DNA of 64,000 bases. Origin: a virus (taxonomy: Duplodnaviria > Heunggongvirae > Uroviricota > Caudoviricetes). The translations under genes and the position numbers were made by a program. The DNA is taken from IMG/VR virus record IMGVR_UViG_2713896899_000007, positions 1 to 64,000 of that record. One strand, given 5' to 3'. Shown here one piece after another: positions 1 through 64,000 of this stretch; the stretch's first letter is position 1, and the number at the start of each line of letters is the position of its first letter. The notes beneath the pieces were generated by a model. The model saw only the letters and a list, made by a program, of their open reading frames with translations, had not been told where the DNA came from and did not search any database.

Positions 1-52
1 AAGTGATAACAGGTGTCTGGAAATATAGGGGCAAATCCAGCACCATAGCTCA
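1..52 (-). CDS. partial ORF (5' end only, runs off window) downstream of stf; possible tail fibre assembly or accessory gene
   Basis: ATG near 52 on minus strand with AAGGA about 8 nt upstream; only ~17 codons lie inside the window. Confidence 0.25.
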
Positions 53-143
53 TAAATATATCCTTATAACTGCGGTTGTGAGGCCATATTTATCGACCTC
101 ACAACCATCTTATAAATTATCCTTATTAGAAATAATGTCTAAA

Positions 144-3100
144 TCAGTTGCTTGTTGCCCCAACAGTACCGGCAAATTTCAGCCATTGACCTGACGGACT
201 TCTATTACTACGGTAGTGATAAACGAGGATTGCGTTTGTCACTCCACCGTAGTCAGCTTTATGTGACGTTGTTAAACGAATTGTATAATCACCGTTAGGT
301 AGATTAAAAACTTCGATTATAGATTCTGCTAATTCTACAGCACCAAATCCCGTTATATTGTTGATACTGCCAGCATTGAATCCCATAGCATCGCCAAAGC
401 CAATCCAATAACTTTTACTAAATGCCCCATTTGATTTAAGGTGGCTAATGAATGTGGACAAACTCATGCCCATATCCCCACCAGAAACAGAGGAAGTTCG
501 CACAGTCATGCTTGGAAGAGAACTGCTCTTCACATAGGAACTGAGAAGGTTTGTTACCTCTGTTTTCGTATAAGCATTAAGGTTAGCCGCAGTCAAAGTT
601 ATATCGGCAGAGCCATCAAACGCCACACCAGCAATTTTCCTTGCTGTCTGCAATTTTGTGGCGGTTGCAGCATTACCAGTAGTGTTCTGATTACCGGTCG
701 TATTCACACCAGGTAAGTTAATATTGGCTGTACCGTTAAAACTAACACCACCAATAGTACGAGCCGTTTGTAACTTCGTGGCTGAAGCAGCGTTACCAGT
801 CGTATTCTGATTACCCGCTATATTGACGCCCGGCAAGTTAATATTGGCGGTACCATTAAACGATACACCTCCAATTGTTCTGGCAGTTTGCAACTTCGTT
901 GCAGTGGCTGCGTTGCCAGTAGTGTTCTGATTACCGGTGGCATTGACACCTGGAATTGAGTCTTTGGACGTATAAACTTGCGCCCATTCAGACCAACTAG
1001 ATGTATCCGTATCTCGTCGCGAACGTACATGTACAGGTGCATGAGCACCACTTGTACCGCTCCAACCTATGAACAACTCACCTTCACCAACGGCCGTTGC
1101 GCCCTTAAGATGAAGCACATTCCCGTAAGTCGAAGGATAGCCGTTGTTATATGCCTCGTACATCTGCAATCCAGTAGCAGCGCCTTGCGTTGTGCCTGTG
1201 AGCGCAGTAACGCGTCCTCTGGACGTAATTGTTGGTATCGAAATATTCGCAGAGCCGTTAAACGACACCCCGTTAATAGTTCTAGCAGTTTGCAACTTGG
1301 TCGCTGTGGCCGCGTTACCGGTAGTATTCTGATTACCGGCAGCATTAACACCAGGCAAATTAATATTCGCAGTGCCATCGAAGCTAACACCACCGATGGT
1401 TCTTGCTGTCTGCAATTTTGTAGCTGTAGCAGCATTACCTGTGGTGCTTTGATTGCCAGCTTTGTTAACTCCGGGCAAGTCGATGTTGGCAGTTCCGTTA
1501 AATGAAACGCCACCAATCGTTCTTGCCGTTTGAAGTTTTGTAGCGGTTGCGGCATTACCAGTAGTGCTCTGATTACCTGCCGTGTTTACACCAGGCAAAT
1601 TTATGTTCGCAGATCCATCGAAGGCCACGCCGCCGATAGTTCTTGCAGTCTGCAATTTCGTGGCGGTACTCGCATTACCATTCAATGAACCAGTTAATCC
1701 ACCAGTAACAGACAACGGACCTGAAACCGTCCCTCCTGATGTTGATAATGCACCTATATCCGATGGCGTAGGTTTGTATTTTGTATTGTAGTCTCGTCGC
1801 CAGCCTGGAGAATAATCTGTCCCGTGGTTAATATAAGTAAATTGAGCGTTAGCAGTACCACCACCGCTAGATGTTGTTGGTGTGGTAACGCGGATCGTCA
1901 TTGCGGACTTTATCCCCATTACCTCAATTACTGCCCCGGCAAGATGAATATCGCCACAACCAGTATCAGTAATGATTTTGTTGTTGCCATACGACCATGA
2001 GCCTTTACACATCCAGTACGGATGATTAAACGCCCCTTGAGAGTCCAACCATTCGACAAACTGTGCCGTAGTCCAGTTTCCTGCTGTTGTGCTTACAGAG
2101 CCTCCAAATGCTCGACCAGCGCCAATATTTTTCGTGAAGGTATCCTTACCTGGTATATCAGCACCATTCTGGTTCTTCGCCAATCGGCTATTCGCATTGT
2201 CATTCGCAGCTTTAACTGCCTTTGGAGTTGCAGCCAGTGATTCACTGGTGCTATCTGTCGCACTACTAAGTTTCACAACACCTTTAGTTGTAAGGCTTGC
2301 GTCTTCCATCGCAACTGCACCGGCAATCTCTTCAGCACGATCAGCAGCAGCTTCTGCACGAGTCGCAGCAGATTCGGCAGCAGTTTTGCTCTGAGATGCA
2401 GCCGTCGCACTGCCTGCCGCCTCTGTTGCCTTTGTGGATGCCGTTGAAGCACTACCCTTCGCTGCTGATGCCTGCTTGGTCGCCTCATCTTTTGAAGCGG
2501 ATGCCGAGGTGGCTGATGCAGACGCAGAACTTGCAGATTCAGCAGCTGCCGTCTTAGAGGAAGCAGCATTGTCTTCTGAGGCCTTTGCATTTGTTTCAGA
2601 GGTTTTTGCTGCCGATGCTGAATTTTTAGCAGCTGTAGCCTGACTCGTCGCCTCTGTCGCTTTTGTGGTAGCTGTTGTCGCGGATGAAGACGCGCTTTCC
2701 GCAGATCTTCCTGCCGCAGTTGCACTCGATGAAGCACTATCCGCACTTGCTGAGGCTGCGCTGGCTGACGCTTCTGCCGCAGATTTCGAACTGTTTGCAG
2801 ACGATGCACTCTGTTCGGCTGCCGTTTCAGATGCTTTTGCGTTTGTCTCTGACGTTTTTGCTGCCTTAGACGAATTTGCAGCTTCTGTTGCCGATGATGC
2901 CGCCGCGTTTGCACTCGATGAAGCGTTAGTCTCTGATGCTTTGGCTGCATCCTTAGATGCAGAGGCACTGGACGCAGATGTTGCAGCCTCCGATGCTTTG
3001 GTCGATGCTACAGACGCTGATTCTGCTGCCGCTTCTTTTGCGGCTTCTGCGTTCGTTTCAGATTTTTTCGCAGCAGTTGCACTCGCACTTGCAGCACTTT

Positions 3101-3671
3101 GTGAGGAAGCCGCAGCGGATGCACTTTGAGACGCTTGAGAGGCTTTTTCTCCAGCGGTATTGGCGCTTTCTGCTGCTGCGGCAGCACTGGCCGCCGCCTC
3201 ACGAGCTTTGTCGCCAGCAGCGTCAATCGCGTCGGTGTTATTTTTATACCACTCAACGTTTTCGTTGTGCTCGTTGACGATCTGCATTAGCGGCTTAACG
3301 GTCACTTCTGTACCGTCTTCACGCTCGATTGTCACCTCATCCAGAGCAGTCAACCAACTGCGCATGGACTTGGAATCAGCCGACATACGCGACATTAGCG
3401 CAGTAAAGCGCGCGCTAAACTGTGTTAAGTCGCCTTCATAGGTCGTAATGATTCGGCACGGAACTTCAGACTGAGTTTCGCCGGTATAAGGTTCTGAGAG
3501 AACAATATTCGTATCGCTTGTTACGCGCTTGATCTCATACAGCTTATTGTCGGGGCCAATGACGATCATCCCCGGCAACACACCATTAGCTGTTACGTTC
3601 CAGGCTGTCCCAACCCCAACCAGAGTATTGCTACCCTGTGTAAATGTGATAGTACCTTCCCTGTACCACAT
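144..3671 (-). CDS. side tail fibre protein (Stf-like), 1175 aa
   Basis: Ala/Ser-rich low-complexity segment with SETNA...ATPKAVK motifs typical of lambdoid Stf; seven ~40-aa repeats NAATATKLQTARTIGGVSFNGTANINLPGVN (phage tail fibre repeat type). Confidence 0.85.
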   Translation of the reverse strand: MWYREGTITFTQGSNTLVGVGTAWNVTANGVLPGMIVIGPDNKLYEIKRVTSDTNIVLSEPYTGETQSEVPCRIITTYEGDLTQFSARFTALMSRMSADSKSMRSWLTALDEVTIEREDGTEVTVKPLMQIVNEHNENVEWYKNNTDAIDAAGDKAREAAASAAAAAESANTAGEKASQASQSASAAASSQSAASASATAAKKSETNAEAAKEAAAESASVASTKASEAATSASSASASKDAAKASETNASSSANAAASSATEAANSSKAAKTSETNAKASETAAEQSASSANSSKSAAEASASAASASADSASSSATAAGRSAESASSSATTATTKATEATSQATAAKNSASAAKTSETNAKASEDNAASSKTAAAESASSASASATSASASKDEATKQASAAKGSASTASTKATEAAGSATAASQSKTAAESAATRAEAAADRAEEIAGAVAMEDASLTTKGVVKLSSATDSTSESLAATPKAVKAANDNANSRLAKNQNGADIPGKDTFTKNIGAGRAFGGSVSTTAGNWTTAQFVEWLDSQGAFNHPYWMCKGSWSYGNNKIITDTGCGDIHLAGAVIEVMGIKSAMTIRVTTPTTSSGGGTANAQFTYINHGTDYSPGWRRDYNTKYKPTPSDIGALSTSGGTVSGPLSVTGGLTGSLNGNASTATKLQTARTIGGVAFDGSANINLPGVNTAGNQSTTGNAATATKLQTARTIGGVSFNGTANIDLPGVNKAGNQSTTGNAATATKLQTARTIGGVSFDGTANINLPGVNAAGNQNTTGNAATATKLQTARTINGVSFNGSANISIPTITSRGRVTALTGTTQGAATGLQMYEAYNNGYPSTYGNVLHLKGATAVGEGELFIGWSGTSGAHAPVHVRSRRDTDTSSWSEWAQVYTSKDSIPGVNATGNQNTTGNAATATKLQTARTIGGVSFNGTANINLPGVNIAGNQNTTGNAASATKLQTARTIGGVSFNGTANINLPGVNTTGNQNTTGNAATATKLQTARKIAGVAFDGSADITLTAANLNAYTKTEVTNLLSSYVKSSSLPSMTVRTSSVSGGDMGMSLSTFISHLKSNGAFSKSYWIGFGDAMGFNAGSINNITGFGAVELAESIIEVFNLPNGDYTIRLTTSHKADYGGVTNAILVYHYRSNRSPSGQWLKFAGTVGATSN
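560..1700 (-). repeat. tandem ~120-bp coding repeats inside stf (two blocks, 4+3 copies)
   Basis: near-identical DNA units recur about every 120 bp, matching the ATKLQTAR protein repeats. Confidence 0.6.
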
Positions 3672-3763
3672 GTTGAATATGCTCCTTGATTTGGCGGGCT
3701 ATCCTTGCCCGCCATTAAGTAAGTACATACTTATTTTTACCGATGTAAATATTTTTTTCTACA

Positions 3764-6700
3764 TTACAGAAGGCCAATTCTTACTCGTAGGACGTTGTTA
3801 TCGTCATAAACGTCAATCCGCTGACCATTTATGACCAGTCGCCCATTACCTCCGCTATTACCGTTGATCTCAAGCGTTCCATTTTTGCCGAACCGCCATC
3901 CAGATCTACCGCTAACAAAATTGGTAGATTGCAGATCGCCTACTTTTGCATTGGTGATTGTGCCATCCTTGATATACGCACCATTCATATAGGCGATACT
4001 GTTTTCTATAACAAATGGCGTGGTGATCTTCCCGTTAACAGAGTTGACCAAACCAAATCTGTCCGCCTGCACCAAAAACTGAGAAAGACCGGTGGTGTCG
4101 ATACCAAGCGCAATACCGGCAACATACTTCTGCCCTCCGCTCGTTGAAGTCTCCATTTTCAACGTCCACGCGGTTGAGACTTTTTTGTTGGTATCAGCAA
4201 TGGCCGTTGCCTGCTGTTGAATTGTCGCGGTATTTCCATCCACCTCTGCTTTCAGAGTATCGATTCGCCCACTCAGAGCATTATCTGCCTGCGTTCTCGC
4301 TGTCGTTTCAGTTGTTACCGCCGCGGAAATGTTGGCTGCCGTTTGAGACTCTAAGTTTGTGATTTGAGTCGCCAGTGCAGCATCTTGCTCTGTACGCGTT
4401 TTCGTTTCGGTTGCTACAGCCGCTTTAATATCCTCTTTGTATTGAGAGGTCAGCTTGGTGATCTGAGACGACAACGCCGAGTCAGCATCAGTTCGAGCCT
4501 GCGTTTCAACTGCAACGGCCGCACTAATATCTTTCGCTGTCTGTGCTTTTAAACTTGAAACCTCTTTTGTTAAAGCGGTATCACCATCAGCACGAGCCGT
4601 TGTTTCTCTGGCAAGAGATGCCTCGAGATCATTAGCTTTTGCTGTAAGAGACGTAATCTGAGTGGACAATGCACTATCGGCATCAGTCCTTGCCTTTGTC
4701 TCTACAGCAACCGCTGCGGCAATATCAGTTCCGGTCTGTGCTCGCAGGCTGTTAATTTCTCGTGAGAGCGCCTGGTCAGCACTTGCCCTGGCCTCCTGCT
4801 CCTGAGTGATGGCAGCGGATATATCACCGTCAACCTTTGACTGAAGCTGGTTTATTTGTTTGGCTAATGCAGAGTCCCCGCTTGCTCGAGCCTCCTGCTC
4901 ACTACGTATTGCAGCAGAAATATCATCATCAACCTTTGCCTGAAGTTGGGTGATCTGGCTTGCCAGAGCCGAATCTTCCGTTGCTCGGGCTTCTTGCTCT
5001 TCCTTAATAGCTGCGACGATATCGTTGCTTACTTTCGACTCAAGCTGAGTGATCTGTGTCGTCAGAGCTTCATCGGCAGATGTACGAGCCTCCTGCTCTG
5101 TACTAATCGCCGCGCTGATATCTCCTTCAAACTTAGATTGCAGCTGAGTGACACGCTTTGCCAACGCTTCATCGCCATCGGCACGAGCGGTGGACTCTTC
5201 CAGAATACTGGCCTTAATGTCTTCGCCAATTTCTACGCGAATTTCCTCAACCTTCGTGGCCATTGCAGACATATCATCAGCAAAGGTTTTCTGTGTTGTT
5301 GCGATCTTCGCGTTATTGACCATCTGCTTGTGCTGGTCTTCATCTTGACGAAGAGCCAGGTCAATATTTGTTTTGGCTAACGCCTCAATGTTCGTAGTCA
5401 GTTCTGCACTGGCACGATCGACCTCTGCAACCGTCTTTTTCATTTCTTCAACGGCAGCGGAGCTTTCCTCTACCGTTGACTGCAACACTTCCAGTTGTTT
5501 AGCGTTTGCAGCATCGCCTTCAACACGAGCCTCGCTTTCCTTAGCAATAAGAGCTGCTGCTTCATCTCTTGCAGCCTTTATTGCCTCGACTGTATTAGCG
5601 AGAGCTTTATCGTGTTCAGATACGGTGTTTTCGATTTCAACAATTGCAGCATCAGTAGCATCAATTTTTTCAAACGCTTCATTGACCTTGTCGATCGTTG
5701 CCGAAACCTCACCTTTAAGCTCGGTTTGTGCGTTCTCCAAAGCATCGCTACGCTCGTTGAATTTTATTTCAAAATCCGCGAGGTTATCGCTGAACTGCTT
5801 ATCTAATTCAGCTATATCTTCCTTAACGTCGTTTACCGACCCCTCCAAAGATTCGACGCTCTGGTTGATATGCTCATTTAACTCGTCAACTGCTTCTTGA
5901 GAGGCTTTGCTGTTGATGTCCTCAAGCAGAGCCTGACCAAGCTCGGAAGATGTAATTTTGCCAGCCAGGAACGACAGTACATCGCGAGTTGTCGCCTCTG
6001 TACCCAAGTTTGAGTTCGGAGGGCTTAACATACCTCGCTTGTTCGATGCTCGAACCCAGTAATACCACGTTTCGCTATCCCCAAGACCAGCATGTGTAAA
6101 GGTGGTGCTTGCAGACTCTGCGATCAGTTTCGCCGTATCCAGATTGTTGGTCTGGGATGCGTAAACATTAATGTGATCAAGGTCTACCGAATCTGGATTA
6201 ACCCAATTCAGTATCACATTACGATAGTCTCCAACGGCCGTTAATGACGTTGGTGCATCCGGCGGTGTCATTGTGCCCAGCACCTGATAAACGGTACTGA
6301 TAATTTCTGTTTTTTTACCGTTGAATGAAACCGCATACAGTTGGAAGTCGTAGCGTCCATTCTCCGCGACATTAACGATTTCGTATTGCTCTTCGGTTAC
6401 ACGCGCCGATTGCCAGTTCGATACATTGTTTTCATCAGAACGTCGCCAACTGATCCAATACTCTGGAGATTTCCCTTCCCATGTTGCAGTCAGTTTTACT
6501 GACAGGTTGCCCGGGCTTGAGAGGTAAGTCCCTTCAGTGATTTGCAAATTAGACGGCTTGGAGTAAGTCGGGTCCAATACCGTCGTATTCTGCGGGATAA
6601 GCGTTGCACCATTGTCGATCGCCTCATATTTAGACGGATTGTTTTCAACAGCGGTGATGTCAAAGCTACCCGACGTTTCCCCCTGAGCGATGTTAACGAT

Positions 6701-8494
6701 GCGAACGCGCATAGGTTCGAGATCTGGTTCTGTAATTGTCCAGACACCGTTCAAAACAGGCGTTTCCGCTGACGACAGGGCTTTTGAAAACGTAACCTTT
6801 GTTATGTTTTCGCCAGTTTCAAGAACATCGCGTTCAACGATTTTGCCTTCCTGATTCAATATCCGAATAAAGCTGCCGCTTTTAGCTAACGACACAGGCG
6901 CATCGAGAGTGATGCTGTTTTTGGTAAACTCCACAATTCGACCGGAGTTACGTTTACCTGCACGATATTTGTTCTGAATCAGAACGGTTTCACCAGGCAT
7001 CAGAAATGAGGCGTCTAAGCCGGCAGTAAATGTAATTACATCCGACTCCATTCTGGCGGTATACAAAAGCCACAAACCAACTCGGTGAGCCTGGCCTCGG
7101 CTTGTACATCCAAATGCTACGACTTCTGTTTTACGCTCACCATAACGGCGCATTGCGTCCTGATCTTCAACGTACTCGATATTTTGCTTATAACCGTCCT
7201 CCTTGTTGTTGTAGGTTACGAGCGCAACGGATGGGCGATCTTTACGCGCAGAACCTTTATAGGTAAACAGTCCATCTTTGACGTTGGAGTTGGTAAACAT
7301 CATTACCGGATCTGATGGGCTATCCTGCATGATGTTAACCATGCCACCAGCCCAAAACACCATGCCGCGGAATGCACCGGCAATATCCTGAATTAATCGG
7401 TATGCGTCTTGTCGACTGGTGATCTGCGTATTGATTGCAAAGCGTTTCTCTTTACCCCCAAAGCCATCATCGACCTCTTCGTCACAATATCGACCAATCT
7501 GGTAGAGCTGGCCGAGGTCAATCATGGATTCCGACACAAATTGCCCAAGACCATACCGAGTATTGGTAAGCAAATCGTAGAGAATCCACGCAGGGTTTGA
7601 AGAAGACAACAGCTTAAAAGTACCGTCCCATACGCCGACATAAGTATTGGTGTATTCGTTGTAGTTTGACGGTACTCGGATTTTGATACCGCGCACCAAA
7701 TACGAACGGGAAGGCATTGTGCTACCAAACTGCTCTGAATTGACCTTCAAGCCAACAAGAGCAGAGTTAGGGTAGTTCATTGGCGTGTCGACAATCTCAC
7801 CGATGGAATCAACCCATGTGTCGTTGTAGAGGTACTGGCTACTGTTATCATCTGTAAGACGAATTACCCTAACCTTGTATGCACGACCAGGCTTAGGCAG
7901 TTTCAGCTCATAGCTACGGTAATACACGCCGGTTTTCTTTGCCGTTAGCGTGATATCAACGCTTTTCTCACCTTCTGCCACTACATCAGAAAATGTTGCG
8001 TCTCCGTTGGCGATCTGGAATTTGTACTTCACCGTAGTGCCGTTTGTATCGCCAGAGCTTTTATCAACGCTACGTAAAGAGGGGAATTTCATGATGACAC
8101 GAACGCGATCAGCTTCATCGTTATCGATTGAAACCGTAACGTCGTGTGTTTTTTTAAGCTGAATATTTACGGACTTAGGCGTTTCGACAAAATCAAAACC
8201 AGCCATTGGCGTCTGGTCTTGTGAGCCGTCACGAAAATCCCATGTAATACCGCTGAAGTTGGAAGAGCCATCTTCATTCAAGATCGGTAAATCGTCGATG
8301 AAGATCGACTTTGCGCCATTTACCAGGCCACCGATAACCCCCTCGCCAAGAAGGTCGAGGATGGCTGCCATAGCACGAGAATTGACAGTATCATCAGCTT
8401 CAACCGGTGTACGGCTGGAGCTTTTACTTTTCTTGCCACCAGCACCGGCAATAAGAAGCGGTAATTTTTTCTTCTTGAACTGTTCCATGTCCAA
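3764..8494 (-). CDS. host specificity / central tail fibre protein, lambda J-like, 1576 aa
   Basis: N-terminal and central segments match lambda J motifs (SRSYLVRGIKIRVPSNYN...GVWDGTFK, AFGCTSRGQAHRVGLWLL, KYVAGIALG...SQFLVQADRFG); position after I/K/L/M. Confidence 0.9.
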   Translation of the reverse strand: MDMEQFKKKKLPLLIAGAGGKKSKSSSRTPVEADDTVNSRAMAAILDLLGEGVIGGLVNGAKSIFIDDLPILNEDGSSNFSGITWDFRDGSQDQTPMAGFDFVETPKSVNIQLKKTHDVTVSIDNDEADRVRVIMKFPSLRSVDKSSGDTNGTTVKYKFQIANGDATFSDVVAEGEKSVDITLTAKKTGVYYRSYELKLPKPGRAYKVRVIRLTDDNSSQYLYNDTWVDSIGEIVDTPMNYPNSALVGLKVNSEQFGSTMPSRSYLVRGIKIRVPSNYNEYTNTYVGVWDGTFKLLSSSNPAWILYDLLTNTRYGLGQFVSESMIDLGQLYQIGRYCDEEVDDGFGGKEKRFAINTQITSRQDAYRLIQDIAGAFRGMVFWAGGMVNIMQDSPSDPVMMFTNSNVKDGLFTYKGSARKDRPSVALVTYNNKEDGYKQNIEYVEDQDAMRRYGERKTEVVAFGCTSRGQAHRVGLWLLYTARMESDVITFTAGLDASFLMPGETVLIQNKYRAGKRNSGRIVEFTKNSITLDAPVSLAKSGSFIRILNQEGKIVERDVLETGENITKVTFSKALSSAETPVLNGVWTITEPDLEPMRVRIVNIAQGETSGSFDITAVENNPSKYEAIDNGATLIPQNTTVLDPTYSKPSNLQITEGTYLSSPGNLSVKLTATWEGKSPEYWISWRRSDENNVSNWQSARVTEEQYEIVNVAENGRYDFQLYAVSFNGKKTEIISTVYQVLGTMTPPDAPTSLTAVGDYRNVILNWVNPDSVDLDHINVYASQTNNLDTAKLIAESASTTFTHAGLGDSETWYYWVRASNKRGMLSPPNSNLGTEATTRDVLSFLAGKITSSELGQALLEDINSKASQEAVDELNEHINQSVESLEGSVNDVKEDIAELDKQFSDNLADFEIKFNERSDALENAQTELKGEVSATIDKVNEAFEKIDATDAAIVEIENTVSEHDKALANTVEAIKAARDEAAALIAKESEARVEGDAANAKQLEVLQSTVEESSAAVEEMKKTVAEVDRASAELTTNIEALAKTNIDLALRQDEDQHKQMVNNAKIATTQKTFADDMSAMATKVEEIRVEIGEDIKASILEESTARADGDEALAKRVTQLQSKFEGDISAAISTEQEARTSADEALTTQITQLESKVSNDIVAAIKEEQEARATEDSALASQITQLQAKVDDDISAAIRSEQEARASGDSALAKQINQLQSKVDGDISAAITQEQEARASADQALSREINSLRAQTGTDIAAAVAVETKARTDADSALSTQITSLTAKANDLEASLARETTARADGDTALTKEVSSLKAQTAKDISAAVAVETQARTDADSALSSQITKLTSQYKEDIKAAVATETKTRTEQDAALATQITNLESQTAANISAAVTTETTARTQADNALSGRIDTLKAEVDGNTATIQQQATAIADTNKKVSTAWTLKMETSTSGGQKYVAGIALGIDTTGLSQFLVQADRFGLVNSVNGKITTPFVIENSIAYMNGAYIKDGTITNAKVGDLQSTNFVSGRSGWRFGKNGTLEINGNSGGNGRLVINGQRIDVYDDNNVLRVRIGLL
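4170..5300 (-). repeat. ~99-bp tandem coding repeats (about ten 33-aa heptad-like units) inside the J-like gene
   Basis: protein units DISAAIxxEQEARxxADxALxxQITxLxSKV repeat in tandem; matching DNA periodicity visible. Confidence 0.6.
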
Positions 8495-8505
8495 AAAATC
8501 CTTGA

Positions 8506-9099
8506 TTACATAAGCTGGTCGATGGTGATAGAAGAACTCACGACCTGTGAGCCAACTAAAATTTCCTCGCCATAGATAAGCTGTACAGGGTTCCCCTGGT
8601 TTGTTGTGTTTTGAGGTCCATCAAAGTAATAAGAGTTCGAGTTATCCGCCTGCCTCACACTTTCGTTAGTGGCTTGCGGAGATATGATTTGCGCTATACC
8701 GCCCATCATCAGTGACAAACCGAGAGGCGCAAGAGCGGGCAAGCCAAAAAAAGATGCCACCAATAAAGTGGCTCCAACAACCGTCTGAAACCACCCAAAA
8801 GCAGATCCGCCGCTTCCTCGCGGAACAGGGGTAATGCGAATTTTGGCAATGTTTTCAGACTGCCCCATCATCTGATATTCACTCTCGTCCACAGACCACT
8901 TGTGGCCTTGTTTATTGGTGATCTGGATGTGGTATCTGTCATAGGTTTTGATGTTGCGCTTCATCCATGCTTTAAACCCAGGCTTGTTGGCCTCAATTAA
9001 ATCCAGAGCCTGTTTTGTATTGCGCACCTTTAGATGCCAGTGGCGGCCAAAATGTTTGGCCATAGGGCCGCCAAGCTGCACATGAACTAACTCAGACAC
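8506..9099 (-). CDS. tail assembly protein, lambda I-like
   Basis: position between K and J; C-terminal hydrophobic Gly/Ala-rich segment. Confidence 0.55.
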   Translation of the reverse strand: MSELVHVQLGGPMAKHFGRHWHLKVRNTKQALDLIEANKPGFKAWMKRNIKTYDRYHIQITNKQGHKWSVDESEYQMMGQSENIAKIRITPVPRGSGGSAFGWFQTVVGATLLVASFFGLPALAPLGLSLMMGGIAQIISPQATNESVRQADNSNSYYFDGPQNTTNQGNPVQLIYGEEILVGSQVVSSSITIDQLM

Positions 9100-9911
9100 G
9101 TCTCATCTCCCTTGAGCAAGTCTCTGTGACGCAAGTGATGCGTCGTATGTTTCTGATACATCCCGCCGTAATAAGCACGACAACTTAGGCGGTCGATCTG
9201 GTGATGAAGAATCATTCCATCGCCGATATAAACCGCGCAGTGGTCAGGCATTTTCCCGTATTGGATAAAGAAGATGTCCCCACGTTGAGGCTCTGTTCCG
9301 GGCGCAAGACGCACCAATCCCTCGTTACGGTAGTTCTGATCGAGAATGTCGTTATCGCCGGTGTACCACGATGGAATATGCAGGTGTGCGTTCGGGTTTA
9401 GTTCGACGTTAAACTCACGCTTCAAATAGTCCCGACACAACATCCAGCAATCGAATACGCCAAATACATACGGTCTGCCCAGGTATGGCATTTCGAAACC
9501 ATCAGGTGTGATCACATTCATCTCGCTAAAATGGAAAGGGGCATCTCCCTCAACATTCTTGCGAATAGCCAGAATCATCCACGGAACTTCCGTCGCTTCG
9601 CAGCCTGCACGATCGGCATCAGATGCTTCTGCTGATTCATCAGTATGTGAATGCCAGATTGCGATAACATCACCCGCATCCTCTGCCGCCATAATGTCGT
9701 CAACGTGCATTACAAAAGTGTTCTGCGGGTTCTCCGAAACATTCCGCGCTTCCATAAAGCGATATTTGTCGCCATTAGTTCTAACCAGAAAGCCACACGC
9801 TTCATTAGGGTAGCGATTTATGGCGCAGAGATAGATTTGCTGCATAACGTCAGAGCCAAGCTCAGGGATTGCTTTATTACCCATACCGCGTAGCTCCAAT
9901 AAATCCGCCAA
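9087..9911 (-). CDS. tail assembly protein, lambda K-like (JAMM/MPN plus NlpC/P60-type domains); start may be internal
   Basis: HSH metal-binding motif and Cys/His peptidase-like C-terminal region; position between L and I. Confidence 0.7.
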   Translation of the reverse strand: MADLLELRGMGNKAIPELGSDVMQQIYLCAINRYPNEACGFLVRTNGDKYRFMEARNVSENPQNTFVMHVDDIMAAEDAGDVIAIWHSHTDESAEASDADRAGCEATEVPWMILAIRKNVEGDAPFHFSEMNVITPDGFEMPYLGRPYVFGVFDCWMLCRDYLKREFNVELNPNAHLHIPSWYTGDNDILDQNYRNEGLVRLAPGTEPQRGDIFFIQYGKMPDHCAVYIGDGMILHHQIDRLSCRAYYGGMYQKHTTHHLRHRDLLKGDETCLS

Positions 9912-10608
9912 AATGGATCACACCGTCGGCAAAATAATTCCGACGCGCATTACAGGCGTCATAACGTTTTGTGCAGTAATCCGCACCAGACATAGACGTC
10001 TGCTGGTTATTTTTGTCGAAATATGGACCGGTATAGCCGCATTCTGGCCCTCGGTATTTCCACGGGCAGGTGTTTTTAATGATCTGACGATACGGCAGTT
10101 GCACCCCCATCAAATCGAACACACTGGACAATTCAAACTCGACAACCTGATGAGTTTCGAGAGTTTTCTGTTCGATAAACCACATTTCATCCGGGAAATG
10201 TTGGTTTGGATCTGCTGTTGGGTTGCCGTCTTTAAAATTAACGGCATCGAGGAAGCGAGCCAGCGTCATCTTGCGAATAATGCGGCAGCCAACAAGATCG
10301 TCGTTTGCCTGAACTTCCGCAGAGACGGTTCCGGCAAAGTTCGACACCTGAATTTTTGGACGTGGCAACGTTCCCTGGCCAGTTTTGTCAAAGCCTGATG
10401 CTTTGATTGGCCACGGCTCGTATGTCACTCCTTGCCAGACGACCGGTTGCATCAGTTCGTTTGTTCCGGCATGGAAGAATAGCTTCCCCCCTGAAGTTGT
10501 GTTCGACATATCCAGTACGAACAACTCAATGAGTGCAGAGGGAGATAAGCTCTGAATATCAGCTTTAATTCCCATTGTTTCATCCTTGAAATAAGTAGGC
10601 GCTAACAT
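9877..10608 (-). CDS. minor tail protein, lambda L-like
   Basis: VVWQGVTYEPWPIKASGF...ARFLDAVNF and C-terminal Cys cluster match lambda L. Confidence 0.8.
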   Translation of the reverse strand: MLAPTYFKDETMGIKADIQSLSPSALIELFVLDMSNTTSGGKLFFHAGTNELMQPVVWQGVTYEPWPIKASGFDKTGQGTLPRPKIQVSNFAGTVSAEVQANDDLVGCRIIRKMTLARFLDAVNFKDGNPTADPNQHFPDEMWFIEQKTLETHQVVEFELSSVFDLMGVQLPYRQIIKNTCPWKYRGPECGYTGPYFDKNNQQTSMSGADYCTKRYDACNARRNYFADGVIHFGGFIGATRYG

Positions 10609-10657
10609 CCTGTCAGCGCCACAATAATAGTAAATTAGTACTTACTTATCCAGATAC

Positions 10658-10993
10658 TTAAGCCTCAAATACTTGTCTGAATGGAGCGGTTAATACTGCG
10701 TACCCTTGATATCGCTTGACCGTATGACTGTCGCATACAACTACAATCCGTTTTCCTCTTGGATTAACCCAATAGAACGACTCAACACCTGCTCGCTCAG
10801 TCAGGAAGTCATCGATTGCATTAATTTCGTTGTATGATCTGGTAAAGGTTAACGACCATTCTTCTTTAATACGATTAAGACCTTGAGCCTGTCGCTGCTC
10901 GTAGTCATCACCAAAATTAAGTACCGTTACATTCGGTTTTACGCTTTTTTCAGATTCGTAATCTGGATACCAATTAAACGTTTGTCTTTCCAT
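10658..10993 (-). CDS. minor tail protein, lambda M-like
   Basis: 111 aa; position between tape measure and L. Confidence 0.65.
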   Translation of the reverse strand: MERQTFNWYPDYESEKSVKPNVTVLNFGDDYEQRQAQGLNRIKEEWSLTFTRSYNEINAIDDFLTERAGVESFYWVNPRGKRIVVVCDSHTVKRYQGYAVLTAPFRQVFEA

Positions 10994-11035
10994 CTCACAT
11001 CCTTGTGAGACAGCCCCGACCGGGGCAGTCGATAG

Positions 11036-14000
11036 TTAGTTACGTTGAGTGTTTGGGTTGAGTGATCCGCCAGGGCGTTTTTCTTGAGCGATAGTCTCAA
11101 GTACGACGGCTTTCACCCGTTTAGCAGCATTGTTCCATATGCTTTCTGTATCGCCGGATTCTGTCGTGCTACCGTCACTATGGACGTTGATCTCAATTGA
11201 TACAGGAGAAAGAACATTTCCGCCTCCACTCATACCATCGGTACTGAGCGTTACAGGGATTGTTCGGCCATCAGGCAATGGAACATACGCCTCATTCATA
11301 GAACCTTCCCCAAACAACGCTAATTGAGGTGAGTTAGCAATACCGCCTTTCTGGTATGCCCGGAGCGGGATCACGCCGTCTTTTCCGAATATTCCTCCAT
11401 TTGCAAACTTCGGGATTGCAGGAATGCCTTTAGTTCCGTCAGCCACACTGCTAGTTGCGGTTTTAGCAGAGCTTGATGTCACACTGTCGAAACCACCACC
11501 TGCCCATACTGAAACCAACCCAGATGCAACTGTCGCGCCGAAATTCAACCACTTATTACCAGAGCCGGAAGCATTAGCTCCAAGCATTGCAAACGCGGCA
11601 GACAGAGCACCGGTAACAGAGCTGAGGTTCTGCATCGAGAAGATGGAATCCTTCACTGCTTTTGTCTCAGCATCTTTGGCTTCGGTGCTATCAAATAGCC
11701 CTGATACCCAGCTACCAATCGCATTTGTTGCTGTGCCAATTGCGCTGGTGGTCTGCTGTGTCGTTTGCCCCAATCCAGTTACCGAACTGGACGTCTCCTT
11801 CGTGGCTTCTCCTACCGACTTGTCGCCGTTAACAGTGTTGCCCATTCGTACCCCTTGATTGGCAACGGCGGAAGCAACCCCGGTCAGCAAATTACCACTC
11901 TGTGAACTACCAGCTGCGGTGGTTCCCATCCCCAACATGTTCATTAGAGGCAGCGTGATCTGCGACTTCACGACCATATTGGTGATATCTTTCAAAATGG
12001 ACTGAGACAGGCTGGAGAAGCTCATCTTCCCGTTAATAACGAAATCAGTCAGGACATCAGTTAAGCCACTAAACAAATCAGTCCAGGTGCTTTCGATCTG
12101 CTCTGCCAGGTTTTCGTATTCCAGTGCCAACTTCTGCGTCGCAGTCCCCGTCTCTTTAATAAGCGCGGTATTGCCAGCAGCAATAAGTTGATTGATTTTC
12201 TTTGTATAAAGCGCCACGACTTTAGGATCAGACGCCTTATCACGAAGTTCTATCAACGCTTTGAGATTGCGGTTGTAGGTGTCTTCGAAATCAGCAACTT
12301 TCTCTTCACGAGACGGCGTATAGCCAGCACTAATAATGGAATCCGCCTCCGGTGCCCAAGTGGAGATCATCTGCTCAACATTGCGGCGATTAAACATCTC
12401 GCGATATTCAGGTGTCGCATTTTTGAGGTCCTCAAGACGTTTTTTCGCCTTGTCGATCATCTCTTGAGTGATGAACTCGTTAGGAACCGCATTAGCCAAA
12501 TCTGTCAGCGATTTCGTTGTATCGCGAAGAGACTGATCAAACGATACCGTAGCCTTAGAGCTTTCACCCATTTGCCCCATAAGCTGATCGGCTTTGTCCA
12601 GAGCCTTCTGGTATCCGGCTGCCAGTTTCTGTTGCGCTGCCTGTTCCTTCTTGGCCGCACGCTGCGAGGCGTTAGCTGATCGTTGGGCTGCTTTCTCGGC
12701 AGCTGCTGCATCCTGTTCACGAGCTTTAGTCAGTGCAGCAATGGCTGCGGCACGCTCTTCATCGCTCATTTTCTCCAGAGAGCTGGCACTGGATGCTTTC
12801 TGCAAATTAAGCTGCGTCTTGAGTTGTTTAGGCCCAATAATCGGCTTACCTTCGAAGTCCATCATCGGAGTGCCGTCAGGCAAAGTACGTTGATAAGTCG
12901 CAGAATCCATCTGGTTTCGCATATATTGCGCCAGCGCCTTCTGAGCTGCTTTATCAGTTGTACCTAACCCCAGAACAGTCCCCTGGTTTGACATTACGCC
13001 CTTACCAGTTTTGGCAGCGTTATCTCTCTCGAACTCTGCCTGAGTCAGTTCCTGAGCGACGACTTCCAAATTCTCCTGATAACCACGAATACTGCCTTGC
13101 AGTTTCTTGATCTGCTCGGTGTTTCCTTCCTTTTTCGCTTTTTCAAGCTGATCATTAAGAGTGGCTATTTGCCCCTCGACAGCATTCTTACGAGAAGAAA
13201 GTGAATCAACCAGTTTTTGCGCAGGCTCCAGATAGCTTTTGTTTACCGTTTCACGTAACGGTGCCAATAGTTTGTTCTTTTCGTCATCAGAAAGTGAATC
13301 GTCATCATTGATTTTTTGGATCTTCTCCAGAGCCTCTTGACGAGCTTTAGCGAATGTTGCCGCAAAGTCTCTATTCTCTTCCCGTATTTTCTCTATCTGT
13401 GATTCTGCCGCATCTTTTGCAAGACGTTTGGCTACAGCAATGTCTCCGCGTTCAATTGCCCCAGTAGTTTTATCGCGTTTCTTACGAAGGTCATTTAGCT
13501 CATTTTCTATACGCTTACGTTCATCCTGATTAATCTTTACTGTAGTTCCGGCCATACCCGGCCCATAAACCACCTTTTCGCCAGATTTTAACTCTTGTTC
13601 CTTTTGCGTGATTTGTTGCTCAAGACGCGCTTTATACTCCGCCATCTGTGCACGTTTGGCCGCTGTCATCGCCTCTGGTATTTTCCTAATCTCGTCAACG
13701 ACCTTTGAAGTTTCGCTGCGGAGCATGGTCATGTACGTGATTAGGCCAGCAACAGCTACAGTGGCAACTGTAAATGCTGCCCCTATAGGGTTTGCTGCAA
13801 TGAACGCCGTTAATCCAGCAAAAGCGCCTTTAAGCCCCGTAATCGCCCCACGGATGGCGAAAATAAGAGAGGGGATCGGAGCCAGCCCCATACGTGCCGC
13901 ACGATTGAATCGAGTTACTGCTGTAGCGCCGAGGTTAAATGGAGTCTGTATGGCGGTCGCCATCGTGGCAAAGGTGCTAACCATCTGGCTGCCAGCGCCA

Positions 14001-15622
14001 ACTCCCCCCATGATCCCTGCTCGCATCAGTTTGAACGCAACCATCGCGGCCACGACCTTACCGAGATTAATTACCAGCTCTTGGTTCTTTGCTAACCATT
14101 GAGCAAGCTGACGCAACCCATCGATTGCCGTCGTTAACCCCGAACCTAAAGAATTGGCAAACGAAATCCCTTCGGCGCTATTCATGATTGAAGCCAGTTC
14201 TTTCATCCCCTTTGATAGAGAATCCAGATATCCGGCCTGACCAACTCGATCAGCAAATAACGTGAATGACGTCTGAAGTTGCGCCAGCGCACCTGTGTAG
14301 GTTTGCATCATGTCTTTCGCTGCGTTCTCGTTCTCCGCACGCAGACCAACAAACATCAGAGACAACGCCTGCTTTGCCTCAACCGTACCGCTGGCAACGG
14401 CTTTAGTTAGTTCCCCCATAGTGATGCCTGCGGCGTCTGCCATTGCCTGCATCGCGTTAGGAACGGCTTCACCTAATTGCTGACGTAGCTCTTCCATTGA
14501 CACGACGCCCTTACCGGACATCTGCTGAACGGCCACAGCCGCACGTTTCAACAGCTCACTATCACCACCAAAACGAGCAACGGAGTCCACCAGCGCCTTC
14601 AGAGAACCATCGGTTGGATCTAAGCCAGCAGAACGAAACTTCACGAAGGAGTCTGTTAACGCCTGCATCGCGAACGGCGCATTTTGAGCCATGTCTACGA
14701 TGTACTTCATATCATCAGCGGCAGCCTGGCCAGGGTTGGACTTCTCCTTATTCAACCCTCGAAGCATCACCCGCATACGTTCCATTTCGGCCGCAGCTTC
14801 AACAATAGGCTTCTGCCACCCAAACATGATGTCAGTAACCGTTCTGGCTGCATCTCCGATCTCGCCAAGCAGGAAAATGTTGCCACGAAGGCCAGAGAAC
14901 ATACCTCCTTCGTTATTTTTACCGCTGTGGCCAGAAGCGCCGCTACGCTGCCTGCTACCGCTACCACCATCGCCACTTCCAGATGTACGAACGCGTACCG
15001 GCTTGCTAATCAGTTGCTGACGTCCGATAACTTCGTCCATCTGCTCACGAACCTTTTTCAGTCCCTCGGCAGCCTGACTCGTTGTGACACCCCAATTACT
15101 GAGTCGCTTCGTCGTGGTATTAAGGCGCGTATTCATGCCACTCACGGACGCAGAGGCTTCTTTGACCTCCGTACCAAAGCGGCTTGCGCTTTTGCTTGCA
15201 TAGGTCGCCCAATCAGAGAAATCATTTAGCTCTGATTGCACTTTACGTAATGACGCGGTGAGTTTATCTACTGAAGAAGTTGTCGTATCGACGCGCTCAA
15301 TCAGGGCTTTAAGACCAGAATTGAGGCTGGTGATGTTGCCACGCATTTTACGCGTAGCATCTGAAGCAAGCTCAAAACCGGCAGCTACATCCTGTAGTTT
15401 ATCTGCCGTAGAATCGAGCTTGCTTTCCAGAACGCCAATGATACGGGCGACCGAACCCAAAGAGCGTTCAAAGGTTTGGATTTTTTGAGCAGGCTTTGTT
15501 ACCTGCTCACCAAATCGAGTAAGCAGTTTCCCCGCACGATCGATTGACGCTGTAAACTGTTTGTCTTCCAGCGACAGGATAAACTCTACGTTTTGTGACA
15601 TTCCCTTGTCATCCTCTGCCAA
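11036..15622 (-). CDS. tail tape measure protein, 1528 aa
   Basis: very long helical protein with Gly/Ala-rich hydrophobic middle; sits between the G/T chaperone pair and M. Confidence 0.85.
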   Translation of the reverse strand: MAEDDKGMSQNVEFILSLEDKQFTASIDRAGKLLTRFGEQVTKPAQKIQTFERSLGSVARIIGVLESKLDSTADKLQDVAAGFELASDATRKMRGNITSLNSGLKALIERVDTTTSSVDKLTASLRKVQSELNDFSDWATYASKSASRFGTEVKEASASVSGMNTRLNTTTKRLSNWGVTTSQAAEGLKKVREQMDEVIGRQQLISKPVRVRTSGSGDGGSGSRQRSGASGHSGKNNEGGMFSGLRGNIFLLGEIGDAARTVTDIMFGWQKPIVEAAAEMERMRVMLRGLNKEKSNPGQAAADDMKYIVDMAQNAPFAMQALTDSFVKFRSAGLDPTDGSLKALVDSVARFGGDSELLKRAAVAVQQMSGKGVVSMEELRQQLGEAVPNAMQAMADAAGITMGELTKAVASGTVEAKQALSLMFVGLRAENENAAKDMMQTYTGALAQLQTSFTLFADRVGQAGYLDSLSKGMKELASIMNSAEGISFANSLGSGLTTAIDGLRQLAQWLAKNQELVINLGKVVAAMVAFKLMRAGIMGGVGAGSQMVSTFATMATAIQTPFNLGATAVTRFNRAARMGLAPIPSLIFAIRGAITGLKGAFAGLTAFIAANPIGAAFTVATVAVAGLITYMTMLRSETSKVVDEIRKIPEAMTAAKRAQMAEYKARLEQQITQKEQELKSGEKVVYGPGMAGTTVKINQDERKRIENELNDLRKKRDKTTGAIERGDIAVAKRLAKDAAESQIEKIREENRDFAATFAKARQEALEKIQKINDDDSLSDDEKNKLLAPLRETVNKSYLEPAQKLVDSLSSRKNAVEGQIATLNDQLEKAKKEGNTEQIKKLQGSIRGYQENLEVVAQELTQAEFERDNAAKTGKGVMSNQGTVLGLGTTDKAAQKALAQYMRNQMDSATYQRTLPDGTPMMDFEGKPIIGPKQLKTQLNLQKASSASSLEKMSDEERAAAIAALTKAREQDAAAAEKAAQRSANASQRAAKKEQAAQQKLAAGYQKALDKADQLMGQMGESSKATVSFDQSLRDTTKSLTDLANAVPNEFITQEMIDKAKKRLEDLKNATPEYREMFNRRNVEQMISTWAPEADSIISAGYTPSREEKVADFEDTYNRNLKALIELRDKASDPKVVALYTKKINQLIAAGNTALIKETGTATQKLALEYENLAEQIESTWTDLFSGLTDVLTDFVINGKMSFSSLSQSILKDITNMVVKSQITLPLMNMLGMGTTAAGSSQSGNLLTGVASAVANQGVRMGNTVNGDKSVGEATKETSSSVTGLGQTTQQTTSAIGTATNAIGSWVSGLFDSTEAKDAETKAVKDSIFSMQNLSSVTGALSAAFAMLGANASGSGNKWLNFGATVASGLVSVWAGGGFDSVTSSSAKTATSSVADGTKGIPAIPKFANGGIFGKDGVIPLRAYQKGGIANSPQLALFGEGSMNEAYVPLPDGRTIPVTLSTDGMSGGGNVLSPVSIEINVHSDGSTTESGDTESIWNNAAKRVKAVVLETIAQEKRPGGSLNPNTQRN

Positions 15623-15878
15623 ATATTTGCATCAGTTGCTCTTTGGCGTCAGGGTCTGCCTTATCCTGGCTTGGATCGTAGACTTTATCTGTTACGACTG
15701 GTCTTCCAATCCTGAGTTGCAAACCCTCCATGAACGCCTTCACAGCCTCGCCATCCGCCTGGGACGCACGGGCGACTTGTAAGTTGCGGACATCCTCTTC
15801 CGCACGCAGACGGTCTATATTGCGACTGAGCATCCAGAACATCGTGAGAGGTATGTTCAATAGCTCTAATGGCGACAC
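15609..15878 (-). CDS. T segment of tail assembly chaperone, probably expressed as a G-T fusion by -1 frameshift
   Basis: reading frame is -1 relative to G and stays open across the G stop by my translation; track start is a GTG. Confidence 0.5.
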   Translation of the reverse strand: MSPLELLNIPLTMFWMLSRNIDRLRAEEDVRNLQVARASQADGEAVKAFMEGLQLRIGRPVVTDKVYDPSQDKADPDAKEQLMQIFGRG

Positions 15879-15958
15879 GGCGTAGTGAGCAACTACACGA
15901 CTGAAATAGAATCCGAGATCTATTGAGACGGTCCTTGTCCCGGATTCATCACGGGAAA

Positions 15959-16276
15959 TTACTTTGCCCCTTCGCCAGCCGCTTTTTCGTTTTCTTCATC
16001 AATCACTTCCATAGCGAAGGTGAAGATCTGCTGGAGTTGCGGAACAGTCAGTTTTTCAAGAATTTCGTCAGGTACTGAAGGGATAACCTTACGAACCAGA
16101 TCTGCATAAGCTGTCACTTGCTCAACAGGAGACATGTTCATGAGATCTTTTCCTTCCATCTGCTTGATGGAAACGAACAGACCTACCGTCATTTCAACGA
16201 TGGGATATTCCTGACCGCCAAATTTGATGCTTTTCTTCGGAGGCAGAATGGAATCTAGATCGAGTAATTTGGTCAT
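15959..16276 (-). CDS. tail assembly chaperone, G-like
   Basis: small acidic protein between major tail gene and tape measure. Confidence 0.55.
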   Translation of the reverse strand: MTKLLDLDSILPPKKSIKFGGQEYPIVEMTVGLFVSIKQMEGKDLMNMSPVEQVTAYADLVRKVIPSVPDEILEKLTVPQLQQIFTFAMEVIDEENEKAAGEGAK

Positions 16277-16331
16277 TGGTTAAAATCCTTTTAAAAGAGA
16301 GGCCCATCCTGAGCCTCTGCTTAATTACTGA

Positions 16332-17078
16332 TTAATCTGCGGGGTTAATCGTTACTGACTTAGTTGCCTTCTTACCACCGCTATTGCTGGTGAAGGAGAT
16401 ATTTGTAGAACCCTGCGCCACACCACGTACCAGACCCGTTTGATCTACCGTGGCCTTTTCCTGGTCTTCGGATTCCCAAACACCGGTTTTGTCTGCGGCA
16501 TCAGCTGGAGTGATTTCGGCTGTCAGTTGCACAGTTTCTCCAGCTTTTACGGTTGGAGATTCCGGTGAGATCGACACAGTTTTTACCGGTTTAGGGCCGC
16601 TCATTCTTCCCAGAACGCCTTCGTCATCAGGGTACGCACTGAACTGAACAGAGAACACACGAACATCATCAGACTGGTAAGTCATGGTGAAGTTACCTGC
16701 GGTCGCAGCTTTCGGGATAGTCAGAACGTAGTCGGTAGTGTCCTGCGGAGTCAGAACCAGCTCTTTGGCTACGTCGATCAGGTTGACACCCTGTGCGGAA
16801 GTGATGGTCACCGCATTGTCGTCTTCGTTCAGAGTAGACCCCGGCATCAGATCGACCATATTTTTCAACACAGACTCGGCCAGCGGCGCAGTAATGGTAA
16901 TGTTACGACCCTGCACCAGCTCGGACATAATTGTCTGGCCGTGCTGGTCGACGGTGACTTTCAGCGTTTCAGTGGCTACTTCAACCTGAACACCACCTTT
17001 GGTGTAACCCAAATCCACACCACCAAACGACACCTTACAGGCACCAAGTTTGATGTTTTTTACATGGGTATTAGACAT
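16332..17078 (-). CDS. major tail (tube) protein with C-terminal Ig-like (Big_2) domain
   Basis: position upstream of G; C-terminal Big_2-like segment; start moved to MSNTHVK, which has an AAGGAG RBS. Confidence 0.7.
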   Translation of the reverse strand: MSNTHVKNIKLGACKVSFGGVDLGYTKGGVQVEVATETLKVTVDQHGQTIMSELVQGRNITITAPLAESVLKNMVDLMPGSTLNEDDNAVTITSAQGVNLIDVAKELVLTPQDTTDYVLTIPKAATAGNFTMTYQSDDVRVFSVQFSAYPDDEGVLGRMSGPKPVKTVSISPESPTVKAGETVQLTAEITPADAADKTGVWESEDQEKATVDQTGLVRGVAQGSTNISFTSNSGGKKATKSVTINPAD

Positions 17079-17152
17079 TGATGGAAAACTCCTTTTTCCG
17101 TTAATTCTACGCATTCATTGCGCTAATGGTAAGTATATACTTACCGATTAAC

Positions 17153-17659
17153 TTAATTCAATAAATAGCCAGCAAATTCAACAGGAATGCCTGCTTCTAT
17201 TAATGCCCCATCATTTTTGGGATAAATGATTGGCATCGCCATCGGTCGTACAAGTCGAAAATAAACACCACCAGATTCCGTTTCCTCTACTGGAAGCATC
17301 TCAATGATTTTATTGGCTTTCTCAACCGTCGTAGTGATTGACGAACCACGCACAATGATTGTGAATGATTCGTGATAAAAGCCCTGTAGCTCATGATCGA
17401 TGCTGATGCCGGTATTTGGGTTAATAAGCAGGACGCCAGATTTCACATTGGCAGGCAAGTAGTGACAGAAAATGTCAGTCCCGACCGTGCCAATCTTTGC
17501 CTTCTGCATCAAACTTGCAAACGCTTCGATAAACACATTAACCTCTCGTAAAACCGGCTTTTCTGGCAGCCTCAAGAATCGCTTCTGAGAACTGCTTCTC
17601 GCTAATTTCCACCGCTCTTTCCAGAAAGTGTGGCCCAACACGGGGTTTAACACCGGCAA
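17153..17659 (-). CDS. hypothetical tail component (tail terminator position); start possibly internal at MQKAKIG
   Basis: ORF in the slot lambda U occupies; no motif recognised. Confidence 0.4.
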   Translation of the reverse strand: MPVLNPVLGHTFWKERWKLARSSSQKRFLRLPEKPVLREVNVFIEAFASLMQKAKIGTVGTDIFCHYLPANVKSGVLLINPNTGISIDHELQGFYHESFTIIVRGSSITTTVEKANKIIEMLPVEETESGGVYFRLVRPMAMPIIYPKNDGALIEAGIPVEFAGYLLN

Positions 17660-18011
17660 TTGGTGGGTTTGTCACGTTCTTCATTCGAGAAAGATAACCG
17701 AGTCGGTATTTACCCAGCTCCATGTACTTAGCATAGTCACCTACTTCTACGCCCGGATGCCCCTGACGTGGTTTTGCTCCAGACACAGAAAGCTCAATAC
17801 GCAGCCCTGAATAACCTTCTTTAATCACCCTGGCAAAGATGGCTGTCTCCAGAGATCCGGTTTCCAGCGGGGCCATTGCACGGCTGAGACGCTCAACCAA
17901 ACGCGCCAGCTTTTCCATGTCCCGAATAAGATATCGCTTAAATGCTTTCTGGCTGTTGTTGAGTCGATTCCCCGCACGTTTGAACTGATGCGCATCGTAT
18001 TTCAGACCCAT
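17538..18011 (-). CDS. hypothetical head-tail joining / tail completion protein
   Basis: 157-aa ORF between head and tail modules. Confidence 0.4.
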   Translation of the reverse strand: MGLKYDAHQFKRAGNRLNNSQKAFKRYLIRDMEKLARLVERLSRAMAPLETGSLETAIFARVIKEGYSGLRIELSVSGAKPRQGHPGVEVGDYAKYMELGKYRLGYLSRMKNVTNPPIAGVKPRVGPHFLERAVEISEKQFSEAILEAARKAGFTRG

Positions 18012-18346
18012 ATATTCGCCCCTACTTCAAGATGCCCTGGTCTTCCTCGTAGTCCCCAGCGGCGATGAACACTGGACACCTTTAATTTTTGACCTTCAAG
18101 GATCAGTACATCATCAAGTTGTACAGCCGCTCCCAAAGGGACAACTAACACAGCATCAAACAGCTCCAGACTCGCCTTACCACGACTACCAGAGCTATCA
18201 GCACGAACTGACGATTTCTCATTACTCTGTTCGAACTTAACCACGCCGACATTCGTCTTCCTGACGAATTGTAATTGCGCCTCACCGTAAACGTTCTTTG
18301 CGCCAAAGCGGTAGATCGCAATTTCTGTTTGCCATGAAATATTCAT
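18002..18346 (-). CDS. hypothetical head-tail adaptor protein
   Basis: start moved to MNISWQ, which has a GGGAGAG RBS; position in head-tail module. Confidence 0.4.
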   Translation of the reverse strand: MNISWQTEIAIYRFGAKNVYGEAQLQFVRKTNVGVVKFEQSNEKSSVRADSSGSRGKASLELFDAVLVVPLGAAVQLDDVLILEGQKLKVSSVHRRWGLRGRPGHLEVGANIWV

Positions 18347-18425
18347 GCTCTCTCCCTGTTGTTGTCGGTCGCTCTCATTACTGGCCAAAAAACCTTTCGA
18401 CCAAAAGTAAATAATGCGACTGGCG

Positions 18426-19259
18426 TTACGCACGGCGAACAATCATACGGTTGTTGATGTAACTGACCAGCAAGCGCCAGGTACTGCGAGCCACATGCAC
18501 GTTTGCAGCTTTGCCGGTACGGTACATGTTGGTTGTTTCACCGATGGACTCTGACAAAATGCCATCTTCTCGTGCTGCGGCAACATCATTGCCATTTGCG
18601 ATCTCACACGCTTCGTTGACAACGGCAAGCATCAACGCTTCTTTGAAGTAGTCAGGGAACTCTTCAAACTTCTCCTGCGTCATCTTTTCCCAATCGACTA
18701 AATCATGCCGGTACGCTCCATCTGCTCCCCACGGAATGTCATACACATTCAGCATATTTTGAGGGCGATCGTATCGGTCAAAGTCGATACGTAGAATTTT
18801 GCGGATTGAGAACGGTAAAGTTTTAATTCGTCTGGTAGCCTCAATGAGACGCTTGCGCATTAAGCCTTCACCATCCGACAGCAAAGTGTCCCCATTCAGC
18901 ATATCGATCGCCTGCATTTGAGCATCAGCGACAGTTGCAAACGACTGTTCTGGTATCGACAGTTCAAAACTATTCAGCAGAACATACATTTGCCGCTCTT
19001 CATGCGTCAGACCCGATGCAACAGCCTTCACAATGACGTACCGCAGATCGCGTTCTTTCTCAGAGAGCTGGTTATATTCAGCCGACACGACAACCGGAAT
19101 CGACATTTGACCGCTGGTAATTTCTAGCGGCTCGCCATCAACGAGAATAGCCCCGGTGCTGTCCTTTACTGTGTAGGTGGCAGATTCGATATCCAGCACG
19201 TTGAAGGCAAATGAAAGAGAAACAGCTTCACCGCTACGATACGAGTCGATCTGCGCCAT
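18426..19259 (-). CDS. hypothetical structural / head completion protein
   Basis: 277-aa ORF in head module. Confidence 0.4.
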   Translation of the reverse strand: MAQIDSYRSGEAVSLSFAFNVLDIESATYTVKDSTGAILVDGEPLEITSGQMSIPVVVSAEYNQLSEKERDLRYVIVKAVASGLTHEERQMYVLLNSFELSIPEQSFATVADAQMQAIDMLNGDTLLSDGEGLMRKRLIEATRRIKTLPFSIRKILRIDFDRYDRPQNMLNVYDIPWGADGAYRHDLVDWEKMTQEKFEEFPDYFKEALMLAVVNEACEIANGNDVAAAREDGILSESIGETTNMYRTGKAANVHVARSTWRLLVSYINNRMIVRRA

Positions 19260-19693
19260 TACTCACCGCCTTGTGCTTTCAGGATGCCTTCAATCATCTC
19301 GACAATTCCTTTCGCTTTGACACCAACCTGATTACCAATCACACGTAGACCGGCAATGCCTTCATTGTCTGCAATTGACTCCAACTCTTCTCGTGTGAAA
19401 GTCTGGATCTGTTTGGCCGGTTCATCTGGTGTCCCACGTTTCATTGGCACAATGTCAGGTGCTGCTGGCTCGGTAATCAGGTCTGCGGTCAACTCGCCAC
19501 GATCACTGTATGCGGCAGACGGAGAAACATTTTTGCCCTCGACTGTTGATGCTCGCATTGAGGCACAAATCCTTTGCTGATCGATAAAAGGCAACTCCGC
19601 TACGGACACCCCGTTCTCGAACTGAACGCCGCACAACATTCCCGAATAACCGGAAAATTGCGGTTCTAATAAAACAATTTTTGCTGGTTTCAT
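19259..19693 (-). CDS. hypothetical head-module protein
   Basis: 144-aa ORF, start/stop coupled to neighbours. Confidence 0.4.
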   Translation of the reverse strand: MKPAKIVLLEPQFSGYSGMLCGVQFENGVSVAELPFIDQQRICASMRASTVEGKNVSPSAAYSDRGELTADLITEPAAPDIVPMKRGTPDEPAKQIQTFTREELESIADNEGIAGLRVIGNQVGVKAKGIVEMIEGILKAQGGE

Positions 19694-19737
19694 AACGCAT
19701 TCTCTCTACATGGGCGGCTTTCGCCGCCCAATATTGA

Positions 19738-20658
19738 TTATTCCTTTGCAGCAGTGACTTCTACGGTCGCTGTCGCTTTGTGGCTACCATCTTGGGTAGT
19801 AACCTCGATTGTGGCAGTACCAGCCGCAACGCCAGTTACAACACCGGTTTCGCTATCCACCGTTGCAAATTCGGTATTTTTGGATTCCCAAGTAACGGTT
19901 TTATTTGTTGCTCCTGCCGGCTCGACATTTGCGGTCAGCTGAACAGTTTTGTTTGCCTCAACGGTTGTGCTATTTGGGTCGATTTCGACGCCGGTAACAG
20001 CCACAACAGGCGCAGTTACTTCCACCGTTGCAGTTGCCTTTTTGCTGCCATCTTGGGAAACGATCTCAATCGTCGCAGTGCCAACTTCTACACCAGTAAC
20101 GTTCCCGCTCTGGTCTACCGTTGCCTTATCTTCATTTTTGGAAGACCAGGTAACAGTCTTATTCGTCGCATTTGACGGCTGAACATTCGCTTTCAGACTG
20201 ACTGATTTCCCTTTCTCAACAGAGGTTGAGTCTGGCGTTACCGTTACGGATTGAACGGCTACCGGATTTACGGTGACTTCCACTGAAGCGGAAAGCTGGG
20301 TTTCCTGATCAGTTGCAGTAATTTTTACTTTGCCTGGGGCTACGCCAGTTACTAATCCAGTGCCGTTAACGGTTGCAATTTGATCATTGGCTGACTTCCA
20401 GGTGAATGAACTGGCACTCTTACCCATACTAATACCTGCACTAAGTTGAACAGTTTTCCCAACCAAAACTGATGGTGAAGCCGGAGTTATGTTTACGGAT
20501 TGGGAGAGGGGAACCGCCTGCAAACAAGCAGATAGCTGACTTTGTTGCCGCTCGGTTAAAGGTTCATCGGAGATAGAATTGGTAAATCCGGCACGGCACA
20601 TATGCCCCGTAAAATCCGAAAATGCCTCTTCCGTAATCTTCATCTTTTGTTCTGGCAT
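19738..20658 (-). CDS. Ig-like (Big_2) repeat protein, probable head decoration protein
   Basis: three tandem Big_2-like units (KTVTW...ATVD...TGV..GTATI); immediately after capsid gene. Confidence 0.6.
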   Translation of the reverse strand: MPEQKMKITEEAFSDFTGHMCRAGFTNSISDEPLTERQQSQLSACLQAVPLSQSVNITPASPSVLVGKTVQLSAGISMGKSASSFTWKSANDQIATVNGTGLVTGVAPGKVKITATDQETQLSASVEVTVNPVAVQSVTVTPDSTSVEKGKSVSLKANVQPSNATNKTVTWSSKNEDKATVDQSGNVTGVEVGTATIEIVSQDGSKKATATVEVTAPVVAVTGVEIDPNSTTVEANKTVQLTANVEPAGATNKTVTWESKNTEFATVDSETGVVTGVAAGTATIEVTTQDGSHKATATVEVTAAKE

Positions 20659-20731
20659 TTCTCGCTCCTACAAAAAGGGTGGGCGTATAGCCCACCCTTT
20701 AACATAGATAACTACCTATCTACTACACTGA

Positions 20732-21607
20732 TTAAATTTTTACATTGGTCAGTGCAGCGATAGCCTTATCGTGCTTATTCGCCAGAGAGCAGTACCACTT
20801 CACACGGGTACGTACTGCGTCTTTGTTCTGTACAGTACCAATGTTTTCAACAACGATACCTGCGTTGTCGCCGCCATACAGACCAGTAACGCCGTTCTCT
20901 TCTGACAGATGCAGGCAGTAGATGCTTGCTTTGCCAGCATCGGTCGGGATGAAGTCGTTGATGATGAACGGAACGCCGTTATGACACAGCATCGGACGAC
21001 CGAAGTTCTCCATCATGATTTCAGACGGACCTACGTTTACTGTACGCAGCAGCGCACGGTAAGCACGAAGGTGCTCTGAACGCATCATGATGCAGTCAGC
21101 ACCAAGATCTTTCACCGCATCGACCAGTTCGTCGAACATAGAGAAAGTCATAGATGCACCGGCGATATCGATCTTCTGATCTGCGTGCATCAGGCGTGGA
21201 ATGCCGTCAAACGCTTTGTTGTTGGTGCTGGAGTCACCCAAAATCAGATTGCGACGGAACGCACGAGCCAGACCTTTAACTTTCTGACGAACCTGAATAG
21301 CCAACTGGTTATTGGTGTCGGCCATAGTGGTCGCCAGGAATTTATCAACGTCTACGTCACCAGCCAGAATACGCAGTTTCGCAACGCATTCTTCGAAGGT
21401 TGCTGCACCTTCCGGGATGGTGTCGTTAACGTCGATGAAGGTAGCTTCACTCAGCGTTTTTTCACGGTTGTACAGATATGCCTTTGAATTAATTTTCATA
21501 AAAGGCAGGATGGCAAACAGGTCATCGCGATCAATGATAGTTTCGATCACACCCTGTTCGAGTTCGTTGTTAGACAGCTTTTCAGCTTCTTCACGCAGTA
21601 ATGGCAT
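20732..21607 (-). CDS. putative major capsid protein
   Basis: 291-aa ORF following the scaffold-like gene; position only. Confidence 0.5.
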   Translation of the reverse strand: MPLLREEAEKLSNNELEQGVIETIIDRDDLFAILPFMKINSKAYLYNREKTLSEATFIDVNDTIPEGAATFEECVAKLRILAGDVDVDKFLATTMADTNNQLAIQVRQKVKGLARAFRRNLILGDSSTNNKAFDGIPRLMHADQKIDIAGASMTFSMFDELVDAVKDLGADCIMMRSEHLRAYRALLRTVNVGPSEIMMENFGRPMLCHNGVPFIINDFIPTDAGKASIYCLHLSEENGVTGLYGGDNAGIVVENIGTVQNKDAVRTRVKWYCSLANKHDKAIAALTNVKI

Positions 21608-21632
21608 CTATCAATTCCCTTTGATTTAGATG

Positions 21633-22520
21633 TTACTTAAGTCCAATTTTCCCCAGACCGGAGGCCAACTTATCCATAGTCGACTTGTTCTTCGGTTGGG
21701 ATATTGTGTAGGTCGATTTGGAATGTGAGCCTACACCCTGCTTGGCTTCGCTACGCATCAATGCGTCAGCTTCCGGATCTGCCCGCACAATGCGTTCAAT
21801 CGCGGATTCAAACGGCAACGGCTTACCTTCACCGTCAACCAGAACAGCTCGTTCTTTATGACCTGCCGGTTTGTCATAACCCACTACGCTACCGTCTTCA
21901 CCCACTTCAAAATGAGAACCGTAGATCACGCGGGCTTTTGCCGGAGTCATCAGAACTTTGTCACGTAGGAAGAGAGAGTTACTGAAGGAAGCGCCCACGG
22001 TCATCTCGACTAATTGAGATTTCAGTGATGCGTTTTCACTTTCCAGTGCTGCATAACGTTCGTCACGCTGTGCCAGCTCTGCCTGGTGTGCTTCGATCAT
22101 CTGTTTTTTAACAGCATCGAACTCACCACGACGCTCCAGTTCAGCTTGCTCCGCCTCACGACGTGCGTTTTCTGCGGCCTGTTCAGCTTCTAAAAGCTGG
22201 CGAGCACGCGCCGGATCGATATCACCGTACTGAGCAAGCTGATCGGCCAATGTGCGCTCTTTCTCTTTGCGCTTCATGTTCTCCTTCAGCAGTTCAGCAC
22301 CAGCTTTCTTGGTTTTACGAAGTTCGGCCAGTAACTCTTCCTGAGTCATGCCAGCGTATTCGTCATCGCCCTTCGGCTGCTCTTTTTGTTCACCCTGTTT
22401 GTCAGGATCTTGTGTACTCTGCTCATTATCAGCAGCTACACCGCCAGCGCCTCCACGCTCATGCGCCTCAGCGACATCCATCAGACCACGACGGGCCAAA
22501 AGCATTTGCCACAGATTCAT
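21633..22520 (-). CDS. putative scaffolding protein
   Basis: highly charged coiled-coil-like protein between portal and capsid. Confidence 0.45.
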   Translation of the reverse strand: MNLWQMLLARRGLMDVAEAHERGGAGGVAADNEQSTQDPDKQGEQKEQPKGDDEYAGMTQEELLAELRKTKKAGAELLKENMKRKEKERTLADQLAQYGDIDPARARQLLEAEQAAENARREAEQAELERRGEFDAVKKQMIEAHQAELAQRDERYAALESENASLKSQLVEMTVGASFSNSLFLRDKVLMTPAKARVIYGSHFEVGEDGSVVGYDKPAGHKERAVLVDGEGKPLPFESAIERIVRADPEADALMRSEAKQGVGSHSKSTYTISQPKNKSTMDKLASGLGKIGLK

Positions 22521-22541
22521 AAAAATTCCTTTTGTTACTTA

Positions 22542-24116
22542 TCACTCGTTCTCTTGAGTAGATGAGTCCCCATTCCCTCGGGGTTGATCTTGCCCGCTTT
22601 CTTGGGCTGCACCACGATCATAAGTAAGTGCTGACTTATTTTCAAGGGTATTTAGATCATTTTTTGGCGGAAAATTCAAGAGATCTTTATCAAATTCCTT
22701 TTTCATCGCCTCAGTAATGTTCGGGAAAATCTTCTCAATAAGCATTTCCATCTGGTGACGACGTACAGAGTCCGGTGCCTGAAGTAATGACAGTTTCTCG
22801 GCAACAGAAAATTCATCTGTAAGGCCACGAATATCGAAACTTTCTGGATACGCTATTAAAGAGTGGTCTTCGTCCAGATCTACCCCCATCCATTTCGCAA
22901 CCAGTAGCATGATTTGGCGTTCAGCCCTTTCCAGACGCTCTGCTTTTGTGACAAGCAAGCTATTTACACGCTGGAAGTCATACATTTTTGCGGCACCAGA
23001 TGAGTTATCGATTCCCTGTGCGTTGTCCTGCTTCGTTCGCTCACCAGCTACACCAACTGAATGGTAGATTTCGTTAATCACCGTCTTAATCGTAGTGATG
23101 ATCATCTGAGCTTGTTTCGGGTCTGGTGACAGATAAAACGGCTGGTTTCCACCTTCAGAATCGTAGGTGAAGACTCGCTTTGTGCCCATTTCAAGCACTT
23201 TAGTGTGGTTTTCATCACCAGGTAAAAGCGACTGTACCGGTATAGCCAACTGGCTAAATGTCTGATCCTGAATAATGGCATCAAGGTTTGACAGATAGTT
23301 TGCAACCGCACGATCAAGATAAGCGATATCATCGATCAACGATGGGCTGAAATACGGTGATTCACTTTCTCCAATACAATCAACAGGAAACACAGGAACT
23401 ACGCCGAGATTATGCTCACCGCTATCCTCTAAAATAACTTTTGCCTGACGGCGACCTGCTCCACCAGCGCCCTTCTTCACTTCCTCACGGAACAGATACC
23501 ACTCGTTTTGTGTCCACAGACGATAACGTTGGTATTCCTGACCTGTAGAAGTAAAAGGATCTGCGTCATCACGAGCGACTTCCACAATTAACGCCCACAA
23601 CATATTCCCGTCGTCGTCCCATGCCACATCCAGCATTTGCTGAGGTGAAATCCAGTAGGCGTAGGCGCGAGCATCTTTCTTTTTCTCGTCAGCTACTGAC
23701 TCAACATCACCACTCATCGTGCTATCGACAACAACCCATATGCGACCGTAAATAGACGACTGCAAATCAATAGCGGCCATAAATGAGTCAATAGAGGCAT
23801 TCTGGCGAGTCGCACGTTTCCAGAAATTGCGGATCTGCTCTGGTGCCTCTTCGATATTTCTATGAATGTCTTCTTTAAAGAGATATTTGTTGATGAGGTT
23901 TACCACCTCACGAGTGTGGTTGAAGCGATAAGCACGCTCAACTCGCTCCTTAAACTCCTGATCTCCCTCTTTAAAGTAACGAAAGATATTGTCTGTAAAC
24001 CAACCACGCCCGCCAGCGTAAGTGCTGGCGAGGAAGTCCCAATGTTCTTTTTTCTTTTCGTATTCCGGGTGGCGTCGCGCCACCAGATCCTTAATTTGTT
24101 TGTCGTTCAATTCCAT
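22542..24116 (-). CDS. putative portal protein
   Basis: 524-aa ORF directly after large terminase. Confidence 0.6.
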   Translation of the reverse strand: MELNDKQIKDLVARRHPEYEKKKEHWDFLASTYAGGRGWFTDNIFRYFKEGDQEFKERVERAYRFNHTREVVNLINKYLFKEDIHRNIEEAPEQIRNFWKRATRQNASIDSFMAAIDLQSSIYGRIWVVVDSTMSGDVESVADEKKKDARAYAYWISPQQMLDVAWDDDGNMLWALIVEVARDDADPFTSTGQEYQRYRLWTQNEWYLFREEVKKGAGGAGRRQAKVILEDSGEHNLGVVPVFPVDCIGESESPYFSPSLIDDIAYLDRAVANYLSNLDAIIQDQTFSQLAIPVQSLLPGDENHTKVLEMGTKRVFTYDSEGGNQPFYLSPDPKQAQMIITTIKTVINEIYHSVGVAGERTKQDNAQGIDNSSGAAKMYDFQRVNSLLVTKAERLERAERQIMLLVAKWMGVDLDEDHSLIAYPESFDIRGLTDEFSVAEKLSLLQAPDSVRRHQMEMLIEKIFPNITEAMKKEFDKDLLNFPPKNDLNTLENKSALTYDRGAAQESGQDQPRGNGDSSTQENE

Positions 24117-24142
24117 TTGAATAACCTTAGATAATTACTTAC

Positions 24143-25399
24143 CTATCTAGAACCACCAAGAATAACACGGTTTTTGACTGGATACCTACGATGTACTGGA
24201 TAGCCCAATGCGTCTGCACTATGCTCAATGCCACCTGTCTTATCCATATCTCGTGTTCCAGGCTTGTAGATGACTTTTTCCAGTGAATCAATCAAATGCT
24301 TGCACTTCGGATCGATATACAACCGGATATCTCCAGATGCGGTCATCAGCATTCGGTTAACAGCATTAACACGATCCGCAATTGGCGGGTGCTTTTTCGA
24401 ATAATCGACACGTAAGAATCCCTTCTCTTTGAAAATGTCGACGTCAGACTCCCCGCGAGCATGTTGGCGATAAGCACCTGCCGGATCTGGAAATACCGTT
24501 ATCTGTGATTTCCAGCGCCAGAAGCGTCTCTCAAGCTCATCACAAACCTCTGCCGTGTTAGAGGAAAAGAGCACCAATTCATCAATTGCCCATAGCTCAC
24601 CATTTGGCTGAGGTTGCAAAATTACTGAAGACATCGGGTCAATGTTGAAGTCCTGCCCTACCCATATAGGCAACCGAGGGTTGAACTGAAGCGGTTTTAC
24701 ATGCACGTTACGATCGAACGGGTAGTAAACGCGCCCGGACATGTTCTCAAAGCTCGCCAGGTACTCCTGAGCGAACGATTTCGGGTCCATATCGTTCTTA
24801 GCAGCTTCAATTTCCGCCGTAGGTACAAACGGAGAATCGGCAGTTACAAACTGCCAGCTCTTCCACTGTCCCTTTCTTTGCAGCTCTACGTTCTGGCCTA
24901 TAGTCCACAGTTTGTGAAATTCCGAGAAGCCTTTTGGCGTACCAATGATCAGTGCACCGCCGCGTGTCGATGAAAGAGTAGGTCGTAACACCTTGTACCA
25001 GGTGTCAGCCTTCATATCCTGAAATTCATCAAGCACTACAAAATGCAACGCTACGCCGCGCAGAGTGTCAGGCTTATCAGCACCTTTGAGGGCGATCTCC
25101 GAACCGTTCTTCAACACGATTGTCATCGTGGTGTCGTTCTTTTTCCTAACCCACTTACGAGGCAGAACTTCCTGTAGATCGTCCCACAAAATCTGGCGAG
25201 CCATCTGGTAAGTAGGAGCGACATACCAGACTCTTTGCTTTTTTTCCTTTGCCGCCGCACGAATAATAGTGGAGATCGACAACCGGGATTTTCCCCAGCG
25301 TCGACCAGCACAAACAACTTTAAATCGATGCGGAGACTGGAAGACTTTCATCTGTCCAGAATGCAGTTGCACAAGACTGAGCGAGGACGGGATTGCCAT
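24143..25399 (-). CDS. terminase large subunit
   Basis: N-terminal P-loop (CAGRRWGKS), acidic motif (VVLDEF), C-terminal nuclease-like region; gene order. Confidence 0.7.
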   Translation of the reverse strand: MAIPSSLSLVQLHSGQMKVFQSPHRFKVVCAGRRWGKSRLSISTIIRAAAKEKKQRVWYVAPTYQMARQILWDDLQEVLPRKWVRKKNDTTMTIVLKNGSEIALKGADKPDTLRGVALHFVVLDEFQDMKADTWYKVLRPTLSSTRGGALIIGTPKGFSEFHKLWTIGQNVELQRKGQWKSWQFVTADSPFVPTAEIEAAKNDMDPKSFAQEYLASFENMSGRVYYPFDRNVHVKPLQFNPRLPIWVGQDFNIDPMSSVILQPQPNGELWAIDELVLFSSNTAEVCDELERRFWRWKSQITVFPDPAGAYRQHARGESDVDIFKEKGFLRVDYSKKHPPIADRVNAVNRMLMTASGDIRLYIDPKCKHLIDSLEKVIYKPGTRDMDKTGGIEHSADALGYPVHRRYPVKNRVILGGSR

Positions 25400-26031
25400 T
25401 ATTCGTCCTCCCCTTCACTTCCATCATCTGTCGCATCAAATTCGCTTAGAGCTTCTTCTTCCAACGTCTCAAGCAATTCGTCATCGATGATTTCAGGCTC
25501 GTCGTCTTCCTGACGTAATTTCGCCACCTGGGAAGGCGTAAGCTCACCAAATACCAGGTTCGGAATTTCTTCCTCGTCATTTTCAGCATGATCCATGCCC
25601 AATGCTTTGGACGAAACTTCAAAGCATTTTGCAAGGGTATTACTGGCTCTCTGTAAGCTCTTGAGAGAATCCTCAATCGCCCCTAAAGGCTTACCATCAC
25701 GTTTGGCCGTAGTGACTTCGACCATCACCATCTGCCCCAACGCATACGCCCAGCCGTCATAACGTGTACGACGTTCTTCTATCTTTTCCGCACGGGCTTT
25801 AGCGCGAAGCTCTGCGTCAGATTTAAGAGACTCACGAACCATCTTCCCAACAGAGTCCGCGCCTTTCTCTAATCCTCGCTTTTTGAAATGTCTGGAGAGT
25901 GTTTCACGACGAATGCCGTACTCTTCCTCCAGCTTTGAGAGTGTATATTCGCCTGACGTCCATTTGGCTTCAGCTTCGGCCCACTCCGCTGGTGTCAGGC
26001 GAGTTTTTACCTCGTCTTTTTCGACCGTCAT
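25399..26031 (-). CDS. putative terminase small subunit
   Basis: N-terminal HTH-like segment, acidic C-terminus, start/stop coupled to large terminase; GAGGGA RBS. Confidence 0.5.
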   Translation of the reverse strand: MTVEKDEVKTRLTPAEWAEAEAKWTSGEYTLSKLEEEYGIRRETLSRHFKKRGLEKGADSVGKMVRESLKSDAELRAKARAEKIEERRTRYDGWAYALGQMVMVEVTTAKRDGKPLGAIEDSLKSLQRASNTLAKCFEVSSKALGMDHAENDEEEIPNLVFGELTPSQVAKLRQEDDEPEIIDDELLETLEEEALSEFDATDDGSEGEDE

Positions 26032-26039
26032 AGATCCCT

Positions 26040-26225
26040 CTAAAACACACAGAGCGCGTCCATGCGCTCTAAAACAACTTGTTTACTGCGTATGCTAACC
26101 AACTTGTTTTCTGGGGTGTTTAATTAGGTCTGGGCATGTCTTACTAAGCCTGCTTCCGTATATATTTAATAAGTTACTTATTATTTATATATACGGAAGC
26201 AGGTCTTTAAATAAGCTCCCAGACC
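26040..26225. promoter_or_regulatory. structured region upstream of terminase: short hairpin, motif-B-like element and a long imperfect palindrome; candidate late promoter and/or cos/pac region
   Basis: AGAGCGC...GCGCTCT hairpin; CCTGCTTCCGTATATA...TATATACGGAAGCAGG palindrome at ~26150-26205. Confidence 0.35.
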
Positions 26226-26227
26226 GA

Positions 26228-26494
26228 TTACATCACCAGTAACTTCGCTTTGGCTCGACCTAAAGTGGTTAACCCAAGAGTCCGGCGGTGATAGCGATTG
26301 TCACTGCGTTGGCGCGTATGCCCTTTCTCCACCAGCCCCTTTTTTATCAGAGCGCGAATTGAGAACTGAATACTTTGCTTGGTTGTCTTGTACGGCAAAA
26401 CTTCAAGCAATTCGTCCAGATCAAGTAGATGACCTCGCTCATAACCGAGATTGAGCGTTTTGATGATGTCCTTTTGTTTATCGGTTAACGTCAT
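26228..26494 (-). CDS. small basic protein, possible winged-helix DNA-binding protein
   Basis: 88 aa; last gene of the ParB/ABC/GNAT operon. Confidence 0.35.
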   Translation of the reverse strand: MTLTDKQKDIIKTLNLGYERGHLLDLDELLEVLPYKTTKQSIQFSIRALIKKGLVEKGHTRQRSDNRYHRRTLGLTTLGRAKAKLLVM

Positions 26495-26503
26495 GGCAAA
26501 TCC

Positions 26504-27394
26504 TTATGCCGGTAAAGCAATTTCTAACGGTTTATCCAAAGGTTGTTTGTCGAATGCCAGCAGTGGCAGCGTGTCAGGCAGTCGACGACCAAAGTCAGGG
26601 TTTCGATACACACCATACAACGGAGACGTAAAGCTCAGGTTGTGAATGTCCTTGAGCAGCTTCACAATGCTGGCCTCGTCCACCAGACTGTCGGCAATGT
26701 CCTGAATCGTCGTGCCACGATTCCGCCCAGCTTTTGCCAGGGAACTGTTCTTGTGGTAGTCCGCCACCAGATCACGCAGTGCACGGCGACGACGAGACTC
26801 GCTCATTGCGAACAACTCTTTGACGATCGCCTCGTTATCACCCGGGTCAGAACGGAAATGGCGCTGGAATACACGCAGTGCACTTTCATAGCTCTTCGGT
26901 CGCTCAGGGCGGATGAACTTAAACCCCGCTTTCATGGCGAAGGGATTGTATTTGCTCATCGAGGACTGGATCTCAATGATTGGCCGGTCATGCATCCTGC
27001 TAACCAGGTTAATCATTCGATAAGAGACGCCTACGCCACGATACTGAGTATCCACAACTGAGCGACTGATCACCGCAAAGTTGTTATTCACGTACCGACC
27101 CCAGTACTGGTTAGCCACGGTGGTATTAGTGGTTGGTTTCAACTTAGGAAACATGCGGTGGCGAGGTGCCAACAGTAGTTTCGGGTAAGCCATAACCACG
27201 ACGCCCACCAGACGGTCATCAAGTTCGCAGCGATAGTAAGTTGGCGCGAAAGGTTTGCCGTCTGTTTTGTAGTGAAGCGACTTAAGAGCGTGCCAGTCCT
27301 CTACAGTTCCCTTTGTAACAGTCATTCGCTCCAGAAAGTCCAGATGACGCGGAAACTCTTCAGGGCGGTAGCGTTTAATGATGATGTCCGTCAT
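26504..27394 (-). CDS. GNAT-like acyltransferase-fold protein with extra C-terminal domain (tentative)
   Basis: segment VISRSVVDTQYRGVGVS...FAMKAGFKFI resembles GNAT motifs; start overlaps ATPase stop. Confidence 0.4.
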   Translation of the reverse strand: MTDIIIKRYRPEEFPRHLDFLERMTVTKGTVEDWHALKSLHYKTDGKPFAPTYYRCELDDRLVGVVVMAYPKLLLAPRHRMFPKLKPTTNTTVANQYWGRYVNNNFAVISRSVVDTQYRGVGVSYRMINLVSRMHDRPIIEIQSSMSKYNPFAMKAGFKFIRPERPKSYESALRVFQRHFRSDPGDNEAIVKELFAMSESRRRRALRDLVADYHKNSSLAKAGRNRGTTIQDIADSLVDEASIVKLLKDIHNLSFTSPLYGVYRNPDFGRRLPDTLPLLAFDKQPLDKPLEIALPA

Positions 27395-28056
27395 GAATGG
27401 ACCTCATCGTGACTACCATTGTGATATTCCACCTTCACGCGTTCTTTGTAGTGCTTGGTGATCTGCATATCCGGGCGCAGCGCGTTCTTCAGGTCTTCGT
27501 GAGTCGTCGCCACCATTACCGTCGCACCAACCTTTCGAGCGGCACGCTGGAGGTTAGACGCCACAACCTGAGCGGTTACACGGTCGAGAACAGCGCCGAA
27601 CTCGTCAGCAGCCCACACTTTAGCGTCTGACTCAATCAGTTTGGCAATCTTGAGACGATATTTCTGGCCGTCTGACATTTCAGAAGGCTTGCGAACAAAC
27701 AGATATGCATCGTTCAGACCAGCCATAGATAACAACCCAAGCGCATCACTGGTCGTTTTGCCCAACTGATCGATGACGTTAACCTCATTATCGAAGGTAA
27801 AATCATCGATGGAGGCTACAGACAGCCCTTCATCCTTCATCTGTCGTTGCAACTCGCGCAGCACAACGGATTTGCCGGAACCGGATTGGCCGGTGATGTA
27901 CACCACATCGCCCTGCTTCACTTCCAGCTCCAGATTGTCGTAAAGCGTCCACTCTTTTTCGTCCAGGCCAAGCCCGAACGACTCAGCGATTTCCAATGTG
28001 CGCGTGGTTTTATTTACGCGTGTCTGAAACGATACGTTGATGATGTATTTGCTCAT
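27391..28056 (-). CDS. soluble ABC-type ATPase
   Basis: Walker A GQSGSGKS, signature LSDGQKYRL-like, Walker B AADEFGAVLD, H-loop; no membrane domain. Confidence 0.7.
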   Translation of the reverse strand: MSKYIINVSFQTRVNKTTRTLEIAESFGLGLDEKEWTLYDNLELEVKQGDVVYITGQSGSGKSVVLRELQRQMKDEGLSVASIDDFTFDNEVNVIDQLGKTTSDALGLLSMAGLNDAYLFVRKPSEMSDGQKYRLKIAKLIESDAKVWAADEFGAVLDRVTAQVVASNLQRAARKVGATVMVATTHEDLKNALRPDMQITKHYKERVKVEYHNGSHDEVHS

Positions 28057-28721
28057 GCAGCCATCTCCCCGGAAGAGATCTTCTCCGCATATGCCACAAA
28101 TGCGTCTACCCCGCTTTCTCCCGTCATTTCTTCCATGTGGGCAAGCAAATCACCAACAACAATGGCAGAGCCAGCAGGGAGCGTTTTAAAGCCCAATACG
28201 TCGACAACACGTACTTCTTCCGCTGCAACTTCACGACTGATCTCGGTGTGTTCATCCTTCTGTCGTTTAGTTTCTTCGCCAAGATCGATAACTAGCGAGT
28301 CGGTGTCCATTTCTTCTGTCATACTGCCAACGAGAACATTCAACTCACGCTCTTCAAAGCCGAAAACCTCGATATCGTCCAGAACAAGCGACTCAAGCTC
28401 TTTCTGTAGCTTAATTGCATCGTAATCAATGCTGGCAAGTCGGTTATCTTCAAGGCGCTTCGCACGAACCTCGTCATCACTGAGATCATCGCGAACAATA
28501 ACCGGTACGCGCTCAAGTCCAGCAAAAATTGCAGCCTCACGGCGGCCGTGGCCAGTAATAATTACGTCGTTCTTATCGACCGTAATTGGCTGGTCAAATC
28601 CGCGCTTTTTAATGGCTGCGGCTAGATCTCGGATCTGCTGTTCATCATGCTTTTTGGCATTCATCTCATAGGGAATAAGATCTGCCGGGTCGCGATATAC
28701 GATTTCAAACTTTTTGGTCAT
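28053..28721 (-). CDS. ParB/Srx-fold (ParB-like nuclease domain) protein
   Basis: ITGHGRREAAIFAGLERVPVIV motif; start moved to MTKKFEIVY, which has an AAGGAG RBS. Confidence 0.7.
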   Translation of the reverse strand: MTKKFEIVYRDPADLIPYEMNAKKHDEQQIRDLAAAIKKRGFDQPITVDKNDVIITGHGRREAAIFAGLERVPVIVRDDLSDDEVRAKRLEDNRLASIDYDAIKLQKELESLVLDDIEVFGFEERELNVLVGSMTEEMDTDSLVIDLGEETKRQKDEHTEISREVAAEEVRVVDVLGFKTLPAGSAIVVGDLLAHMEEMTGESGVDAFVAYAEKISSGEMAA

Positions 28722-29401
28722 TACATACGCTCCTTGTAGTAGTCGACCAGCCACACCAGAGCCTCACCAGCGTTCTCCATTTCATTACCGGTGTTAATAG
28801 CCTGCTCTTTGATGATGTTTTTTATGGTTTCTGCAACACGATCTGACGCATCGAAAGTTACTTTGAAGCGCATGGTCTGATGTTCCGCACCCACACGTTC
28901 GGTTTTCTCCCGTTTGTCGGTATCGACAGGCTCATCACTACCACGAGACAACGCCTCCAGTGCTTCAAGGTCGATTGCCGCCTCTTTTGCTAAAACCATC
29001 GAGATTTCGTCGTCATACGGGGCGATTTCAGACAGTTGATAGTCAAGTTCTGACTGAATTTCTTCAATGAAGCGTTGCAATGCGATTTGGTCGTCTTCAC
29101 CGTATCGCTCGTTGTCCACCAGTGACATCTGTTTTGCCACGACATCGCTAATTTTGCCCACAGAAAGCACCGGAACCGTTGAAATTCCTTGCTCAATAGC
29201 AGCACGCCAGCGATGTTCGCCGCCGAGGATTTCAAAAAATCCATCTTCAAGTTCACGAGCCAAAATTGGCTTAAAAAAGCCCAATTTTTCGATAGAACCT
29301 TTCAGTTTTTCAAAATTCTGCGCACCAACCGAATTGGTGTTCCAGGTATTCGGGCGAAGGTTGGCAACATCAACCTGCAAAATCGTGATTTTTACATCCA
29401 T
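28721..29401 (-). CDS. ParB/Srx-fold (ParB-like nuclease domain) protein
   Basis: GGEHRWRAAIEQGISTVPVLSV motif; track start is GTG, moved to next ATG (MDVKITIL). Confidence 0.7.
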   Translation of the reverse strand: MDVKITILQVDVANLRPNTWNTNSVGAQNFEKLKGSIEKLGFFKPILARELEDGFFEILGGEHRWRAAIEQGISTVPVLSVGKISDVVAKQMSLVDNERYGEDDQIALQRFIEEIQSELDYQLSEIAPYDDEISMVLAKEAAIDLEALEALSRGSDEPVDTDKREKTERVGAEHQTMRFKVTFDASDRVAETIKNIIKEQAINTGNEMENAGEALVWLVDYYKERM

Positions 29402-29483
29402 TTTATTGCTACAATCCACTAAGTAACTGCTTACTTATTATAATAGCCAAATAACATACAAAAGGCACTAAGGAAAGAGGTTT

Positions 29484-31043
29484 ATGACTGTTCGGATTGT
29501 ATCTAACGCAGTTAATGCGCTTATTTCTGGCGCAGATGACAAGGTAAAGCAACTGGTGCAGCAAATGTTGAGCTACGAAGTCGAGACTGGCGACTGGAAG
29601 GGCACAAGCACGATGTTCAACTGGAGTAAAAACTCGTTCCCTGCTGGCTTTGCCAAGCCTGTAGCGGCGAACTTGAACAAGGCGGGCATCAAATGTGTTC
29701 ATATCCGCAAAGACAAAGCCCCGGCGCTTGGTAAACCAAATCCGGCGGTTAACCCATTCCCATACAATCCTGATTATGCGTATCAGGATCAGACTGTGGA
29801 AACACTGGTTCGAGAGGGAATGATGATTGCGCAGATCGCTACTGGTGGCGGGAAATCTAACGTTGCCTGCAAAGCAGCTGCACGTATCGGTCGAATGACA
29901 TTATTTTTAACAACCCGCTCTGTTCTGATGTTTCAAATGGCCGAAAACTTCCAGAGATCCATCGACTACCGCGCCGAAAATGGCGAACCGTGGTTAAAAG
30001 ACCAAAAGGTTGGAGTCATTGGCTCGGGTGAGTTCCAGGTATCACGACATATCAACGTCGCTACAGTTCAAACTCTTGCAAGTTTCCTCGAAGAACCACC
30101 ACGCGATGCAACACCAGATAAGAAAAGCTACCACCTCAAACGTCGGGAGTTGGTGAAACGCTTCCTTTCAAGTGTCTCTCTTCTTATTCTGGAAGAGGCG
30201 CATGAGTCTTCAGGCTCAAATTTCTATGACATCGCCAGATTATGTGTGAACGCAGACTATCGTCTGGCGCTTACAGCCACGCCGTTCATGAAGGATTCGA
30301 CGGAAGCCAACATGCGCCTGATGGCGGTGGCCGGGCGAATTGAAATTAAAGTCACAGAAAAGTACCTGATTGATCGAGGCATTCTGGCAAAGCCGTACTT
30401 CCTTTATCATAAAGTTGCCTACAAACCAGACGAGGCCAGAATCAAGGCAGAACTTGCCAACAAACACCTCAATTTTAGAGTAGGTATGAGTACTGCCTAC
30501 CAAAAGGCTTATCAGTTGGGGATCGTGTATAATTTGGGACGTAACGAGGCCATTGTTCGCGAAGCATTGCTCTATAAGCAACATTCTCTCAATTGTATGA
30601 CTCTGGTTCGCCTTAAACGCCACGGGCAAATCCTGATGGAAATGATGAAAGAGTCCGGCCTTAGAGTTGACTTCATCTATGGGGAATCTAACCAGGCGAC
30701 AAGGCAAGCAAAGCTGAACAGTTTAGCGTCTGGAGAAATAGATGTTTTAATAGGCTCGACTATTCTGGATGTCGGTGTTGATGTGCCAAGCGTTGGTGCG
30801 GTCATTCTTGCTGGTGGTGGGAAAGCAGAAGTTGAAATGAGGCAGCGTGTCGGTCGTGGCTTACGAGCCAAGAAGAATCAGGCAAACGTGTGTTTTATCA
30901 CTGATTTCATTGACACTAGCAACAAATACCTGTTGTCTCACTCTTATGAGCGAAAACACATCATCGACACCACACCTGGCTTTGCAGAAGGTGTATTGCC
31001 TATTGATGGCGCATTCGATTTTGGAGTTCTGAAACGAGATTAG
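29484..31043 (+). CDS. superfamily-2 DEAH-type helicase
   Basis: motif I ATGGGKS, motif II LEEAHE, motif III LTATP, motif VI QRVGRGLR. Confidence 0.75.
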   Translation: MTVRIVSNAVNALISGADDKVKQLVQQMLSYEVETGDWKGTSTMFNWSKNSFPAGFAKPVAANLNKAGIKCVHIRKDKAPALGKPNPAVNPFPYNPDYAYQDQTVETLVREGMMIAQIATGGGKSNVACKAAARIGRMTLFLTTRSVLMFQMAENFQRSIDYRAENGEPWLKDQKVGVIGSGEFQVSRHINVATVQTLASFLEEPPRDATPDKKSYHLKRRELVKRFLSSVSLLILEEAHESSGSNFYDIARLCVNADYRLALTATPFMKDSTEANMRLMAVAGRIEIKVTEKYLIDRGILAKPYFLYHKVAYKPDEARIKAELANKHLNFRVGMSTAYQKAYQLGIVYNLGRNEAIVREALLYKQHSLNCMTLVRLKRHGQILMEMMKESGLRVDFIYGESNQATRQAKLNSLASGEIDVLIGSTILDVGVDVPSVGAVILAGGGKAEVEMRQRVGRGLRAKKNQANVCFITDFIDTSNKYLLSHSYERKHIIDTTPGFAEGVLPIDGAFDFGVLKRD

Positions 31044-31045
31044 TT

Positions 31046-31324
31046 ATGAGCGAAAAGAAAACAACTTATTGCCAAGTGGCATTGTCTGATAAGGCCAATG
31101 AAAAACTTGGAAAATTTCAAATAAAACTCAAAGAGAAAAAAATCAAGATGTCTAAGGCTGAAGTTATCAATGCCATTCTGGAGACGATGACTATGGCTGA
31201 ATTTGACAAAGTCACATCTGCCGTTGGGGTTTCCGCTAAGACGCGTGAGAAAATCATGCGCATCTATGAAAACTCCAATATGACAAAAAAAGATCTAGAG
31301 GAAATACTGAGCAGGTTGCCGTAA
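31046..31324 (+). CDS. hypothetical small protein
   Basis: 92-aa ORF coupled to helicase stop. Confidence 0.4.
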   Translation: MSEKKTTYCQVALSDKANEKLGKFQIKLKEKKIKMSKAEVINAILETMTMAEFDKVTSAVGVSAKTREKIMRIYENSNMTKKDLEEILSRLP

Positions 31325-31389
31325 CATTTCATATTTACCCCCTATCAACTAATTCTATGATGTGCTCACTTGTTAGAAAGGAGCACATC

Positions 31390-31956
31390 ATGAGTTGGTT
31401 AAAAGAATTATCATTTGTTGACACCACTGGCGCTAAGAAAAATCATTCTTTCTGGAAAGTCAGCGATCCTTCTGATTTTCTTGTTGGTGCTAATGCTGCT
31501 TTTGAATTGCTTAACTTTTATCAACGTTATCCTGAAATGAAACACAGTCCACTCCTGTACAGAATAACAAACGATATGAATAGGTCTGGTTTATTATCAA
31601 GTGAGTCAGCGAAAGGCTTTTTTAGCAAAATTACGCCACACATATCATTCGATGCAGCAAACGAAATTGATTGTCTATCCACGAAACCTCAAGAACAATT
31701 ATCTGTACCACCTGAGAAAAAACAAAGACGAATTGCCAGCATTGAAAATATATCGAAAGAGCTTCGCACAACAACGTTGAGGCTGCTGAACTTTCTTACG
31801 CTACTTAATTGGATAGATGATCAAACATTGATTCCATCAACCGATGCGTTGGATAACAGAGTACTTAGGCTGAACAAAAAATCGCAATTTGGTTTTGTGT
31901 TCACCAAAAAAGGTGAAGATTTAATCAAAAGAAAATATAGATTATTGAATGATTAA
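31390..31956 (+). CDS. hypothetical protein
   Basis: start moved to MSWLKEL, which has an AAAGGAG RBS. Confidence 0.4.
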   Translation: MSWLKELSFVDTTGAKKNHSFWKVSDPSDFLVGANAAFELLNFYQRYPEMKHSPLLYRITNDMNRSGLLSSESAKGFFSKITPHISFDAANEIDCLSTKPQEQLSVPPEKKQRRIASIENISKELRTTTLRLLNFLTLLNWIDDQTLIPSTDALDNRVLRLNKKSQFGFVFTKKGEDLIKRKYRLLND

Positions 31957-32101
31957 TAGTCTACATGCAGGTGTATGAGAGCACCTGCATGTGATATTCA
32001 TCACATTTTTTGAAGTACACACCTCCGGCTGAAAAAATTTCTTGATTGGCAGAACGATATTTGTAGGCTTTTCAATTGATAACTAAGGTCGGATACTGTA
32101 G

Positions 32102-32590
32102 ATGAGTATTTCCATAAACAAAATAATTAACTCTTTACGACATAAAATATCACATGGAAAAGATGTTCTTTTTAAAGACAAATATTATCTATTCAACCTA
32201 GAGTTGTACAAATGCACAAAATTTTATATCACTCGGAACCGTAAATATTCAGCTTCAATCACAAAAGACATGAAGAAAATCTCTTCAGAAGAGTACTTCA
32301 TATCACATATTTATATCTACCCATTTAAATTAGAACCATTAAATATAATTCTTCCAACAATAAAAGGGGTTGAACTTGAAGGTTATACTTTAAGCTCTAA
32401 CTTTAATGATATGGGTGTACAAAAACCAGGGACAAGGTCATACTACGCCTACAAAGTAAAATGCAATAACTACAACGCACTTAACATGCTAATCAGCAAA
32501 CTTGAAACGGAGATAGTCGAAGGAAATCTAAATGATGATCATGAAAAATTAGAACAAATAGAAAAACTTAGAAAGTGTGATGTTAAATAA
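32102..32590 (+). CDS. hypothetical protein (very AT-rich gene)
   Basis: 162-aa ORF, Lys/Asn/Ile/Tyr-rich. Confidence 0.4.
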   Translation: MSISINKIINSLRHKISHGKDVLFKDKYYLFNLELYKCTKFYITRNRKYSASITKDMKKISSEEYFISHIYIYPFKLEPLNIILPTIKGVELEGYTLSSNFNDMGVQKPGTRSYYAYKVKCNNYNALNMLISKLETEIVEGNLNDDHEKLEQIEKLRKCDVK

Positions 32591-33205
32591 TTGGATTATC
32601 ATGATATGAAAATGAAAATTTCGTTACTCCTTGCTTGTATATGCCTCCCGGCGTTTTCCGCCAACGCATTATCAGATTTCGTCTCTGACATGCAAAAAAC
32701 GTACAGCATGTTTACCTCCGAAGACGTAGTAGAATACAAATCACGAGGTCTGAATCAGCCAGTTTGGTTCAGATTCTCAGACAACGCAGAAGAAACAATA
32801 CTTAATGGAGGAAAAGAAAGATTACGGTTGCAAATTAACGGGACCGCTGTACCAGAAAACGTTAATGTAAACTCTGACGAAGCCATGAAGCCATCTGGAA
32901 TTGTTTTAGAAGTTCAAGACGGCACACTTTACTGTGATGAAATGGCTACAACAGGTTGCCAAGTAAACATTAGGGTTGGCAATGAAGAGCCTATCGTTAC
33001 TTACGCCAAGGCTGAAGGGAATACAAGTGGAAAGGTATTGTTTATCGATGAAAATATCTCAAAACGTATCGTTCGTGACATACAGAAAACAGCTAACTCT
33101 AAATCCGTCGATAAAAAAATCTATGTTGAGGTTCCCTTCTTTGTCGTTGGTAACAAAGAATTTAAATTTGGGTTGCTGAAAACACCTCTAAGAGTATCAG
33201 AATGA
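32591..33205 (+). CDS. exported protein with N-terminal signal peptide
   Basis: MKMKISLLLACICLPAFSANA signal-like N-terminus; coupled to neighbours. Confidence 0.45.
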   Translation: MDYHDMKMKISLLLACICLPAFSANALSDFVSDMQKTYSMFTSEDVVEYKSRGLNQPVWFRFSDNAEETILNGGKERLRLQINGTAVPENVNVNSDEAMKPSGIVLEVQDGTLYCDEMATTGCQVNIRVGNEEPIVTYAKAEGNTSGKVLFIDENISKRIVRDIQKTANSKSVDKKIYVEVPFFVVGNKEFKFGLLKTPLRVSE

Positions 33206-33726
33206 GAACATTGGACATCACCTACGGCATACCGGCTGAAGTCTGGCCGCGAGACTACGAACATGCTGAAAACATACTTATGTTCTGGCGGAAGAACAAC
33301 ATTCCTGTAAGAGTCACGCTTGAAGACGGTCAGGTGTTTTGCATGTACGTTCAGGGGACAATGCCTTCCCGCAATAAGCTAGATTTATGCCCGCTTCCAT
33401 ATGATAAAGAAAATCGTATAAGACTCCCACTTGAGCGCATTAGCACAATTGAATCAGGTGTAATCGATGGCATTGCTCGCGAGTTCAAAGGTAGGCTAAC
33501 AATACATCCAGACTATGTTGACAATCAGCCATCACGCCGTGACTTTTTTGCGATATGTCGCAAGGCTTATCAAAACGACCAATCTATAAGGGTCTACATG
33601 GCAGACGGTCGTGAAATTGAAGGGGTGTCAAGAGGCGTTGATGCTTGCCAGGTCACTCTTAAGTTAGAAGACGGCAGAAAAATACTTGTTTTCTTCGATT
33701 GGGTTGAACGAATCCTTCCATTTTAA
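33202..33726 (+). CDS. hypothetical protein (two beta-rich repeat halves)
   Basis: 174-aa ORF overlapping upstream stop. Confidence 0.4.
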   Translation: MRTLDITYGIPAEVWPRDYEHAENILMFWRKNNIPVRVTLEDGQVFCMYVQGTMPSRNKLDLCPLPYDKENRIRLPLERISTIESGVIDGIAREFKGRLTIHPDYVDNQPSRRDFFAICRKAYQNDQSIRVYMADGREIEGVSRGVDACQVTLKLEDGRKILVFFDWVERILPF

Positions 33727-33739
33727 ATCTATAAGGGTA

Positions 33740-33768
33740 ATAACCGGCTAAGCCCGGTTATTATTTTA
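33740..33768 (+). terminator. rho-independent terminator-like hairpin
   Basis: AACCGG-CTAAG-CCCGGTT stem-loop followed by T-rich run. Confidence 0.5.
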
Positions 33769-34012
33769 CATGCCATTCATTTAAAACTCTTTCAATGCCA
33801 CTCTGTATAAATATATAAGGTTAAAGGCCCGAATTGATTATTTATTTAGGGAACACCTTCGACGATCTCGCTTTTATTTCTAGGACTTTCACCCCTGCAA
33901 AAAATTTAAAAAAAACACTTGCAATCTTTTTTCACGTATCGATAATTGAACTCGTCGAAAGCGAGCTGGCTAACGACAGTAAAAAATAAATTCATTTTAA
34001 TTTTTCGTAAGG

Positions 34013-34672
34013 ATGTCCATCATGGCTAACATTATCATTTCTAAAAAATCCATCATTGAAGCTGCTTCCATTGTATCCGATGAACTGCGCGAAAAAGCAG
34101 ATCTGGCAACTCAAACATATAACGAACATTATAAAAATGGTACGCACACTAAAGCAGACAAAGCAAATATGCAAGCTGCGACCACTAAACTTGCTTACTT
34201 CATCAACAACGTCGTAAACGCAGTAGAAGACGAAAAATTATGCTCTGTTTTCTACTATGCGATTAAAGCAAGCAAACAAGCGCCAGAAGTATTTTTCCGT
34301 GATGCTATGACTAATAGTTATTCACTGGAAAAACTGGTTTATCTGGTTAAATCCATTAAAGCTGGTAAATGCGTTTATTCCGTCGCTGATATGTCAGGAT
34401 CTCGTGTATTCGCTTTAATCGATATGATTAACGACGAGATCGACACGTTCACCAATGGCGCTGTTTTCGATTTAATGAATGAAGCTAAAAAAGCGTGCGA
34501 AATTAAATTGGACGCTGGCTATACTCAAGCCAACCAGTTGATCAATCTTTGCGAACGTCTCGGACTTGTTGAAAAAGTCAAAGGAGCTGGGAGCGCCAAA
34601 GCTGGTACGCAGCAATATCGCTTCATTAAAAATGATTTCTACAATTATTTAGCTGATGCTTTTAAAGCGTAA
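34013..34672 (+). CDS. hypothetical protein
   Basis: 219-aa ORF with TTGCAA-16-GATAAT promoter-like sequence upstream. Confidence 0.45.
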   Translation: MSIMANIIISKKSIIEAASIVSDELREKADLATQTYNEHYKNGTHTKADKANMQAATTKLAYFINNVVNAVEDEKLCSVFYYAIKASKQAPEVFFRDAMTNSYSLEKLVYLVKSIKAGKCVYSVADMSGSRVFALIDMINDEIDTFTNGAVFDLMNEAKKACEIKLDAGYTQANQLINLCERLGLVEKVKGAGSAKAGTQQYRFIKNDFYNYLADAFKA

Positions 34673-34683
34673 TTAATGAAATC

Positions 34684-34705
34684 AAGCGCCCACTATGGGC
34701 GCTTT
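34684..34705 (+). terminator. hairpin GCGCCCA-CTA-TGGGCGC (copy 1)
   Basis: perfect 7-bp stem, 3-nt loop, after the 219-aa gene. Confidence 0.5.
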
Positions 34706-34721
34706 AAAGGAGCTTTCAAAA

Positions 34722-34925
34722 ATGGTCAGCTATGACAAGATCCGCGCGGAATATCGCGCAAAGTATCGCGCTTATAAACTGGAATTAATCGACGATTTGA
34801 TCGCGCAACGCGACCAATTAAATTTTACGTTTTCTGATTTGCTTAACAGTAAACGAGATTGTAAGCGTAAGCGTGAATATTTACGTTTAAGCGCATTAAT
34901 CGGAAAACTTCAAAATTCTATTTAA
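34722..34925 (+). CDS. hypothetical small protein
   Basis: start moved to MVSYDKIR, which has an AAAGGAG RBS. Confidence 0.35.
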   Translation: MVSYDKIRAEYRAKYRAYKLELIDDLIAQRDQLNFTFSDLLNSKRDCKRKREYLRLSALIGKLQNSI

Positions 34926-34945
34926 TTTTTTTAAGGAGCTTAATC

Positions 34946-35173
34946 ATGGTTATTTTCATCTCTGGCGTAAATATCAATAATCATACTCTTGTTTATGATA
35001 TTGCTGGTTTAGCTGGATATGCTCTAAGTTCTGAAGTGGTTGATGAAACAACGTTTAAAATAAACATCAATGACGTAGAACATAGAGCGCGCGTAGGAAT
35101 CAATGAAGCTGATGTTACTTTAATGCTTCAAGAATTTTTAAACGCTGGCTTTAATATTCACTTAGAAAAATAA
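34946..35173 (+). CDS. hypothetical small protein
   Basis: 75-aa ORF with AAGGAG RBS. Confidence 0.4.
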   Translation: MVIFISGVNINNHTLVYDIAGLAGYALSSEVVDETTFKININDVEHRARVGINEADVTLMLQEFLNAGFNIHLEK

Positions 35174-35180
35174 AAACAAT

Positions 35181-35320
35181 AGCGCCCACTATGGGCGCTT
35201 TTTTCGTTTACAATACACCCACCATAACGCGCCAATAATGGCGCTTTTTTATTGTCTTTAACTCACTCCAACAACATAAAAATAAGCGCCAAAATAACGC
35301 CATAGACGCGCTTTTATATC
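35181..35320 (+). terminator. stack of three to four terminator-like hairpins
   Basis: GCGCCCACTATGGGCGC+T6, GCGCCAATAATGGCGC+T6, further GC hairpin with T-run. Confidence 0.55.
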
Positions 35321-35399
35321 CTTGTCAGTACATACCCATTACTTAACACATTAACGCGCTTAAAATGCGTTATATTGCGCTATAACGTATGGCTAATCA

Positions 35400-35785
35400 T
35401 TAATTTTTATTCTTGCTATGTGATCCGCGTTTAATTGTCGGCGCGGATCGGCATTTTGTTTTGTTCCGTATCCGCTCGCGTATTATGTGCGCGTGATTTT
35501 TCACATAATCACACCACTTAATCACGTATGTGATTATGCTACGAAAGAAATCTGGATGTCTCAGGCGACGAAAGTCATCATAATTTTCCCCGCTCACCTG
35601 TCCGACAACCGCTGGTTGGATTCCACCAGCTTCCCGATGTTTTTTCTACATAAAGGCGAATGCAGCCGTTTCCCGAAAAAATCCTGGCCGTTTCCCGTCG
35701 GCTCATGAATGCGTTCCTTGCCGTTTCTGAAAATTTCCCTGCGGCAGCTGGTGGCTATAGAGAAAGGGCCGTTTCTGGCCCTCTT
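35400..35785. promoter_or_regulatory. candidate origin/partition region: palindromes, DnaA-box-like 9-mers and iteron-like direct repeats (cluster 1)
   Basis: GATCCGCG...CGCGGATC palindrome; TGTGATTAT-like boxes; four or five GCCGTTTC(C/T) repeats spaced ~22-35 bp. Confidence 0.4.
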
Positions 35786-35790
35786 CTCAG

Positions 35791-36273
35791 TTACACGCCA
35801 TCAAGGATGTGGATGCGGTTGCTTGCGTATACATTCAGCATAAAGTTAGCGCAAAACAGTTTCCATGTATCAACGCCAGCGGTATACGTAATGTTTTTGC
35901 ATTTAATTGCATTGTTGGCGATCTGCGTAGCCAGTGATATGGCTTCATGGTCAGTAAAGCCGTATGACGTTTGGGTCTTCATCCAGACAGAAATCTGCGT
36001 AGCGAACTCAATCAGCTTGGACTGGCAGAATCGCCCGGAGCGCACCGGAAAGACGAACGTTCCGAATCCAGAATTTACCACATACGCTTTCTCAAATACC
36101 CGAGAGTAACGACGATTGCCAATGATGTCGCGTGCAATAATGCATTTTTCTTGTTCTGACAGTTCTACCGTCTCATTGTGACGCCAGGCACCAAGTACTC
36201 GTTTTTCAATGTCAGAGAACGTTACAGCGATATTGCCATGTGCGGGTGCGTTTACAGTAGCGATAAAATTCAT
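35791..36273 (-). CDS. hypothetical protein
   Basis: 160-aa ORF with AAGGAA RBS and motif B upstream. Confidence 0.45.
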   Translation of the reverse strand: MNFIATVNAPAHGNIAVTFSDIEKRVLGAWRHNETVELSEQEKCIIARDIIGNRRYSRVFEKAYVVNSGFGTFVFPVRSGRFCQSKLIEFATQISVWMKTQTSYGFTDHEAISLATQIANNAIKCKNITYTAGVDTWKLFCANFMLNVYASNRIHILDGV

Positions 36274-36478
36274 GATTAATTCCTTATCGTAAATAACAAA
36301 TTGTTTTCTTGTTGGCGTTAATTATCGTTGTACGAATAAGGCGTCAAAGTGGAAAGTTGCGGTAGCCGGACGGGAACAGGTGGGTTTGTCGGTTGCCTGG
36401 AGGTAAGAGGTTGGTGTTTTTAGCCTGCGGGGAACAGGATGGTCATTTAAGGCCACCAGCGTTAACTGGTGGCGTTTG

Positions 36479-37177
36479 TCATGCTGGAATCATATCTAAT
36501 TGAAAAGATTCCATTATATATGTTGGTTCATCGATGTAGTCCTTCAGCCTATTGTCAAATGACTCAAGCGGATTGTATGGCGGATGATGCCGCTCCGAGT
36601 ATTCATTTAAAAGATGCCCCATTATCAGTTCGATACCCATCTCTACTCCTGAAACTCCGAACCATACATTGTGCGTTAGTTGCTGGGCGTCTGTATCCAG
36701 TACGCGAACGCCATCAACAAGATTTATTAGATTCCTGTGGTTTTCGTGTACTGTAACCTCTCCGCTGGTTAAGTCTATTTCAGCGAGAAAATATGGTCTT
36801 TTGCTTCCGTCGGACTTTTTGAAATGACCGTCATAAGCGATAGCAAACCACGCTTTACTAAAGTCCTTGTTGGCGTAAGTGGTGCACATACAACTAGGAT
36901 AATCATCAATGTTAAACCAATCAGGAAACGGATCATCTTTAGACGAGCCAGCAAAATCATCAGCTAGTTCGTAGCTAATGTCTGGGTTGTACTTGCTGAC
37001 AAAATCATCTACATCCTCTACATCCTCAACACCTTTCCAAACTTTACATCTCTCCGACCAAAAGAATCTCGCAATATCCGAAATGACTGGGAAACGTTTT
37101 TCAATTGAATTTATCAACTCTGCATGTTCTTTAAGAGATTTACGCTTGTTGATAAGCTTCTGAAGATGCGTACTCAT
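36479..37177 (-). CDS. hypothetical acidic protein
   Basis: 232-aa ORF with motif B upstream. Confidence 0.45.
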   Translation of the reverse strand: MSTHLQKLINKRKSLKEHAELINSIEKRFPVISDIARFFWSERCKVWKGVEDVEDVDDFVSKYNPDISYELADDFAGSSKDDPFPDWFNIDDYPSCMCTTYANKDFSKAWFAIAYDGHFKKSDGSKRPYFLAEIDLTSGEVTVHENHRNLINLVDGVRVLDTDAQQLTHNVWFGVSGVEMGIELIMGHLLNEYSERHHPPYNPLESFDNRLKDYIDEPTYIMESFQLDMIPA

Positions 37178-37291
37178 TTTTAATTCCTCGTTTGTTTTTG
37201 ATGTGATAATTATCGCAGTCAGATTAAGGCAGAAAACAAATTGTTATCGGGCATAAGAAAATGGCGCGGTTTACGCGCCATTTAAAGAGGA

Positions 37292-37687
37292 TTAAGCGAA
37301 TACGCTTTCAGGGATTAAGGTGTCAGCAGGAATGCCGGAGGTAATACGCAGACCGTACTGACCAATCCAGGTGGTGCTGGTGTTCAGGCTGGAGGTGAAT
37401 ACGGAATTAACCATATTCATCATGGTTTCAAACACCTCTTCATCAACCTGGCGGAAGTAGTTCTCGATTTTCAGCAGCAGCGGGTCAGTTGCATCGAGAA
37501 TGGACTGGTATTGCGTCGCGTACTCGCCGCCGGAGGCATCACCTTTACGCACGATCGTACTGGCCTGTACTTCGGCACCAGTTTCGGTGTTGTACGTAAC
37601 AACGGTGATTTTTGCCACATTCTTACCTTCGGCGGTTTCAGAGGCATAGTAAACATCAACTGTCAGTTTTTCGCGTTTAACGGTCAT
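37292..37687 (-). CDS. hypothetical protein
   Basis: 131-aa ORF with motif A upstream. Confidence 0.45.
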   Translation of the reverse strand: MTVKREKLTVDVYYASETAEGKNVAKITVVTYNTETGAEVQASTIVRKGDASGGEYATQYQSILDATDPLLLKIENYFRQVDEEVFETMMNMVNSVFTSSLNTSTTWIGQYGLRITSGIPADTLIPESVFA

Positions 37688-37813
37688 TTCACTCTCCGTA
37701 GTGTCTTGGTTATTTTTCTATTTTATAGCCGTAAGTATGTACTTACAATACAAAAAAGCCCCGTAAGGATGGCGGGGCTGTCGTACTGTCGACTAATTAC
37801 CACTTGCACATTA

Positions 37814-38155
37814 TCAGGCTATTGCCATCACTGATGCTCTCTGAATTTCTTGTTGGGCCACGCGGTTAACTTCCATCAAAGCCAGTTCGAGCTGATGTTC
37901 CGGCCACATTCTTTGAAATGCCACCCAGCCTTTTCCACGCTGGCGACGAACATTCATTACATAACGAGTAAAGGTGTTTTTATCGAAAGACACCGCTGTT
38001 TCACGGAACAGACGAATAGAGGTTCCATTGGCAACGATGTCCAGCAAAGTTAATTGAGCAACTAGCGCAGGCTTCTCTTTTCGCTTCTGGTCTTTGTCCA
38101 GACCAAGAACCAATGATTTTTTCATCACAACTCCGTAAACAACTTGTTTTCTCAA
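37814..38155 (-). CDS. hypothetical protein (start possibly internal at MKKSLV)
   Basis: ORF with motif B at its 5' end. Confidence 0.4.
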   Translation of the reverse strand: MRKQVVYGVVMKKSLVLGLDKDQKRKEKPALVAQLTLLDIVANGTSIRLFRETAVSFDKNTFTRYVMNVRRQRGKGWVAFQRMWPEHQLELALMEVNRVAQQEIQRASVMAIA

Positions 38156-38278
38156 TGGCGTAAATAATACCAGTAAGAAAACGGCTACAAAGCATAATGA
38201 TCAGGTGCATGATCGATATGCAGGTTCCTCCCTGCGGCTATAGAGAAATTAAGCCAGCATTGCTGGCTTTGGTTGAGG

Positions 38279-38608
38279 TTACGCGAATACTTCAAGAAAC
38301 TCCTGAACGTCCCAATGCTGGACAAGGTGAAGATAGACCTTAGAAATCACGTCATTCTCGCTATCGCATGTGAAGTAGTACTTCTGGCTGCGGTTGTATG
38401 TGTCCACACAAAATTCGCTCATATCCATAAAGTCAGCATCTTCTCCCATGTCGCAAATCATCAAAGCAGGTGCGTCATCACGAGTCATCAGCTCAAGCAC
38501 CCACCGCGAATTGATCAGAGTGGAAGACCAACCTTCCAGCTCACAGAACTGGTCAAACTCTTTTTGAGTCAATTTCTTAATTTGGTTGATGTCGATATGT
38601 GCAAACAT
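38279..38608 (-). CDS. hypothetical protein
   Basis: start moved to second Met (TAAGGAT RBS); the track ATG lies inside the conserved motif B leader. Confidence 0.4.
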   Translation of the reverse strand: MFAHIDINQIKKLTQKEFDQFCELEGWSSTLINSRWVLELMTRDDAPALMICDMGEDADFMDMSEFCVDTYNRSQKYYFTCDSENDVISKVYLHLVQHWDVQEFLEVFA

Positions 38609-38959
38609 AAAGCAATCCTTAAACAACATGTTTTCTTATTGGTGTTATTATCGCAATAACGCACAGGCGAAAAAGGATTTTATTCCGGTGAATGTGGTTT
38701 TGGCAGTGAGTTTTCAGGTTCAGTACCGAGTACACTTTTTACATTATTCTGATTTAGTGGCCGAAGATGGCTGGTGGGCAGAATAATCCTCTCCCCGAAA
38801 ACCTACTGAAATCGATTGTGACCCGCTGGCTGTCTGGCACAATTACGCTGTAGCTGGGCATTCAGAGGGAATCCAGCGGTAAGTTCGCCTGCACGTGAGC
38901 GCCTCTCTTCTTACCGCACATTACAGGTGGGTAGCCGCAACTCTCCCTCACGCTATACC

Positions 38960-39105
38960 GGTACGCCACCGTTCCTGAACCGGCATCGAGCCTTTTCCCG
39001 AAATCCACACAGGCAACTCTACCGTTTCCCTGAAAATCCCCAGCCGTTCCCCGAAGGCAACCCAGCCGTTTCTGTAGCGGGATGCAGCCTTTCCCTGTAT
39101 GGACC
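38960..39105. repeat. iteron-like direct repeats (cluster 2), about six copies at ~22-bp spacing
   Basis: CCGTTTCCCTGAAAATCCCCAG / CCGTTCCCCGAAGGCAACCCAG / CCGTTTCTGTAGCGGGATGCAG and flanking variants. Confidence 0.55.
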
Positions 39106-40176
39106 GAAGGCTGACCGTAGGGGTGTTACGGGGGATAAAATCAGGAGTTGAATAAATACGAAAAAGGAGGCGACACCCCTACTTCCCTCTCCACTTATAC
39201 ATACCAGGCTTCTTCGCTATACATGTTGTGTTTTCTTCGTGTTTTATCTGTCTCAACCTCTCTATAGGCGTTAATGCTCACTCCTACCAGAACGTTCTAT
39301 ACGGCGACTATTTCTGTTGGTGGATTAGGTGTGTTGTTTTCTCTGTCGGTGTATGTGGTTTCGTTCGTTTTGCGGTGGTTCTTCTATGGGGTGTTCTCGT
39401 CGTTTTGGTGATTGTTCTTCTCCGTATATGGAGTAATGGCAGGTGGGCGATTGCTTTCGTTATTGTGTTTGAGTTGTTTGTCTGGAGTGTGTGAAAGGCT
39501 TTTGTAGTTATTCGTGTATTGGGTAATGGCGTTTCCCGTGATTGTTATGTTTCGTGTCTTTTGGGATTGAGAGAAACCTTGCGGTTACAGGCTTCGTTGG
39601 GGTTTCAGTGATTCTGGTGTTTCTTCGCTGTTTGGGGAATGGCGTGTCGTGGGTATCGCGCGTGTGAATGTTTTCGGATTGCCTGTGAAAGTTAGGTTGG
39701 TTATCCGGTAGCCTGGGAAGAAGAGGTGGGTCTTTTCGGTAGCCTGCCATAAAGAGGTTGGTTGTTTTTGGGAATGGCATGTGTGTTATTTAGTTGTTTT
39801 GTTATGCCTGAAAATAAGTTGTTTATATGGTTGTGTAACGCAACGGGAGCGATTTTGAGCGTGTGTTTTTGTTGGTAGTGTGTTGAGTCGTCTGTGGTGA
39901 AAATTGGACGCTGTGGAGCTGTCTGCTGCGTAGGATTACGGGTATAAGAAGTGATGTGTGAAAACGTCAATTTTTTAGACCAAATCGGGAGAAAGCGTTG
40001 ATGTTTCGTTGATCTGTTATTTAGTTGTTTTCTTATTGGTATAAACAACTGTAACCTATTGATATTTAAGGATGTGATTGCAGGCATGGAAGGGGAGTAG
40101 TGGCGATCAACGGATTCTTATAGAAAAGAATCAAATTGTGACCGCCATTATCAACGGTTTGAATATGTTTGCAGAT

Positions 40177-40476
40177 TTACCAGTTCCAGCACTCAAGCCC
40201 TTCAACGACCGGCGCACCACAATCAAAATGTACAGAGTCAAAGCCTACATCAAGTACTTTCTGAATGTTAGCAATCGCGCCTTCGGATATACCATATCGA
40301 CGCAAGTCGTCTTTCCAGACATCATCCTGTAACCCGGCGTGGACAATACAACCGCCATCAATTTGTGAAACCCAATCCAGCTCATTGCTTGCGATCATGA
40401 ATCGGCGAGCATCTTCCTCTGATGTATGAGATGAACTGATCAATGCCACCTGGTAGGCTTGGGTAATGTTCAACAT
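40177..40476 (-). CDS. hypothetical protein
   Basis: track start is GTG; moved to next ATG, which has a GGAG RBS; motif B upstream. Confidence 0.35.
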   Translation of the reverse strand: MLNITQAYQVALISSSHTSEEDARRFMIASNELDWVSQIDGGCIVHAGLQDDVWKDDLRRYGISEGAIANIQKVLDVGFDSVHFDCGAPVVEGLECWNW

Positions 40477-40539
40477 TTCAACCACTCCAAAACAAGTTGT
40501 TTTCTTATGTGGCTTATTATCTCTAACAACAAAAGGCAG

Positions 40540-40690
40540 AAAACAAATTGTTTTAGGTACTGTGTAAATCAGAAGGGATTGTGTCTATATGAAAATGCCC
40601 GGCGTGTTGCCGGGCATTGCGAAGAGAGGTTGTTTAATTACTTAACCTGGTGGCCAGGTTTAGCACCGGCATCCGGCTGCAGGATGGGAG
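40540..40690. repeat. direct repeat copy 1: diverged duplicate of metG 3' end (last ~12 codons plus stop), terminator hairpin and motif B; att-like
   Basis: about 85 percent identical to 41398-41550 over ~150 bp. Confidence 0.6.
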
Positions 40691-41367
40691 GTTACGTTCG
40701 CGCTATGTTGATATTCTGATTGACGCCATTTGTGCCAAATCATCTCCTTATAGGATTCATATTGCGTTCGGTACTCTGGCTTCAAGTCAGATATGCCTTT
40801 ATTCACTACCGCTCGTACGTTTACTAATAATTCGTGCTCAATGCCTTTACTCTCTAAATATTCTACAACACCAGCATCGGGGCCAATTGCCCTGCCGTTA
40901 AAGACCATTTCCAGCATAAGCTCTGTTTCAGCAAAATAGATAGGTGAGGAACCAGGTGCACACAGCTTAATAGCAGTAAGATTGTCCAACAGGTCGGCCA
41001 ATTTAATCATTCGCGTCTGCATATCCAACGTCTTTTGCAATTCGCGAACATTAATAATGAATCTCGCAAGACTATCGCCGTCGTCTGGTTTGGCAACGTT
41101 TGCCAGCGCCAGTACCATCTCAGCTACACGATTCCCGAAATACTCGCGTACCATTTCGATAGTGATATGGGTATCTTCAATAACACCATGTAATAATGCA
41201 GCAGCCTGCATTTCGACAGTGCCTCCGTGCCAAGCAACAATCTCACGCACAGAAACTGGGTGTGTAACGTAGTCTTCCCCCGTATATCTACGCTTCTTAC
41301 CTACACCACCATACACTCCAACGGCAAACATATGAGCTTTATCAACAATCGACATAATTTGCTCCAT
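40660..41367 (-). CDS. SpoT/Rel-type HD-domain hydrolase paralogue, HG variant of the HD motif, chimeric C-terminus
   Basis: HPVSVREIV...ALLHGVIEDT...MIKLADLLDN; 3' end reads into the metG-derived repeat in another frame. Confidence 0.55.
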   Translation of the reverse strand: MEQIMSIVDKAHMFAVGVYGGVGKKRRYTGEDYVTHPVSVREIVAWHGGTVEMQAAALLHGVIEDTHITIEMVREYFGNRVAEMVLALANVAKPDDGDSLARFIINVRELQKTLDMQTRMIKLADLLDNLTAIKLCAPGSSPIYFAETELMLEMVFNGRAIGPDAGVVEYLESKGIEHELLVNVRAVVNKGISDLKPEYRTQYESYKEMIWHKWRQSEYQHSANVTSHPAAGCRC

Positions 41368-41397
41368 TATTTTGTTAATACTGTTACTCTAACTGAT

Positions 41398-41550
41398 AAT
41401 AGAACGCAGAAAACAAATTGTTTTAGGGGCTGAGTAAATCAGAAGGGATTGCGTCTATATGAAAATGCCCAGCAATACGCTGGGCATTGTGAAGAATGGT
41501 TGTTTAGTTACTTAACTTGGTGGCCTGGTTTAGCACCAGCATCCGGGCTT
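41398..41550. repeat. direct repeat copy 2, overlapping the true 3' end of metG
   Basis: homologous to 40540-40690. Confidence 0.6.
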
Positions 41551-43541
41551 AACAGGAAGATATCTTTCCCGCCGGGGCCAGCAGCCATCACCATGCCTTC
41601 GGAGATACCGAAGCGCATTTTACGCGGAGCCAGGTTAGCCACCATAATTGTGTGACGACCAATCAGTGCCTGTGGGTCTGGATAAGCAGAACGGATGCCT
41701 GAGAAGACATTACGCTTTTCACCACCGAGATCCAGTGTCAGGCGCAACAGTTTGTCAGAACCTTCAACAAACTCCGCGTTTTCAATCAGCGCCACACGCA
41801 GGTCAACTTTGGCGAAGTCGTCAAAGGTGATGGTTTCCTGAATCGGGTCGTCAGCCAGTGGGCCAGTAACTGGCGCGGCAGTAGCTTTCACTTCTTCTTT
41901 GGATGCTTCCACCAGTGCTTCCACCTGTTTCATATCGATACGGTTATACAGTGCCTTGAACGGATTCACTTTATGGCCCAGCAGCGGTTGCTGGATACCA
42001 TCCCAGGTCAGTTCTGTATTCAGGAATGCTTCTGCACGTTCAGTCAGTTTCGGCAGTACCGGTTTCAGATACGTCATCAGCACGCGGAACAGGTTAATGC
42101 CCATAGAGCAAATCGCCTGCAGATCTGCATCGCGACCTTCCTGCTTCGCCACCACCCACGGAGCCTGTTCATCGACATAGCGGTTAGCCAGGTCAGCCAA
42201 TGCCATGATTTCACGGATAGCTTTACCAAATTCGCGGCTTTCCCATGCTTCGCCAATCACTTCAGCGGCATCAGTAAAGGTTTTGTACAGTTGCGGGTCA
42301 GCCAGTTCGCTTGCCAGCACGCCGTCAAAACGCTTGTTGATAAAGCCTGCATTACGGGAGGCCAGGTTAACCACTTTGTTAACAATATCGGCATTCACTC
42401 GCTGAACGAAATCCTCCAGGTTGAGATCGATATCATCAATGCGCGAAGAGAGTTTCGCAGTGTAGTAGTAACGCAGGCTGTCAGCGTCAAAATGATTCAG
42501 CCAGGTGCTGGCTTTAATAAAGGTGCCGCGAGACTTGGACATCTTCGCACCGTTCACCGTCACATAGCCATGAACAAACAGGTTGGTCGGCTTGCGGAAG
42601 TTGCTGCCTTCCAGCATGGCAGGCCAGAACAGACTGTGGAAGTAAACGATATCTTTACCGATGAAGTGGTACAGCTCGGCGGTGGAGTCTTTCTTCCAGT
42701 ATTCATCGAAGCTGGTGGTATCGCCGCGCTTGTCGCACAGATTCTTGAAGGAACCCATGTAGCCAATCGGTGCGTCCAGCCAGACGTAGAAATATTTACC
42801 CGGCGCGTTCGGAATTTCAAAACCGAAGTAAGGTGCGTCGCGGGAGATATCCCACTGTTGCAGACCAGATTCAAACCACTCCTGCATTTTGTTTGCCACC
42901 TGCTCCTGCAACGCACCGCTGCGGGTCCATGCCTGCAACATTTCGCTGAAAGAGGGCAGATCAAAGAAGAAGTGTTCAGAATCACGCATTACCGGGGTAG
43001 CACCAGAAACCACCGATTTCGGCTCGATCAGTTCAGTCGGGCTGTAGGTCGCGCCACAAACTTCACAGTTATCGCCGTATTGATCTGGCGCTTTACATTT
43101 CGGGCAGGTGCCTTTCACAAAACGATCCGGCAGGAACATGCCTTTTTCCGGGTCGTACAACTGAGAGATAGTGCGGTTTTTAATAAAACCGTTCTCTTTC
43201 AGGCGAGTATAAATAAGCTCAGACAGCTGGCGGTTCTCTTCGCTGTGCGTCGAGTGATAGTTGTCATAGCTGATGTTAAAGCCTGCGAAATCAGTCTGGT
43301 GTTCCTGACTCATTTCGCCAATCATCTGCTCCGGTGTGATACCAAGTTGCTGTGCTTTCAGCATGATCGGCGTACCGTGGGCATCGTCGGCACAGATGAA
43401 ATTAACCTCGTGGCCGCGCATTCGCTGGTAACGAACCCAGACATCAGCCTGGATGTGCTCCAGCATATGGCCGAGGTGGATTGAGCCGTTAGCGTACGGC
43501 AGCGCGCACGTCACCAGAATTTTCTTCGCGACTTGGGTCAT
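41508..43541 (-). CDS. metG: methionyl-tRNA synthetase (host gene)
   Basis: 677-aa product with HIGH-type motif ([11 protein letters not shown]) and KMSKS; near-identical to enterobacterial MetG from MTQVAKK; the longer track ORF is an upstream in-frame extension. Confidence 0.95.
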
Positions 43542-43698
43542 AGTAGGCATTACTTCTTTGTAGTGAAAAGGGGCTTGATAGTAACAAAATGGCCTTATGT
43601 CTGCCATGTGATAACAGCATTTCTCATAAATGATTAAATGTCGTAGCTGGAGTACACTACAAGGCGACAATTGCGCAAATTAAAATAAAGGAGACGGG

Positions 43699-44799
43699 AT
43701 GAGCGAGTCCAAATCGCCGGATGCCCTGAGAGCAATGGTAGCCGGTACGCTGGCTAATTTTCAGCACCCAACCCTGAAACACAACCTGACTACGCTTAAA
43801 GCGTTACACCATGTTGCGTTGATGGATGACACACTGCATGTCGAACTAATCATGCCTTTCGTGTGGAATAAGCCTTTTGAAGACCTGAAAGAGCAATGTA
43901 GTGGTGATCTGCTCCGTATCACTGGCGCAAAGGCTATTGACTGGAAGCTGTCGTACAACATTGCCACGCTTAAGCGCGTCAAAAACCAACCAGGCATTAA
44001 TGGTGTTAAGAATATTATCGCCGTAAGCTCAGGCAAGGGCGGTGTAGGCAAATCGTCCACAGCAGTAAACTTGGCACTGGCGTTGGCTGCTGAAGGTGCG
44101 AAAGTTGGTATTTTGGATGCCGATATCTACGGGCCATCAATACCAACCATGCTGGGCGCGGAAAACCAACGTCCAACCTCACCGGACGGTACTCACATGG
44201 CACCTATCATGTCTCATGGCCTGGCAACCAATTCAATTGGCTATCTGGTCACCGACGACAATGCAATGGTGTGGCGTGGACCGATGGCCAGCAAGGCGCT
44301 GATGCAGATGTTGCAGGAAACACTGTGGCCTGATCTGGACTATCTCGTTCTCGATATGCCGCCGGGCACTGGTGATATTCAGTTGACGCTGGCGCAGAAC
44401 ATTCCTGTAACTGGTGCGGTTGTGGTAACTACGCCGCAAGACATCGCGCTGATCGATGCGAAGAAAGGCATTGTGATGTTCGAAAAAGTCGAAGTGCCAG
44501 TACTGGGTATCGTTGAAAACATGAGTGTGCATATTTGCAGTAACTGCGGTCATCACGAGCCAATTTTTGGCACCGGTGGCGCACAGAAACTGGCCGAGAA
44601 ATACAACACGCAGTTGTTAGGCCAAATGCCACTTCATATCTCTCTTCGTGAAGATCTGGATAACGGAACACCAACCGTTATTAGTCGTCCAGATAGTGAA
44701 TTTACGGCTATTTATCGTGACCTCGCAGATCGCGTTGCTGCCCAAATGTATTGGCAAGGTGAAGTAATACCTGGCGAAATCGCATTCCGCGCAGTGTGA
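43699..44799 (+). CDS. apbC: Fe-S cluster carrier ATPase ApbC/Mrp (host gene)
   Basis: deviant Walker A SGKGGVGKS and CxxC motif; divergent from metG as in E. coli. Confidence 0.95.
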   Translation: MSESKSPDALRAMVAGTLANFQHPTLKHNLTTLKALHHVALMDDTLHVELIMPFVWNKPFEDLKEQCSGDLLRITGAKAIDWKLSYNIATLKRVKNQPGINGVKNIIAVSSGKGGVGKSSTAVNLALALAAEGAKVGILDADIYGPSIPTMLGAENQRPTSPDGTHMAPIMSHGLATNSIGYLVTDDNAMVWRGPMASKALMQMLQETLWPDLDYLVLDMPPGTGDIQLTLAQNIPVTGAVVVTTPQDIALIDAKKGIVMFEKVEVPVLGIVENMSVHICSNCGHHEPIFGTGGAQKLAEKYNTQLLGQMPLHISLREDLDNGTPTVISRPDSEFTAIYRDLADRVAAQMYWQGEVIPGEIAFRAV

Positions 44800-44836
44800 T
44801 AAAAAGGTGGTGCATTGCACCACCTAAACAGTTCTC

Positions 44837-45226
44837 CTACATCACAGGACAATCATCAAACTCGCCACTTCTTGCGTCGTTGATAATGTGAGTGATCACA
44901 CCAAACACGGCATTGCTGCCCGTGCATCCATCGTCATCCTTTGGCAATGCTTCCTTCTTACCAGTTCTTAAATCCTCCAGATGCTGACGTGGATACTTCC
45001 GGTATCTTTTTACGCGATATTCCCCATCCAGAGCGCATACAAGCAGAGAACCATCAACCGGGGTAAGTGAGGAATCGACCACCAGCAATGCGCCCTGCAA
45101 TATTCCCTCACGATGATGGCTGTCAGCCGCTCTCATGAAGTAGGTCGCTGAAGGATGTCTAATTATCTGCTGATCAAGAGAAATACGGCTCTCAGCATAA
45201 TCCGCCGCAGGAGAAGGGAAGCCCAT
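44837..45226 (-). CDS. UmuD'-like S24 peptidase-fold protein (HumD-like, naturally lacks the UmuD N-terminal arm)
   Basis: begins MGFPSPAADY, i.e. at the residue after the UmuD Cys24-Gly25 cleavage site; Ser and Lys of the S24 dyad present. Confidence 0.7.
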   Translation of the reverse strand: MGFPSPAADYAESRISLDQQIIRHPSATYFMRAADSHHREGILQGALLVVDSSLTPVDGSLLVCALDGEYRVKRYRKYPRQHLEDLRTGKKEALPKDDDGCTGSNAVFGVITHIINDARSGEFDDCPVM

Positions 45227-45398
45227 AGCGTTTTGCCCTCAATACTGTTCATTTATACAGTATACATGAAAGAAGCTCACTCAGTGCAACTGATCGGTAC
45301 ATAGCACCAGACAAAGGAACATTATTTTCTCGAACAAGAAAAGGTAGAAAACAAATTGTTTAAGGCCACAGCTAGTGGCCTTAATGGAGAAGGGATGC

Positions 45399-45962
45399 TT
45401 ATTGGCTATGGCTAAAAATCAAATGAGACACTTCATTTGGTTGTAGCTCGTCAAGATCCGGGGCCACAAAACCTTTTCCGAAAGACTTCACAAGTGATTC
45501 ACCTGCCGCATCATTGTCACCTATTACGCGAAAGTCATACGGCAGCATTGCCAGTTGACGACGTAATCCTGCTGAGAAAGTCGAACCTAACAGCGCCCAC
45601 GAATTTCCGCCCGCGTTGTGCACTGCTGCACTTTTAAAAATCGACTCAGTTATCCATATCGGTCCATCTTTTAAAGGAAGATAGGTTCCCCATAGTAGCT
45701 GTCTGCCGTGCGCACGTGTGAAATACCGGGCCATCTTCGGATTGCTATGCTGCTTAGGAGCGCCTGGTCTGTATGTCTGATACCCGGCCAACATCCCATC
45801 AAACCTGTATAGAGGGAATGTAACAACTCCTTCGCTTTCATCGATCCACTGTCTATATGGATGCACATCATGGCGGTAGTTACGAGTTAGCAAATGAGCT
45901 TCCAGCTTTCCAAATTTAGTCATAACTTCGCATCCCTCATAACACTTCCCATTTATCACCAT
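45399..45962 (-). CDS. hypothetical protein, possible TOPRIM-like fold (tentative)
   Basis: VIGDNDAAG motif; start may be internal (MTKFGKLE). Confidence 0.35.
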   Translation of the reverse strand: MVINGKCYEGCEVMTKFGKLEAHLLTRNYRHDVHPYRQWIDESEGVVTFPLYRFDGMLAGYQTYRPGAPKQHSNPKMARYFTRAHGRQLLWGTYLPLKDGPIWITESIFKSAAVHNAGGNSWALLGSTFSAGLRRQLAMLPYDFRVIGDNDAAGESLVKSFGKGFVAPDLDELQPNEVSHLIFSHSQ

Positions 45963-46791
45963 ATTTCTCCATAGCTCTTAGCCAATAAACATGGCCACTA
46001 GGCATAGTGATGTGAGGCTCGCCAAACTCTTCTCCATGCACATCAAAGATGTCCCCAACAGAGAATTGGGGGATTTCTGTGCCGTTTTCACCTATATGCG
46101 TAATTCGTATACGTTTCGGTTGAGATTCGCCCCCTTTGAGCGAGTTGTTCACGGCTCTTGCAATCTTCTCCCGCAATTGCTGCGTTCCGTGATACGTAAC
46201 CGCAATATCCCTCAACTCGTTCACCAGTTCTCGAATCTGGTGATCTTTAAGCTCATTATTTGAGTGATTGGCAACAACTCTGGTTAATTCACCCTTGTCT
46301 TTTGCTCTTACGTATGCAGCTCTTGTGCATTCGACCCATGTATTACCGCCTACATTAACTTCGTAGATTAGGCTGGACTTATCTGTCAATTCGGAACAAA
46401 TACGGGCCGTGGTCTGGCAACTAGAGCATTCGCAGTTATCGCGGAAACCGTGGTCTACTGGCTTCGGTTTCACATCATCAACTTTTTCTACCCTATTGGA
46501 ATTTAAATACTTCGAAGCCTTGCTATGCCAATCGCTGGTTTTAGGATCTTGTCCATCCATCAAACGCCAGGCTTCAGCGATTAACTCATAACTAGTGACT
46601 GTAGCTTCCTGAGCATCACCAATAAGTCGTGTAATCTCTCTTTCAAGCCGACCGCCTAACTCCGTTTTAGTGCAATGTTCTGACCAATCGCCAGCCTCAA
46701 GAAGCGCGAGAATGTTTAAAATATCGTCCAATAGAACGGTAGTATTTTCGACTTCCTTCTGAAGCTCTCCGGCTGCTGATTTATGCGTCAT
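45937..46791 (-). CDS. hypothetical protein
   Basis: 284-aa ORF with Cys cluster CECSSCQ. Confidence 0.4.
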   Translation of the reverse strand: MTHKSAAGELQKEVENTTVLLDDILNILALLEAGDWSEHCTKTELGGRLEREITRLIGDAQEATVTSYELIAEAWRLMDGQDPKTSDWHSKASKYLNSNRVEKVDDVKPKPVDHGFRDNCECSSCQTTARICSELTDKSSLIYEVNVGGNTWVECTRAAYVRAKDKGELTRVVANHSNNELKDHQIRELVNELRDIAVTYHGTQQLREKIARAVNNSLKGGESQPKRIRITHIGENGTEIPQFSVGDIFDVHGEEFGEPHITMPSGHVYWLRAMEKYGDKWEVL

Positions 46792-47042
46792 TCATCATCC
46801 TCATCACAGGTTGAGAGTAGTGGGTTAGTCATTCGTCCTACTTGAGTGGCGTAGCCACGCCGACAGAGATTGCGCAGCACACTGTATATTTCGAACATCT
46901 CGGTTCGTTCATCGCCAACATCAAGCTCAGATGCCATAGCGTGGCATTCAGCCGCGAGAGCCGATATTTTCTGAAATAACTCTGCTTTATTCACTGTTCG
47001 ACTCCTGCGGCGGTTCTGGTAGTGGCATCCAGTGTGTGACAT
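46788..47042 (-). CDS. hypothetical small protein
   Basis: 84-aa ORF coupled to neighbours. Confidence 0.35.
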   Translation of the reverse strand: MSHTGCHYQNRRRSRTVNKAELFQKISALAAECHAMASELDVGDERTEMFEIYSVLRNLCRRGYATQVGRMTNPLLSTCDEDDE

Positions 47043-47286
47043 TGCTAATCAGACCATATTCATTAGTTTGAGGATGATTGCCGTTATCGTCTCCGTATTT
47101 AAGACTCTCCATAAAGCCATAATGCCTATCACCATTAACGCTCACAAAGCCGTAATAAGCAGGTATAACGCCGATCTCACACGTAACCAGCAAAGGAAAA
47201 CTAGTTCTCCAATTTAGCTCGCCGATTACAGGCATCTGCTCACTACAGCTTATCCAACCATCAGGAGTAACCGGATAGTTGCGCAT
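46987..47286 (-). CDS. hypothetical protein, possibly DUF551-like
   Basis: DGWISCSEQMP motif resembles a lambdoid early-region family. Confidence 0.35.
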   Translation of the reverse strand: MRNYPVTPDGWISCSEQMPVIGELNWRTSFPLLVTCEIGVIPAYYGFVSVNGDRHYGFMESLKYGDDNGNHPQTNEYGLISNVTHWMPLPEPPQESNSE

Positions 47287-47636
47287 TGCGACCTTAAATG
47301 CCTCATTTTCAGATTATTGAACTGACGCCCGTTTAGAGGGCCATGTTCTGTCAACATGTTGTGTAATTTCCATGCCGCGTCGTTAACTTCGTTGGATGAT
47401 CTGGGAGGCAACTTGCAAGTTTGGCTTACAGGTTCTGCACTATCAGCTTCGCGCCGCTTCTGTAGCTCTGCTGCCATCGCTCTCACGACTTCAACTGGTG
47501 CCCTTGCAGCAAACTCTATGTTGGTGATCAGCTCATTAAGATATTGCTCGCCTGGATACTGTTTCTTATCGGTTATAGTAGTCATATCACTCTCCTTTTC
47601 CCTGAAGCATAGCGGCACGGCAGGCGTTCCATCCAT
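47250..47636 (-). CDS. hypothetical protein (start possibly internal at MTTITDKK)
   Basis: ORF in tightly packed early operon. Confidence 0.35.
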   Translation of the reverse strand: MDGTPAVPLCFREKESDMTTITDKKQYPGEQYLNELITNIEFAARAPVEVVRAMAAELQKRREADSAEPVSQTCKLPPRSSNEVNDAAWKLHNMLTEHGPLNGRQFNNLKMRHLRSQCATIRLLLMVG

Positions 47637-48009
47637 CTGCGTAACAATCTCTGTGCGTCTTGAAATTTGTCACCGCTCTTGGTACATCCTTTACATCTAT
47701 TTCATCAGGCACAATCGGCGCTGGAGGGGCTGCGTAGACCTCAATAACTCCATTATCAATAGGCCACTCCCCATCCTTGATGTAGTCACTTGTGCCGTCA
47801 ACTTGCTGTTCTGCAATGTGGAATGCACCTATTGGTTTTGCTTCCAGCGAGGCCAGTGCAATTCGTGCCAGTTTTAGATCTCGTTCAACCATCTCAATAA
47901 CAACTTTGCAGTCCGCACCTTCTTTACTAACACGTCCTTTCAAGTCTTCCAGATAACTAACGCTTTCGCGTGCATGGGAGATTAACTGTTCTTTGGTTAA
48001 GGTGGTCAT
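47587..48009 (-). CDS. hypothetical protein
   Basis: 140-aa ORF. Confidence 0.4.
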   Translation of the reverse strand: MTTLTKEQLISHARESVSYLEDLKGRVSKEGADCKVVIEMVERDLKLARIALASLEAKPIGAFHIAEQQVDGTSDYIKDGEWPIDNGVIEVYAAPPAPIVPDEIDVKDVPRAVTNFKTHRDCYADGWNACRAAMLQGKGE

Positions 48010-48194
48010 TAGGCAGCTCTCTCAACAACAAGCAATTCGTCGTAGTCATAATCAGTTTCGGAACCATCCGTACCGAACAGAGTCACTTTGTCATCTTCCA
48101 TCCAAAAAGATTTAACCGCACATTGTTGACCTTTAGATGTTATGAGCACATCACCAGGGATTACGTCTTCAGCGCGAACTTCTAGTGTTCTCAT
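48009..48194 (-). CDS. hypothetical small protein
   Basis: 61-aa ORF, start/stop coupled. Confidence 0.3.
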   Translation of the reverse strand: MRTLEVRAEDVIPGDVLITSKGQQCAVKSFWMEDDKVTLFGTDGSETDYDYDELLVVERAA

Positions 48195-48736
48195 CGTGCT
48201 GACCCCTCTTTGGTTAAAATGCCTGCTGCAATGCTGTTTATGATGCTGTCAGTGCATGGAGTAGAAAGCTGGGCATCTCCAGCAATTTTCATGACTTCGA
48301 CATCCGCATATCGAATACCGAGGTGTATCAGACCTGCTATACCTGACTTAAGTCGAACATTTTCCATAAACAGATCCTTTTCCCGCTGTTTAACGGTCTC
48401 CAGCTCAACACGCAGTTTCTCAAGCGTTAGGGCCATCTCTACGTTCTCCTGCTCAAGACGTCGGATGTGTTGCTGTCTTTTATCCATTTCGTCCAGCAGT
48501 GCAATCACATCGGGATCACTATCATCAACTACTGTTACGCGTGATTTTTCATAATGTTCGTCTGCAAAAGTACGCCCTATCTTAAAATATCCGTCATCAC
48601 CCTCACCGGAACAGGCATAAACAACATGTGCTCCAGATATGCGCTGTATTGACATTTCCTCGCCACAAACAGAGCATTTAGGCGCTGGTTTTGGTGAATA
48701 ACGTTCACGTAACGTCAGGTAGTAAATCTCGCTCAC
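48191..48736 (-). CDS. hypothetical zinc-ribbon / coiled-coil protein
   Basis: CSVCGEE...YACSG Cys cluster then heptad-like region. Confidence 0.4.
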   Translation of the reverse strand: MSEIYYLTLRERYSPKPAPKCSVCGEEMSIQRISGAHVVYACSGEGDDGYFKIGRTFADEHYEKSRVTVVDDSDPDVIALLDEMDKRQQHIRRLEQENVEMALTLEKLRVELETVKQREKDLFMENVRLKSGIAGLIHLGIRYADVEVMKIAGDAQLSTPCTDSIINSIAAGILTKEGSAR

Positions 48737-49188
48737 TGTTTATTTCCTTTGCGAAGATCAGCGGCGAAGGCTACTGCGTGATCATGATGTTCAAGTGTGT
48801 ATGCACACTCAGCAAACATCTCCACGCCCTGCGCACGTACTTCAGCCAGAAAAGCATCGGTGGCTGGAGTCTCCGTTAATTCGCTAACCCAATTATCTCC
48901 GTGTTCCTCGGCACACATCGCATCGAATGCTCGCTCAGATTCTTTCAGGGCTGCATTCTCCGCCGCTAATGCGTCTCTCTGCGCCCGCAACTTCTCAATT
49001 TCGGCAGCCATGTAGTAACCAACCATAGCGAAAGTGGCGAAAGGGTAGTCCGAATCATCAGGAGATACGGAGGCCATTAGCAGACCATCGTGCATGTTCT
49101 GGCTTCCATCAGTGATAGATACCGCATAAGAATCGCTGGTTTCCCGCTTATACAATACGACGACCGGGTTCTTGATTTTCTCTCTCAT
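48733..49188 (-). CDS. hypothetical protein
   Basis: 151-aa ORF. Confidence 0.4.
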   Translation of the reverse strand: MREKIKNPVVVLYKRETSDSYAVSITDGSQNMHDGLLMASVSPDDSDYPFATFAMVGYYMAAEIEKLRAQRDALAAENAALKESERAFDAMCAEEHGDNWVSELTETPATDAFLAEVRAQGVEMFAECAYTLEHHDHAVAFAADLRKGNKQ

Positions 49189-49742
49189 TACGATGCCTCT
49201 AACTTGTCTAACTCTTTCAGCCCTTCACGTACCGCGTTCACAATGCGTTCCAGATACTGGTATTTCGGGTTTGGTACCGTTGGCCAGTCGGCATACCACG
49301 GATCATCACCAAAGAGATTCAGTAGTTTGTTACCGACGCCGAAACAGCAGCAGCTTTCTTTTACGTCATCGGCGTTTTCCGCCTCGTCCCACATTTCGCG
49401 AGCCAGTACGGCGTCTATTTCTCTCTCTCTTCGTAACTTTATGATTTCTGACTTCACGAAAAGCAGATTTGCATCGTTGTCATCGTCGACCGTGCTTCGC
49501 AGTTGAGGGTCGAAATAGCCGATTAGATACTCGTTGCTGACCCGCTTAATGAACGTCTGCACATCATCACCGCCCATAGCAAACCAAGCCGCAGTCCACG
49601 CTTTTCCGTAGCAGGTGATGGTGATTCTTCCCTTACCAGGTTCGTAGTTTTCAATCATCACTCGAACCGGATCGAGGCGTTCCAGATCCGTCAGCACAAA
49701 GGAAAGAACATCTATTTTTTCGATCTTCATGCAGCCTCCCAC
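49188..49742 (-). CDS. hypothetical protein
   Basis: 184-aa ORF. Confidence 0.4.
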   Translation of the reverse strand: MGGCMKIEKIDVLSFVLTDLERLDPVRVMIENYEPGKGRITITCYGKAWTAAWFAMGGDDVQTFIKRVSNEYLIGYFDPQLRSTVDDDNDANLLFVKSEIIKLRREREIDAVLAREMWDEAENADDVKESCCCFGVGNKLLNLFGDDPWYADWPTVPNPKYQYLERIVNAVREGLKELDKLEAS

Positions 49743-50368
49743 GCGCTCCAGATCAGCGATTTGTGTTTTTCATAACGTTTGATGTGTACCGGTTTCAGAA
49801 GCGCAATACCTTCAGTGACTTTCGCCATTGCGCTTAATAACAACGGGTGTTCTATACCTATCCTCTCCATGTACTCGACAACATCAGCGTTGGCACCAAT
49901 CTCCTTCCCGTTAAAAAGTACGTCCAGCATCAGCTCTTTCTCTGCAAGGTAGATAGCTGAAAACTCAGGATCGCGACTCACGATAGAAGAGGTATTGTCG
50001 AGCAGGTCAGCCAGCTTGATCATGCGCGTCTGCATGTCGAGATTTTGCTCCAGCTCCCGGACATTGATGATGAAACGCTGTATTCGATTGCCGTCTTCTG
50101 GCCTTGCGATGTTGGTCAGAGCCTGAACCATTTCAGCTACGCGCTCACCGAAGTGATCACGAACCATCTCTATGGTTACATTGGTGTCTTCGACCACATC
50201 ATGCAGAAGCGCCGCGATTTGCATCTCCACGGTTCCGTCATGCAATGCAACAATCTCTCGGACAGCAACCGGGTGGTTGATGTAGTCTTCGCCGGTATAT
50301 TTTCTTTTCTGACCAACGCCACCATGAGCGCCAGCGGCGAACATATGTGCTTCGGAAATACTAGACAT
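49727..50368 (-). CDS. SpoT/Rel-type HD-domain hydrolase (small alarmone hydrolase-like), intact HD motif
   Basis: HPVAVREIV...ALLHDVVEDT...MIKLADLLDN. Confidence 0.65.
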   Translation of the reverse strand: MSSISEAHMFAAGAHGGVGQKRKYTGEDYINHPVAVREIVALHDGTVEMQIAALLHDVVEDTNVTIEMVRDHFGERVAEMVQALTNIARPEDGNRIQRFIINVRELEQNLDMQTRMIKLADLLDNTSSIVSRDPEFSAIYLAEKELMLDVLFNGKEIGANADVVEYMERIGIEHPLLLSAMAKVTEGIALLKPVHIKRYEKHKSLIWSAWEAA

Positions 50369-50487
50369 TCTTAACTCCGTTGTTTTCTAGTTGTGGTTAT
50401 TTTCACAAATAAGAAAAGGTAGAAAACAATTTATTTAAGGCCACAACTTATGGCCTTTATTTATTCATGCAGAAGAATTTGTAGCGT

Positions 50488-50868
50488 CTAATTGCCGGAT
50501 AAAATGGGGTGAGGTGCTTGCCAGTAGGCTCCACCGTTCCATGTGAACCCCATGCGAATAAGAGTGTTTATTGCGGCTTTGGTAGACTCCGATTCGACAC
50601 TGGCTTTTCGAAACTCTTGAACCTCTTTCGCCAACTTGTATGTAATTGTGCAGGGTACGATTGCAGCCCAGCCTTTCTCATGACTGTTAATGACCATCTG
50701 GATGTGACCATCCAGAATAGGTTGATCAGGCATGTTATTGAAAACGTCTGCCTGTTTTTGAATGTGAAGAAAAAGCCTTGCCAGCTCCATTTGCTCACTA
50801 CGAGACAAGGGATTATCAAGAGGGCTTTTTGCAAAAGCGGCTATACGCTGTGCGTCAATGCCAAACAT
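50488..50868 (-). CDS. hypothetical protein
   Basis: 126-aa ORF. Confidence 0.4.
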   Translation of the reverse strand: MFGIDAQRIAAFAKSPLDNPLSRSEQMELARLFLHIQKQADVFNNMPDQPILDGHIQMVINSHEKGWAAIVPCTITYKLAKEVQEFRKASVESESTKAAINTLIRMGFTWNGGAYWQAPHPILSGN

Positions 50869-51572
50869 CAGCGCACCTCACCATCTTTATGGCTGGAGTT
50901 AACTTCCGCCATTAAATGTCTGACGTAATCGACAAGAGAGCCACCTGGTGGAATCTGGCATTCCTCAACTAACTGGAAGTAGATATCCGCTGCATTACGT
51001 GTATTGCTACCCGCGCATATTCTTTCTTCCCGAAGTGCATGAAGCTCGTTGACCAAACGGTCACACTCTCCGTTACGCTGATCCACAACGGCCTCAAGCT
51101 CTGCGACGCGTTCACCTGGCGTCTTACCTTCTTTGCGTTGGATGGTAACGACGAAATCGCCAATTGCAGGGACGTTGTAATCCAGCTCAAGGTAGTTTTT
51201 GGCACCGCTGCGGACGAACTCACCCGCGAACATGGTGGCGAACATCGCAGAGGCCACTTCGCCGTTGAAAAGTGACTCCAGATCTAACGGAGTCCCGGCA
51301 GCAATAGCCTCTTTTGCTGTATCCATTGCATCCATGAACCGATCAAACTCACTAGCGCGCTTTTCCAGGTCTTTCCATTGCTCGCTCCAACGTTTGGCAA
51401 CGAAGTCTATGAATGTTTTCGCGGATTCATCAAAATTCCCCTCAAACTTAACGATGCCTTTATCAATAATGATCTGGCCTACCGCATCCTCTGCATAACC
51501 TTTCAATGTAAACTTGAAAGGAAAATCAGAATGGCCTGTGACGTTAAAATGCTCTAACTGGAGGTCGTTCAT
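50868..51572 (-). CDS. hypothetical protein
   Basis: 234-aa ORF. Confidence 0.4.
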   Translation of the reverse strand: MNDLQLEHFNVTGHSDFPFKFTLKGYAEDAVGQIIIDKGIVKFEGNFDESAKTFIDFVAKRWSEQWKDLEKRASEFDRFMDAMDTAKEAIAAGTPLDLESLFNGEVASAMFATMFAGEFVRSGAKNYLELDYNVPAIGDFVVTIQRKEGKTPGERVAELEAVVDQRNGECDRLVNELHALREERICAGSNTRNAADIYFQLVEECQIPPGGSLVDYVRHLMAEVNSSHKDGEVR

Positions 51573-51633
51573 GTGTTTTTCTCTTATCGTTTAGTTACTA
51601 CATTCTTACACAAATTAAGTAAGTATTTACCTA

Positions 51634-53319
51634 TCATTTAACGCGTTTGAAAACGTATACGCTGACTGTGATCCCTGTGTCTTCAAACTCGTTGGTAAAC
51701 GACTTCCCTCTGGCATAAACGTAATTATCCATCGTCATCCAGTCCAGTATTGGCGCAGTGCCCGGCAATACTGCTACAAGACGCCCGCCGACTTTCAGAT
51801 GCCCCAGCGCAGCCATCGTGTGCTCTCTATGACGACCAAGCGAGTACGGCGGGTTCATAACGATTTTGTCGAACTGATAACCTGCGTTGTCCTCAGACCA
51901 CTTTATGAAGTCGCAGCAAATCGTGTTCGTATACCCTTTTCCACGCAGGATATCAGCGAAGAGAGGTGCGATTTCTATGCAGGTAACATCTTCCAGATCG
52001 GCGTTAATATAGGCCAGAAGATCCCCACGTCCGGCTTGAGGCTCCAGCAGCTTCTCACCAGGCTTCAATTCAGTGGCTCTGGCAACGTACTCAGCAATCA
52101 AGCGTGGGGTAGGGTAGAACTGGTGTGATTTTGTATCCGGTATTAAACCGGTAGCCACAATCGTATTTAGCGTATGGCCGATGTCATACGGGAACTGCCA
52201 GTGCTTTTTCTCCTGCACGCCGCCAATGAAGCTCAGTGTGCGCTCAAGCTCTTCCACCTGCGACTTCTGGAGAGCTGAATCAGAGAAGTACCATACGCCT
52301 TTGTCTTTGCTCAATCGCCCGTCACGAAGCGCAGTGCGAACCGGCACGGAGATCGTCTTCTGGATTAACCCGAACTGCTTTGGTGCCCGTGTTTTTGGCG
52401 CAGTGCGGCATGGCGCGGGGATTGCAGCAGGCATACTGTAAGCCAGCACCTCATTCAACTTCCAGGCCACGTCAGGATGTATTTCAAAGTGAACGTTGCC
52501 GTTCTTGAACATCTTCACGCGCATCAGATTTCCATCGACGTTCATCCAGTCACCGGTCTGGCAGTCGTTTGCCCGATACGCAGCTGATAGCACCTCAGCA
52601 GTGCGGTTGATGGTAATAAATTCTTTGTGCGCGAAGAAATGAAGCAAGACACGCAGATCGTCGATGTAGTCCTCTTTGCGATAGTTCACGCTAACGCTGT
52701 CCCGCCAGAAATCAGAAATGCAGTCAGCGATTATCAGCCGCTCGCTGAAACCGTTTGTCTTATTCGTCTTGTGCGCAGGACTCAGCGCCTTAAACAAGCC
52801 ATACACGCGCTCAGAGAGATATTTGTGCCTGTCATTCAGCAAATTAAGCATCGTGGGTATGACCGTTTCTGCTTTGAACTCCGGTACACCAACGAACTCT
52901 TTAACCTTCATCTGGTAGCCGGTTCTGTCAGTTTTGATGACTTCCTGTTTGCCCTCTATAAACTGCTCGCGCCACTCATCTCGACGGGAAGCTGGCATGA
53001 TCAGCAAAACGTTAGTCATGTCCGTGACCTTCCTCCAGTACTCGGCCCAAATATTCTGTTTCACCCATTCCAGATCGACTTTATCCAACCAACCTCGATT
53101 TAAACGCGAGCGATCTTCATCTGGTCGATGGTTTAGTCGCAGCAGGCGATTAATCATGTTGTGGCGTTCGTCGCCATAAACGAAGTCGTGTACCTGATAC
53201 ATGAAGGCGATCTCTTTCTCGCACTCGGCCACGATTTCGTGGATGACATTCATTTCCTGACGATAGTCGATAGCCGTGTTTGAGCTGGCATCGTCGATGA
53301 TGGAAAGGGCTGTATTCAT
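51634..53319 (-). CDS. N6-adenine-type methyltransferase with ~400-aa N-terminal domain of unknown function
   Basis: C-terminal motif I LLEPQAGRGDL and motif IV NPPY about 45 aa apart. Confidence 0.6.
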   Translation of the reverse strand: MNTALSIIDDASSNTAIDYRQEMNVIHEIVAECEKEIAFMYQVHDFVYGDERHNMINRLLRLNHRPDEDRSRLNRGWLDKVDLEWVKQNIWAEYWRKVTDMTNVLLIMPASRRDEWREQFIEGKQEVIKTDRTGYQMKVKEFVGVPEFKAETVIPTMLNLLNDRHKYLSERVYGLFKALSPAHKTNKTNGFSERLIIADCISDFWRDSVSVNYRKEDYIDDLRVLLHFFAHKEFITINRTAEVLSAAYRANDCQTGDWMNVDGNLMRVKMFKNGNVHFEIHPDVAWKLNEVLAYSMPAAIPAPCRTAPKTRAPKQFGLIQKTISVPVRTALRDGRLSKDKGVWYFSDSALQKSQVEELERTLSFIGGVQEKKHWQFPYDIGHTLNTIVATGLIPDTKSHQFYPTPRLIAEYVARATELKPGEKLLEPQAGRGDLLAYINADLEDVTCIEIAPLFADILRGKGYTNTICCDFIKWSEDNAGYQFDKIVMNPPYSLGRHREHTMAALGHLKVGGRLVAVLPGTAPILDWMTMDNYVYARGKSFTNEFEDTGITVSVYVFKRVK

Positions 53320-53460
53320 AATTACACCATTAAATAATTTGTTTTCTTATTGGTGTAATTATCGCAAACTTGAAAAGGCATAAAAGCTGCATTCATAGGC
53401 GTTACAGCAGATTTAAGGCGTAAAAATGGGGGCTTTCGCCCCCTGTCGACTGGTGCAGTA

Positions 53461-54027
53461 TTAGAGTGCGTATTGCGTTTTGTGCGGCTGCTTATTCAAG
53501 TCATGGCGATGCGTGAGCTCCCGCATCATGTCTTCAAGGCGACTCTTTGTGTCGTCGAGCTGGTCGGCCATTGCACCTAAAAGCTGGCGAACGGCCATCG
53601 GATTGTCGCTGTTTAGTGATGGCATTTTATAACCTGCTTTAGAAGACATAAGGTTAATTGCAGACATCAACATCGTTAGAGAGGATTTAAGCCCGGCAAT
53701 TTCACGATCTTTGCTGGCAATAATCGTCTCACTTTTGTTACCGTCATGAGTTCCTTGAGTCTCGCTCACCATATCCAAAGTCGCTTGCAACTTATCGGCT
53801 CTCTCTTTTTCAGCAAGGTAATGAACGCCGAAATGATGTGCTAAAGCTACAACCTGAGTTGGTTCTTCAAAGGTGGAATTAAAATTAAGTACTGTAAACA
53901 GTCTCTCAAATATGGAAACGTCTTCTGTTCCCCGAACAATGCCTAACATTTTGACAAGTTCATTAGCATCCATTTCTTCGAATAGGGCGTTTTGTTCATC
54001 AGCTATTGCTTTGCATTTCTCGCACAT
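53461..54027 (-). CDS. hypothetical protein
   Basis: 188-aa ORF with motif B upstream. Confidence 0.4.
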   Translation of the reverse strand: MCEKCKAIADEQNALFEEMDANELVKMLGIVRGTEDVSIFERLFTVLNFNSTFEEPTQVVALAHHFGVHYLAEKERADKLQATLDMVSETQGTHDGNKSETIIASKDREIAGLKSSLTMLMSAINLMSSKAGYKMPSLNSDNPMAVRQLLGAMADQLDDTKSRLEDMMRELTHRHDLNKQPHKTQYAL

Positions 54028-54324
54028 GTGTTTTCCTTAATGCTTAAACAAGTTGTTTTCTTATTGGCTTTATTGTGATGTGGCATATAAGGGGAGCAAG
54101 CTAAACGTAAAGGTGCAAACTCTCTATTTTGGTCAACGAAACACAAGGGCCATTTGGCCCTTGTCATTAACACTTTGCTTTACGGACTAGCGGATAGGCG
54201 AAGTAGATCGCCAAACCAATGAGGACGCCATCAGAAATGACAGACATCATCTTTCCCGTAAAATCCACCAACACCGCCATCACCAGAAGAGCAATGACGG
54301 TCACAAGCCGGAATCTCTCAAGCA

Positions 54325-54750
54325 TTAGAGATAAGCATCCAGTGACAACTGAAGCGCCTGGGCGATCTTTTTCAGTGCCTGCTCTTCTTGTTCACCAATG
54401 CCGTCCTGGTCGGCAATATCAAGGCACAGACACAGAACATCGACCGCCTCTGGAGTGCCCGCAATATCAGCCAGCTCACGCATAGCCTGTGCATTAGCGG
54501 AACGAGGGGACGCTTCGTAACGAGCACGGATATTGGCGCTCATTTGGGCAATCTCACCAGCAAACGGAGAAAACGCAGGCAGAGCTGCAATTGTCTTCTC
54601 AAGAATGGCAATTTCTTTTGCGTCACATGTGCCGTCGGCATAGGAGATCATGTACGCGCCCCACACGGTGGCCTCAACCGCATCACGGTTCTCCATTTTT
54701 TTGACTTCGATAACTGCTTTACGAGTTTTCTTTTTGAAGAAACCTAACAT
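54325..54750 (-). CDS. TerB-like domain protein (tentative)
   Basis: two ADG/ADQDG...E motifs as in TerB/DjlA-N family. Confidence 0.4.
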   Translation of the reverse strand: MLGFFKKKTRKAVIEVKKMENRDAVEATVWGAYMISYADGTCDAKEIAILEKTIAALPAFSPFAGEIAQMSANIRARYEASPRSANAQAMRELADIAGTPEAVDVLCLCLDIADQDGIGEQEEQALKKIAQALQLSLDAYL

Positions 54751-54843
54751 GTGTTTTCCTTTTGTTATTTGTCAAAACAAGTTGTTTTCTAGTTAAATAA
54801 ATTGCTTACGCAAAGACGGTCAATGCATATGCACTAACAACCG

Positions 54844-55032
54844 TCAGAAGTAACCAAGTACCGAACCGACTGGAAAAATAAAAATCCCAACTACACGAGC
54901 CAAGGTCATGCCAGCCTGAAACTGGAGATCGCCAGAGCAAACAAGTTTTATAATGTTCGATACCCAACCGGCGGCCATGAGGGCCAGAATTGCCAGCCAA
55001 ATTTTTCCAAAGTGATTTGAAAACCAGTTCAT
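54844..55032 (-). CDS. small membrane protein (two predicted TM helices)
   Basis: 62 aa, hydrophobic; overlaps a less protein-like 76-aa ORF in another frame. Confidence 0.35.
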   Translation of the reverse strand: MNWFSNHFGKIWLAILALMAAGWVSNIIKLVCSGDLQFQAGMTLARVVGIFIFPVGSVLGYF

Positions 55033-55280
55033 ACAACCGCCTTAGTCACAGCATGATCCTGAGTAACTGGATGAATTTGAGGTATCGCATCCACCGCCAT
55101 CCCATCCAGAGTGACAGGACGCTCCACTGGAGTGGTGGTAATTGTCGTCGACGAAGGTGTGGTGATGGATGAATCCGGCATCAAAAGGCTCTGACCGGCT
55201 GGAACTGCTACCGTCGCCAGTGAAACTATAATGAGAACGTAGGCCATTGGTTTCAGCCTCTTTCTTTGAAAATTTTCCAT
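55029..55280 (-). CDS. small exported protein (signal peptide)
   Basis: MAYVLIIVSLATVAVPAGQS N-terminus; overlaps the 3' half of ORF 55042-55536 in another frame. Confidence 0.35.
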   Translation of the reverse strand: MENFQRKRLKPMAYVLIIVSLATVAVPAGQSLLMPDSSITTPSSTTITTTPVERPVTLDGMAVDAIPQIHPVTQDHAVTKAVV

Positions 55281-55536
55281 TCGAACTGTCCTTGTTGTTT
55301 TTCTCCTTCACTAAAGGCCGTGCATTTTTCGCTTCGCGTGAAGAACCAGAGGCAACAATCGCCCCCACGTTCGCAACAACTGACGCTTGATTATCTAAAC
55401 GTTCATTCAGCAACCGAACGGTAGTCTCTAGTTCATCAAGACGTGACATAACACGACCGCTAAATAATTCGGCCAAAATTTGACGTAAAGAACGAGGACG
55501 TTTAGTTGCAGAAGTGAAATAGGTTTGACGTGCCAT
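55042..55536 (-). CDS. hypothetical protein; only the N-terminal ~70 aa look protein-like
   Basis: N-terminal helical segment, then Ser/Gly/His-rich low-complexity tail; conflicting overlap. Confidence 0.3.
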   Translation of the reverse strand: MARQTYFTSATKRPRSLRQILAELFSGRVMSRLDELETTVRLLNERLDNQASVVANVGAIVASGSSREAKNARPLVKEKNNKDSSNGKFSKKEAETNGLRSHYSFTGDGSSSSRSEPFDAGFIHHHTFVDDNYHHSSGASCHSGWDGGGCDTSNSSSYSGSCCD

Positions 55537-55684
55537 GTGGACTCCATCCAGTGTCAGAAAGAGTTGCGGCTGGCGATTGCCAGCCGCCTTTCTCGTTCCA
55601 TCCTGGAACTGTGTCTTACCGACACATTGTCATCCTGACGCCGATAAGATACATGATTTAAAATAATAGGTAAATACTTACTTA

Positions 55685-56275
55685 CTAATTGTTATAAACA
55701 AAACCAATATCTTTCTTGTGAGGCATATCTGCTGCTGAAAAAGCTGCGATCTTCGCGAGTCGATCACATATTTCATTTTCACGATGCCCGGCGTGACCTT
55801 TAACCCACTTCCAGCGAACATTATGTCGACTTGCGGCCTCATCCAGACGCTTCCACAGATCAACATTCTTTACCGGTTTTTTGTCAGAAGTCATCCATCC
55901 ATTGCGTTTCCACCATTTCATCCACTGTGTCATGCCGTTTTTCAGATACTGGCTATCAGAGTGCAAAATAACGTTGCATGGATATTTCAAACGCTCCAGC
56001 CCGATAAGTGCCCCCATCATCTCCATGCGGTTATTGGTGGTGCTATGAAAACCATCTGAGAACTCGCGTTCCTCACCACGATACTGGAGAACTATACCGT
56101 AACCGCCCGGGCCACCCGGATTTTTAAGGCAAGAGCCATCACTGAAGATTTTCACGGTTTTAAGCTGGGGATTGAACTCTACGACAGGCGTTGTGGGATT
56201 GGTGCGGGGAGAATTTTTGTTTTTGTCTTTTTTGCGAGTTTTTGCTTGCGATCGGGCTGGTGTCTTCGACGTCAT
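55685..56275 (-). CDS. ribonuclease HI with basic N-terminal extension
   Basis: FSDGSC...TTNNRME...HSDSQY...[12 protein letters not shown] match RNase HI; track ORF extends to 56329. Confidence 0.8.
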
Positions 56276-56339
56276 ATAAACTCCTGAATCAAGCGCCGCG
56301 CCGATTTTTTTCCTCGCGCGTGCGCACACGCGTGCGTGT

Positions 56340-56857
56340 AATAATTATTAAAATAAACAAATTACTTCCCAGTACAGGTTTTTATAAACCTGAACTGAAC
56401 GAACGAAGTGAGTGAAGTTCACCTCGAACGAAGTGAGAGGTTGTCTTTTCAGGTAATACTCTCCCAGGGAGGTGAGTATAAAATTCCTCACCAACCTGGT
56501 CGTTTCATAACCTGAAAAGCTATGGTCTAAGTCTACTGCCAGCTTAGACTTGGGAAGTTATGGATGACAGCACCCCAGAACCGAGATCTTCCCACACTTT
56601 ATGAAGGGGAGTACTGGATTCAACCTCTCGAAACACCCCAGACTCGACAATCATAAAGTGACCCTTGTCTCTGCTCACTTTGGTTCCCCCTTCCCCGACA
56701 CCTAAACGGCACCGGTTCTACGCTGGTAGTGAGCTTTTTTAAACCTGACGCCAGTGACGCTTACCCCCACCCATCAGGTCGAGTCTCCAGTCTATGACTG
56801 GAAACTATCAGATCTTAGCACTTACAATTCATCTTATGAATAGTTTGTACTTATCTA
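56340..56857. other. ~520-bp ORF-free structured region (direct repeats and hairpins); candidate ncRNA or cis-acting site
   Basis: no ORF of 60 aa or more; GAACGAAGTGAG direct repeat; several 6-7-bp stem-loops. Confidence 0.3.
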
Positions 56858-57088
56858 TCATTTCGATTGATTATTTTCTCGACCATGTAGTTGAACATTC
56901 AAGGCAAACACCTCGTTGATCAACTCACCTAAAAGCTGTTCAACAAGTTCGCGATGCTCCCCAAGATGCAAGCACTTAATTGCCCATTCGTACAAGTTGA
57001 AAGCCTGCTCGCGATCTTTCATCATTTCACGAGCCTTAGCCAGAAAATCGCTCTCTACGAGCGCAACAACATTGGTCGGGTATGACAT
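56858..57088 (-). CDS. hypothetical small protein
   Basis: 76-aa ORF. Confidence 0.4.
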   Translation of the reverse strand: MSYPTNVVALVESDFLAKAREMMKDREQAFNLYEWAIKCLHLGEHRELVEQLLGELINEVFALNVQLHGRENNQSK

Positions 57089-57273
57089 GTTAGTTTTCCT
57101 TAAAGTGGTTCATAAAATCGATTTTAAAGCGTCTGAGAAGGGGTTCTAGTGGATTCTGTAGTGGTGTTCAGGTCTGGGAGTCTCTGATACAAAACAGCCT
57201 GCTTCCGTATATTAATAATTAATATGTAGTTATTTATATACAGAAGCAGGTTAATTACACTCGCCAGAACAAA

Positions 57274-57867
57274 CTAAGCAGCCTTCTTTGATGGTCTTTT
57301 TTTCCTGACCACATTCGCAGGATCATACCCTCCCAGACTTTTCATTACGTCCAAAGGGATCTTGCTTATAGAGTGCCCAGCGTCCTGACAGAATCCTCGA
57401 AAAACAACGAGCATACTGCCACCGGGGTTGATGTTTACTTCTACCTGACCCAAATTGACGTCAGGCTCGACAAACGCTACGCGGCCACCAGACAGAATAA
57501 TCGTCTCATTCGCATACTCTGTTGCACGCTCATACCACTTTGTATCGAGGGATTGAGGAATTAGCATCACTGTTGTAACTCCGCGAGCCTGCTCACGTAT
57601 AGCAGCATCAATCCAGGGGGAGATTTTGGAGTAGGGTGGATTGAGGAAGGCAATTGTACCTGGCTGTCCCCATTCAGATTTCAAAGCATCGCGCTCAACG
57701 CCTATGAAATTAGGCAGCTTTGCATTGTCCTTGTTGCAGGCAACGTCAACATCAAATGTCACTCCAAGATAACGTTGAATGGCAGAAAACAGCCAATCAG
57801 GTGTTCTCCAGAGGTCACGAAGAGAGTTGTCGCGCTTTCGCTGTTTGATTTTTTCGGCTGCAATCAT
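57274..57867 (-). CDS. phage Dam-family DNA N6-adenine methyltransferase
   Basis: WRTPDWLF...FDVDVA...AFLNPPYS motifs. Confidence 0.8.
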   Translation of the reverse strand: MIAAEKIKQRKRDNSLRDLWRTPDWLFSAIQRYLGVTFDVDVACNKDNAKLPNFIGVERDALKSEWGQPGTIAFLNPPYSKISPWIDAAIREQARGVTTVMLIPQSLDTKWYERATEYANETIILSGGRVAFVEPDVNLGQVEVNINPGGSMLVVFRGFCQDAGHSISKIPLDVMKSLGGYDPANVVRKKRPSKKAA

Positions 57868-58049
57868 CTTCTTTCTCGATAGGTAAGTGATTACCTATTT
57901 TTGCATTTGATTTTATGTATGGCAATCAAATAAAACACGCCAGAAATGCGAACAAGAAGCTCTCTGGCGCGTTTTTGTGGTGCTGGGTATGGGTTAGCTT
58001 ACCCAGCACTATAAAGCTCTCTATGGGCTTTATTTTCAGTAGGGGAACG

Positions 58050-58859
58050 TCATCCAATAGTGTACTCCGCGACAAACTTCTTAACGATCGGTGATTCTTC
58101 GTTCAATGTTAGATTTCCACCGTCTCTAACAGCAATTCCTGTAGCTGGAAATACAGCCATCATTTGCCCAGCCTGAGTTGACGCAGTGTTAAGCGGATAC
58201 GGTTTTTCTGGATTGCTCATTAAAGCAATCTTAATACTATTACTTGTAGCCTTCCTTTCTGTGAGAAGGTGTCTCATGGAAATTACCGTGTAAACACTAA
58301 TATCTGGACCTCCGCTAAACCAATTAAGAAGGTTTAATATCTTATCCTTTGCTTTGACAGGCGCGTTTTCGTAAGCGTCTAAGAAAATATCTTTTTCTAA
58401 GCCTGCTTTATTGAAAAACGAATCATCTTTATCACTTAAAGTAAAACGAGGACCTCTTGCAGTACGAGCTTTTTTATTTGTATTGCTATCATTTGACTGT
58501 TGAACTTTTAATTCATCATTAACCTCAACACAATCTTCAACCTCAATAAATCCCAATTGTTCTGGCTCGTTTTCGGCAGCTTCACCACTTTCAGTGTTAA
58601 TTACGTTTATAGGCTCATGCGCTAACTCCAACTCATTTAAAGCGGAGCTGAAATCACCTGCTTTTTCTTCATTGAACAGTTCTTCGGCAACATCATCAGA
58701 ACTCATGGCTACGCCAGCATCGAGGCCTAGAAGCAGATCGTCAATATCATCAGTATTCTCAACCTGTGCAGCTTTTTTTACCGGTTCATCAAGTGATTGC
58801 AACATAGCTGTCAGTTCGTCCAGATCATCATTTGTCATTACATTTTCAACCGAACTCAT
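58050..58859 (-). CDS. hypothetical highly acidic protein
   Basis: 269 aa, Asp/Glu-rich N-terminal half. Confidence 0.4.
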   Translation of the reverse strand: MSSVENVMTNDDLDELTAMLQSLDEPVKKAAQVENTDDIDDLLLGLDAGVAMSSDDVAEELFNEEKAGDFSSALNELELAHEPINVINTESGEAAENEPEQLGFIEVEDCVEVNDELKVQQSNDSNTNKKARTARGPRFTLSDKDDSFFNKAGLEKDIFLDAYENAPVKAKDKILNLLNWFSGGPDISVYTVISMRHLLTERKATSNSIKIALMSNPEKPYPLNTASTQAGQMMAVFPATGIAVRDGGNLTLNEESPIVKKFVAEYTIG

Positions 58860-59019
58860 GTAAGTCTCCTTCTGTTTGGTTACATTTGCGTTTCGATGGC
58901 TACATTTTGACTAAACCTATCAGGCGGAAAAGTATTAAATACAGGCAGGAAATGATTGAAAGGCGACTGTTCTTTAAAAGAAAGCCTACTTTAAACTCTC
59001 TTTAAAGTAGGCTTTTGCT

Positions 59020-59577
59020 TTACACAATTTCAGAGGGTAATTTAAAAAATCCGTACTTATTACGTGCCTTAAAGAAGCATTGCATCATTAAGTTTGTGTC
59101 ATATAAGGCACTATGTGCTTTGGCATGATCGTATATAAAGCCAAGAGAGAAGGCCAACTCTTCAAGGCGGGGACGTTTACCGTCTTCTGTGGCCCACAAT
59201 CCCGATAACATAGTATCTATAACAGGAACGTCTGGCAGTCTTACTCCATACCCTGAAAACTCGTGTCGAATAAATGGTATATCAAACGCTTCACCGTTAT
59301 GAGCAATCCACGCACTACATGCCCCCATATAAGCGCCAATTTCGCTGGCATGATTTGACAACAAAGGTTCAGCTGCGAGCTGTTCCAATGAAATGCCATG
59401 AACGGCTTGAGCTTTCGGATCTATGTTTCTGCGAGGGTTAAAACGCATCTCCAGACTATCAATATGTCTCTGTGTCTCCAGTTCATAGCGGGTAATTGCG
59501 ATTTCAATAATTTTATGACCAGCAAGGAAATCCAGTCCCGTAGACTCGATATCGATGCCTGCAACAATCGTTGTCAT
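59020..59577 (-). CDS. DnaQ-like 3'-5' exonuclease (DEDDh)
   Basis: GIDIESTG, HNGEAFDIPF, YDHAKAHSALYD motifs. Confidence 0.75.
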   Translation of the reverse strand: MTTIVAGIDIESTGLDFLAGHKIIEIAITRYELETQRHIDSLEMRFNPRRNIDPKAQAVHGISLEQLAAEPLLSNHASEIGAYMGACSAWIAHNGEAFDIPFIRHEFSGYGVRLPDVPVIDTMLSGLWATEDGKRPRLEELAFSLGFIYDHAKAHSALYDTNLMMQCFFKARNKYGFFKLPSEIV

Positions 59578-59586
59578 CAGAACTCC

Positions 59587-60006
59587 TTACAACTTCTTAG
59601 CGCCCTTAAGTAGTGCGCTACGTACAAATTGAGCCGCTTTTTTCAAAGTTTCTTCACTGGTTTCACAGACAATCGGATCTTTCCACTTACCTGACGCAGT
59701 GTTGAGAATATTGATTTGGTTGCTATCCAGACAAACAGAGATATAAAGCACCGTGCCACCAGCCAGCATCAAATGCATAGGAAACAGAGGCTTTTTACTG
59801 TCTTCACTGAACTGAGACATGGCGATGTTAATGGCTTCACCTACTTGTGCGCCAACAAGCCCCTGCGCAGTTTCGAATATGGCACGAATAGCCAGACGAG
59901 CCTCTCGATCGGTCATAAGCGACCGGGAATGTTCGTCCGCTACACGAATCAAAGCCTCTGTTGTTTTCCGATCCAGTTCATCTTCAAGCAACATTTCACT
60001 AAACAT
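59587..60006 (-). CDS. hypothetical protein
   Basis: 139-aa ORF. Confidence 0.4.
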   Translation of the reverse strand: MFSEMLLEDELDRKTTEALIRVADEHSRSLMTDREARLAIRAIFETAQGLVGAQVGEAINIAMSQFSEDSKKPLFPMHLMLAGGTVLYISVCLDSNQINILNTASGKWKDPIVCETSEETLKKAAQFVRSALLKGAKKL

Positions 60007-60067
60007 TTTTTATCCTTAACCCATTTTGAGAGTTTTATTGTCGCAATGTCGAAGAGGCGAACAATTT

Positions 60068-60712
60068 CTAATGAACGGTTACTCGGCCACAGAACCGGTT
60101 TTCTATCTTTTCTACAGCGTTATCTAGCATTCTCATCACTGATCTGGCTCTTGCTTCAACCGTGCGATATCGGTTGGAAACGACGAAGGTTTGCAGATCT
60201 CCCCTTTGCGGATGCAGGTGAATTTTTGTCAGTTCCCCGCACATCAACGCATCAATACGAGCGACATACAGACGGTCTAATGATGCTCGTTGTGATCGCA
60301 AGTAATCTCGCTCTGAGAGAGCGACTCCCGGGCGTAAGCCAGCAATGGCGTTAAAGTTTGAAATAGCAGTTTTGTGGCAAAACTTTTCGATATCGAGGGC
60401 TAACTCAATACACCGATCTTCATTTGTATGGCCGACCAAATCCAACGTGTAGGCCATAACATCAGCAGGTGTGCGATCGATAACAAAGCCTTCAACACCA
60501 CGCGTAAGTAGCTCTATATGCTTTGCTATTTCCATTTGAATCTGAAGCCGCTCATATAGAGGCATAGACTCACCTACTCGAACACCGAGGCGGCTCATCA
60601 AACTTCCGACACCAGCATCCACGTAAGGGATTCCGTAATGTTTGTCGATATATTTAGCCAGGGTTGTTTTCCCACTGCCCTGAGCACCAGTGATCCCAAT
60701 CCGGTAATCCAT
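60068..60712 (-). CDS. P-loop nucleotide kinase (probable dNMP kinase)
   Basis: Walker A GAQGSGKTT at N-terminus; placement beside DHFR and ThyA-like genes. Confidence 0.6.
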   Translation of the reverse strand: MDYRIGITGAQGSGKTTLAKYIDKHYGIPYVDAGVGSLMSRLGVRVGESMPLYERLQIQMEIAKHIELLTRGVEGFVIDRTPADVMAYTLDLVGHTNEDRCIELALDIEKFCHKTAISNFNAIAGLRPGVALSERDYLRSQRASLDRLYVARIDALMCGELTKIHLHPQRGDLQTFVVSNRYRTVEARARSVMRMLDNAVEKIENRFCGRVTVH

Positions 60713-61188
60713 TACGACCTTCTGTATACGATCTGCGAAAAGCCAGGCTCTTCCTCGCTGGCTCGTTGGGTATAAGCTGTTTCAACAGGCACAAAGCCTA
60801 AGTTACGCATCATGCTTGCCGGGAAGAATGCATCGGCGTTTGGTACATCAACGCCGATGTGGGAGAGCCAAATCTCTTCAACATGCGGCATGAATAGCGA
60901 GTAAATTTGTTCCCCGCCAATCACCCACACAGGCTCTGGTAATCGCAACACATCATCCACACCAGCAGGGTAGAATCCATTTGGTACAAAGCCATGAGAG
61001 CGCGTCAAAACGAGGTTATGACGCTCTGGAAGAGGGCGTTTGAGACTTTCCATCGTTTTACGCCCCATAACGACAGTGGCGTTTTTGGTGAGTCTCTTAA
61101 ATAGCTTCAGATCGGTAGAACAACGCCAGGGCAGTTCGTTCGCTATGCCGATCTCATAGTTACGGCCAACAGCAGCTATCATCTTCAT
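60712..61188 (-). CDS. dihydrofolate reductase
   Basis: MIAAVGRNYEIG...LPW...VMGRKT..S...PLP.R.N.VL...VIGG pattern of FolA. Confidence 0.8.
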   Translation of the reverse strand: MKMIAAVGRNYEIGIANELPWRCSTDLKLFKRLTKNATVVMGRKTMESLKRPLPERHNLVLTRSHGFVPNGFYPAGVDDVLRLPEPVWVIGGEQIYSLFMPHVEEIWLSHIGVDVPNADAFFPASMMRNLGFVPVETAYTQRASEEEPGFSQIVYRRS

Positions 61189-61646
61189 TTGCTCACCTCA
61201 TAGATGACCGGTCTATGATGAGAGTCAGCTAAAGCGGCACGGAGTCGAGGATCGTGCACCAGCGCAGCGATAAGCAGATCGCCTTTATGCTCCGCTAATG
61301 TGCGCTTAATATGCTTCTCATAACTGGTGCCATTCGGTACAAGATGAAGCCAGTCGTAATCAACGCCAAAATCTTTCAGCCATCGTTTAGTGGGCGCTTC
61401 AAGAGTTTCAGAGCGGCTACTGATAAGCACCACTTCAGCCCCTGAGCGAGCAAAACCACGCAACATACGGCTGGTGGGGAAAATGAGTTCATCACCGGCA
61501 ATGAGCTGGCCTGCATCCGCGTCAGATACAGATTTACGATGGCTGGTATTTGCCAGCACACCTTCAATTTCGCATAAGACATACATACCTCTTGCCATAT
61601 CACACCGCCACTGGAACCTTGATCCACGGTAGAGGGTCATAGCCAA
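61185..61646 (-). CDS. HAD-like fold protein with E-x-E in place of the D-x-D nucleophile motif (tentative)
   Basis: YVLCEIEGVL, VVLISSRSE, GDLLIAALVHD; start may be internal. Confidence 0.35.
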   Translation of the reverse strand: MAMTLYRGSRFQWRCDMARGMYVLCEIEGVLANTSHRKSVSDADAGQLIAGDELIFPTSRMLRGFARSGAEVVLISSRSETLEAPTKRWLKDFGVDYDWLHLVPNGTSYEKHIKRTLAEHKGDLLIAALVHDPRLRAALADSHHRPVIYEVSK

Positions 61647-62730
61647 GAATCAGAATATCGTCCCATTTGAAATCATCCAGCTCAGACCATTCATGAGGGA
61701 AAATAACGACCGGATCTGAATGCTCTGGAGCCTGTCGTTTCATTAGCTCACACACACTTTCCATGTGGTTATTGTATAAATGCACGTCAAAGCCAAAATG
61801 CACAAATGCACCGGCCATGTGACCCGTAATCTTCGCGAGAAAATGAGTGAGAATGCCATAGCCAGCAATATTGAATGGCATACCAACAAAAGTGTCTACG
61901 CTACGCTGTACGAGGCAGGAGTTGAGGATGCGTTTGGGGATTCCAAGTTCATCCAGTTCAGTTTCAGTAACACTGCCGTCCATCTCCAGATCGTATAGCA
62001 TCTTGGTGTAGATAGACTCGTAACCGAGGCGACTGTGTTGAAGACCAATGTCTGTTGCCATCGTTAAACGAGTTTCAAAATCAAGCTCACGACTCCACAA
62101 AGAGAAGGCAAAGTGGCAAGGTGGCAGTTTCATATCCTCAAGCTCGCCTACGTTCCATGCGTTAAGCATGATGCGACGATCGGTAGGGTTCGTGCGCAGT
62201 GTATCGACAATACGCTGTAGCTGATCGATTTCACGGGACAGCACTACGCGATCTTCACTGATACCCAGGTATCCCTCGACTTTGTACCCGCGTTCACGGA
62301 AAGTATCGATCTTGCTCAGATATTCACTATGGCTCACGATGCGGGTATCTTCCCATCGACGCCACTGCTTACCGTAAACCGGCCCCAAATCGCCATTCTC
62401 ATCGGCCCATGCATCCCAAATTTTAACGCCGTTATCCTTGAGAAATTGGATGTTGCCCGTGCCTTTCAGATACCACTCAAGTTCGACAAGTAGTGGCTTA
62501 AGATTTACCGCCTTTCCAGAAATAAGCGGCACAGTCCCACCAGTAAGCATGTAGTAAGAGGGAACGTAGCAGGTGCTTAAAGTACCAGTGCCTGTGCGAT
62601 CATCAGCCTGCACGCCGCTTTTAAGCACCGTCTCAATAACTTTTGCATACGATGCGTTTGTTACCTGACCGTTCGTATGCTCACGATTCAAAAGGAGTGA
62701 CACAAAAACCTCACAAAGATAAGTAACCAC
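61600..62730 (-). CDS. thymidylate synthase family enzyme (ThyA-like) with two large insertions
   Basis: DRTGTGT, WADENGDLGPVYGKQWRRW, PPCHFAFSLW (catalytic Cys), MPFNIAGYG (Asn, uracil-type), DVHLYNNH. Confidence 0.8.
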   Translation of the reverse strand: MVTYLCEVFVSLLLNREHTNGQVTNASYAKVIETVLKSGVQADDRTGTGTLSTCYVPSYYMLTGGTVPLISGKAVNLKPLLVELEWYLKGTGNIQFLKDNGVKIWDAWADENGDLGPVYGKQWRRWEDTRIVSHSEYLSKIDTFRERGYKVEGYLGISEDRVVLSREIDQLQRIVDTLRTNPTDRRIMLNAWNVGELEDMKLPPCHFAFSLWSRELDFETRLTMATDIGLQHSRLGYESIYTKMLYDLEMDGSVTETELDELGIPKRILNSCLVQRSVDTFVGMPFNIAGYGILTHFLAKITGHMAGAFVHFGFDVHLYNNHMESVCELMKRQAPEHSDPVVIFPHEWSELDDFKWDDILILGYDPLPWIKVPVAV

Positions 62731-62874
62731 TTATTCATTGCGTGAGTTTACATTCATTGAGAGAACAAGACCAGACAGATAAAAAAATGGTGGCCATAGG
62801 CCACCAAAAACGAATAGTTGTTTCAGAAATTTAACGCGCCAACGCAATATACACAGATAGATAACTACCTACAA

Positions 62875-63744
62875 TTATTTTTTGATCATTCCGTACATTG
62901 CTGAGGCTTTAGCTTGCTCAACAAAGGAGGATAAATCGACATCACTATAGGTTGGAGACTTCAGAATCTTTCCATCGGAAATTCGAAAACCGATCATCTT
63001 ATCGGTGCCATCAGCATGGCGAAATCCCAGGTCAGAAGAGTCGTATTTGCAGTTGGCCACAGCATGGCGACGCTCTTCGGCATCTGCAGGCCATAATTTT
63101 GTCATGTTGGACCGATGAATTTCGCCAACCAGCTCGACGACATTGATACCGAGGAAATCAGCCAGTCGATAGGTCATCATGCACGCCACATAGATTTTGT
63201 TCATTACACGGCGCAGTTCCTGAATCAGCTCAGAATCCTTAACAGTCTTGTTCTCAAGTTTATCTGCCAGCTCTTCGAGCATACATGACGCCTCACGAGC
63301 TTCCTGAAATGGCATTGCCATATCATCGAAAACAGTGTTACCAGGCACAAAAATTGTCTGCATAAAGCGATCAATGCTCTGTTCCTGCGTGTAATAGGTC
63401 ATGCCGGTAGAAATACCACCTTTGATGGCGACCATCGTACCAACACCAACGTATAAAAAGTCGGCCATTGCATCCAGCAGTTGCTCAATATCCCCATTCA
63501 TTGCGGCTGGAATACCTTCCACTACAGCTTCTTCATGAATCAGGCTTGCACGGAGACGAAGCAGCTCTGGTGTCGGCATAACGCGTCTCGGATGCTGGAA
63601 GAGTTCATGAAACTGATCGACCATCTTGTAAATACTTTCAGTGGCTACACCATGGCCTTCATGCAACTCATATGGTTCTGGCTTAAATCCAATGAGTCGA
63701 TCGGTGGCAAGTTTCAGGTGGTCAGTCAGTTTGGTAAAGTTCAT
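62875..63744 (-). CDS. hypothetical protein, possible all-alpha NTP pyrophosphohydrolase (MazG-like), low confidence
   Basis: helical protein with EE-containing segments; placement in nucleotide-metabolism cluster. Confidence 0.3.
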   Translation of the reverse strand: MNFTKLTDHLKLATDRLIGFKPEPYELHEGHGVATESIYKMVDQFHELFQHPRRVMPTPELLRLRASLIHEEAVVEGIPAAMNGDIEQLLDAMADFLYVGVGTMVAIKGGISTGMTYYTQEQSIDRFMQTIFVPGNTVFDDMAMPFQEAREASCMLEELADKLENKTVKDSELIQELRRVMNKIYVACMMTYRLADFLGINVVELVGEIHRSNMTKLWPADAEERRHAVANCKYDSSDLGFRHADGTDKMIGFRISDGKILKSPTYSDVDLSSFVEQAKASAMYGMIKK

Positions 63745-64000
63745 GCTAGTTTTGTTCCTTCTTAATTCTTGTGATCCATTGTGGCCCAGCGTTGCCAGGC
63801 CACATAATGCTTTGTATCGGTTTACAGGTCTGCAAACTGGCTTAGAGAAGCCTTATCCACAGTAGAATCGATCTGACCTACCAGATATGTGCTTTGCTCT
63901 GCCTCTTGTGGTGCAATTTGCAGTGTGTCGGTTAACAACCACTTGTTCATCCAGACCAGCGGATCGGTGGTAACCTCTGGAAATAAAGCCTTCAGGCCAA

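Follow-up and report, generated by a model that had tools for sequence, protein, structure and literature searches.

A long palindrome just upstream of the small terminase gene of an SSU5/pHCM2-like phage-plasmid is one of three conserved palindromes placed between gene blocks, and it is therefore most likely a transcription stop or control signal rather than a packaging site. The window, which is the whole stretch of 64,000 nucleotides that was analysed, holds two of these elements, here called copy 1 (c1) and copy 2 (c2), and the third (c3) is located at 30637-30693 in the near-identical plasmid p009_B, about 6.3 kb to the left of the window start. The first-pass annotation of this DNA, which had noticed the first two copies, called the palindrome a reused element. 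That description holds and can be extended, as the three copies form an orthologous intergenic family that is kept across Enterobacteriaceae and Morganellaceae phage-plasmids. The reading tentatively favoured here is that the elements are operon-boundary terminator or insulator hairpins in which a phage factor would find its recognition box.

Genomic setting and anatomy of the palindromes

The window belongs to an SSU5/pHCM2-like phage-plasmid and carries nearly all of its genes on the minus strand; genomes of this kind are in essence a single long minus-strand gene array on a circle of 108-110 kb. Identity reaches 99% with Escherichia phage CMS-2020a, 98% with PhiR41_1 and 87% with Salmonella phage SSU5, and the E. 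coli plasmid p009_B (NZ_CP048306) is 100% identical to the window over the region tested. The c1 region is present in 800 PLSDB plasmids from Klebsiella, Escherichia, Enterobacter, Yersinia pestis, Salmonella and other hosts. Host-like metG (methionyl-tRNA synthetase) and apbC genes are found inside the phage-plasmid (window ~41500-44800, equal to p009_B 78458-81749), and the annotation of phage Cyrano includes tRNA genes for Asn, Thr and Ser. SSU5-like relatives also encode a T4-like recombination and replication set, found in Cyrano (OV696614) at 52241-67874 and comprising UvsY, a gp32-like SSB, a RecA/UvsX-like protein, SbcCD-like proteins, RuvC, Pnkp, and DnaE with epsilon. The operon upstream of c1 (window ~28053-29500, minus strand, and in relatives) encodes two ParB_N/Srx-domain proteins and an ABC-type ATPase, together with a 296-aa protein (phrog_886) and the 88-aa phrog_900 protein; in the lysogen, the operon directly upstream of c1 is expressed at background level.

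The coordinates of the features are collected in Table 1. The palindrome sequence quoted in the first-pass annotation is exact, and its placement of c1 beside a TerS-like gene and of c2 downstream of Dam is correct. A long palindrome is indeed present, but its inner part measures 55 nt and not the ~70 originally given, or 99 nt when the outer arms are included. The inner palindrome of c1 consists of 17-bp perfect arms, a 7-bp apical stem and a 3-nt loop, and the GC-rich 10-bp base of the stem is CCTGCTTCCG/CGGAAGCAGG. The outer 5' arm begins 2 nt past the stop codon (26228-26230) of the 88-aa gene; on the plus strand, the outer arms read GGTCTGGG at 26127-26134 and CCCAGACC at 26218-26225. A box resembling the outer 3' box of c1, CTCCCAGAC, also trails copies 2 and 3.

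The second copy, for which the same arms had been claimed, is likewise real. Its 24-nt arms are 88% complementary, and its outer 5' partner (~57262-57270) is degenerate in the window genome and intact in other clades. Pairwise alignment of c1 with c2, a check proposed in the first-pass annotation, gives 70-74% identity over ~120 nt in either orientation. With two mismatches at most allowed, the window contains the 15-mer arm four times against 0.11 expected, none of 100 shuffles reaching four, and a local search of the window found no copy beyond these two. As DNA, the copies fold with z-scores of -10.0/-8.7 (c1) and -4.6/-4.8 (c2), and the sense (minus-strand) RNAs fold at -52.8 kcal/mol for c1 (z -10.3), -38.8 for c2 (z -5.3) and -34.4 for c3 (z -5.7).

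All copies share one layout relative to the genes around them. In the window, the flanking minus-strand gene pairs are the 88-aa gene and the TerS-like gene for c1, and Dam and the 76-aa gene for c2. The stop codon of the upstream gene is followed after 2-25 nt by the element and after 6-24 nt by its inner stem, and each copy ends ~110-118 nt short of the next start codon, the distance between c1 and TerS being 118 nt. Along the gene strand, the order is an outer box GGTCTGGGAG, an unpaired spacer of 13-26 nt, an inner arm CCTGCTTCYGTATA, an AT-rich self-complementary centre, the second inner arm TATACGGAAGCAGG, a spacer of 14-22 nt, and the outer box CTCCCAGAC.

Table 1. Features of the two palindromes in the window and of their surroundings
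Feature	Position	Strand	Sequence and remarks
c1 inner palindrome	26149..26203	minus	55 nt, near-perfect; plus strand CCTGCTTCCGTATATAT...ATATACGGAAGCAGG
c1 as read on the transcribed minus strand	26149..26203	minus	CCTGCTTCCGTATATATAAATAATAAGTAACTTATTAAATATATACGGAAGCAGG; 10-bp GC-rich base, AT-rich upper stem
c1 outer 5' arm	26218..26225	minus	GGTCTGGG; 8 bp; as GGTCTGGGAG in relatives
c1 outer 3' box	26127..26134	minus	CCCAGACC; pairs with 26218-26225
13-bp palindrome, two copies	26072-26084, 26097-26109	minus	AAACAAnTTGTTT; between c1 and TerS
Canonical terminator-like hairpin	26040..26071 (hairpin 26071..26050)	minus	GAGCGCATGGACGCGCTC, then UGUGUGUUUUAG; just before the TerS ribosome-binding site
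c2 inner palindrome	57198..57250	minus	CCTGCTTCTGTATATAAATAACTACATATTAATTATTAATATACGGAAGCAGG, then CUGUUUUGUAUC; single U:G pair on the minus strand
c2 outer 3' box	57171..57180	minus	CTCCCAGACC; plus-strand reading GGTCTGGGAG
Gene-sense 3' half of the element			TTAAATATATACGGAAGCAGGC plus CTCCCAGACC
TerS-like DNA-binding protein	25399..26031	minus	phrog_867; small terminase in the phage Cyrano annotation; first gene downstream of c1
88-aa protein	26228..26494	minus	phrog_900; labelled 'DNA binding domain containing' in Cyrano; the gene directly preceding c1
Dam-family N6-adenine methyltransferase	57274..57867	minus	PF05869; upstream neighbour of c2
76-aa protein	56858..57088	minus	phrog_5343; downstream neighbour of c2

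The gap between c1 and TerS contains two further kinds of signal. The first-pass annotation had described the centre of c1 as motif A-like, which proves to be a loose resemblance only, as the true motifs, two copies of the 13-bp palindrome AAACAAnTTGTTT, are separate sites between c1 and TerS. This palindrome is probably what was meant by 'motif A'. It occurs at 11 sites in the window against 0.29 expected, the others being at 38137, 38621, 39812, 40490, 40541, 41411, 45349, 54046 and 54775; whole plasmids of the E. coli and pKpn types contain 20 sites each, and Moellerella almost none. The motif has an oriented extension on the gene strand (..AGAAAACAAnTTGTTT) and is mostly found 15-30 nt upstream of an AAGGA Shine-Dalgarno sequence. 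This class looks like a phage-specific promoter or operator, and the pair before TerS is a candidate promoter or operator of the packaging operon. The terminator-like hairpin at 26071..26050 is kept in relatives, some of which carry a compensatory change from GCGC to GCAC/GTGC, and its presence suggests that the packaging operon may be controlled by attenuation or antitermination.

Spread of the family and concerted change of its arms

A pattern scan of IMG/VR returned at least 118 elements, and all matches listed map to c1, c2 or c3 (40, 28 and 50, respectively). Downstream of c1 lies the packaging and structural block, downstream of c3 the helicase-primase block, and downstream of c2 the block after Dam; c3 itself is preceded by a ParA-like operon (phrog_164) and followed by a 246-aa gene and then by genes for a DnaB-like helicase and a primase. 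Mobility was considered on account of partial matches in seemingly unrelated plasmids (H66-H69), but these proved to be SSU5-like remnants with the element at the same positions. The elements are not REP/MITE-like because their positions are strictly orthologous: instead of many copies at non-orthologous sites, the listed IMG/VR matches all fall in the three orthologous gaps. A protelomerase target of the telRL type, known from N15-like linear plasmid prophages as one long palindrome at which hairpin ends form, was also rejected: the relatives have circular plasmids, the records examined list no protelomerase, and the palindrome is present three times. Across the whole window, Rfam 15 yielded no family match at gathering score and only sub-threshold, miRNA-precursor-like matches to the AT-rich hairpin, and searches of the literature on SSU5 termini, PhageTerm, cos and palindromes found no description of the element.

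Conservation was assessed in samples unbiased by the arm pattern, as they were anchored on TerS, Dam and the c3-adjacent protein. In Enterobacteriaceae, 9 of the 14 arm positions are invariant, while the flanks have diverged freely and are unalignable. Arm positions 5, 6, 8 and 9 vary, with plain mismatches alongside wobble pairs and compensated pairs. The formal covariation of the arms is weak: two-sided changes were seen in 3 of the 14 arm pairs, a number equalled in 20 of 500 shuffles, and the overall score was no better than that of the shuffles. The arms are therefore conserved more as sequence than as structure. A test of the RNA strand, based on G:U against C:A counts and on sense and antisense fold energies, holds for c3 only and not for c1 or c2. 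On the gene strand, U:G pairs outnumber C:A pairs about 3 to 1 overall, an excess driven by c3, with c2 showing the opposite and c1 being neutral. Among 37 distinct c3 sequences, 34 have a sense fold that U:G pairs make more stable than its antisense counterpart, whereas at c2 the antisense fold is more stable on average and at c1 stability has no strand bias.

The arms are clade-specific, and they have switched together at all three sites, being CGGAAGCAGG in Enterobacteriaceae, TGGGAGCTAGG in Moellerella and AGGAGCCAGG in pKpn-type Klebsiella plasmids. Moellerella pNX2019-MW3 (NZ_CP129024) has palindromes in the same three gaps, with arms CCTAGCTCCCATA/TATGGGAGCTAGG, centres of 52, 85 and ~100 nt, and outer boxes that differ as well (CCGCAGTGT/ACACTGCGG). 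This plasmid contains nine perfect 13-mer arms against ~0.003 expected. Three or four of its perfect arms are single and partnerless and lie outside the three gaps, at 69488 (inside the nrdA coding sequence), 11082, 45952 and 92708, and two of the single arms directly follow canonical terminators. When IMG/VR was scanned with patterns of the Moellerella-type arms, most of the matches were terminators of no relation to the element. In the pKpn-type Klebsiella plasmid NZ_CP117483, an identical gene-sense motif, TATTAAATATATATAGGAGCCAGGC, is present once in each of the three gaps; at c2 and c3 the 5' arm is absent, and a canonical terminator made of a hairpin and a T-run follows 6-50 nt further on.

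As pKpn retains the gene-sense 3' half only, the universal core of the element is this 3' half, and conservation of c1 within the SSU5 lineage is likewise higher in the 3' half than in the 5' half. The palindrome is, judging from these comparisons, a lineage-specific elaboration of the 3'-half core. The hairpin is not indispensable because Moellerella has partnerless arms and pKpn lacks a hairpin at two sites. Arms that change jointly at all sites would fit a factor that recognises them and evolves along with them, and gene conversion by the element's T4-like recombination system (UvsY, gp32-like, RecA/UvsX-like and SbcCD-like proteins) could also yield it.

Transcription across the gene boundaries

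Evidence on transcription comes from published gene-level RNA-seq of Cyrano, a plasmid of strain LF82 (PMC9928086, S1 table). The three parA-operon genes upstream of c3 are expressed at 50-89 and the next gene downstream at 6.2; from 55 before c3 to 6 after it, this is a drop of ~9-fold or more, and under other conditions the difference grows to as much as 6-8 log2 units (PMC9928086, S1 table). The changes at the other two copies are small, with a 2-3-fold decrease across c1 under some of the conditions and an increase across c2 (PMC9928086, S1 table). The 193-nt c3 gap of Cyrano contains the c3 palindrome, followed by UCUUUUAAAG, as its sole strong hairpin, and no other terminator-like site was found in it. 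The drop at c3 could equally be explained by a protein roadblock or by silencing.

Each copy has a stable GC-rich hairpin on the transcribed strand, as is expected of an intrinsic terminator, with sense-RNA z-scores from -10.3 to -5.3. The sense-strand tails that follow the stem are UCUUUUCUCU at c3, CUGUUUUGUA at c2 and CUUAGUAAGA at c1, and the mean number of T in the 10 nt after the stem is 5.5, 5.1 and 3.0, respectively (4.2 for c1 antisense). A simple terminator scan calls none of the three copies. The proposal that the palindrome could be a terminator is supported in part, by the adjacency to stop codons, the U-rich tracts after c2 and c3 and the RNA drop across c3; c1 itself has no U-tract, and the canonical terminator-like hairpin there is the separate one at 26071..26050. 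The U-tracts and the separate canonical terminators (at c1 here, and at c2 and c3 in pKpn) are complementary, which fits a need for termination at each boundary.

Promoter and operator signals were also sought in these gaps. None of the three gaps yielded a sigma-70 promoter on the gene strand. A T4-late-type promoter, TATAAATA, is present in both window copies, yet it is not a general promoter class because only five occur in 64 kb. A LexA box was rejected as well: CTGTATAT half-sites occur in some variants, but their spacing is wrong and c1 of the window has CCGT. Two genes downstream of c2, the tiny gene CYRAN_81 (Cyrano 78657-78791; window ~56500-56700) is expressed in the lysogen at 117 against a background of ~10; it is among the top lysogen-expressed genes, and a strong lysogenic promoter therefore lies within the unit after c2.

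Candidate functions and relation to known systems

Under the favoured reading, each copy would form, on the transcribed strand, a long hairpin that is GC-rich at its base and AT-rich towards its tip, and this hairpin would end or strongly attenuate transcripts arriving from upstream. Such an arrangement would insulate the lytic gene blocks from genes active in the plasmid state, and the hairpin probably also stabilises the 3' end of the upstream mRNA. The gene-sense 3' half (TTAAATA..TATA, CGGAAGCAGGC), with the CTCCCAGAC box often 15-22 nt beyond it, may serve as a sequence-specific recognition site for an element-encoded factor. This factor would decide between read-through or re-initiation, so that each copy would work as a regulated terminator or a promoter-proximal site, and c1 would be a gate before the late/packaging operon and not the packaging site itself. 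The anatomy, the threefold orthology, the conserved and jointly changing arms and the RNA drop across c3 are observations; on this model we infer termination at c1 and c2, and a trans-acting factor that may recognise its site as RNA or as DNA.

Among the competing explanations, the one raised by the first-pass annotation is that c1 is a cos/pac packaging-initiation site or part of one. Apart from the position of c1 118 nt upstream of TerS, the one point in its favour is circumstantial: the linear SSU5 record (JQ965645) is opened within c1, at 8 nt from the centre and with a seamless junction between its two ends, and the Cyrano record (OV696614) shares this start. The opening of the SSU5 record inside c1 is either a real terminus or an assembly break, and breakage of an assembly at a long palindrome explains it as easily; the Cyrano paper reports no end mapping, none was found for SSU5 in the literature searched, and other virion-derived phage records start elsewhere. 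Symmetric nicking at the SSU5 break would leave a self-complementary overhang consisting of A and T only. The other two copies, which bear the same arms, are remote from the terminase genes, and conservation extends to all three. The large terminase (TerL) matches Terminase_6N, Terminase_3 and Terminase_6C, and the solved structures closest to it are those of P74-26 TerL and T4 gp17 rather than lambda gpA; a lambda-like cos would combine a single terminase-side site with a lambda gpA-type large terminase, and neither is found here. With three copies and a T4-like large terminase, a packaging role is very unlikely, and it was dropped as the main reading on copy number, TerL type and the self-complementary overhang implied. 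It is extremely unlikely that the elements are selfish or neutral palindromic repeats of the MITE/REP kind with no function for the phage, as a repeated palindrome with terminal inverted repeats and the extra copies in Moellerella might suggest: the three positions are strictly orthologous across Enterobacterales families, every copy found (in the collections and in three complete plasmids) lies inside SSU5-like sequence with no sign of mobility and with no target duplications noted in passing, and the arms are far better conserved than the flanks. RNase III-type processing sites, or intercistronic hairpins that stabilise mRNA and play no role in termination, would account for stems of more than 20 bp, for the internal loop between the outer and inner helices and for a family of similar intergenic sites in one genome. 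This view is distinctly improbable, as the large RNA fall across c3 is unexpected from processing alone, single-arm versions exist, and processing gives no cause for the concerted change of arm sequence.

Two further readings place the function in DNA. The main rival, which is possible if rather unlikely, is that the arms are double-stranded sites for an element-encoded protein, used as inverted pairs or singly, either as a dispersed centromere or global-regulator site (ParB/KorB-type) or as a set of operators or roadblocks (P1 C1 repressor-like), with the AT-rich centre as a bendable or loopable spacer. The joint switching of all sites in three clades, the perfect single arms of Moellerella and single motifs of pKpn, the two-tier symmetric layout in which the outer boxes are clade-specific too, and the conservation of the arms as sequence with weak covariation all speak for such sites. 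So does the company they keep, as c3 always lies downstream of the ParA-like operon and c1 downstream of an operon with two ParB-like (ParB_N-domain) proteins and an ATPase, and the fall in expression across c3 agrees with a roadblock or with silencing. A distance between the arms that ranges from 21 to ~100 nt is nevertheless awkward for a dimer on duplex DNA, the E. coli-type plasmid has no half-sites close to a regulator or a par promoter, and the 13-bp palindrome AAACAAnTTGTTT, with its far greater number of sites, makes the better candidate for an operator; moreover, the pKpn motifs keep the gene-sense orientation in all three gaps, and the elements abut stop codons in the manner of terminators. 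Alternatively, the elements might be lytic replication origins, several per genome, in which inverted repeats around an easily melted AT-rich core bind an initiator. The succession of GC-rich repeat, AT-rich core of variable length and GC-rich repeat with an outer repeat tier, the three or more copies around a 108-110-kb circle, the proximity of c3 to helicase-primase genes, the element's own T4-like replication and recombination set, and the concerted arm change expected from co-evolution with an initiator are compatible with this idea. It is improbable in view of the missing candidate initiator, the retention of a single arm only in pKpn, and the adjacency to stop codons and the U-tracts, which it leaves unexplained. 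In a broader form, to which we likewise give only a small chance, the three elements (up to seven in Moellerella) would be sites for a co-evolving factor that act on DNA as multiple lytic origins or as loading sites for T4-like machinery. The initiator would then attach to the GC-rich inverted boxes, and melting of the AT-rich core, or its extrusion as a cruciform, would follow from the design; if true, SSU5-like phage-plasmids would be multi-origin phages whose origins double as operon insulators.

By analogy with described systems, the element appears to behave most like an intrinsic terminator joined to a recognition site that is specific to the phage and resembles nut/qut sites or promoters, though it does not fully conform to any of these families. 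With Rho-independent (intrinsic, sometimes bidirectional) terminators it shares a GC-rich stem base right after the stop codon, a U-rich tail at c2 and c3, and a drop in RNA level across c3. Unlike them, it has a stem of at least 25 bp that is mostly A/T, lacks a U-tract at c1, and carries arms that are identical at three unrelated gaps and change in concert, with relatives that keep half of it and no hairpin. The lambdoid nut (boxA/boxB) and qut sites are alike within one phage and differ between related phages because of co-evolution with the phage factor. As far as can be told from sequence, the likeness lies in a hairpin or site with a nearby linear box upstream of a terminator, which would gate entry into the late/terminase operon, but the phage-plasmid has no N or Q homologue and no boxA consensus, its hairpin is far longer than boxB, and its three sites lie at operon boundaries and not downstream of two early promoters. 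The RNase III sites between the genes of T7 are similar in that they, too, form a family of long hairpins with an internal loop, in a phage genome transcribed in one direction; their sequences are unrelated, and concerted arm change and single-arm versions are not known as features of RNase III sites. The sopC-like centromere repeats of N15, the KorB operators of RK2 and the mono- and bivalent C1 operators of P1 are 13-17-bp units of fixed geometry. Like the arms, they occur as a few to a dozen copies of one sequence, singly or in inverted pairs, in intergenic positions before replication and late genes and in genomes with ParA- or ParB-like genes, whereas the arms lie 21 to ~100 nt apart and protein binding to them is putative. 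Herpes simplex virus oriL and oriS, palindromic viral origins with an AT-rich centre, also have two inverted-repeat tiers around an AT-rich core and several copies per genome, but the present elements abut stop codons, and one lineage keeps one arm only.

SSU5/pHCM2/pKpn-type phage-plasmids are common in clinical E. coli, Klebsiella and Salmonella and in Yersinia pestis (pMT1), and to our knowledge their gene regulation is essentially unstudied. The case of c1 is also a caution that a palindrome beside a terminase gene is not by itself a cos/pac site, and that the start point of a deposited record is not to be trusted. The three co-evolving boundary elements mark the starts of the lytic blocks for packaging and structure, for helicase-primase and after Dam, and one of them also marks the end of a plasmid-maintenance operon. 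They may thereby help to find the factor that opens the lytic programme, to build insulated expression cassettes and to set correct genome start points.

Follow-up and report, generated by a model that had tools for sequence, protein, structure and literature searches.

A ParB, ABC ATPase and GNAT gene unit beside the terminase genes of an SSU5-like phage-plasmid and its possible role in DNA modification

What does a phage gain from an operon that joins two ParB-fold proteins, a soluble ABC ATPase and a GNAT-like protein directly next to its terminase genes? The original prediction placed these genes in a lambdoid phage, in the position of Q and the lysis cassette, and offered three functions: DNA modification or anti-restriction, a packaging accessory, or partition/defence. 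The window analysed here, 64,000 nucleotides of the Caudoviricetes record IMGVR_UViG_2713896899_000007, is an SSU5-like phage-plasmid and not a lambdoid phage, and all matching places in E. coli genomes (262/262) lie on plasmids. Judged from sequence comparison, the operon is one split form of a ParB+ABC+GNAT unit that is fused in many bacterial and archaeal viruses; this unit is ancient and recurrent and has so far been unnamed. The module reaches far beyond one phage, a point that the prediction had missed. Its interpretation as a whole is partly supported: among the suggested functions, DNA modification or anti-restriction is now best supported, packaging stays alive, and partition and defence are unlikely.

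Layout and domain content of the operon

The five predicted minus-strand genes between 29401 and 26228 were all recovered by the ORF check and in the RefSeq annotation of an identical plasmid (Table 1). Their start/stop coupling was likewise borne out, with an overlap of 1 nt between ParB1 and ParB2 and of 4 nt at both the ParB2/ABC and ABC/GNAT junctions; the exception is a gap of 9 nt between the GNAT and wHTH genes. Each has homologues, down to about 41–58% identity, in distant phages, and the five genes are genuine and not chance ORFs. Gene order is conserved in nickie, RHEph10 and prophages at this level of identity, and the predicted domains (two ParB, ABC ATPase, GNAT, wHTH) agree with Pfam, PHROG and Foldseek evidence. 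Both ParB proteins are acidic (pI about 4.5), whereas the GNAT protein is basic. The terS-like and TerL genes lie downstream on the same strand and mark the conserved position of the module.

Table 1. Coordinates of the operon, its motifs and its neighbours in the window
Feature	Position	Strand	Remarks
TerL	24143-25399	-	Terminase_6N/6C; packaging context only
terS-like HTH protein	25399-26031	-	phrog_867; packaging context only
Intergenic region, wHTH gene to terS-like gene	26032-26227	none	palindrome and hairpin
Winged-helix (wHTH) protein	26228-26494	-	88 aa, basic, pI 10.2
GNAT-fold acyltransferase-like protein	26504-27394	-	296 aa, basic, pI 9.8
GNAT acyl-CoA loop RGVGVS	27023-27040	-	sequence read
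ABC-type ATPase, soluble	27391-28056	-	221 aa
ABC H-loop TTHED	27493-27507	-	sequence read
ABC Walker B VWAADE	27601-27618	-	sequence read
ABC signature SDGQ	27664-27675	-	sequence read
ABC Walker A GQSGSGKS	27868-27891	-	sequence read
ParB2	28053-28721	-	222 aa, acidic, pI 4.53, short ParB_N protein
ParB2 motif LEDNR	28440-28454	-	sequence read
ParB2 motif GHGRREA	28533-28553	-	sequence read
ParB1	28721-29401	-	226 aa, ATG start, acidic, pI 4.55
ParB1 motif VDNER	29105-29119	-	sequence read
ParB1 motif GGEHRWRAA	29198-29224	-	sequence read
Divergent control region, ParB1/helicase	29402-29483	none	82 bp
UvsW/XPB-like SF2 (DEAH) helicase	29484-31043	+	519 aa; Pfam ResIII, DEAD, Helicase_C; phrog_16

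ParB1 carries a ParB/Srx N-terminal domain (Pfam ParB_N, E 3.3e-13; phrog_723, E 2e-79), and its residues 7-154 align with Spo0J of PDB entry 1vz0 (E 2.7e-9). The two motifs that had been quoted for the ParB pair, GGEHRWRAA and GHGRREA, are both found. Of the two ParB proteins, ParB1 resembles the canonical CTPase ParB/Noc proteins more, and its GEHR motif recurs in the ParB domain of archaeal triple fusions. ParB2 (ParB_N, E 1.5e-8; phrog_930, E 1e-112) also has a strong match (E 5e-32) to the ParB-like N-terminus of phrog_498, which PHROG labels as a DNA methyltransferase family. It shares a D(L/I)xxxGF linker with Axumite gp1, LE4 gp14 and Jace gp85, and adjoins the ABC gene like the single ParB of other phages. 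A central HTH domain was not detectable in ParB2 and is uncertain in ParB1, and neither protein matched a DGQHR-type NCBIfam model. The CTP-binding motifs are degenerate, with GEHR in ParB1 and GHGR in ParB2 against GERR, an observation that speaks against a DNA-modification role.

The ABC ATPase (Pfam ABC_tran, E 3.3e-13; phrog_293, E 2e-59) has a complete catalytic motif set and no membrane partner encoded nearby, as had been proposed, and shares its N-terminal motifs with the ABC half of the fused ABC-GNAT family (alignment A2). The GNAT fold of the 296-aa protein was also confirmed, with a core at about residues 1-165, a conserved helical/beta extension at residues 170-296, and an acyl-CoA loop of the form R-G-x-G-x-S/A that is kept from E. 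coli phage-plasmids to archaea. Given the confirmed fold, the conserved loop and the acyl/CoA enzyme genes linked to the family, the protein looks catalytic. Profile searches allotted the genes to no known system: PADLOC, Pfam and NCBIfam gave single-domain matches only, without an entry naming a ParB+ABC+GNAT system, and no published description of one was found in the literature search. The prediction was right that no named system matches.

The small basic protein (phrog_900, E 2e-45) is wHTH-like as expected. Its AF2 model has a winged-helix, H-S-H-H-hairpin topology, Foldseek ranks the LexA DNA-binding domain first (probability 0.99 but E 0.14), and weak matches include Sta1/Lrs14, the LexA DNA-binding domain and a CARF-associated wHTH. 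The lineage of SSU5, nickie and RHEph10 keeps the wHTH gene directly 3' of the GNAT gene, with a small gene at the equivalent position in loci L002-L005. It is followed by a long AT-centred palindrome with arms at 26115-26165 and 26187-26237, in which the core CTGCTTCCGTATATAT is repeated inverted, and by a terminator-like hairpin at 26050-26071. Long inverted repeats occupy the equivalent position in L002, L003 and L005 and are absent from L004. The SSU5 and Cyrano records were opened 62 bp beyond the wHTH stop codon, within this intergenic region, which may serve as operator, terminator or packaging site. The wHTH protein is probably an operon regulator or a binder of the palindrome before terS.

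On the other side of the operon, the control region predicted to be about 80 bp long separates the ParB1 ATG from the divergent helicase start by 82 bp. It contains the dyad TAAGTAA-CTGC-TTACTTA at 29420-29437, within which TAAGTAAC lies (7 occurrences in the window versus 1.3 expected), and a TATAAT hexamer at 29439-29444 facing the helicase; a consensus scan called no sigma-70 promoter in the 82 bp. The helicase is kept as a neighbour in L002-L005. It does not belong to the core unit, because hits in the 78 other bacterial-type viral loci were limited to 2 ORFs, and its conservation next to the operon is confined to the SSU5-like lineage.

Distribution, fusions and neighbours of the unit

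Phages of Gordonia, Rhodococcus and Leptospira encode ABC and GNAT as one fused protein, with the ParB gene directly upstream. A ParB gene occupies this upstream position in 61 of 78 viral loci and occurs anywhere in the locus in 72. Examples of the ABC-GNAT fusion are Jace gp86, LE4 gp15 and Axumite gp2, and archaeal proteins of this architecture number in the thousands. ParB_N, ABC and GNAT are joined in a single polypeptide of about 630 aa in no fewer than 496 protein clusters, and Bathyarchaeia elements carry such triple fusions; DNA methyltransferase or restriction-modification genes lie close to these triple fusions.

The neighbouring genes include candidates for a supply of acyl groups. 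Jace carries an aspartate decarboxylase and a CoA-transferase-III-like gene directly 3' of the GNAT (14 ORF matches each across the 78 loci), and in Axumite a Formyl_trans_N-like gene directly follows the GNAT part. Such acyl-donor or group-transfer enzymes are what one would expect in a variable modification pathway. The window's own operon contains no acyl-donor pathway gene, which counts against DNA modification.

Candidate functions of the unit

We tentatively favour, with rather less than even confidence, a ParB-activated, ATP-dependent acyl-CoA transferase that would modify phage DNA before packaging. The precedents are the ParB-dependent phage thymine dioxygenases, DpdA/DpdB and Mom, and a partnership of ParB-like proteins with DNA-modifying enzymes is well established. 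Short phage ParBs without a DNA-binding domain are required, in vivo and in vitro, as activators of post-replicative thymine dioxygenases, in whose clusters ParB and terminase genes are among the commonest neighbours (PMC13229309; 10.1101/2025.08.14.668559). DpdA needs DpdB, a ParB-like ATPase (PMC12839542). Further points in favour are the union of the three activities in one unit, the catalytic look of the GNAT, the strong match of ParB2 to phrog_498, the contrast in charge between the acidic ParBs and the basic GNAT, the methyltransferase or restriction-modification genes near the triple fusions, and the Tad2-like gene in the RHEph10 module. The presence of the unit in phages described as lytic (PMC6078989) and in integrated archaeal elements without a nearby TerL also fits DNA marking better than a role in partition only or packaging only.

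We infer DNA as the target, the chemistry and the part of each subunit as follows. The module genes would be expressed together with the packaging genes, and the basic GNAT subunit would contact replicated phage DNA. ATP-driven dimerisation of the ABC subunit may clamp or remodel the DNA and thereby bring a base into the active site, by analogy with the NTPase domain of the TmcA/NAT10 nucleic-acid acetyltransferases, with the acidic short ParB proteins as putative obligate activators or loaders. The GNAT would then move an acyl group onto DNA, from acetyl-CoA or, in phages with the aspartate decarboxylase and CoA-transferase-like gene, possibly from another acyl-CoA. DNA packaged already modified would be protected against restriction in the next host. 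No report of a modified base in SSU5-like phages was found in the literature searched. Phage GNATs are usually assigned protein substrates in Aravind-type analyses, which counts against a DNA target (PMC5512222).

Also against DNA modification, the tight TerL linkage and the order ParB -> ABC-GNAT -> TerL fit a role in packaging. Working with the terminase, a ParB/ABC/GNAT complex might recognise or prepare the pac region or concatemer, load TerS/TerL or clear DNA, the GNAT being regulatory or structural. HNH proteins, which assist HK97-type terminases, offer a comparison. We consider such an initiation accessory unlikely, yet it stays alive because the terminase linkage is strong. The window, nickie, RHEph10, Axumite and LE4 all carry the module immediately upstream of terS/TerL, and in the window the long palindrome separates it from terS. 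Of 60 non-redundant loci, an estimated 40 or more, a figure derived from overlapping per-family counts, have a terminase (Terminase_6N, TerL_ATPase or GpA type) as the first large ORF downstream. Among archaeal-type loci, TerL directly precedes ABC-GNAT in 45 of 80 viral contigs, and the two genes often overlap or lie 7 bp apart. In some phages no gene interrupts the order ParB -> ABC-GNAT -> TerL, and in L124, L148 and L169 TerL follows ABC-GNAT with no room for TerS. However, several of these phages have a TerS of their own (Terminase_4 in 6 loci; the terS-like gene in the window), no TerL was found within 7-9 kb of the triple fusions of integrated Bathyarchaeia elements, and DNA-modification clusters lie near terminases as well. 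A factor for packaging alone would hardly account for the conserved acyl-CoA loop or for the linked genes (aspartate decarboxylase, CoA-transferase-like, formyltransferase-like), and a ParB-like protein acting in packaging was not found in the literature searched.

It is improbable that the unit is a virion-delivered or late-made effector like P1 Dar/DdrB, protecting incoming DNA or attacking host functions, with the GNAT acetylating a host protein or small molecule. An LE4 ParB-like protein was detected by LC-MS/MS in CsCl-purified virions, a finding that fits a virion-carried effector and speaks against DNA modification, but the LE4 authors themselves allow contamination, and the LE4 virion proteins named in the text consulted do not include ABC-GNAT (PMC6078989). 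DdrB-type ParB/Srx domains occur among late/virion genes and are head-packaged in P1, and for phage GNATs in such settings a role in protein modification is predicted (PMC5512222); in addition, a Tad2-like anti-defence (anti-Thoeris) gene is inserted in the RHEph10 module. On the other hand, the PHROG matches are to ParB-partition and ParB-methyltransferase families and not DdrB-like, an ATP-dependent ABC dimer would be an odd cargo, and the architectures examined included no MuF, portal-associated or other delivery-domain fusion.

A DNA-guided protein acetyltransferase seems quite improbable as well. It would ride phage DNA and acetylate DNA-bound proteins, thereby altering how strongly these bind DNA during replication or ahead of packaging; candidates are bacterial HU or H-NS, archaeal Alba or histones, and terminase or portal. 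Members of the family are numerous in archaea that have chromatin proteins and are occasionally fused to PolB and TFIIB, which suggests that they act at DNA-bound machines, and the terminase linkage is compatible with this reading. Against it, no neighbourhood points to a target, and the accessory genes suggest unusual acyl groups more than plain acetylation of proteins.

A partition or maintenance cassette with the ATPase standing in for ParA is highly unlikely and largely refuted: the element is kept as a plasmid, ParB1 has a ParB/Noc-like N-domain (GEHRWRAA) and RefSeq calls it a 'ParB/RepB/Spo0J family partition protein', but, unlike in ParABS, there is no ParA, with the ATPase being ABC-type and not ParA/MinD (CbiA E 0.0018, 18.7 bits, cut-off 25.4), TIGR00180 parB_part scores 43 bits against a cut-off of 58.45, neither an HTH (lacking in ParB2) nor parS is demonstrated, RHEph10 has a separate ParA-like gene elsewhere, and the module is kept at the terminase, not the replicon, in Gordonia phages and in LE3/LE4, described as lytic (PMC6078989). 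Equally remote is anti-phage defence or superinfection exclusion on the pattern of PARIS, Gabija or Septu, in which an ABC ATPase works with a nuclease. An ABC ATPase with a ParB-like 'nuclease' resembles ATPase-nuclease defence pairs, but the weak PADLOC matches of the ABC domain to mad3, mad8 and PtuA reflect generic P-loop/ABC similarity without a system-level match, and a fixed position beside structural genes as lineage core in lytic phages is unlike accessory defence cargo.

Comparison with known systems

The clusters of the ParB-dependent phage thymine dioxygenases (5mYOX) resemble the operon in several respects: a short ParB with nucleotide-binding and C-terminal domains and no DNA-binding domain lies beside an enzyme that needs it, the clusters often adjoin terminase genes, and D or H stands in for the glutamate of GERR, ParB2 having GHGR (PMC13229309). 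They differ in that the predicted partner here is an ABC ATPase with a GNAT instead of an Fe/2-oxoglutarate dioxygenase, and there are no hmU-processing genes. In the DpdA/DpdB 7-deazaguanine (Dpd) system, a ParB-like NTPase similarly gives an ATP-dependent step to a base-modifying enzyme, as summarised in PMC12839542, but the chemistry is transglycosylation and not the acyl transfer proposed here, and the window has no TGT homologue. ParB-methyltransferase fusions (phrog_498; Bce_0392-type) also combine a ParB domain with a DNA-modifying catalytic module, whereas here ABC and GNAT replace the N6/N4 methyltransferase and the parts are on separate polypeptides.

The adenine methylcarbamoylase Mom of phage Mu has a GNAT fold, but there is no sequence-level relationship, its structural similarity to the window's GNAT is no better than that of dozens of ordinary protein or small-molecule GNATs, which counts against DNA modification, and it works without ParB or ABC ATPase. 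The RNA cytidine acetyltransferases TmcA/NAT10/Kre33 couple a P-loop NTPase to a GNAT for ATP-dependent base acetylation. The comparison is at the level of the GNAT fold; their NTPase is helicase-like and not ABC, and their substrate is tRNA or rRNA. For COG2401, 'ABC-type ATPase fused to a predicted acetyltransferase domain' (MK0520-like), a purely descriptive label, the literature search found no paper on a ParB partner, terminase linkage or viral context. The match to COG2401 is at profile level over both halves, with motifs shared and the COG2401 name used in source annotations, and the ABC ATPase and GNAT protein of the window are its split homologues.

Operon anatomy and genomic setting

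All five minus-strand genes named in the original prediction, encoding two ParB-like proteins, an ABC ATPase, a GNAT-like protein and a winged-helix (wHTH) protein, were present as described, and a 100% identical RefSeq plasmid carries the same annotation. The proposed start/stop coupling holds throughout (one 1-nt overlap, two 4-nt overlaps and one 9-nt gap), the strand is continued downstream by a terS-like gene, the large terminase gene (TerL) and the portal gene, and the DEAH helicase gene is indeed divergent, starting 82 bp from ParB1 on the opposite strand. A lambdoid context was ruled out by megablast, which matched the window to Escherichia phage Cyrano with 98.7% and to Salmonella phage SSU5 with 83% identity. 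Since the window belongs to an SSU5-like phage-plasmid and not to a lambdoid prophage, the earlier remark that the operon occupies the place of a lysis cassette and Q is not applicable. The E. coli plasmid p009_B is 100% identical to the window, and the region is carried by 250 of 5426 complete E. coli genomes (~4-5%), where it is plasmid-borne every time.

Two further regions of the window deserve mention. HD-domain and S24-peptidase genes flank full-length copies of the methionine-tRNA ligase gene (metG) and the Fe-S carrier gene apbC, an unusual phage cargo. On the right-hand side of the helicase gene, the GC content falls to 0.37-0.42 vs about 0.47-0.50 elsewhere in a stretch full of small hypothetical genes from which Cyrano diverges, and which is probably a variable accessory region.

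Location of the module genes and of other features in the window and in related loci
Feature	Location	Strand	Length	Remarks
ParB1	28721-29401	minus	226 aa	
ParB2	28053-28721	minus	222 aa	
ABC ATPase	27391-28056	minus	221 aa	
GNAT-like protein	26504-27394	minus	296 aa	
wHTH protein	26228-26494	minus	88 aa	
wHTH-terS intergenic region	26032-26227			
Long palindrome	26115-26237			AT-centred
TAAGTAAC sites, dyad-symmetric	26173, 29420, 62720			TAAGTAA-N-TTACTTA
TAAGTAAC sites, other	21632, 22534, 32996, 41507			
Low-GC stretch	30000-36000			
metG and apbC	41514-44805			
Rhizobium phage RHEph10, insert	L005 5893-6195			Tad2-like (DUF2829) anti-Thoeris gene
Ectothiorhodospira prophage, inserts	L002 7961-8999			Phage_gp49_66 and RyR-domain genes
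Gordonia phage Axumite	gp1-gp2			ParB, ABC-GNAT; then Formyl_trans_N-like gene; then terminase
Axumite, Formyl_trans_N-like gene	L091 1805-2452			after ABC-GNAT; annotated 'tRNA-methyltransferase'
Leptospira phage LE4				ParB, ABC-GNAT, three small genes, TerL
Rhodococcus/Gordonia phage Jace	gp85-gp86			then the two genes of the next line
Jace, aspartate decarboxylase (PanD-like) and CoA-transferase-III-like genes	L093 6101-7212			directly after ABC-GNAT, also in a subset of viral contigs
Viral contigs, second ABC-GNAT paralogue	L094 3035-4138; L099 3636-4739			~1 kb downstream of the first
Archaeal ABC-GNAT joined to family-B DNA polymerase	L062 3580-7362		1260 aa	IMG/VR contig; fusion or gene-calling read-through

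The 88-aa protein adopts a winged-helix fold, with the LexA DNA-binding domain as its best structural match (probability 0.99, E-value non-significant). Between its gene and terS lies a long palindrome with 51-nt arms of 71% complementarity and a near-perfect core, CTGCTTCCGTATATAT, that recurs in inverted form. At this position, three distant relatives (L002, L003 and RHEph10) also have long inverted repeats; Pseudomonas phage nickie has none. In GenBank, SSU5 and Cyrano are both opened within the palindrome region, 62 bp beyond the stop codon of the wHTH gene. The region may serve as a pac/cos site, operator or terminator. The motif TAAGTAAC occurs seven times in the window against 1.3 expected occurrences, a number reached in none of 100 shuffles, and no longer consensus was found around these seven sites. 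A single dimeric regulator might use the three dyad-symmetric sites as operators. Of the remaining sites, at least two overlap or abut tandem stop codons and may be coincidental.

Domain assignments of the module proteins

Both ParB proteins belong to the ParB/Srx superfamily, as had been predicted from their motifs: each shows a GxxR nucleotide-binding motif within an N-terminal ParB fold, and ParB_N (PF02195) scored 49.9 bits for ParB1 and 35.0 bits for ParB2 (Pfam gathering cut-off 26.3). The solved N-domains of Spo0J, ParB and Noc were matched with best E values of 2.7e-9 (ParB1) and 8.9e-6 (ParB2), the alignment being restricted to the N-domain in ParB2 and extending weakly to residue 154 in ParB1. 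In comparison with the GERR and ENLQR boxes of CTPase clamps, the CTP-binding/hydrolysis motifs are partly substituted, reading GEHR and DNER in ParB1 and GHGR and EDNR in ParB2. The partition family TIGR00180 (parB_part) remained below its cut-off of 58.45 for both proteins (43.3 and 43.0 bits), which are acidic with a pI of about 4.5. ParB2 also had a strong match to phrog_498, whose annotation is DNA methyltransferase, in the ParB-like N-terminal portion of that family.

The ATPase combines the complete ABC motif set in one domain (GQSGSGKS, SDGQ, VWAADE and TTHED), in agreement with the initial reading, and was recognized by ABC_tran with an E value of 3e-13 (50.9 bits vs a cut-off of 25); its CbiA/ParA score of 18.7 bits lies below the cut-off of 25.4. 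The suspected lack of a membrane partner was borne out by the operon and every conserved neighbourhood examined, none of which contains a membrane-protein gene.

The 296-aa protein has the GNAT fold that had been assigned to it. It carries an acyl-CoA pyrophosphate-binding loop (Q/R-x-x-G-x-G/A) as R119-G-V-G122-V-S, of which R119 and G122 are invariant across 39 homologues and are also kept in the fused bacterial and archaeal forms, and it is basic (pI 9.8) with a conserved C-terminal extension of 125 residues. A sequence search of the PDB returned only noise (AlkD at E about 1), and Pfam and PHROG gave no match to the Mom family; Mu Mom was among the structural matches, with a likeness at the generic GNAT level only. 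RefSeq/GenBank widely label this protein 'ABC transporter ATP-binding subunit', as does phrog_886. We rejected this misleading label as mis-transferred onto a GNAT-fold protein, and it looks as if it comes from relatives in which ABC and GNAT domains are fused.

Conservation, domain fusions and linkage to terminase genes

The proposed check of gene-neighbourhood conservation showed the order to be kept, at about 41-58% protein identity, in an Ectothiorhodospira prophage, a metagenomic chromosome, nickie and RHEph10. In all of these, the divergent helicase gene is followed by ParB1, ParB2, ABC, zero to three small inserts, GNAT, the small wHTH gene, a terS-like gene, TerL and portal; the module is a core of this lineage. 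ABC and GNAT genes are also present in Stenotrophomonas and Xanthomonas phages, next to genes annotated as ParB. The inserts of RHEph10 and the Ectothiorhodospira prophage, situated between the ABC and GNAT genes, are of the anti-defence or moron type.

A profile of the GNAT protein retrieved 899 representatives, many of them 450-500 aa long with ABC_tran at the N-terminus and GNAT at the C-terminus. Such ABC-GNAT fusions are already labelled COG2401, 'ABC-type ATPase with predicted acetyltransferase domain', in the sources; both halves are homologous to the separate proteins of the window, whose ABC ATPase fits the fusion consensus GDxVYITGxSGSGKS...LSDGQKYR. In bacterial phages, a short ParB gene precedes the fusion. 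Among the 78 IMG/VR loci retrieved with bacterial-phage ABC-GNAT fusions, 61 have ParB immediately upstream in the same orientation, and 72 have it anywhere in the locus. ParB, ABC and GNAT are united in one polypeptide of ~630 aa in at least 496 protein clusters, many of them of Bathyarchaeia origin; the ParB domain of these proteins resembles ParB1 in its DGEHR motif. Such fusions speak most strongly for a joint action of the parts.

The contexts of the triple fusion were assessed at five metagenome or genome loci of Bathyarchaeia type. None has TerL within 7-9 kb; a DNA methyltransferase (C5 or N6/N4) or type I/II restriction-modification genes are nearby in four, an integrase in two and an HhH-GPD glycosylase in two. 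Between one and four small genes of 92-188 aa stand directly upstream of each fusion, and the last of them overlaps its start. In a scan of viral contigs, nearly all proteins were of the two-domain type, and the ParB region was matched in two of 80 (partly in L176, fully in L177). Several variants were also seen: some viral contigs have a second ABC-GNAT paralogue, and archaeal homologues (P0165, P0176, P0205, P0154 and an ORF of L062) have an intein/LAGLIDADG insertion in the ABC domain or are joined to a family-B DNA polymerase (a 1260-aa ORF of an IMG/VR contig) or a TFIIB repeat, which may be true fusions or gene-calling read-through.

When the nearest downstream ORF with a minimum length of 330 aa was taken within 4 kb of each bacterial pair, it encoded a large terminase in at least 40 of the 60 non-redundant cases, an estimate from overlapping per-family counts (Terminase_6N 26, Terminase_3 13, TerL_ATPase 8, GpA_ATPase 6). 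The association therefore spans unrelated TerL families, and it appears to far exceed that of a random gene in a 40-110-kb genome. In archaeal viral contigs, the two-domain ABC-GNAT directly follows TerL in 45 of 80. Often no further gene separates it from the contig end, which it reaches or misses by a few hundred bases (fewer than 600 bp remaining in 30 of 80); this may mark a genome terminus or provirus boundary. None of the five operon proteins matched TerS families. A Terminase_4 (TerS) gene between ABC-GNAT and TerL in six loci implies a separate small terminase in at least some of these phages, and the window has its own terS-like gene (phrog_867), which overlaps TerL and whose product found no match in a PDB sequence search.

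Possible functions and comparison with known systems

Genes of acyl/CoA chemistry adjoin the fusions. Between ABC-GNAT and TerL, four aspartate decarboxylase and five CoA_transf_3 non-redundant ORFs were found, and each of the two corresponding Jace genes was matched by 14 ORFs in the 78 loci. Together with the Formyl_trans_N-like gene of Axumite, these accessory genes suggest variable acyl donors. Since such genes adjoin it and the acyl-CoA loop is universally conserved, the sequence data argue that the GNAT protein would function as an acyltransferase and draw on donor pathways that vary.

We tentatively favour the reading that the module acylates phage DNA, although we give it somewhat less than an even chance: the ParB proteins would activate, and the ABC ATPase would drive, an acyl transfer onto phage DNA shortly before packaging, with restriction evasion as the purpose. 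The anatomy of the module and its genomic associations are what the analysis demonstrates; DNA as the target and acyl transfer as the chemistry are what we infer from the acyl/CoA genes, the conserved loop, the phrog_498 match, the precedents of Mu Mom, a GNAT-fold protein acylating a DNA base, and of TmcA/NAT10, in which GNAT acetylation of nucleic-acid bases is coupled to an NTPase, and from known ParB partners of modifying enzymes. Experiments have shown that post-replicative thymine dioxygenases, whose clusters have ParB and terminase genes among their commonest neighbours, depend on short phage ParBs that lack a DNA-binding domain (PMC13229309; 10.1101/2025.08.14.668559), and DpdB is a ParB-like ATPase serving DpdA (PMC12839542). 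If DNA acylation applies, the ParB-assisted DNA-modification systems, a class now emerging, would gain a member whose enzyme is new and whose chemistry probably is as well. Doubtful, yet worth considering, is the wider idea that ParB, ABC and GNAT form an ancient, unrecognised class of DNA acyl-modification machines of bacterial and archaeal tailed viruses, which would place acetyl and, in some phages, beta-alanyl-like or other acyl groups onto bases in an ATP-dependent manner just before packaging, a new kind of natural DNA modification.

A direct role in packaging, which we regard as unlikely, would agree with the position beside the terminase genes, where ABC-GNAT and TerL are in some cases immediate neighbours. 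It leaves both the CoA-pathway genes and the TerL-free archaeal contexts unexplained. That the module supplies a virion-carried effector seems quite improbable; the Dar/DdrB precedent fits (PMC5512222), and the ParB-like protein of LE4 was detected in purified particles, although the authors there concede possible contamination (PMC6078989). Acetylation of proteins on DNA is compatible with the fold data, and we give it little credence.

Should the module modify DNA, the few natural DNA modifications would be joined by one with acyl-type chemistry and a mechanism driven by an ABC ATPase (a new kind of modification, if the chemistry is confirmed). The module would also widen the reach of the newly found principle that short ParBs activate DNA-modifying enzymes, and its role would account for a conserved core block of the SSU5-like phage-plasmids, common elements in clinical Enterobacteriaceae. 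The same block is present in many actinophages, leptophages and archaeal viruses, and consequences would concern restriction evasion, the host range in phage therapy, sequencing artefacts and enzyme tools. A packaging role would instead establish a new class of terminase cofactors common to bacterial and archaeal viruses. With four small genes and a culturable E. coli/Salmonella phage, the two outcomes are directly testable.

The impression that the combination has no name was upheld, since no paper or curated model was found that describes the triad, its fusions or the terminase linkage, and literature on COG2401, MK0520, the predicted acetyltransferase domain, ParB with terminase, or ParB with ABC and acetyltransferase did not describe the module. 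In hundreds of genomes, its proteins are annotated only as hypothetical, as 'ParB-like' or, wrongly, as 'ABC transporter'. An anti-phage defence function, one of the possibilities raised originally, is very improbable, as the defining features of known systems fail: PADLOC-DB v2 gave no system-level match, only scattered domain-level ones (MTase_II to the ParB domains; mad3, mad8 and PtuA to the ABC domain; none for GNAT). Partition, likewise raised, is equally remote because the defining features of ParABS fail, with no ParA, sub-threshold ParB scores and presence in lytic phages. Whereas ParABS pairs ParB with a ParA/MinD-type Walker ATPase, the adjacent ATPase here is ABC_tran; and whereas ParABS is tied to replicons that need segregation, homologous pairs of ParB and ABC-GNAT occur in LE3 and LE4, described as lytic (PMC6078989), and, at the terminase, in Gordonia phages. 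The module differs from the phage Mu Mom family in that its GNAT protein lacks sequence-level membership, and from ABC transporters, the usual database label for its ABC and GNAT proteins, which we dismissed, in having no permease partner.

Follow-up and report, generated by a model that had tools for sequence, protein, structure and literature searches.

The question raised by this locus is whether eight plus-strand open reading frames (ORFs; here g1 to g8), which lie 3′ of a helicase gene in a stretch of 64,000 nucleotides (the window) whose large ORFs are mostly on the minus strand, form one acquired island. A preliminary description, correct as to their number and orientation, had read them as an accessory island with the build of prophage morons. 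Almost all the sequence features that it named are there, but roughly half of its reading stands. All eight ORFs match PHROG families (E <= 5e-40), and g1 to g8 are therefore real conserved genes. The 7 kb from 29400 to 36400 show 94–97% identity with Escherichia coli SSU5-like phages, and the E. coli plasmid p009_B is 100% identical over 31957–33210. None of 131 E. coli matches is chromosomal, all being on plasmids; by these sequence matches, the window is an SSU5-like phage-plasmid (E. coli SSU5-type), without integration, and the prophage build is not borne out. We consider it probable that the region is a helicase-proximal regulatory block of an SSU5-type phage-plasmid, in which a conserved scaffold is combined with three cargo slots. 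The features of the block are as follows.

29484–31043, plus strand: SF2 helicase (DEAD/ResIII/Helicase_C; Pfam), backbone, first gene of the plus-strand block, given for context only
31046–31324, plus strand: g1, 92 aa, phrog_1466, near-backbone (PHROG; locus comparison)
31390–31956, plus strand: g2, 188 aa, phrog_13473, variable gene (PHROG; locus comparison)
31964–32011, plus strand: two-part terminator 3′ of g2 (folding energy -22.9 kcal/mol, z = -4.9)
32021–32069, plus strand: cargo promoter-like module, family-conserved (invariant blocks, variable spacer in three cassettes)
32102–32590, plus strand: g3, 162 aa, cytoplasmic, 29.4% G+C, phrog_25050, cargo (PHROG; composition)
32606–33205, plus strand: g4, 199 aa, predicted to be Sec-exported, cargo (signal peptide 32606–32668, predicted cleavage between ANA and LSD)
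33202–33726, plus strand: g5, 174 aa, FljA family (Flag1_repress), backbone (PF03614)
33738–33767, plus strand: intrinsic terminator of the g3–g5 unit, TAATAACCGG-CTAAGC-CCGGTTATTA, then TTTT (folding energy -15.5 kcal/mol)
33811–33889, no strand assigned: conserved non-coding DNA in three blocks, 5′ of the g6 promoter (near-invariance in alignment)
33919–33946, plus strand: g6 operon promoter, TTGCAA, 16-nt spacer, GATAAT (promoter scan; conservation)
34022–34672, plus strand: g6, 216 aa (219 aa if the start is at 34013), phrog_1513, backbone
34685–34703, plus strand: hairpin copy 1, AGCGCCCACTATGGGCGCT, left boundary of the small-gene cassette, then the g7 ribosome-binding site
34722–34925, plus strand: g7, 67 aa, phrog_6145, optional small gene (PHROG; locus comparison)
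34946–35173, plus strand: g8, 75 aa, phrog_1585, optional small gene (PHROG; locus comparison)
35181–35250, plus strand: hairpin copy 2 (35181–35199) and T6, then terminator GCGCCAATAATGGCGC and T6 (35229–35250), closing the plus-strand block

Gene conservation was assessed by tblastn against ten loci, nine of them SSU5-type, the latter taking in Y. pestis pFra, Klebsiella elements, and a lineage at only 36–48% protein identity. The helicase gene (70–100% identity across the nine), g5, g6, and the downstream 160-aa gene are present in every SSU5-type locus, and g1 in eight of the nine, which contradicts the proposal of one eight-gene accessory island. Variation in gene content among relatives is confined to g2, g3, g4, g7, and g8, the last two being small genes; the moron-like character once given to the whole run applies to g2, g3–g4, g7, and g8, which are present or absent among otherwise syntenic relatives, but not to g1, g5, or g6. 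In particular g5, taken previously for the third cargo gene of an AT-rich operon, is a backbone regulator. The same interval in the L095 lineage encodes distant homologues of each of g1 to g6 (E = 4e-13 for g1 and 1e-14 for g2).

The scaffold would comprise the helicase gene, g1, g5 with its terminator, the conserved DNA blocks and strong g6 promoter, g6, and the terminal hairpin terminator. Slot A would be the g1–g5 interval, here holding g2, a terminator, the conserved cargo promoter, and the cargo pair g3 and g4; slot B, from the g5 terminator to the g6 promoter region, would be empty in the window; and slot C, between two copies of one hairpin, would carry g7 and g8. Among 68 loci (a redundant sample, selected by a DNA motif), slot A has the 140/145-aa lipoprotein family in 34, the g4 family in 16, a 266-aa lipoprotein in seven, and a 117-aa secreted protein in five (both in one locus), with no recognised envelope protein in seven; a secreted protein or lipoprotein is encoded there in ~90% of sampled relatives. 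In other elements, alternative lipoproteins fill this slot. Judged by sequence comparison, the cargo families are old residents of slot A across the SSU5 supergroup, not sporadic imports.

Each g2 occurrence is followed by a terminator and the cargo-promoter module. The terminator combines a strong hairpin (CATGCAGGTG-N8-CACCTGCATG, 31964–31991) with a small one (GTGAT-ATTC-ATCAC, 31991–32004) and T6; in Citrobacter L091 the large hairpin is retained with a different sequence, and the small hairpin and T-run are conserved. The module, an element absent from the preliminary description, consists of ACCTCCGGCTGAAAAAA (32021–32037), a -35-like TTGATT (32042–32047), a 16-nt variable spacer, and TG followed by a -10-like TAGGCT (32064–32069). 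In three cassettes whose g3-type proteins are only 24–57% identical, the blocks of the module do not vary but the spacer does, and the module precedes at least four different cargoes (12 distinct sequence contexts). The -10 element is weak, and a consensus promoter scan made no call at 32021–32069. The g3–g4–g5 unit is bracketed by this conserved module and by the conserved terminator at 33738, a hairpin that every lineage retains, with stem-base changes in the distant Kp15 type; in the plasmid state, the cargo promoter would drive one transcript of all three genes, with its end at 33738.

The sequence TTGCAA-16-GATAAT, proposed earlier as the island's own promoter, is present, but serves g6–g7–g8 rather than the three-gene unit; its CTTG and TCGATAAT are invariant across lineages. 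Upstream lie ATATATAAGG (33811–33820), ATTTATTTAGGGAACACCTTCGA (33840–33862), and TTTTATTTCTAGGACTTT (33872–33889). Across 71 distinct sequences, whose overall identity falls to as little as 55%, the first and third blocks hardly vary; the second was the search pattern for those sequences, and its invariance there is by construction. No consensus RNA structure was found over the three blocks, which are presumably protein-binding DNA. A structure model of g6 has a long helical hairpin and then a C-terminal winged-helix-like domain, by which g6 is a putative DNA-binding protein; the g1 pattern looks, by eye, ribbon-helix-helix-like.

These control elements bear on a rather unlikely alternative, namely that the whole block is read from the helicase promoter as an operon for early lytic functions or host takeover and is not expressed in the plasmid state; g4 would then act during infection (e.g., by remodelling the envelope or keeping other phages out in the lytic cycle). 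The block is contiguous and co-oriented with the replication helicase, g1 starting 3 nt past the helicase stop, and therefore an early lytic rather than a lysogeny-expressed unit is possible; read-through is also plausible, since beyond the g2 hairpin there is no more than a weak second hairpin with its T-run. However, separate conserved promoter-like modules precede g3 and g6 and conserved terminators follow g2 and g5, which argues for independently controlled units, and envelope-protein cargo is more typical of lysogenic conversion.

Of the eight genes described earlier as being of unknown function, g5 does belong to a known family: it matches PF03614 over profile positions 1–170 of 170 (E = 5.4e-81; cut-off 24 bits). 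It is encoded in 831 plasmid records (Klebsiella 341, Escherichia 229, Enterobacter 92, Yersinia 62, Salmonella 60) and is under strong purifying selection (dN/dS ~0.10, Klebsiella vs. Y. pestis elements). As an FljA-like protein, g5 would bind an mRNA leader and stop its translation. Among the hosts, E. coli, Salmonella, and Enterobacter have flagella; Klebsiella and Y. pestis are classically non-motile. The target of g5 is probably a phage-plasmid or general host transcript, rather than fliC alone, because it must also exist in Klebsiella and Y. pestis.

It is accordingly doubtful that g5 is a working flagellin repressor shutting off host FliC translation, with g3 and g4 as unrelated passengers, by which a lysogen could be non-motile, less immune-visible, or resistant to flagella-attaching phages. 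PMC2652032 states that FljA blocks fliC mRNA translation (citing Bonifield & Hughes 2003; Yamamoto & Kutsukake 2006) and that plasmid-borne FljA proteins repress chromosomal fliC. Consistent with such a role, g5 is a full-length member of the family and has residues in common with genuine plasmid-borne FljA (27 invariant columns in a seven-sequence alignment), and several of its host genera have flagella to repress. Nevertheless, g5 is only 35% identical to genuine FljA adjoining a flagellin gene; no partner flagellin gene is present in the window or beside g5 in any relative; g5 stays intact and strongly selected in elements of the non-motile hosts; and our literature search found no paper tying the SSU5, pHCM2, or pMT1 plasmids to motility.

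The cargo pair of slot A differs in composition. The marked AT-richness ascribed to 32102–33726 is true of g3, which deviates strongly from the window (46.6% G+C), but not of g4 (39.7%) or g5 (44.8%). The g3 homologue in Citrobacter, 57% identical in amino acids and with synonymous sites saturated (pN 0.27, pS 0.79), has a G+C content of 28.4%; because low G+C is kept at that distance, it is not a sign of recent import, as had been supposed. Homologues of g3 are full-length (161–162 aa), its remote relatives occupy the same slot in other lineages, and it has no recognisable domain. The close spacing behind the coupling described for these genes is confirmed: g4 starts 15–21 nt past the g3 end (32590), and the g4 stop and g5 start overlap in ATGA (33202–33205). 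The signal peptide reported for the middle gene is likewise upheld (MKMKISLLLACICLPAFSANA followed by LSD), and is conserved among g4 homologues along with two invariant cysteines; mature g4 (~178 aa), which contains this cysteine pair, is predicted to be periplasmic and rich in beta structure. Both g3 and g4 are under purifying selection (pN 0.27–0.29 vs. pS 0.79–0.84), and the most distant g4 relative, P0020, is in slot A too.

Pfam, NCBIfam, PADLOC, and PDB sequence searches gave no match for g3, g4, g6, g7, or g8, and the defence, exclusion, or virulence functions suggested earlier correspond to no known such family in Pfam, PHROG, PADLOC, or NCBIfam. For g4 we infer superinfection exclusion or another lysogenic-conversion role, exerted from the periplasm or outer membrane; most likely, it would stop the entry of related phages.

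That g3 and g4 are instead a new kind of two-component anti-phage defence or toxin–immunity pair, with cytoplasmic and periplasmic partners, is improbable. The pair sits in a hot-spot position after a dedicated promoter, g3 is directly upstream of the g4-family gene in 10 of 16 sampled g4-family loci, wherever g3-type genes occur among the sampled loci, g2 is there too, together with a gene for an exported protein, be it g4 or the 117-aa one, and selection acts on both partners. Against this, neither has a catalytic or toxin motif or a match in the defence and domain collections above; the g3-type partner of the 117-aa protein is only 26% identical to g3 over 80 residues; and several plasmids have g4 without g3, so that joint action is not required.

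Within the slotted block, g7 and g8 form the optional content of slot C. The stack of terminators that was described as closing the run does contain two identical 21-nt hairpins, AGCGCCCACTATGGGCGCTTT (34685 and 35181; -15.1 and -14.3 kcal/mol, respectively), where none is expected by chance, but the first is internal, in the g6/g7 gap, and has no T-run. Further terminator-like hairpins are present at 35229 and 35421; hairpin copy 2 and the 35229–35250 terminator are both conserved across lineages. The cassette is arranged as hairpin–g7–hairpin in 22 loci, hairpin–g8–hairpin in 16, and hairpin–g7–g8–hairpin in 15; 10 loci have one hairpin and neither small gene. The PHROGs category of g7 is "moron, auxiliary metabolic gene and host takeover"; at 67 aa, the protein is too small for the annotation carried over from SSU5, "MIT/CorA transporter", to be right.

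Very unlikely, and largely refuted by the conservation data, is the reading of all eight genes as one acquired prophage moron island with the AT-rich operon as a recent defence, exclusion, or virulence import: its strand opposite to most of the genome, G+C of 0.30–0.46 throughout 31100–35300, promoter-like and terminator-like elements, and the PHROGs category of g7 are outweighed by the universal retention of the helicase gene, g5, and g6, and the near-universal retention of g1, among the relatives compared, down to 36–48% protein identity, the L095 homologues of g1 to g6, the old low G+C of g3, the lack of a PADLOC match, and the plasmid nature of the element.

Four known systems resemble the regulatory block in part. 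Lambdoid prophage morons (Hendrix and colleagues) are extra genes with their own promoter and terminator, between backbone genes. The g3–g4 pair is likewise patchy in syntenic relatives, lies between a promoter-like module and a terminator, and deviates in composition (g3); it differs in that the promoter is a fixed scaffold part serving different cargoes, the terminator comes after the backbone gene g5, the host element is a plasmid, and the cargo families are old in the slot. FljA, the phase-1 flagellin repressor of Salmonella enterica, also found in E. coli flagellin islands, is matched by g5 over the whole profile (270.9 bits) and in the motifs DFF, the G-x3-G pattern, and DWV-RI; both fljA and g5 are promoter-distal in a unit with an exported-protein gene upstream. 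Unlike FljA, the more divergent g5 has neither an adjacent flagellin gene nor a hin-type switch, and is a backbone gene of a phage-plasmid family also found in classically non-motile hosts.

Llp of T5, Cor of phi80/N15, and Sp of T4 are phage envelope proteins that exclude superinfecting phages. As with these, g4 and the alternative slot occupants are small secreted proteins or lipoproteins of a siphovirus-type temperate element, and are mutually exclusive among elements, but no sequence or fold similarity to any of the three was found. The fourth comparison is with the corresponding region of Salmonella phage SSU5, S. Typhi pHCM2, and Y. pestis pMT1/pFra, which have the gene order of the window: two ParB_N genes, the divergent helicase gene, g1, and an envelope protein, followed by the FljA-like gene, g6, a small gene, and the convergent 160-aa gene. 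In SSU5 and pFra, a 140-aa lipoprotein (weak DUF2846 match) replaces g2–g3–g4, and only one of g7 or g8 is present.

The window is syntenic with SSU5-like phages and plasmids and matches them at the nucleotide level, which places it in an SSU5-type phage-plasmid. Its 7-kb region 29400-36400 is 94-97% identical to the Escherichia coli SSU5-group phages CMS-2020a, Cyrano, and PhiR41_1, and ~79% identical to Salmonella phage SSU5. The segment 31957-33210 is 100% identical to p009_B, a 110-kb plasmid of E. coli strain 9, and it recurs, whole or in part, in 130 of 5,426 complete E. coli genomes, in all of which it is plasmid-borne and in none chromosomal. Because the segment occurs only on plasmids, the element is a phage-plasmid and not an integrated prophage, as the preliminary description had assumed. 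SSU5-type phage-plasmids are common, spread resistance genes, and include pMT1 of Yersinia pestis and pHCM2 of Salmonella Typhi.

Eight plus-strand genes (g1-g8) lie 3' of an SF2 helicase gene (29484-31043) that opens the plus-strand block. Upstream of the helicase and divergent from it is a minus-strand cluster (26504-29419) encoding two ParB_N proteins, an ABC-type ATPase, and a 296-aa protein; of these genes, all but the one for the 296-aa protein also lie beside the helicase in most SSU5-type loci with retrieved flank. These ParB_N proteins are presumably not the P1-type partition proteins of the plasmid.

Genes and candidate cargo promoter of the plus-strand block
31046-31324, plus strand: g1, 92 aa
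31390-31956, plus strand: g2, 188 aa
32021-32069, plus strand: promoter-like module 5' of the cargo, comprising ACCTCCGGCTGAAAAAA, TTGATT (-35-like, 32042-32047), a variable 16-nt spacer, and TG + TAGGCT (-10-like, 32064-32069)
32102-32590, plus strand: g3, 162 aa
32606-33205, plus strand: g4, 199 aa
33202-33726, plus strand: g5, 174 aa
34022-34672, plus strand: g6, 216 aa (219 aa with a start at 34013)
34722-34925, plus strand: g7, 67 aa
34946-35173, plus strand: g8, 75 aa

Each of the eight products has an end-to-end PHROG family match (E <= 5e-40), and thus all eight, as originally noted, are real genes. Their description as genes of unknown function stands for seven: Pfam, NCBIfam, PADLOC, and (for g3, g4, and g6) PDB sequence searches gave nothing worth reporting for g1-g4 and g6-g8, whereas g5 is a member of PF03614. 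NCBIfam returned no match for any of the eight proteins, nor did PDB sequence searches with g3, g4, g5, g6, and a g3-family profile. In the Rfam search, no family reached threshold in the window, with only chance-level matches in 30900-36400. The label "MIT family metal ion transporter (CorA)" attached to g7 in PHROGs and the SSU5 record is impossible for a protein of 67 aa, and looks like a propagated misannotation. The sequence itself is already public by the hundred, annotated as hypothetical, and the FljA-like annotation dates back to the SSU5 genome record; no paper discussing this locus was found in the literature searched. The regulatory block remains annotated almost wholly as hypothetical despite its occurrence in ~130 of 5,426 E. 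coli genomes and the 831 plasmid records that hold the FljA-like gene.

The split between conserved and variable genes comes from a tblastn search in which every product was compared with ten annotated loci. All SSU5-type loci have the helicase, g5, g6, and a convergent 160-aa gene (35791-36273); among these loci are Y. pestis pFra/pMT1, one Klebsiella plasmid, and one distant Klebsiella lineage with identities of 36% for g5 and 48% for g6. This lineage is the sole SSU5-type locus without g1. By contrast, g2 is found in three E. coli elements, g3 is confined to the plasmid type of the window itself, g4 occurs in a subset of loci, and g7 and g8 alternate. From this pattern, the "island" is very probably a conserved scaffold (helicase, g1, g5, and g6) with slots for variable inserts (g2, g3, g4, g7, and g8). 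An unlikely alternative, by which 31046-35320 is a single moron island, accords with the presence or absence of g2, g3, g4, g7, and g8 between syntenic relatives, but g5 and g6 show no such variation and g1 hardly any. The cassette itself is ordinary cargo in a phage hot spot; the separation of scaffold from cargo reveals the sites at which SSU5-type elements acquire new genes.

Another site of insertion is found between the terminator of g5 and the conserved promoter region of g6. It is empty in the window, holds two extra genes in the Klebsiella plasmid pLH99-d-B (L008, 6830-8183), and holds a 103-aa secreted protein in a distant lineage (L095, 3391-3702). Just outside the examined region, a minus-strand 232-aa gene (36479-37177) without a Pfam match, found among the ten annotated loci only in this plasmid, is probably further cargo.

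The interval between g1 and g5 (slot A) nearly always carries an envelope protein. SSU5 and pFra encode a 140-aa lipoprotein at this position, Klebsiella a related 145-aa lipoprotein on the opposite strand, Cyrano and PhiR41_1 a 266-aa lipoprotein, PhiR41_1 also a 117-aa secreted protein, and the window g4. Among 68 loci with the whole helicase-to-g5 interval (a redundant sample, with viral contigs picked by a conserved DNA motif), the 140/145-aa lipoprotein family occurs in 34, the g4 family in 16, the 266-aa lipoprotein in 7, and the 117-aa secreted protein in 5, and 7 have no recognised envelope protein; the counts sum to 69 because in one locus the 266-aa lipoprotein and the 117-aa secreted protein occur together. 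Direct comparison indicated that g4 is not homologous to the SSU5 140-aa lipoprotein or to the PhiR41 117-aa secreted protein.

The signal peptide previously noted in the middle gene of the g3-g5 unit is confirmed: the N-terminus of g4 reads MKMKISLLLACICLPAFSANA|LSD, and homologues keep the signal peptide, its A-x-A cleavage site, and a pair of cysteines in the mature part. A lipoprotein assignment was rejected, as Cys11 is too near the N-terminus, breaks the lipobox position rules, and is missing in homologues; the lack of conservation of this early cysteine points to a Sec-exported soluble protein. Exported to the periplasm, g4 would act at the envelope as a lysogenic-conversion factor. With its conserved Sec signal peptide and cysteine pair, it resembles the small exported or lipid-anchored proteins by which temperate phages effect superinfection exclusion, and no sequence or fold similarity to characterised exclusion proteins (Llp, Cor, Sp, and similar) was detected. 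In this siphovirus-type temperate element, the envelope proteins of the slot are mutually exclusive alternatives, which makes exclusion of related phages the likeliest single role for g4, albeit a tentative one; the near-constant envelope-protein cargo points to exclusion between related phages as a role open to testing.

The cargo genes g2-g3-g4 are long established. The order g2-g3-g4-g5 recurs in a Citrobacter plasmid, with g3 57% identical, and P0020 (208 aa), the most distant of the g4 relatives found, occupies the corresponding interval in an element of 110 kb, which also encodes remote homologues of g1 (E = 4e-13), g2 (E = 1e-14), and g3 (E = 3e-6). Both g3 and g4 are under purifying selection (pN 0.27-0.29 vs. 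pS 0.79-0.84). The stretch 32102-33726 had been called markedly AT-rich, which is true of g3 (29.4% G+C vs. a window mean of 46.6%) but not of g4 (39.7%) or g5 (44.8%). Because the Citrobacter g3 is equally AT-rich (28.4% G+C), low G+C is a stable property of this gene rather than a mark of recent import. Close homologues of g3 form three clusters only, all of 161-162 aa. The 107-aa version of g3 (PGAP/RefSeq, start 32270; L004, 4814-5134) was rejected as too short, because homologues 58-98% identical keep both the 161-162-aa length and the start context ATGAGTATTTC. A new two-gene defence system was also weighed: g3-type genes are in every sampled locus accompanied by g2 and an exported protein, and g4 is also seen without g2 and g3. 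The defence function initially proposed finds no support in PADLOC-DB 2.0, where no defence-protein model matched g1-g8 (no match for g1-g6 and g8, and for g7 a chance-level one only, E = 0.027). A further alternative is that the block is an early lytic operon. On expression in the repressed (lysogenic or plasmid) state, literature searches for FljA, flagellin/motility, and the names of SSU5-type plasmids, not directed at expression data, brought up no SSU5-type transcriptome.

Downstream of g2, a strong hairpin (31964-31991, -22.9 kcal/mol) is followed by a small hairpin with T6, and then by the promoter-like module 32021-32069. The blocks of this module are each conserved in three cassettes that encode g3-type proteins only 24-57% identical, and across the 12 distinct sequence contexts found, the module precedes at least four different cargoes. 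A promoter would be expected to show conserved hexamers with a variable spacer between them, and we infer that the module is one; its -10 element is weak, and for this reason it was not called by a consensus scan. The promoter would drive g3-g4-g5, in which 15-21 nt separate the end of g3 from the start of g4, and the start codon of g5 overlaps the stop codon of g4. A terminator (33738-33767, -15.5 kcal/mol) closes the unit; its hairpin is present in all lineages, with stem bases altered in distant ones. In relatives, the leader 3' of the cargo promoter contains a possible hairpin over the ribosome-binding site (L001, ~5690-5720; the Citrobacter locus L091, ~4975-5000; and L082), exemplified in Cyrano by CCTCCGAAGAAATTCGGAGG; these hairpins hint at translational control of the cargo.

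The promoter-like sequence TTGCAA-16-GATAAT is present as described (33919-33946), although it serves g6-g8 and not the three-gene unit. The 290-nt gap between g5 and g6 is in places better conserved than the flanking proteins: across 71 distinct sequences of overall identity down to 55%, the g6 promoter and the blocks ATATATAAGG and TTTTATTTCTAGGACTTT vary little or not at all. That sample was collected with the middle block, ATTTATTTAGGGAACACCTTCGA, as search pattern; this block is also invariant in independently chosen loci. The three blocks (33811-33889) remain near-invariant where the flanking proteins are only 36-48% identical, and their ~30-34-nt spacing suggests sites for a DNA-binding protein. 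A small RNA between g5 and g6 was considered and dropped, as neither consensus RNA structure nor covariation was found there; the lack of a consensus structure indicates that the blocks are probably protein-binding DNA. The g6 model gave generic coiled-coil and winged-helix matches only, which indicate no function; g6 is a putative DNA-binding protein that may act on the conserved blocks 5' of its own promoter.

Two identical hairpins, for which the chance expectation is none, lie at 34685 (-15.1 kcal/mol) and 35181 (-14.3 kcal/mol), with additional terminator-like hairpins at 35229 and 35421. Both members of the pair had been taken as terminators, but only the outer copy (35181-35199) is canonical; the first (34685-34703) is internal, lacks a T-run, and is followed by the ribosome-binding site of g7. 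In 69 related loci, the hairpin GCGCCCA-NNN-TGGGCGC flanks a small-gene cassette almost everywhere: g7 alone is enclosed in 22 loci, g8 alone in 16, and g7-g8 in 15, and 10 loci have a single hairpin and no small gene. Copies were located by their stem sequence, and the stem is identical in every copy recovered; among these, the loop CTA is at times inverted to TAG, and a T-run is found only on the last copy. Because the hairpins bracket g7 and g8 in relatives and only the last copy has a T-run, they are interpreted as cassette boundaries. Deletion between direct hairpin copies would yield the single-hairpin form. Further downstream, in a 600-nt convergent intergenic region, direct repeats GCCGTTTCCCG / GCCGTTTCTG occur at 35663-35697, 35720, and 35768. 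The first two copies are inside a patch conserved across lineages, and the last is part of a hairpin (GGGCC-N6-GGCCC) that probably terminates the minus-strand 160-aa gene.

The lead of widest interest is that an FljA-family protein is a core gene of phage-plasmids in non-motile hosts. Residues 5-171 of g5 align to positions 1-170 of the 170-position PF03614 profile (Flag1_repress, repressor of phase-1 flagellin, FljA; E = 5.4e-81, 270.9 bits, cut-off 24), and tblastn found g5 in 831 plasmid records (Klebsiella 341, Escherichia 229, Enterobacter 92, Yersinia 62, and Salmonella 60), with at least 80% of the protein covered in 822. Klebsiella and Y. pestis are classically non-motile; g5 is intact in hundreds of their plasmids, and dN/dS between one Klebsiella and one Y. 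pestis element is ~0.10. The selected function of g5 therefore cannot be fliC repression alone, and the strong purifying selection in non-motile hosts indicates that the family has a function besides flagellar phase variation. In the literature searched, no paper was found that links FljA to phage-plasmids, SSU5, pHCM2, or pMT1, or these plasmids to motility. FljA blocks translation of fliC mRNA (PMC2652032 and work cited there). A genuine flagellin repressor would fit the full-length family match and an E. coli host that is probably flagellated; tblastn with the FliC N-terminus detected no flagellin gene in the window, none lies beside g5 in relatives, and an approximate fliC leader sequence gave only chance-level matches to the window.

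We consider it plausible that g5 is an RNA-binding translational repressor of a phage-plasmid transcript or a general host transcript, a proposal that, like the envelope role of g4, the output of the cargo promoter, and DNA binding by g6, is drawn from sequence comparison rather than experiment. The N- and C-terminal halves of g5 align to each other (E = 7e-4), and both align to the same Hfq segment at low probability (E = 0.005 and 0.014). Residues 123-165 score 18.8 bits against Pfam Hfq, below the cut-off of 27 (E = 0.0012), and match LSM at E = 0.03. These weak signals are no more than suggestive of two Sm/Hfq-like halves. A DNA direct repeat within g5, with copies 279 nt apart (33305 and 33584), corresponds to the internal protein duplication PVRVTLEDGQVF and SIRVYMADGREIEG, and the Sm1 region of Hfq gives a weak alignment with either half. 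A more specific and speculative proposal, which we regard as unlikely in its entirety, is that g5 is a tandem Sm-like RNA-binding core translational regulator of phage-plasmid transcripts rather than a flagellin repressor, and that the interchangeable envelope proteins of the upstream slot decide which related phages superinfect the carrier. The core would then be shared by every SSU5-type phage-plasmid, Y. pestis pMT1 and the Klebsiella elements among them, and g5 might target, for example, the cargo leader, the g6 operon, or a lysis-lysogeny switch.

Compared with known systems, g5 departs from the FljA arrangement, the hallmark of which is a flagellin gene directly 5'; the gene upstream of g5 is g4. 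A genuine plasmid-borne FljA (L009) lies directly 3' of a flagellin gene and is only 35% identical to g5. The g3-g4 pair is built like a moron: g3 differs strongly from the window in base composition and g4 mildly, and the pair has, on sequence grounds, its own promoter (module 32021-32069) and terminator (33738-33767). Unlike in a moron, however, this promoter is a constant component of the scaffold, and the terminator lies 3' of the backbone gene g5.

Follow-up and report, generated by a model that had tools for sequence, protein, structure and literature searches.

The 64,000-nucleotide stretch of viral DNA analyzed here (IMG/VR record IMGVR_UViG_2713896899_000007, positions 1 to 64,000; hereafter the window) contains many copies of a short cassette, in which a -10-like hexamer lies close to the palindrome AAAACAA-N-TTGTTTT. 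One copy is located at 38621-38661. What this repeated element is, whether a single factor acts on all of its copies, and which gene could encode such a factor are the questions raised by this locus.

The window is approximately 96% identical to the E. coli phage-plasmid Cyrano (pLF82). Its region 36000-41500 shares 96.7% identity across 71% of its length with Cyrano (OV696614.1, 108 kb) and also matches three further E. coli records, each of approximately 108 kb. The element is of the SSU5/Cyrano type of phage-plasmids, Cyrano being a relative of Salmonella phage SSU5. In E. coli LF82, Cyrano is the resident SSU5-like phage-plasmid; it is maintained at approximately 5.5 copies, and ciprofloxacin induces it 39-fold (PMC9928086). 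Phage-plasmids of the SSU5 type are frequently found in E. coli, Salmonella (pHCM2-type), Klebsiella, and Enterobacter, with resistance genes on some of them (PMC9600943, PMC12217456). We found nothing on their lysis-lysogeny circuitry in the searchable literature, and 60% of the genome is annotated as hypothetical. In the window, virion genes occupy 1-26 kb and early and DNA-metabolism genes occupy 26-64 kb, both transcribed from the minus strand, and a low-GC gene cluster at 29.5-35.2 kb is located on the plus strand.

Occurrence and Sequence of the Palindrome

With up to two mismatches, AAAACAA-N-TTGTTTT has 16 matches in the window versus 0.68 ± 0.85 expected, a number reached in none of 100 shuffles. 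The earlier note had placed at least 13 copies of the motif in the early regions, and all 13 places listed do hold the palindrome at two or fewer mismatches. A half-site matrix scored 14 sites at 19-29, compared with a top score of 15.6 among 30 shuffles; the matrix was derived from the same sites, so this test is partly circular. A spacing test is independent of the matrix: exact AAACAA-Nk-TTGTTT occurs eight times at k = 1, and no other k from 0 to 45 gives two occurrences. Two weaker sites, 33685 and 39818, have matrix scores of 17.7 and 14.0, close to the shuffle range.

All 14 strong sites are intergenic, lie between 26 and 55 kb, and are found upstream of minus-strand genes, 18-72 nt (once 129 nt) before the start codon. 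The matrix scan found no strong site in the 26 kb of structural genes. The invariant core is the 13-bp AAACAA-N-TTGTTT, with 93-100% conservation at positions -6 to -1 and +1 to +6, while positions ±7 and ±8 are merely biased. The extended form spans 13-17 bp, (G)AAAACAA-N-TTGTTT(TC), and the 17-mer operator is GAAAACAAGTTGTTTTC. The CCAATAAG block shows partial conservation among the cassettes. Half-sites keep the same sequence, and a mismatch in one half is found without compensation in the other.

Outside the cassette of approximately 45-60 bp, pairwise flank identity is 0.25 upstream and 0.28 downstream, versus 0.47 inside. A duplicated upstream segment was found only for 40547/41417 (86%). 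The pair 41417/50430 shows similarity downstream, because the genes concerned are paralogues. The flanks are otherwise unrelated, and the motif therefore appears to have been kept by selection, in agreement with the earlier view of a functional motif and not of recent duplications.

Architecture of the Cassettes

The minus strand at 38661-38606, which contains the cassette at 38621-38661, reads GCGATAATAACACCAATAAGAAAACATGTTGTTTAAGGATTGCTTTATG. Its operator GAAAACATGTTGTTTAA (38619-38635, minus strand) is centered at 38627, and the -10 hexamer GATAAT (38647-38652, minus strand), preceded by TGC as in an extended -10 element, begins 25 bp upstream of this center. The gene served by this cassette is located at 38279-38608 (minus strand). 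Its likely start is ATG 38608, which follows AAGGA by 7 nt, and ATG 38629 falls within the palindrome. The suspicion that starts called inside a cassette are wrong is thus plausible, and TTG 38155 and GTG 40485 look mis-called as well.

This copy is one of eight downstream-type sites (centers 26103, 36300, 38143, 38627, 40496, 53338, 54052, and 54781), in which the palindrome center lies 25 or 26 bp past the first base of the -10 hexamer. With the hexamer set at -12 to -7, the center lies near +14. The start codon follows 18-31 nt past the center, and the right half-site abuts the Shine-Dalgarno sequence, the sites ending 5-15 nt short of it. All operators given below are on the minus strand. 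The operator at the small-terminase promoter (26095-26111, center 26103) has a -10-like CCTAAT at 26123-26128, and 25 bp away is a second TerS operator (26070-26086, center 26078), which precedes the TerS ATG 26031 by 47 nt. The operator centered at 36300 (36292-36308; -10 GATAAT, 36321-36326) serves a gene for a 160-aa protein at 35791-36273. For the operator centered at 38143 (38135-38151), the -10 is TGGTATTAT with its hexamer at 38164-38169, and the gene behind it likely starts at ATG 38125; for that centered at 40496 (40488-40504; -10 GATAAT, 40516-40521), the likely start is ATG 40476. The operator centered at 53338 (53330-53346; -10 TGCGATAAT, hexamer 53358-53363) serves a DUF4942 gene (51634-53319), and that centered at 54052 (54044-54060; -10-like CACAAT, 54072-54077) serves the gene at 53461-54027. 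The operator centered at 54781 (54773-54789), with a weak second copy centered at 54801, serves a TciA-like gene (54325-54750); no -10-like hexamer was found at the expected offset of this site.

Five sites are of an upstream type (37240, 40547, 41417, 45355, and 50430). Here a terminator-like hairpin is followed by the palindrome and then by a -10 hexamer that begins 26 bp past the center, so that the center lies near -38. The terminator-like hairpins reported earlier ahead of several cassettes were recovered before these five sites. The operator centered at 37240 (37232-37248), which follows a terminator hairpin, has the -10 TGCGATAAT (hexamer 37209-37214) and serves the gene at 36479-37177. 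The operator centered at 41417 (41409-41425; -10-like TAGAGT, 41386-41391) serves a gene for a 235-aa protein (40660-41367). The operator centered at 45355 (45347-45363; -10 GAAAAT, 45324-45329) lies upstream of the LexA-box promoter of a UmuD'-like gene. The operator centered at 50430 (50422-50438; -10 TGTGAAAAT, hexamer 50399-50404) serves the gene at 49727-50368, and its promoter also carries a half-site, GAAAACAA, in the downstream position (50380-50387). The operator centered at 40547 (40539-40555) is the upstream partner of 40496 at the same promoter: the two flank one -10 with their centers 51 bp apart, and 51-bp pairs around one -10 also occur twice in SSU5.

The order first described, GATAAT and then the palindrome, fits the eight downstream-type sites, but at the five upstream-type sites the palindrome precedes the -10. 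Likewise, a palindrome at the transcription start or in the leader is what the downstream-type sites show, at or near the likely start, whereas in a third of the copies it precedes the -10.

At 13 of the 14 sites a -10 hexamer is present at the fixed offset (GATAAT, TATTAT, GAAAAT, CACAAT, CCTAAT, or TAGAGT), as expected of a sigma-70 -10 hexamer (A at position 2 and T at position 6). TG at -15/-14 is found in 5 of the 11 distinct promoters of the window (37240, 38143, 38627, 50430, and 53338) and is also common among the SSU5 copies. In both types, the -10 is preceded at 8 bp by a conserved GCCTTTTC box. None of the seven cassettes within 35500-42000 was picked up by a consensus scan for a -35 hexamer spaced 16-18 bp from the -10, and the idea of canonical sigma-70 promoters was abandoned. 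Because no -35 is found at 16-18 bp, we read the cassettes as putative -10-only or extended -10 promoters. The claim that one promoter type precedes many operons is borne out, one palindromic operator at or near the start site being common to them. The fixed 25/26-bp spacing could partly stem from common descent of the cassettes.

Conservation Among SSU5-like Elements

Cyrano and Salmonella phage SSU5 contain 19 and 21 palindrome sites, respectively, in the same geometry. The K. pneumoniae STEFF_14 plasmid also has 21 sites, K. pneumoniae phage pJN2-26 has 11 sites in 40 kb, and K. oxytoca pRHBSTW-00452_5 has approximately 17 sites with the consensus CCGTAAACAACTTGTTTACTGCC, among which the upstream type is dominant. 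The orthologous promoters of TerS, parA, helicase, DUF4942, and RNR-beta bear the palindrome among Cyrano, SSU5, and the three Klebsiella lineages; the operator is found at the TerS promoter in all five lineages and at the parA promoter in four. Targets beyond the window are parA, a DnaB-like helicase operon, a cobT-like gene, CYRAN_58, and RNR-beta. Across genera, no part of each intergenic region is better conserved than the 13-bp core. The cassettes do precede many early operons, as the earlier note had said, but the pair 26078/26103 precedes the small-terminase gene, which is a late gene. Nor is the regulon purely early: the terminase operon belongs to it, as does the parA partition operon in complete relatives.

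The DUF4942 promoter shows how the operator can change its place. The -10 and the GCCTTTTC box are kept in all lineages. In the window, SSU5, and pJN2-26, the operator follows the -10; it is decayed in Cyrano, precedes the -10 in K. oxytoca, and is found on both sides in STEFF_14. Such operator turnover around a fixed -10 fits a DNA site adjoining the -10 and not a leader RNA element.

The AAACAA-N-TTGTTT palindrome is absent from the SSU5-like plasmids of Pectobacterium (Drgb1) and Providencia. Drgb1 instead has 11 intergenic copies of AGGTATTTAAATACCT-like dyads (e.g., at record positions 21626, 71214, and 79207). The absence of the palindrome from these relatives and the presence of other repeats there point to an element-encoded, lineage-specific factor. 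Within the family, the motif is a marker of one branch, and other repeats take its place in the Pectobacterium/Providencia branch, which makes it a useful case of regulator/operator turnover. A split operator, AAACAA-N19-TTGTTT, was seen three times by eye in the outgroup, with no enrichment. An exact-pattern scan of IMG/VR gave chance matches and SSU5-like contigs and no new host family. A recurrent leader, AAACAAATTAAGG, was also observed ahead of start codons in Drgb1.

Expression of the Linked Genes in a Lysogen

Gene-level RNA-seq counts of Cyrano genes in the LF82 lysogen were taken from the S1 Table of PMC9928086 (median 9.8). Genes directly behind palindromes are mostly at background, with 5-13 counts versus the median of 9.8 (PMC9928086). 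The values are 7.1 for TerS, 7.8 for CYRAN_47, 5.7 for CYRAN_58, 12.9 for CYRAN_70, 7.0 for CYRAN_85, 7.1 for CYRAN_87, 6.3 for CYRAN_93, 7.5 for CYRAN_101, 12.8 for CYRAN_105, 12.2 for CYRAN_106, 5.7 for CYRAN_108, and 6.7 for CYRAN_110 (PMC9928086). Exceptions, despite an operator, are parA to CYRAN_30 (50-89 counts), the helicase gene (21), and CYRAN_111 (25) (PMC9928086). Silence in the lysogen fits repression, as well as promoters that lack their activator.

Candidate Regulators

Gene presence was compared over five complete genomes. Six Cyrano genes (CYRAN_37, 59, 61, 62, 111, and 114) track the palindrome and are absent from both palindrome-less plasmids. This co-occurrence points weakly to a regulator, because it reflects a single phylogenetic split and counts as one event; adding the fifth complete genome (STEFF_14) did not thin the list. 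CYRAN_62 is Cra-like. CYRAN_37, which lies outside the window and inside a palindrome-controlled operon, encodes a 71-aa winged-helix-like protein with an invariant W(K/R)PKTRA(K/R)LER and is the sole evident putative DNA binder among the six. Its gene is silent in the lysogen, with 6.4 normalised counts (PMC9928086). Structure searches found no DNA-binding fold for two of the six genes, and PHROGs, Pfam, and PDB sequence searches with 10 candidates returned unknown function throughout. No conserved DNA-binding gene was found that both tracks the palindrome and is clearly expressed in the lysogen (CYRAN_37, 6.4 counts; a gene for an 88-aa winged-helix protein, 7.8).

Several further genes were considered and set aside. 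CYRAN_45, annotated as a putative repressor, was rejected: it belongs to an accessory integrase module missing from SSU5, which retains the palindrome. The 88-aa winged-helix-like protein, encoded beside the TerS operators (26228-26494, minus strand), is an unlikely binder: its gene stays at background in the lysogen, and the palindrome-less Pectobacterium- and Providencia-type relatives have the same putative recognition helix, TTKQSMQFSIRALIKKG. The ParG-like ribbon-helix-helix protein CYRAN_29, encoded after parA, is likewise unlikely, its beta-strand KSRTMSLE also being kept in palindrome-less relatives. The S24 LexA-like gene encodes a UmuD'-like protein, not a repressor, and has its own LexA box. 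The 160-aa protein encoded behind 36300 is a homologue of CYRAN_111; it co-occurs with the palindrome and is moderately expressed, but its AF2 model (pLDDT 83) has no PDB fold match and no helix-turn-helix.

A 92-aa ribbon-helix-helix-like protein is encoded just past a UvsW-like helicase gene (31046-31324, plus strand). It has a positional orthologue in every lineage, with identity ranging from 100% to undetectable, and its gene is 12-fold above background in the lysogen (PMC9928086). This protein is probably the immunity repressor. As binder of the palindrome it is unlikely, being hypervariable where the palindrome is invariant, and its predicted DNA-facing residues fail to separate palindrome-bearing from palindrome-less lineages.

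The FljA-like gene (33202-33726, plus strand; Pfam Flag1_repress, 5e-81) encodes a protein predicted to consist of two tandem Hfq/Sm-like domains (pLDDT 82.8). The top PDB matches of the model are Hfq chains (probability 1.00, rmsd 1.1-1.5 Å over approximately 57 aa), and the predicted fold would suit RNA rather than DNA. The gene (CYRAN_114 in Cyrano) is retained in Klebsiella SSU5-like plasmids. Klebsiella is classically without flagella or flagellin. The FljA-like gene is a candidate regulator only if control is exerted at the RNA level.

A Dispersed Operator as the Favored Explanation

The palindrome is very probably the DNA site of one regulator that acts jointly on the partition and packaging operons and on most of the early genes. 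In six downstream-type cassettes, the leader folded no better than shuffled sequences (z -1.4 to +0.8), with the palindrome hairpin not consistently formed, an Rfam search of the window gave no match, and half-site mismatches go uncompensated. In addition, a third of the sites, and most of those in K. oxytoca, precede the -10 by a constant distance. We therefore read the palindrome as a site in DNA and not in RNA. The reading that we favor, and to which we give somewhat better than even chances, is that the cassettes carry dispersed copies of a DNA operator at which a single regulator acts, encoded by the element, specific to this clade, and most likely a repressor. What the analysis shows is where the sites lie, how they are arranged and conserved, and that the genes behind them are silent in the lysogen of a near-identical element; from this we infer that the cassettes are promoters, that a protein binds and represses them, and that the element encodes it. 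In the earlier proposal of a single repressor, one regulator thus stands as the best reading, and repression is the part that we deduce.

Under the dispersed-operator model, each cassette would be a -35-less promoter fused to a 13-17 bp palindromic operator in one or both of two fixed positions. The upstream position, near -38, would cover the -35 region, and the downstream position, near +14, would overlie the transcript start beside the ribosome-binding site. One sequence-specific protein of twofold symmetry may bind every copy; its gene would reside on the phage-plasmid, and the protein would be confined to the Enterobacteriaceae branch within the SSU5 group. Once bound, it would keep the promoters shut off, with RNA polymerase occluded or its escape blocked, and sites 51 bp apart would probably cooperate. 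Approximately 20 transcription units per genome would be co-regulated in this way, comprising early and DNA-metabolism operons, the parA partition operon, and the terminase operon. By sequence alone, the palindrome would then define a regulon of about 20 promoters that links early replication, plasmid partition, and DNA packaging. It would also give a handle on the master regulator, map promoters and operon boundaries, and correct several start codons.

The same sites could instead be bound by an activator or a dual-function regulator, the -35-less promoters being silent in the lysogen for want of it; after induction, it would switch promoters on from -38 and possibly shut others off from +14. 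Promoters without a -35 are a hallmark of activator dependence, and activators classically bind at -38. No -35 occurs in any cassette, and the upstream copies, 26 bp before the -10, overlap the -35 region and form the dominant arrangement in K. oxytoca. The winged-helix protein CYRAN_37, which co-occurs with the palindrome and whose gene lies in a palindrome-controlled operon, is unexpressed in the lysogen, as such an activator might be, and the true immunity repressor could be the hypervariable ribbon-helix-helix protein, which is expressed in the lysogen and would act at other sites. However, 8 of the 14 sites in the window lie near +14, which is not a normal activator position, TGn is present in 5 of 11 promoters and is able to replace a -35, and occlusion accounts better than activation for an operator that may lie on either side of one -10. 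We consider activation rather unlikely, though it is the chief alternative. A host transcription factor of Enterobacteriaceae would account for a palindrome that stays invariant although the elements' own small regulators diverge strongly, and for its lack in elements of Pectobacteriaceae and Morganellaceae hosts. To our knowledge, however, no E. coli factor has this consensus, and approximately 20 sites per element, all at phage promoters and with operator turnover, are typical of an element-encoded regulator; we regard a host factor as highly improbable.

At the RNA level, the FljA-like tandem-Hfq protein could bind AAGAAAACAA-N-UUGUUU in the leader beside the Shine-Dalgarno sequence, so that translation is blocked and the mRNA destabilised. 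In favor of this, FljA acts on translation of fliC mRNA (PMC2652032), the FljA-like gene is found in every palindrome-bearing lineage, including Klebsiella, and is absent from the two palindrome-less ones, and it is transcribed in lysogens (log2 approximately 7-8 outside stationary phase). Its product is predicted to have the two Hfq-like domains, and the downstream-type sites end just before the Shine-Dalgarno sequence, as described above. Were the protein to act as FljA does on fliC, every target should carry the site in its 5' leader by the Shine-Dalgarno sequence, but eight sites of the window do and five do not; these five, like the majority in K. oxytoca, precede the -10 and follow terminators, a place where an RNA site would have no reason to be. 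Exact dyad symmetry is not expected of a single-stranded site, no stable or covarying hairpin was found, the E. coli K-12 fliC leader contains CCAATACGTAATCAACGACTTGCAAT and no AAACAA-N-TTGTTT, and the co-occurrence is common to five other genes and amounts to one event. Control of mRNA by this protein is therefore very unlikely in our judgment, and we give equally little credence to the broader proposal that it silences the lytic programme through the A-rich/U-rich motif by ribosome-binding sites or through its DNA counterpart. If true, what is known as a family of flagellar phase-variation repressors would in fact be a lysogeny-maintenance factor of prophages with the Sm fold. The palindrome might also be incidental, with no regulator involved, in a promoter/translation-initiation module that was inherited and spread by duplication. 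The pair 40547/41417 is a clear segmental duplicate, and paralogous HD-domain genes carry similar cassettes, but the other flanks are at random identity, the 13-bp core is the best-conserved part of each intergenic region across genera, and the palindrome switches side while the -10 stays. Such an origin without any binding factor seems barely credible.

Comparison With Known Systems

Compared with P1 C1 and KorA/KorB, the regulon is most likely a new case of the dispersed-operator type. The P1 C1 repressor has 22 operators described as widely dispersed (PMC8546580). In both cases, a plasmid prophage carries about 20 scattered operators before lytic functions (19-21 per genome here, 14 in the window), and most linked genes here are silent in the lysogen, as would be expected of a C1-type regulon. 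The P1 operator is an asymmetric 17-bp sequence, ATTGCTCTAATAAATTT (PMC8546580), whereas the present one is a perfect AAACAA-N-TTGTTT dyad; in addition, no C1 homologue was recognised here, and the terminase and parA promoters are included.

KorA and KorB of IncP plasmids (RK2/RP4) similarly act at short palindromic operators at many promoters of one replicon, including partition and maintenance promoters, and the parA promoter here carries the operator in four lineages. The KorA and KorB operators OA and OB differ in sequence, as far as is known, from the palindrome described here. The targets here, in contrast, are mainly phage early genes, and the ParB-like genes are silent in the lysogen with nothing tying them to the palindrome. 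Cooperative repression at recurring operators is described for KorA (PMC2665229).

Multiple operators are also described for the repressor of mycobacteriophages L5/L1 (PMC1934351). Like their stoperators, the palindromes are many 13-bp-class sites in short intergenic spaces genome-wide, and those past start points could block elongation. L5/L1 stoperators are asymmetric and orientation-dependent, whereas the present sites are symmetric and keep a fixed distance of 25/26 bp to the -10. The activator-dependent T4 MotA middle, Mu Mor/C, and P1 Lpa late promoters have a sigma-70 -10 without a -35 plus a phage-specific box at -20 to -40. The cassettes share a -10 without a -35 and a conserved box with these promoters, but most copies here are downstream of the -10, and the box is a dyad on either side of it.

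Other Features of the Window

In a search of a plasmid collection with the TerL region, the terminase region had matches of 80-90% identity in 62 plasmid records from Yersinia, indicating that pMT1-type plasmids share the packaging module. A palindrome of approximately 55-60 bp, CCTGCTTCTGTATATATAAATAATAAGTAACTTATTAAATATATACGGAAGCAGG, lies at approximately 26125-26190, between the 88-aa winged-helix gene and the TerS promoter, and its outer arms are kept even in Pectobacterium- and Providencia-type relatives. A related dyad, TAAGTAAC-TGC-TTACTTA, is found at 29418-29436 in the divergent helicase/ParB-like promoter region.

The UmuD'-like S24 gene (44837-45226, minus strand) stands alone, with no UmuC alongside, and has a perfect LexA box, TACTGTATAAATGAACAGTA, at 45243-45262. 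Its Cyrano orthologue shows the strongest induction in macrophages (log2 7.2 to 12.2). Two paralogous HD-domain ((p)ppGpp-hydrolase-like) genes, 40660-41367 and 49727-50368 (both minus strand), each follow an upstream-type cassette; the former stands where Cyrano has the coiled-coil gene CYRAN_102.

Iteron-like direct repeats (TAGCCTG..GG.A..AGGT.GGT) with a spacing of 28-31 bp are located at 36363-36443 and 39706-39767. They are placed with an ORF-free, strand-biased region of approximately 1.4 kb (C/A-rich on the minus strand), the non-coding stretch at approximately 38700-40100. Judging from this arrangement, the repeats may represent a second origin, an incompatibility locus, or a partition locus.
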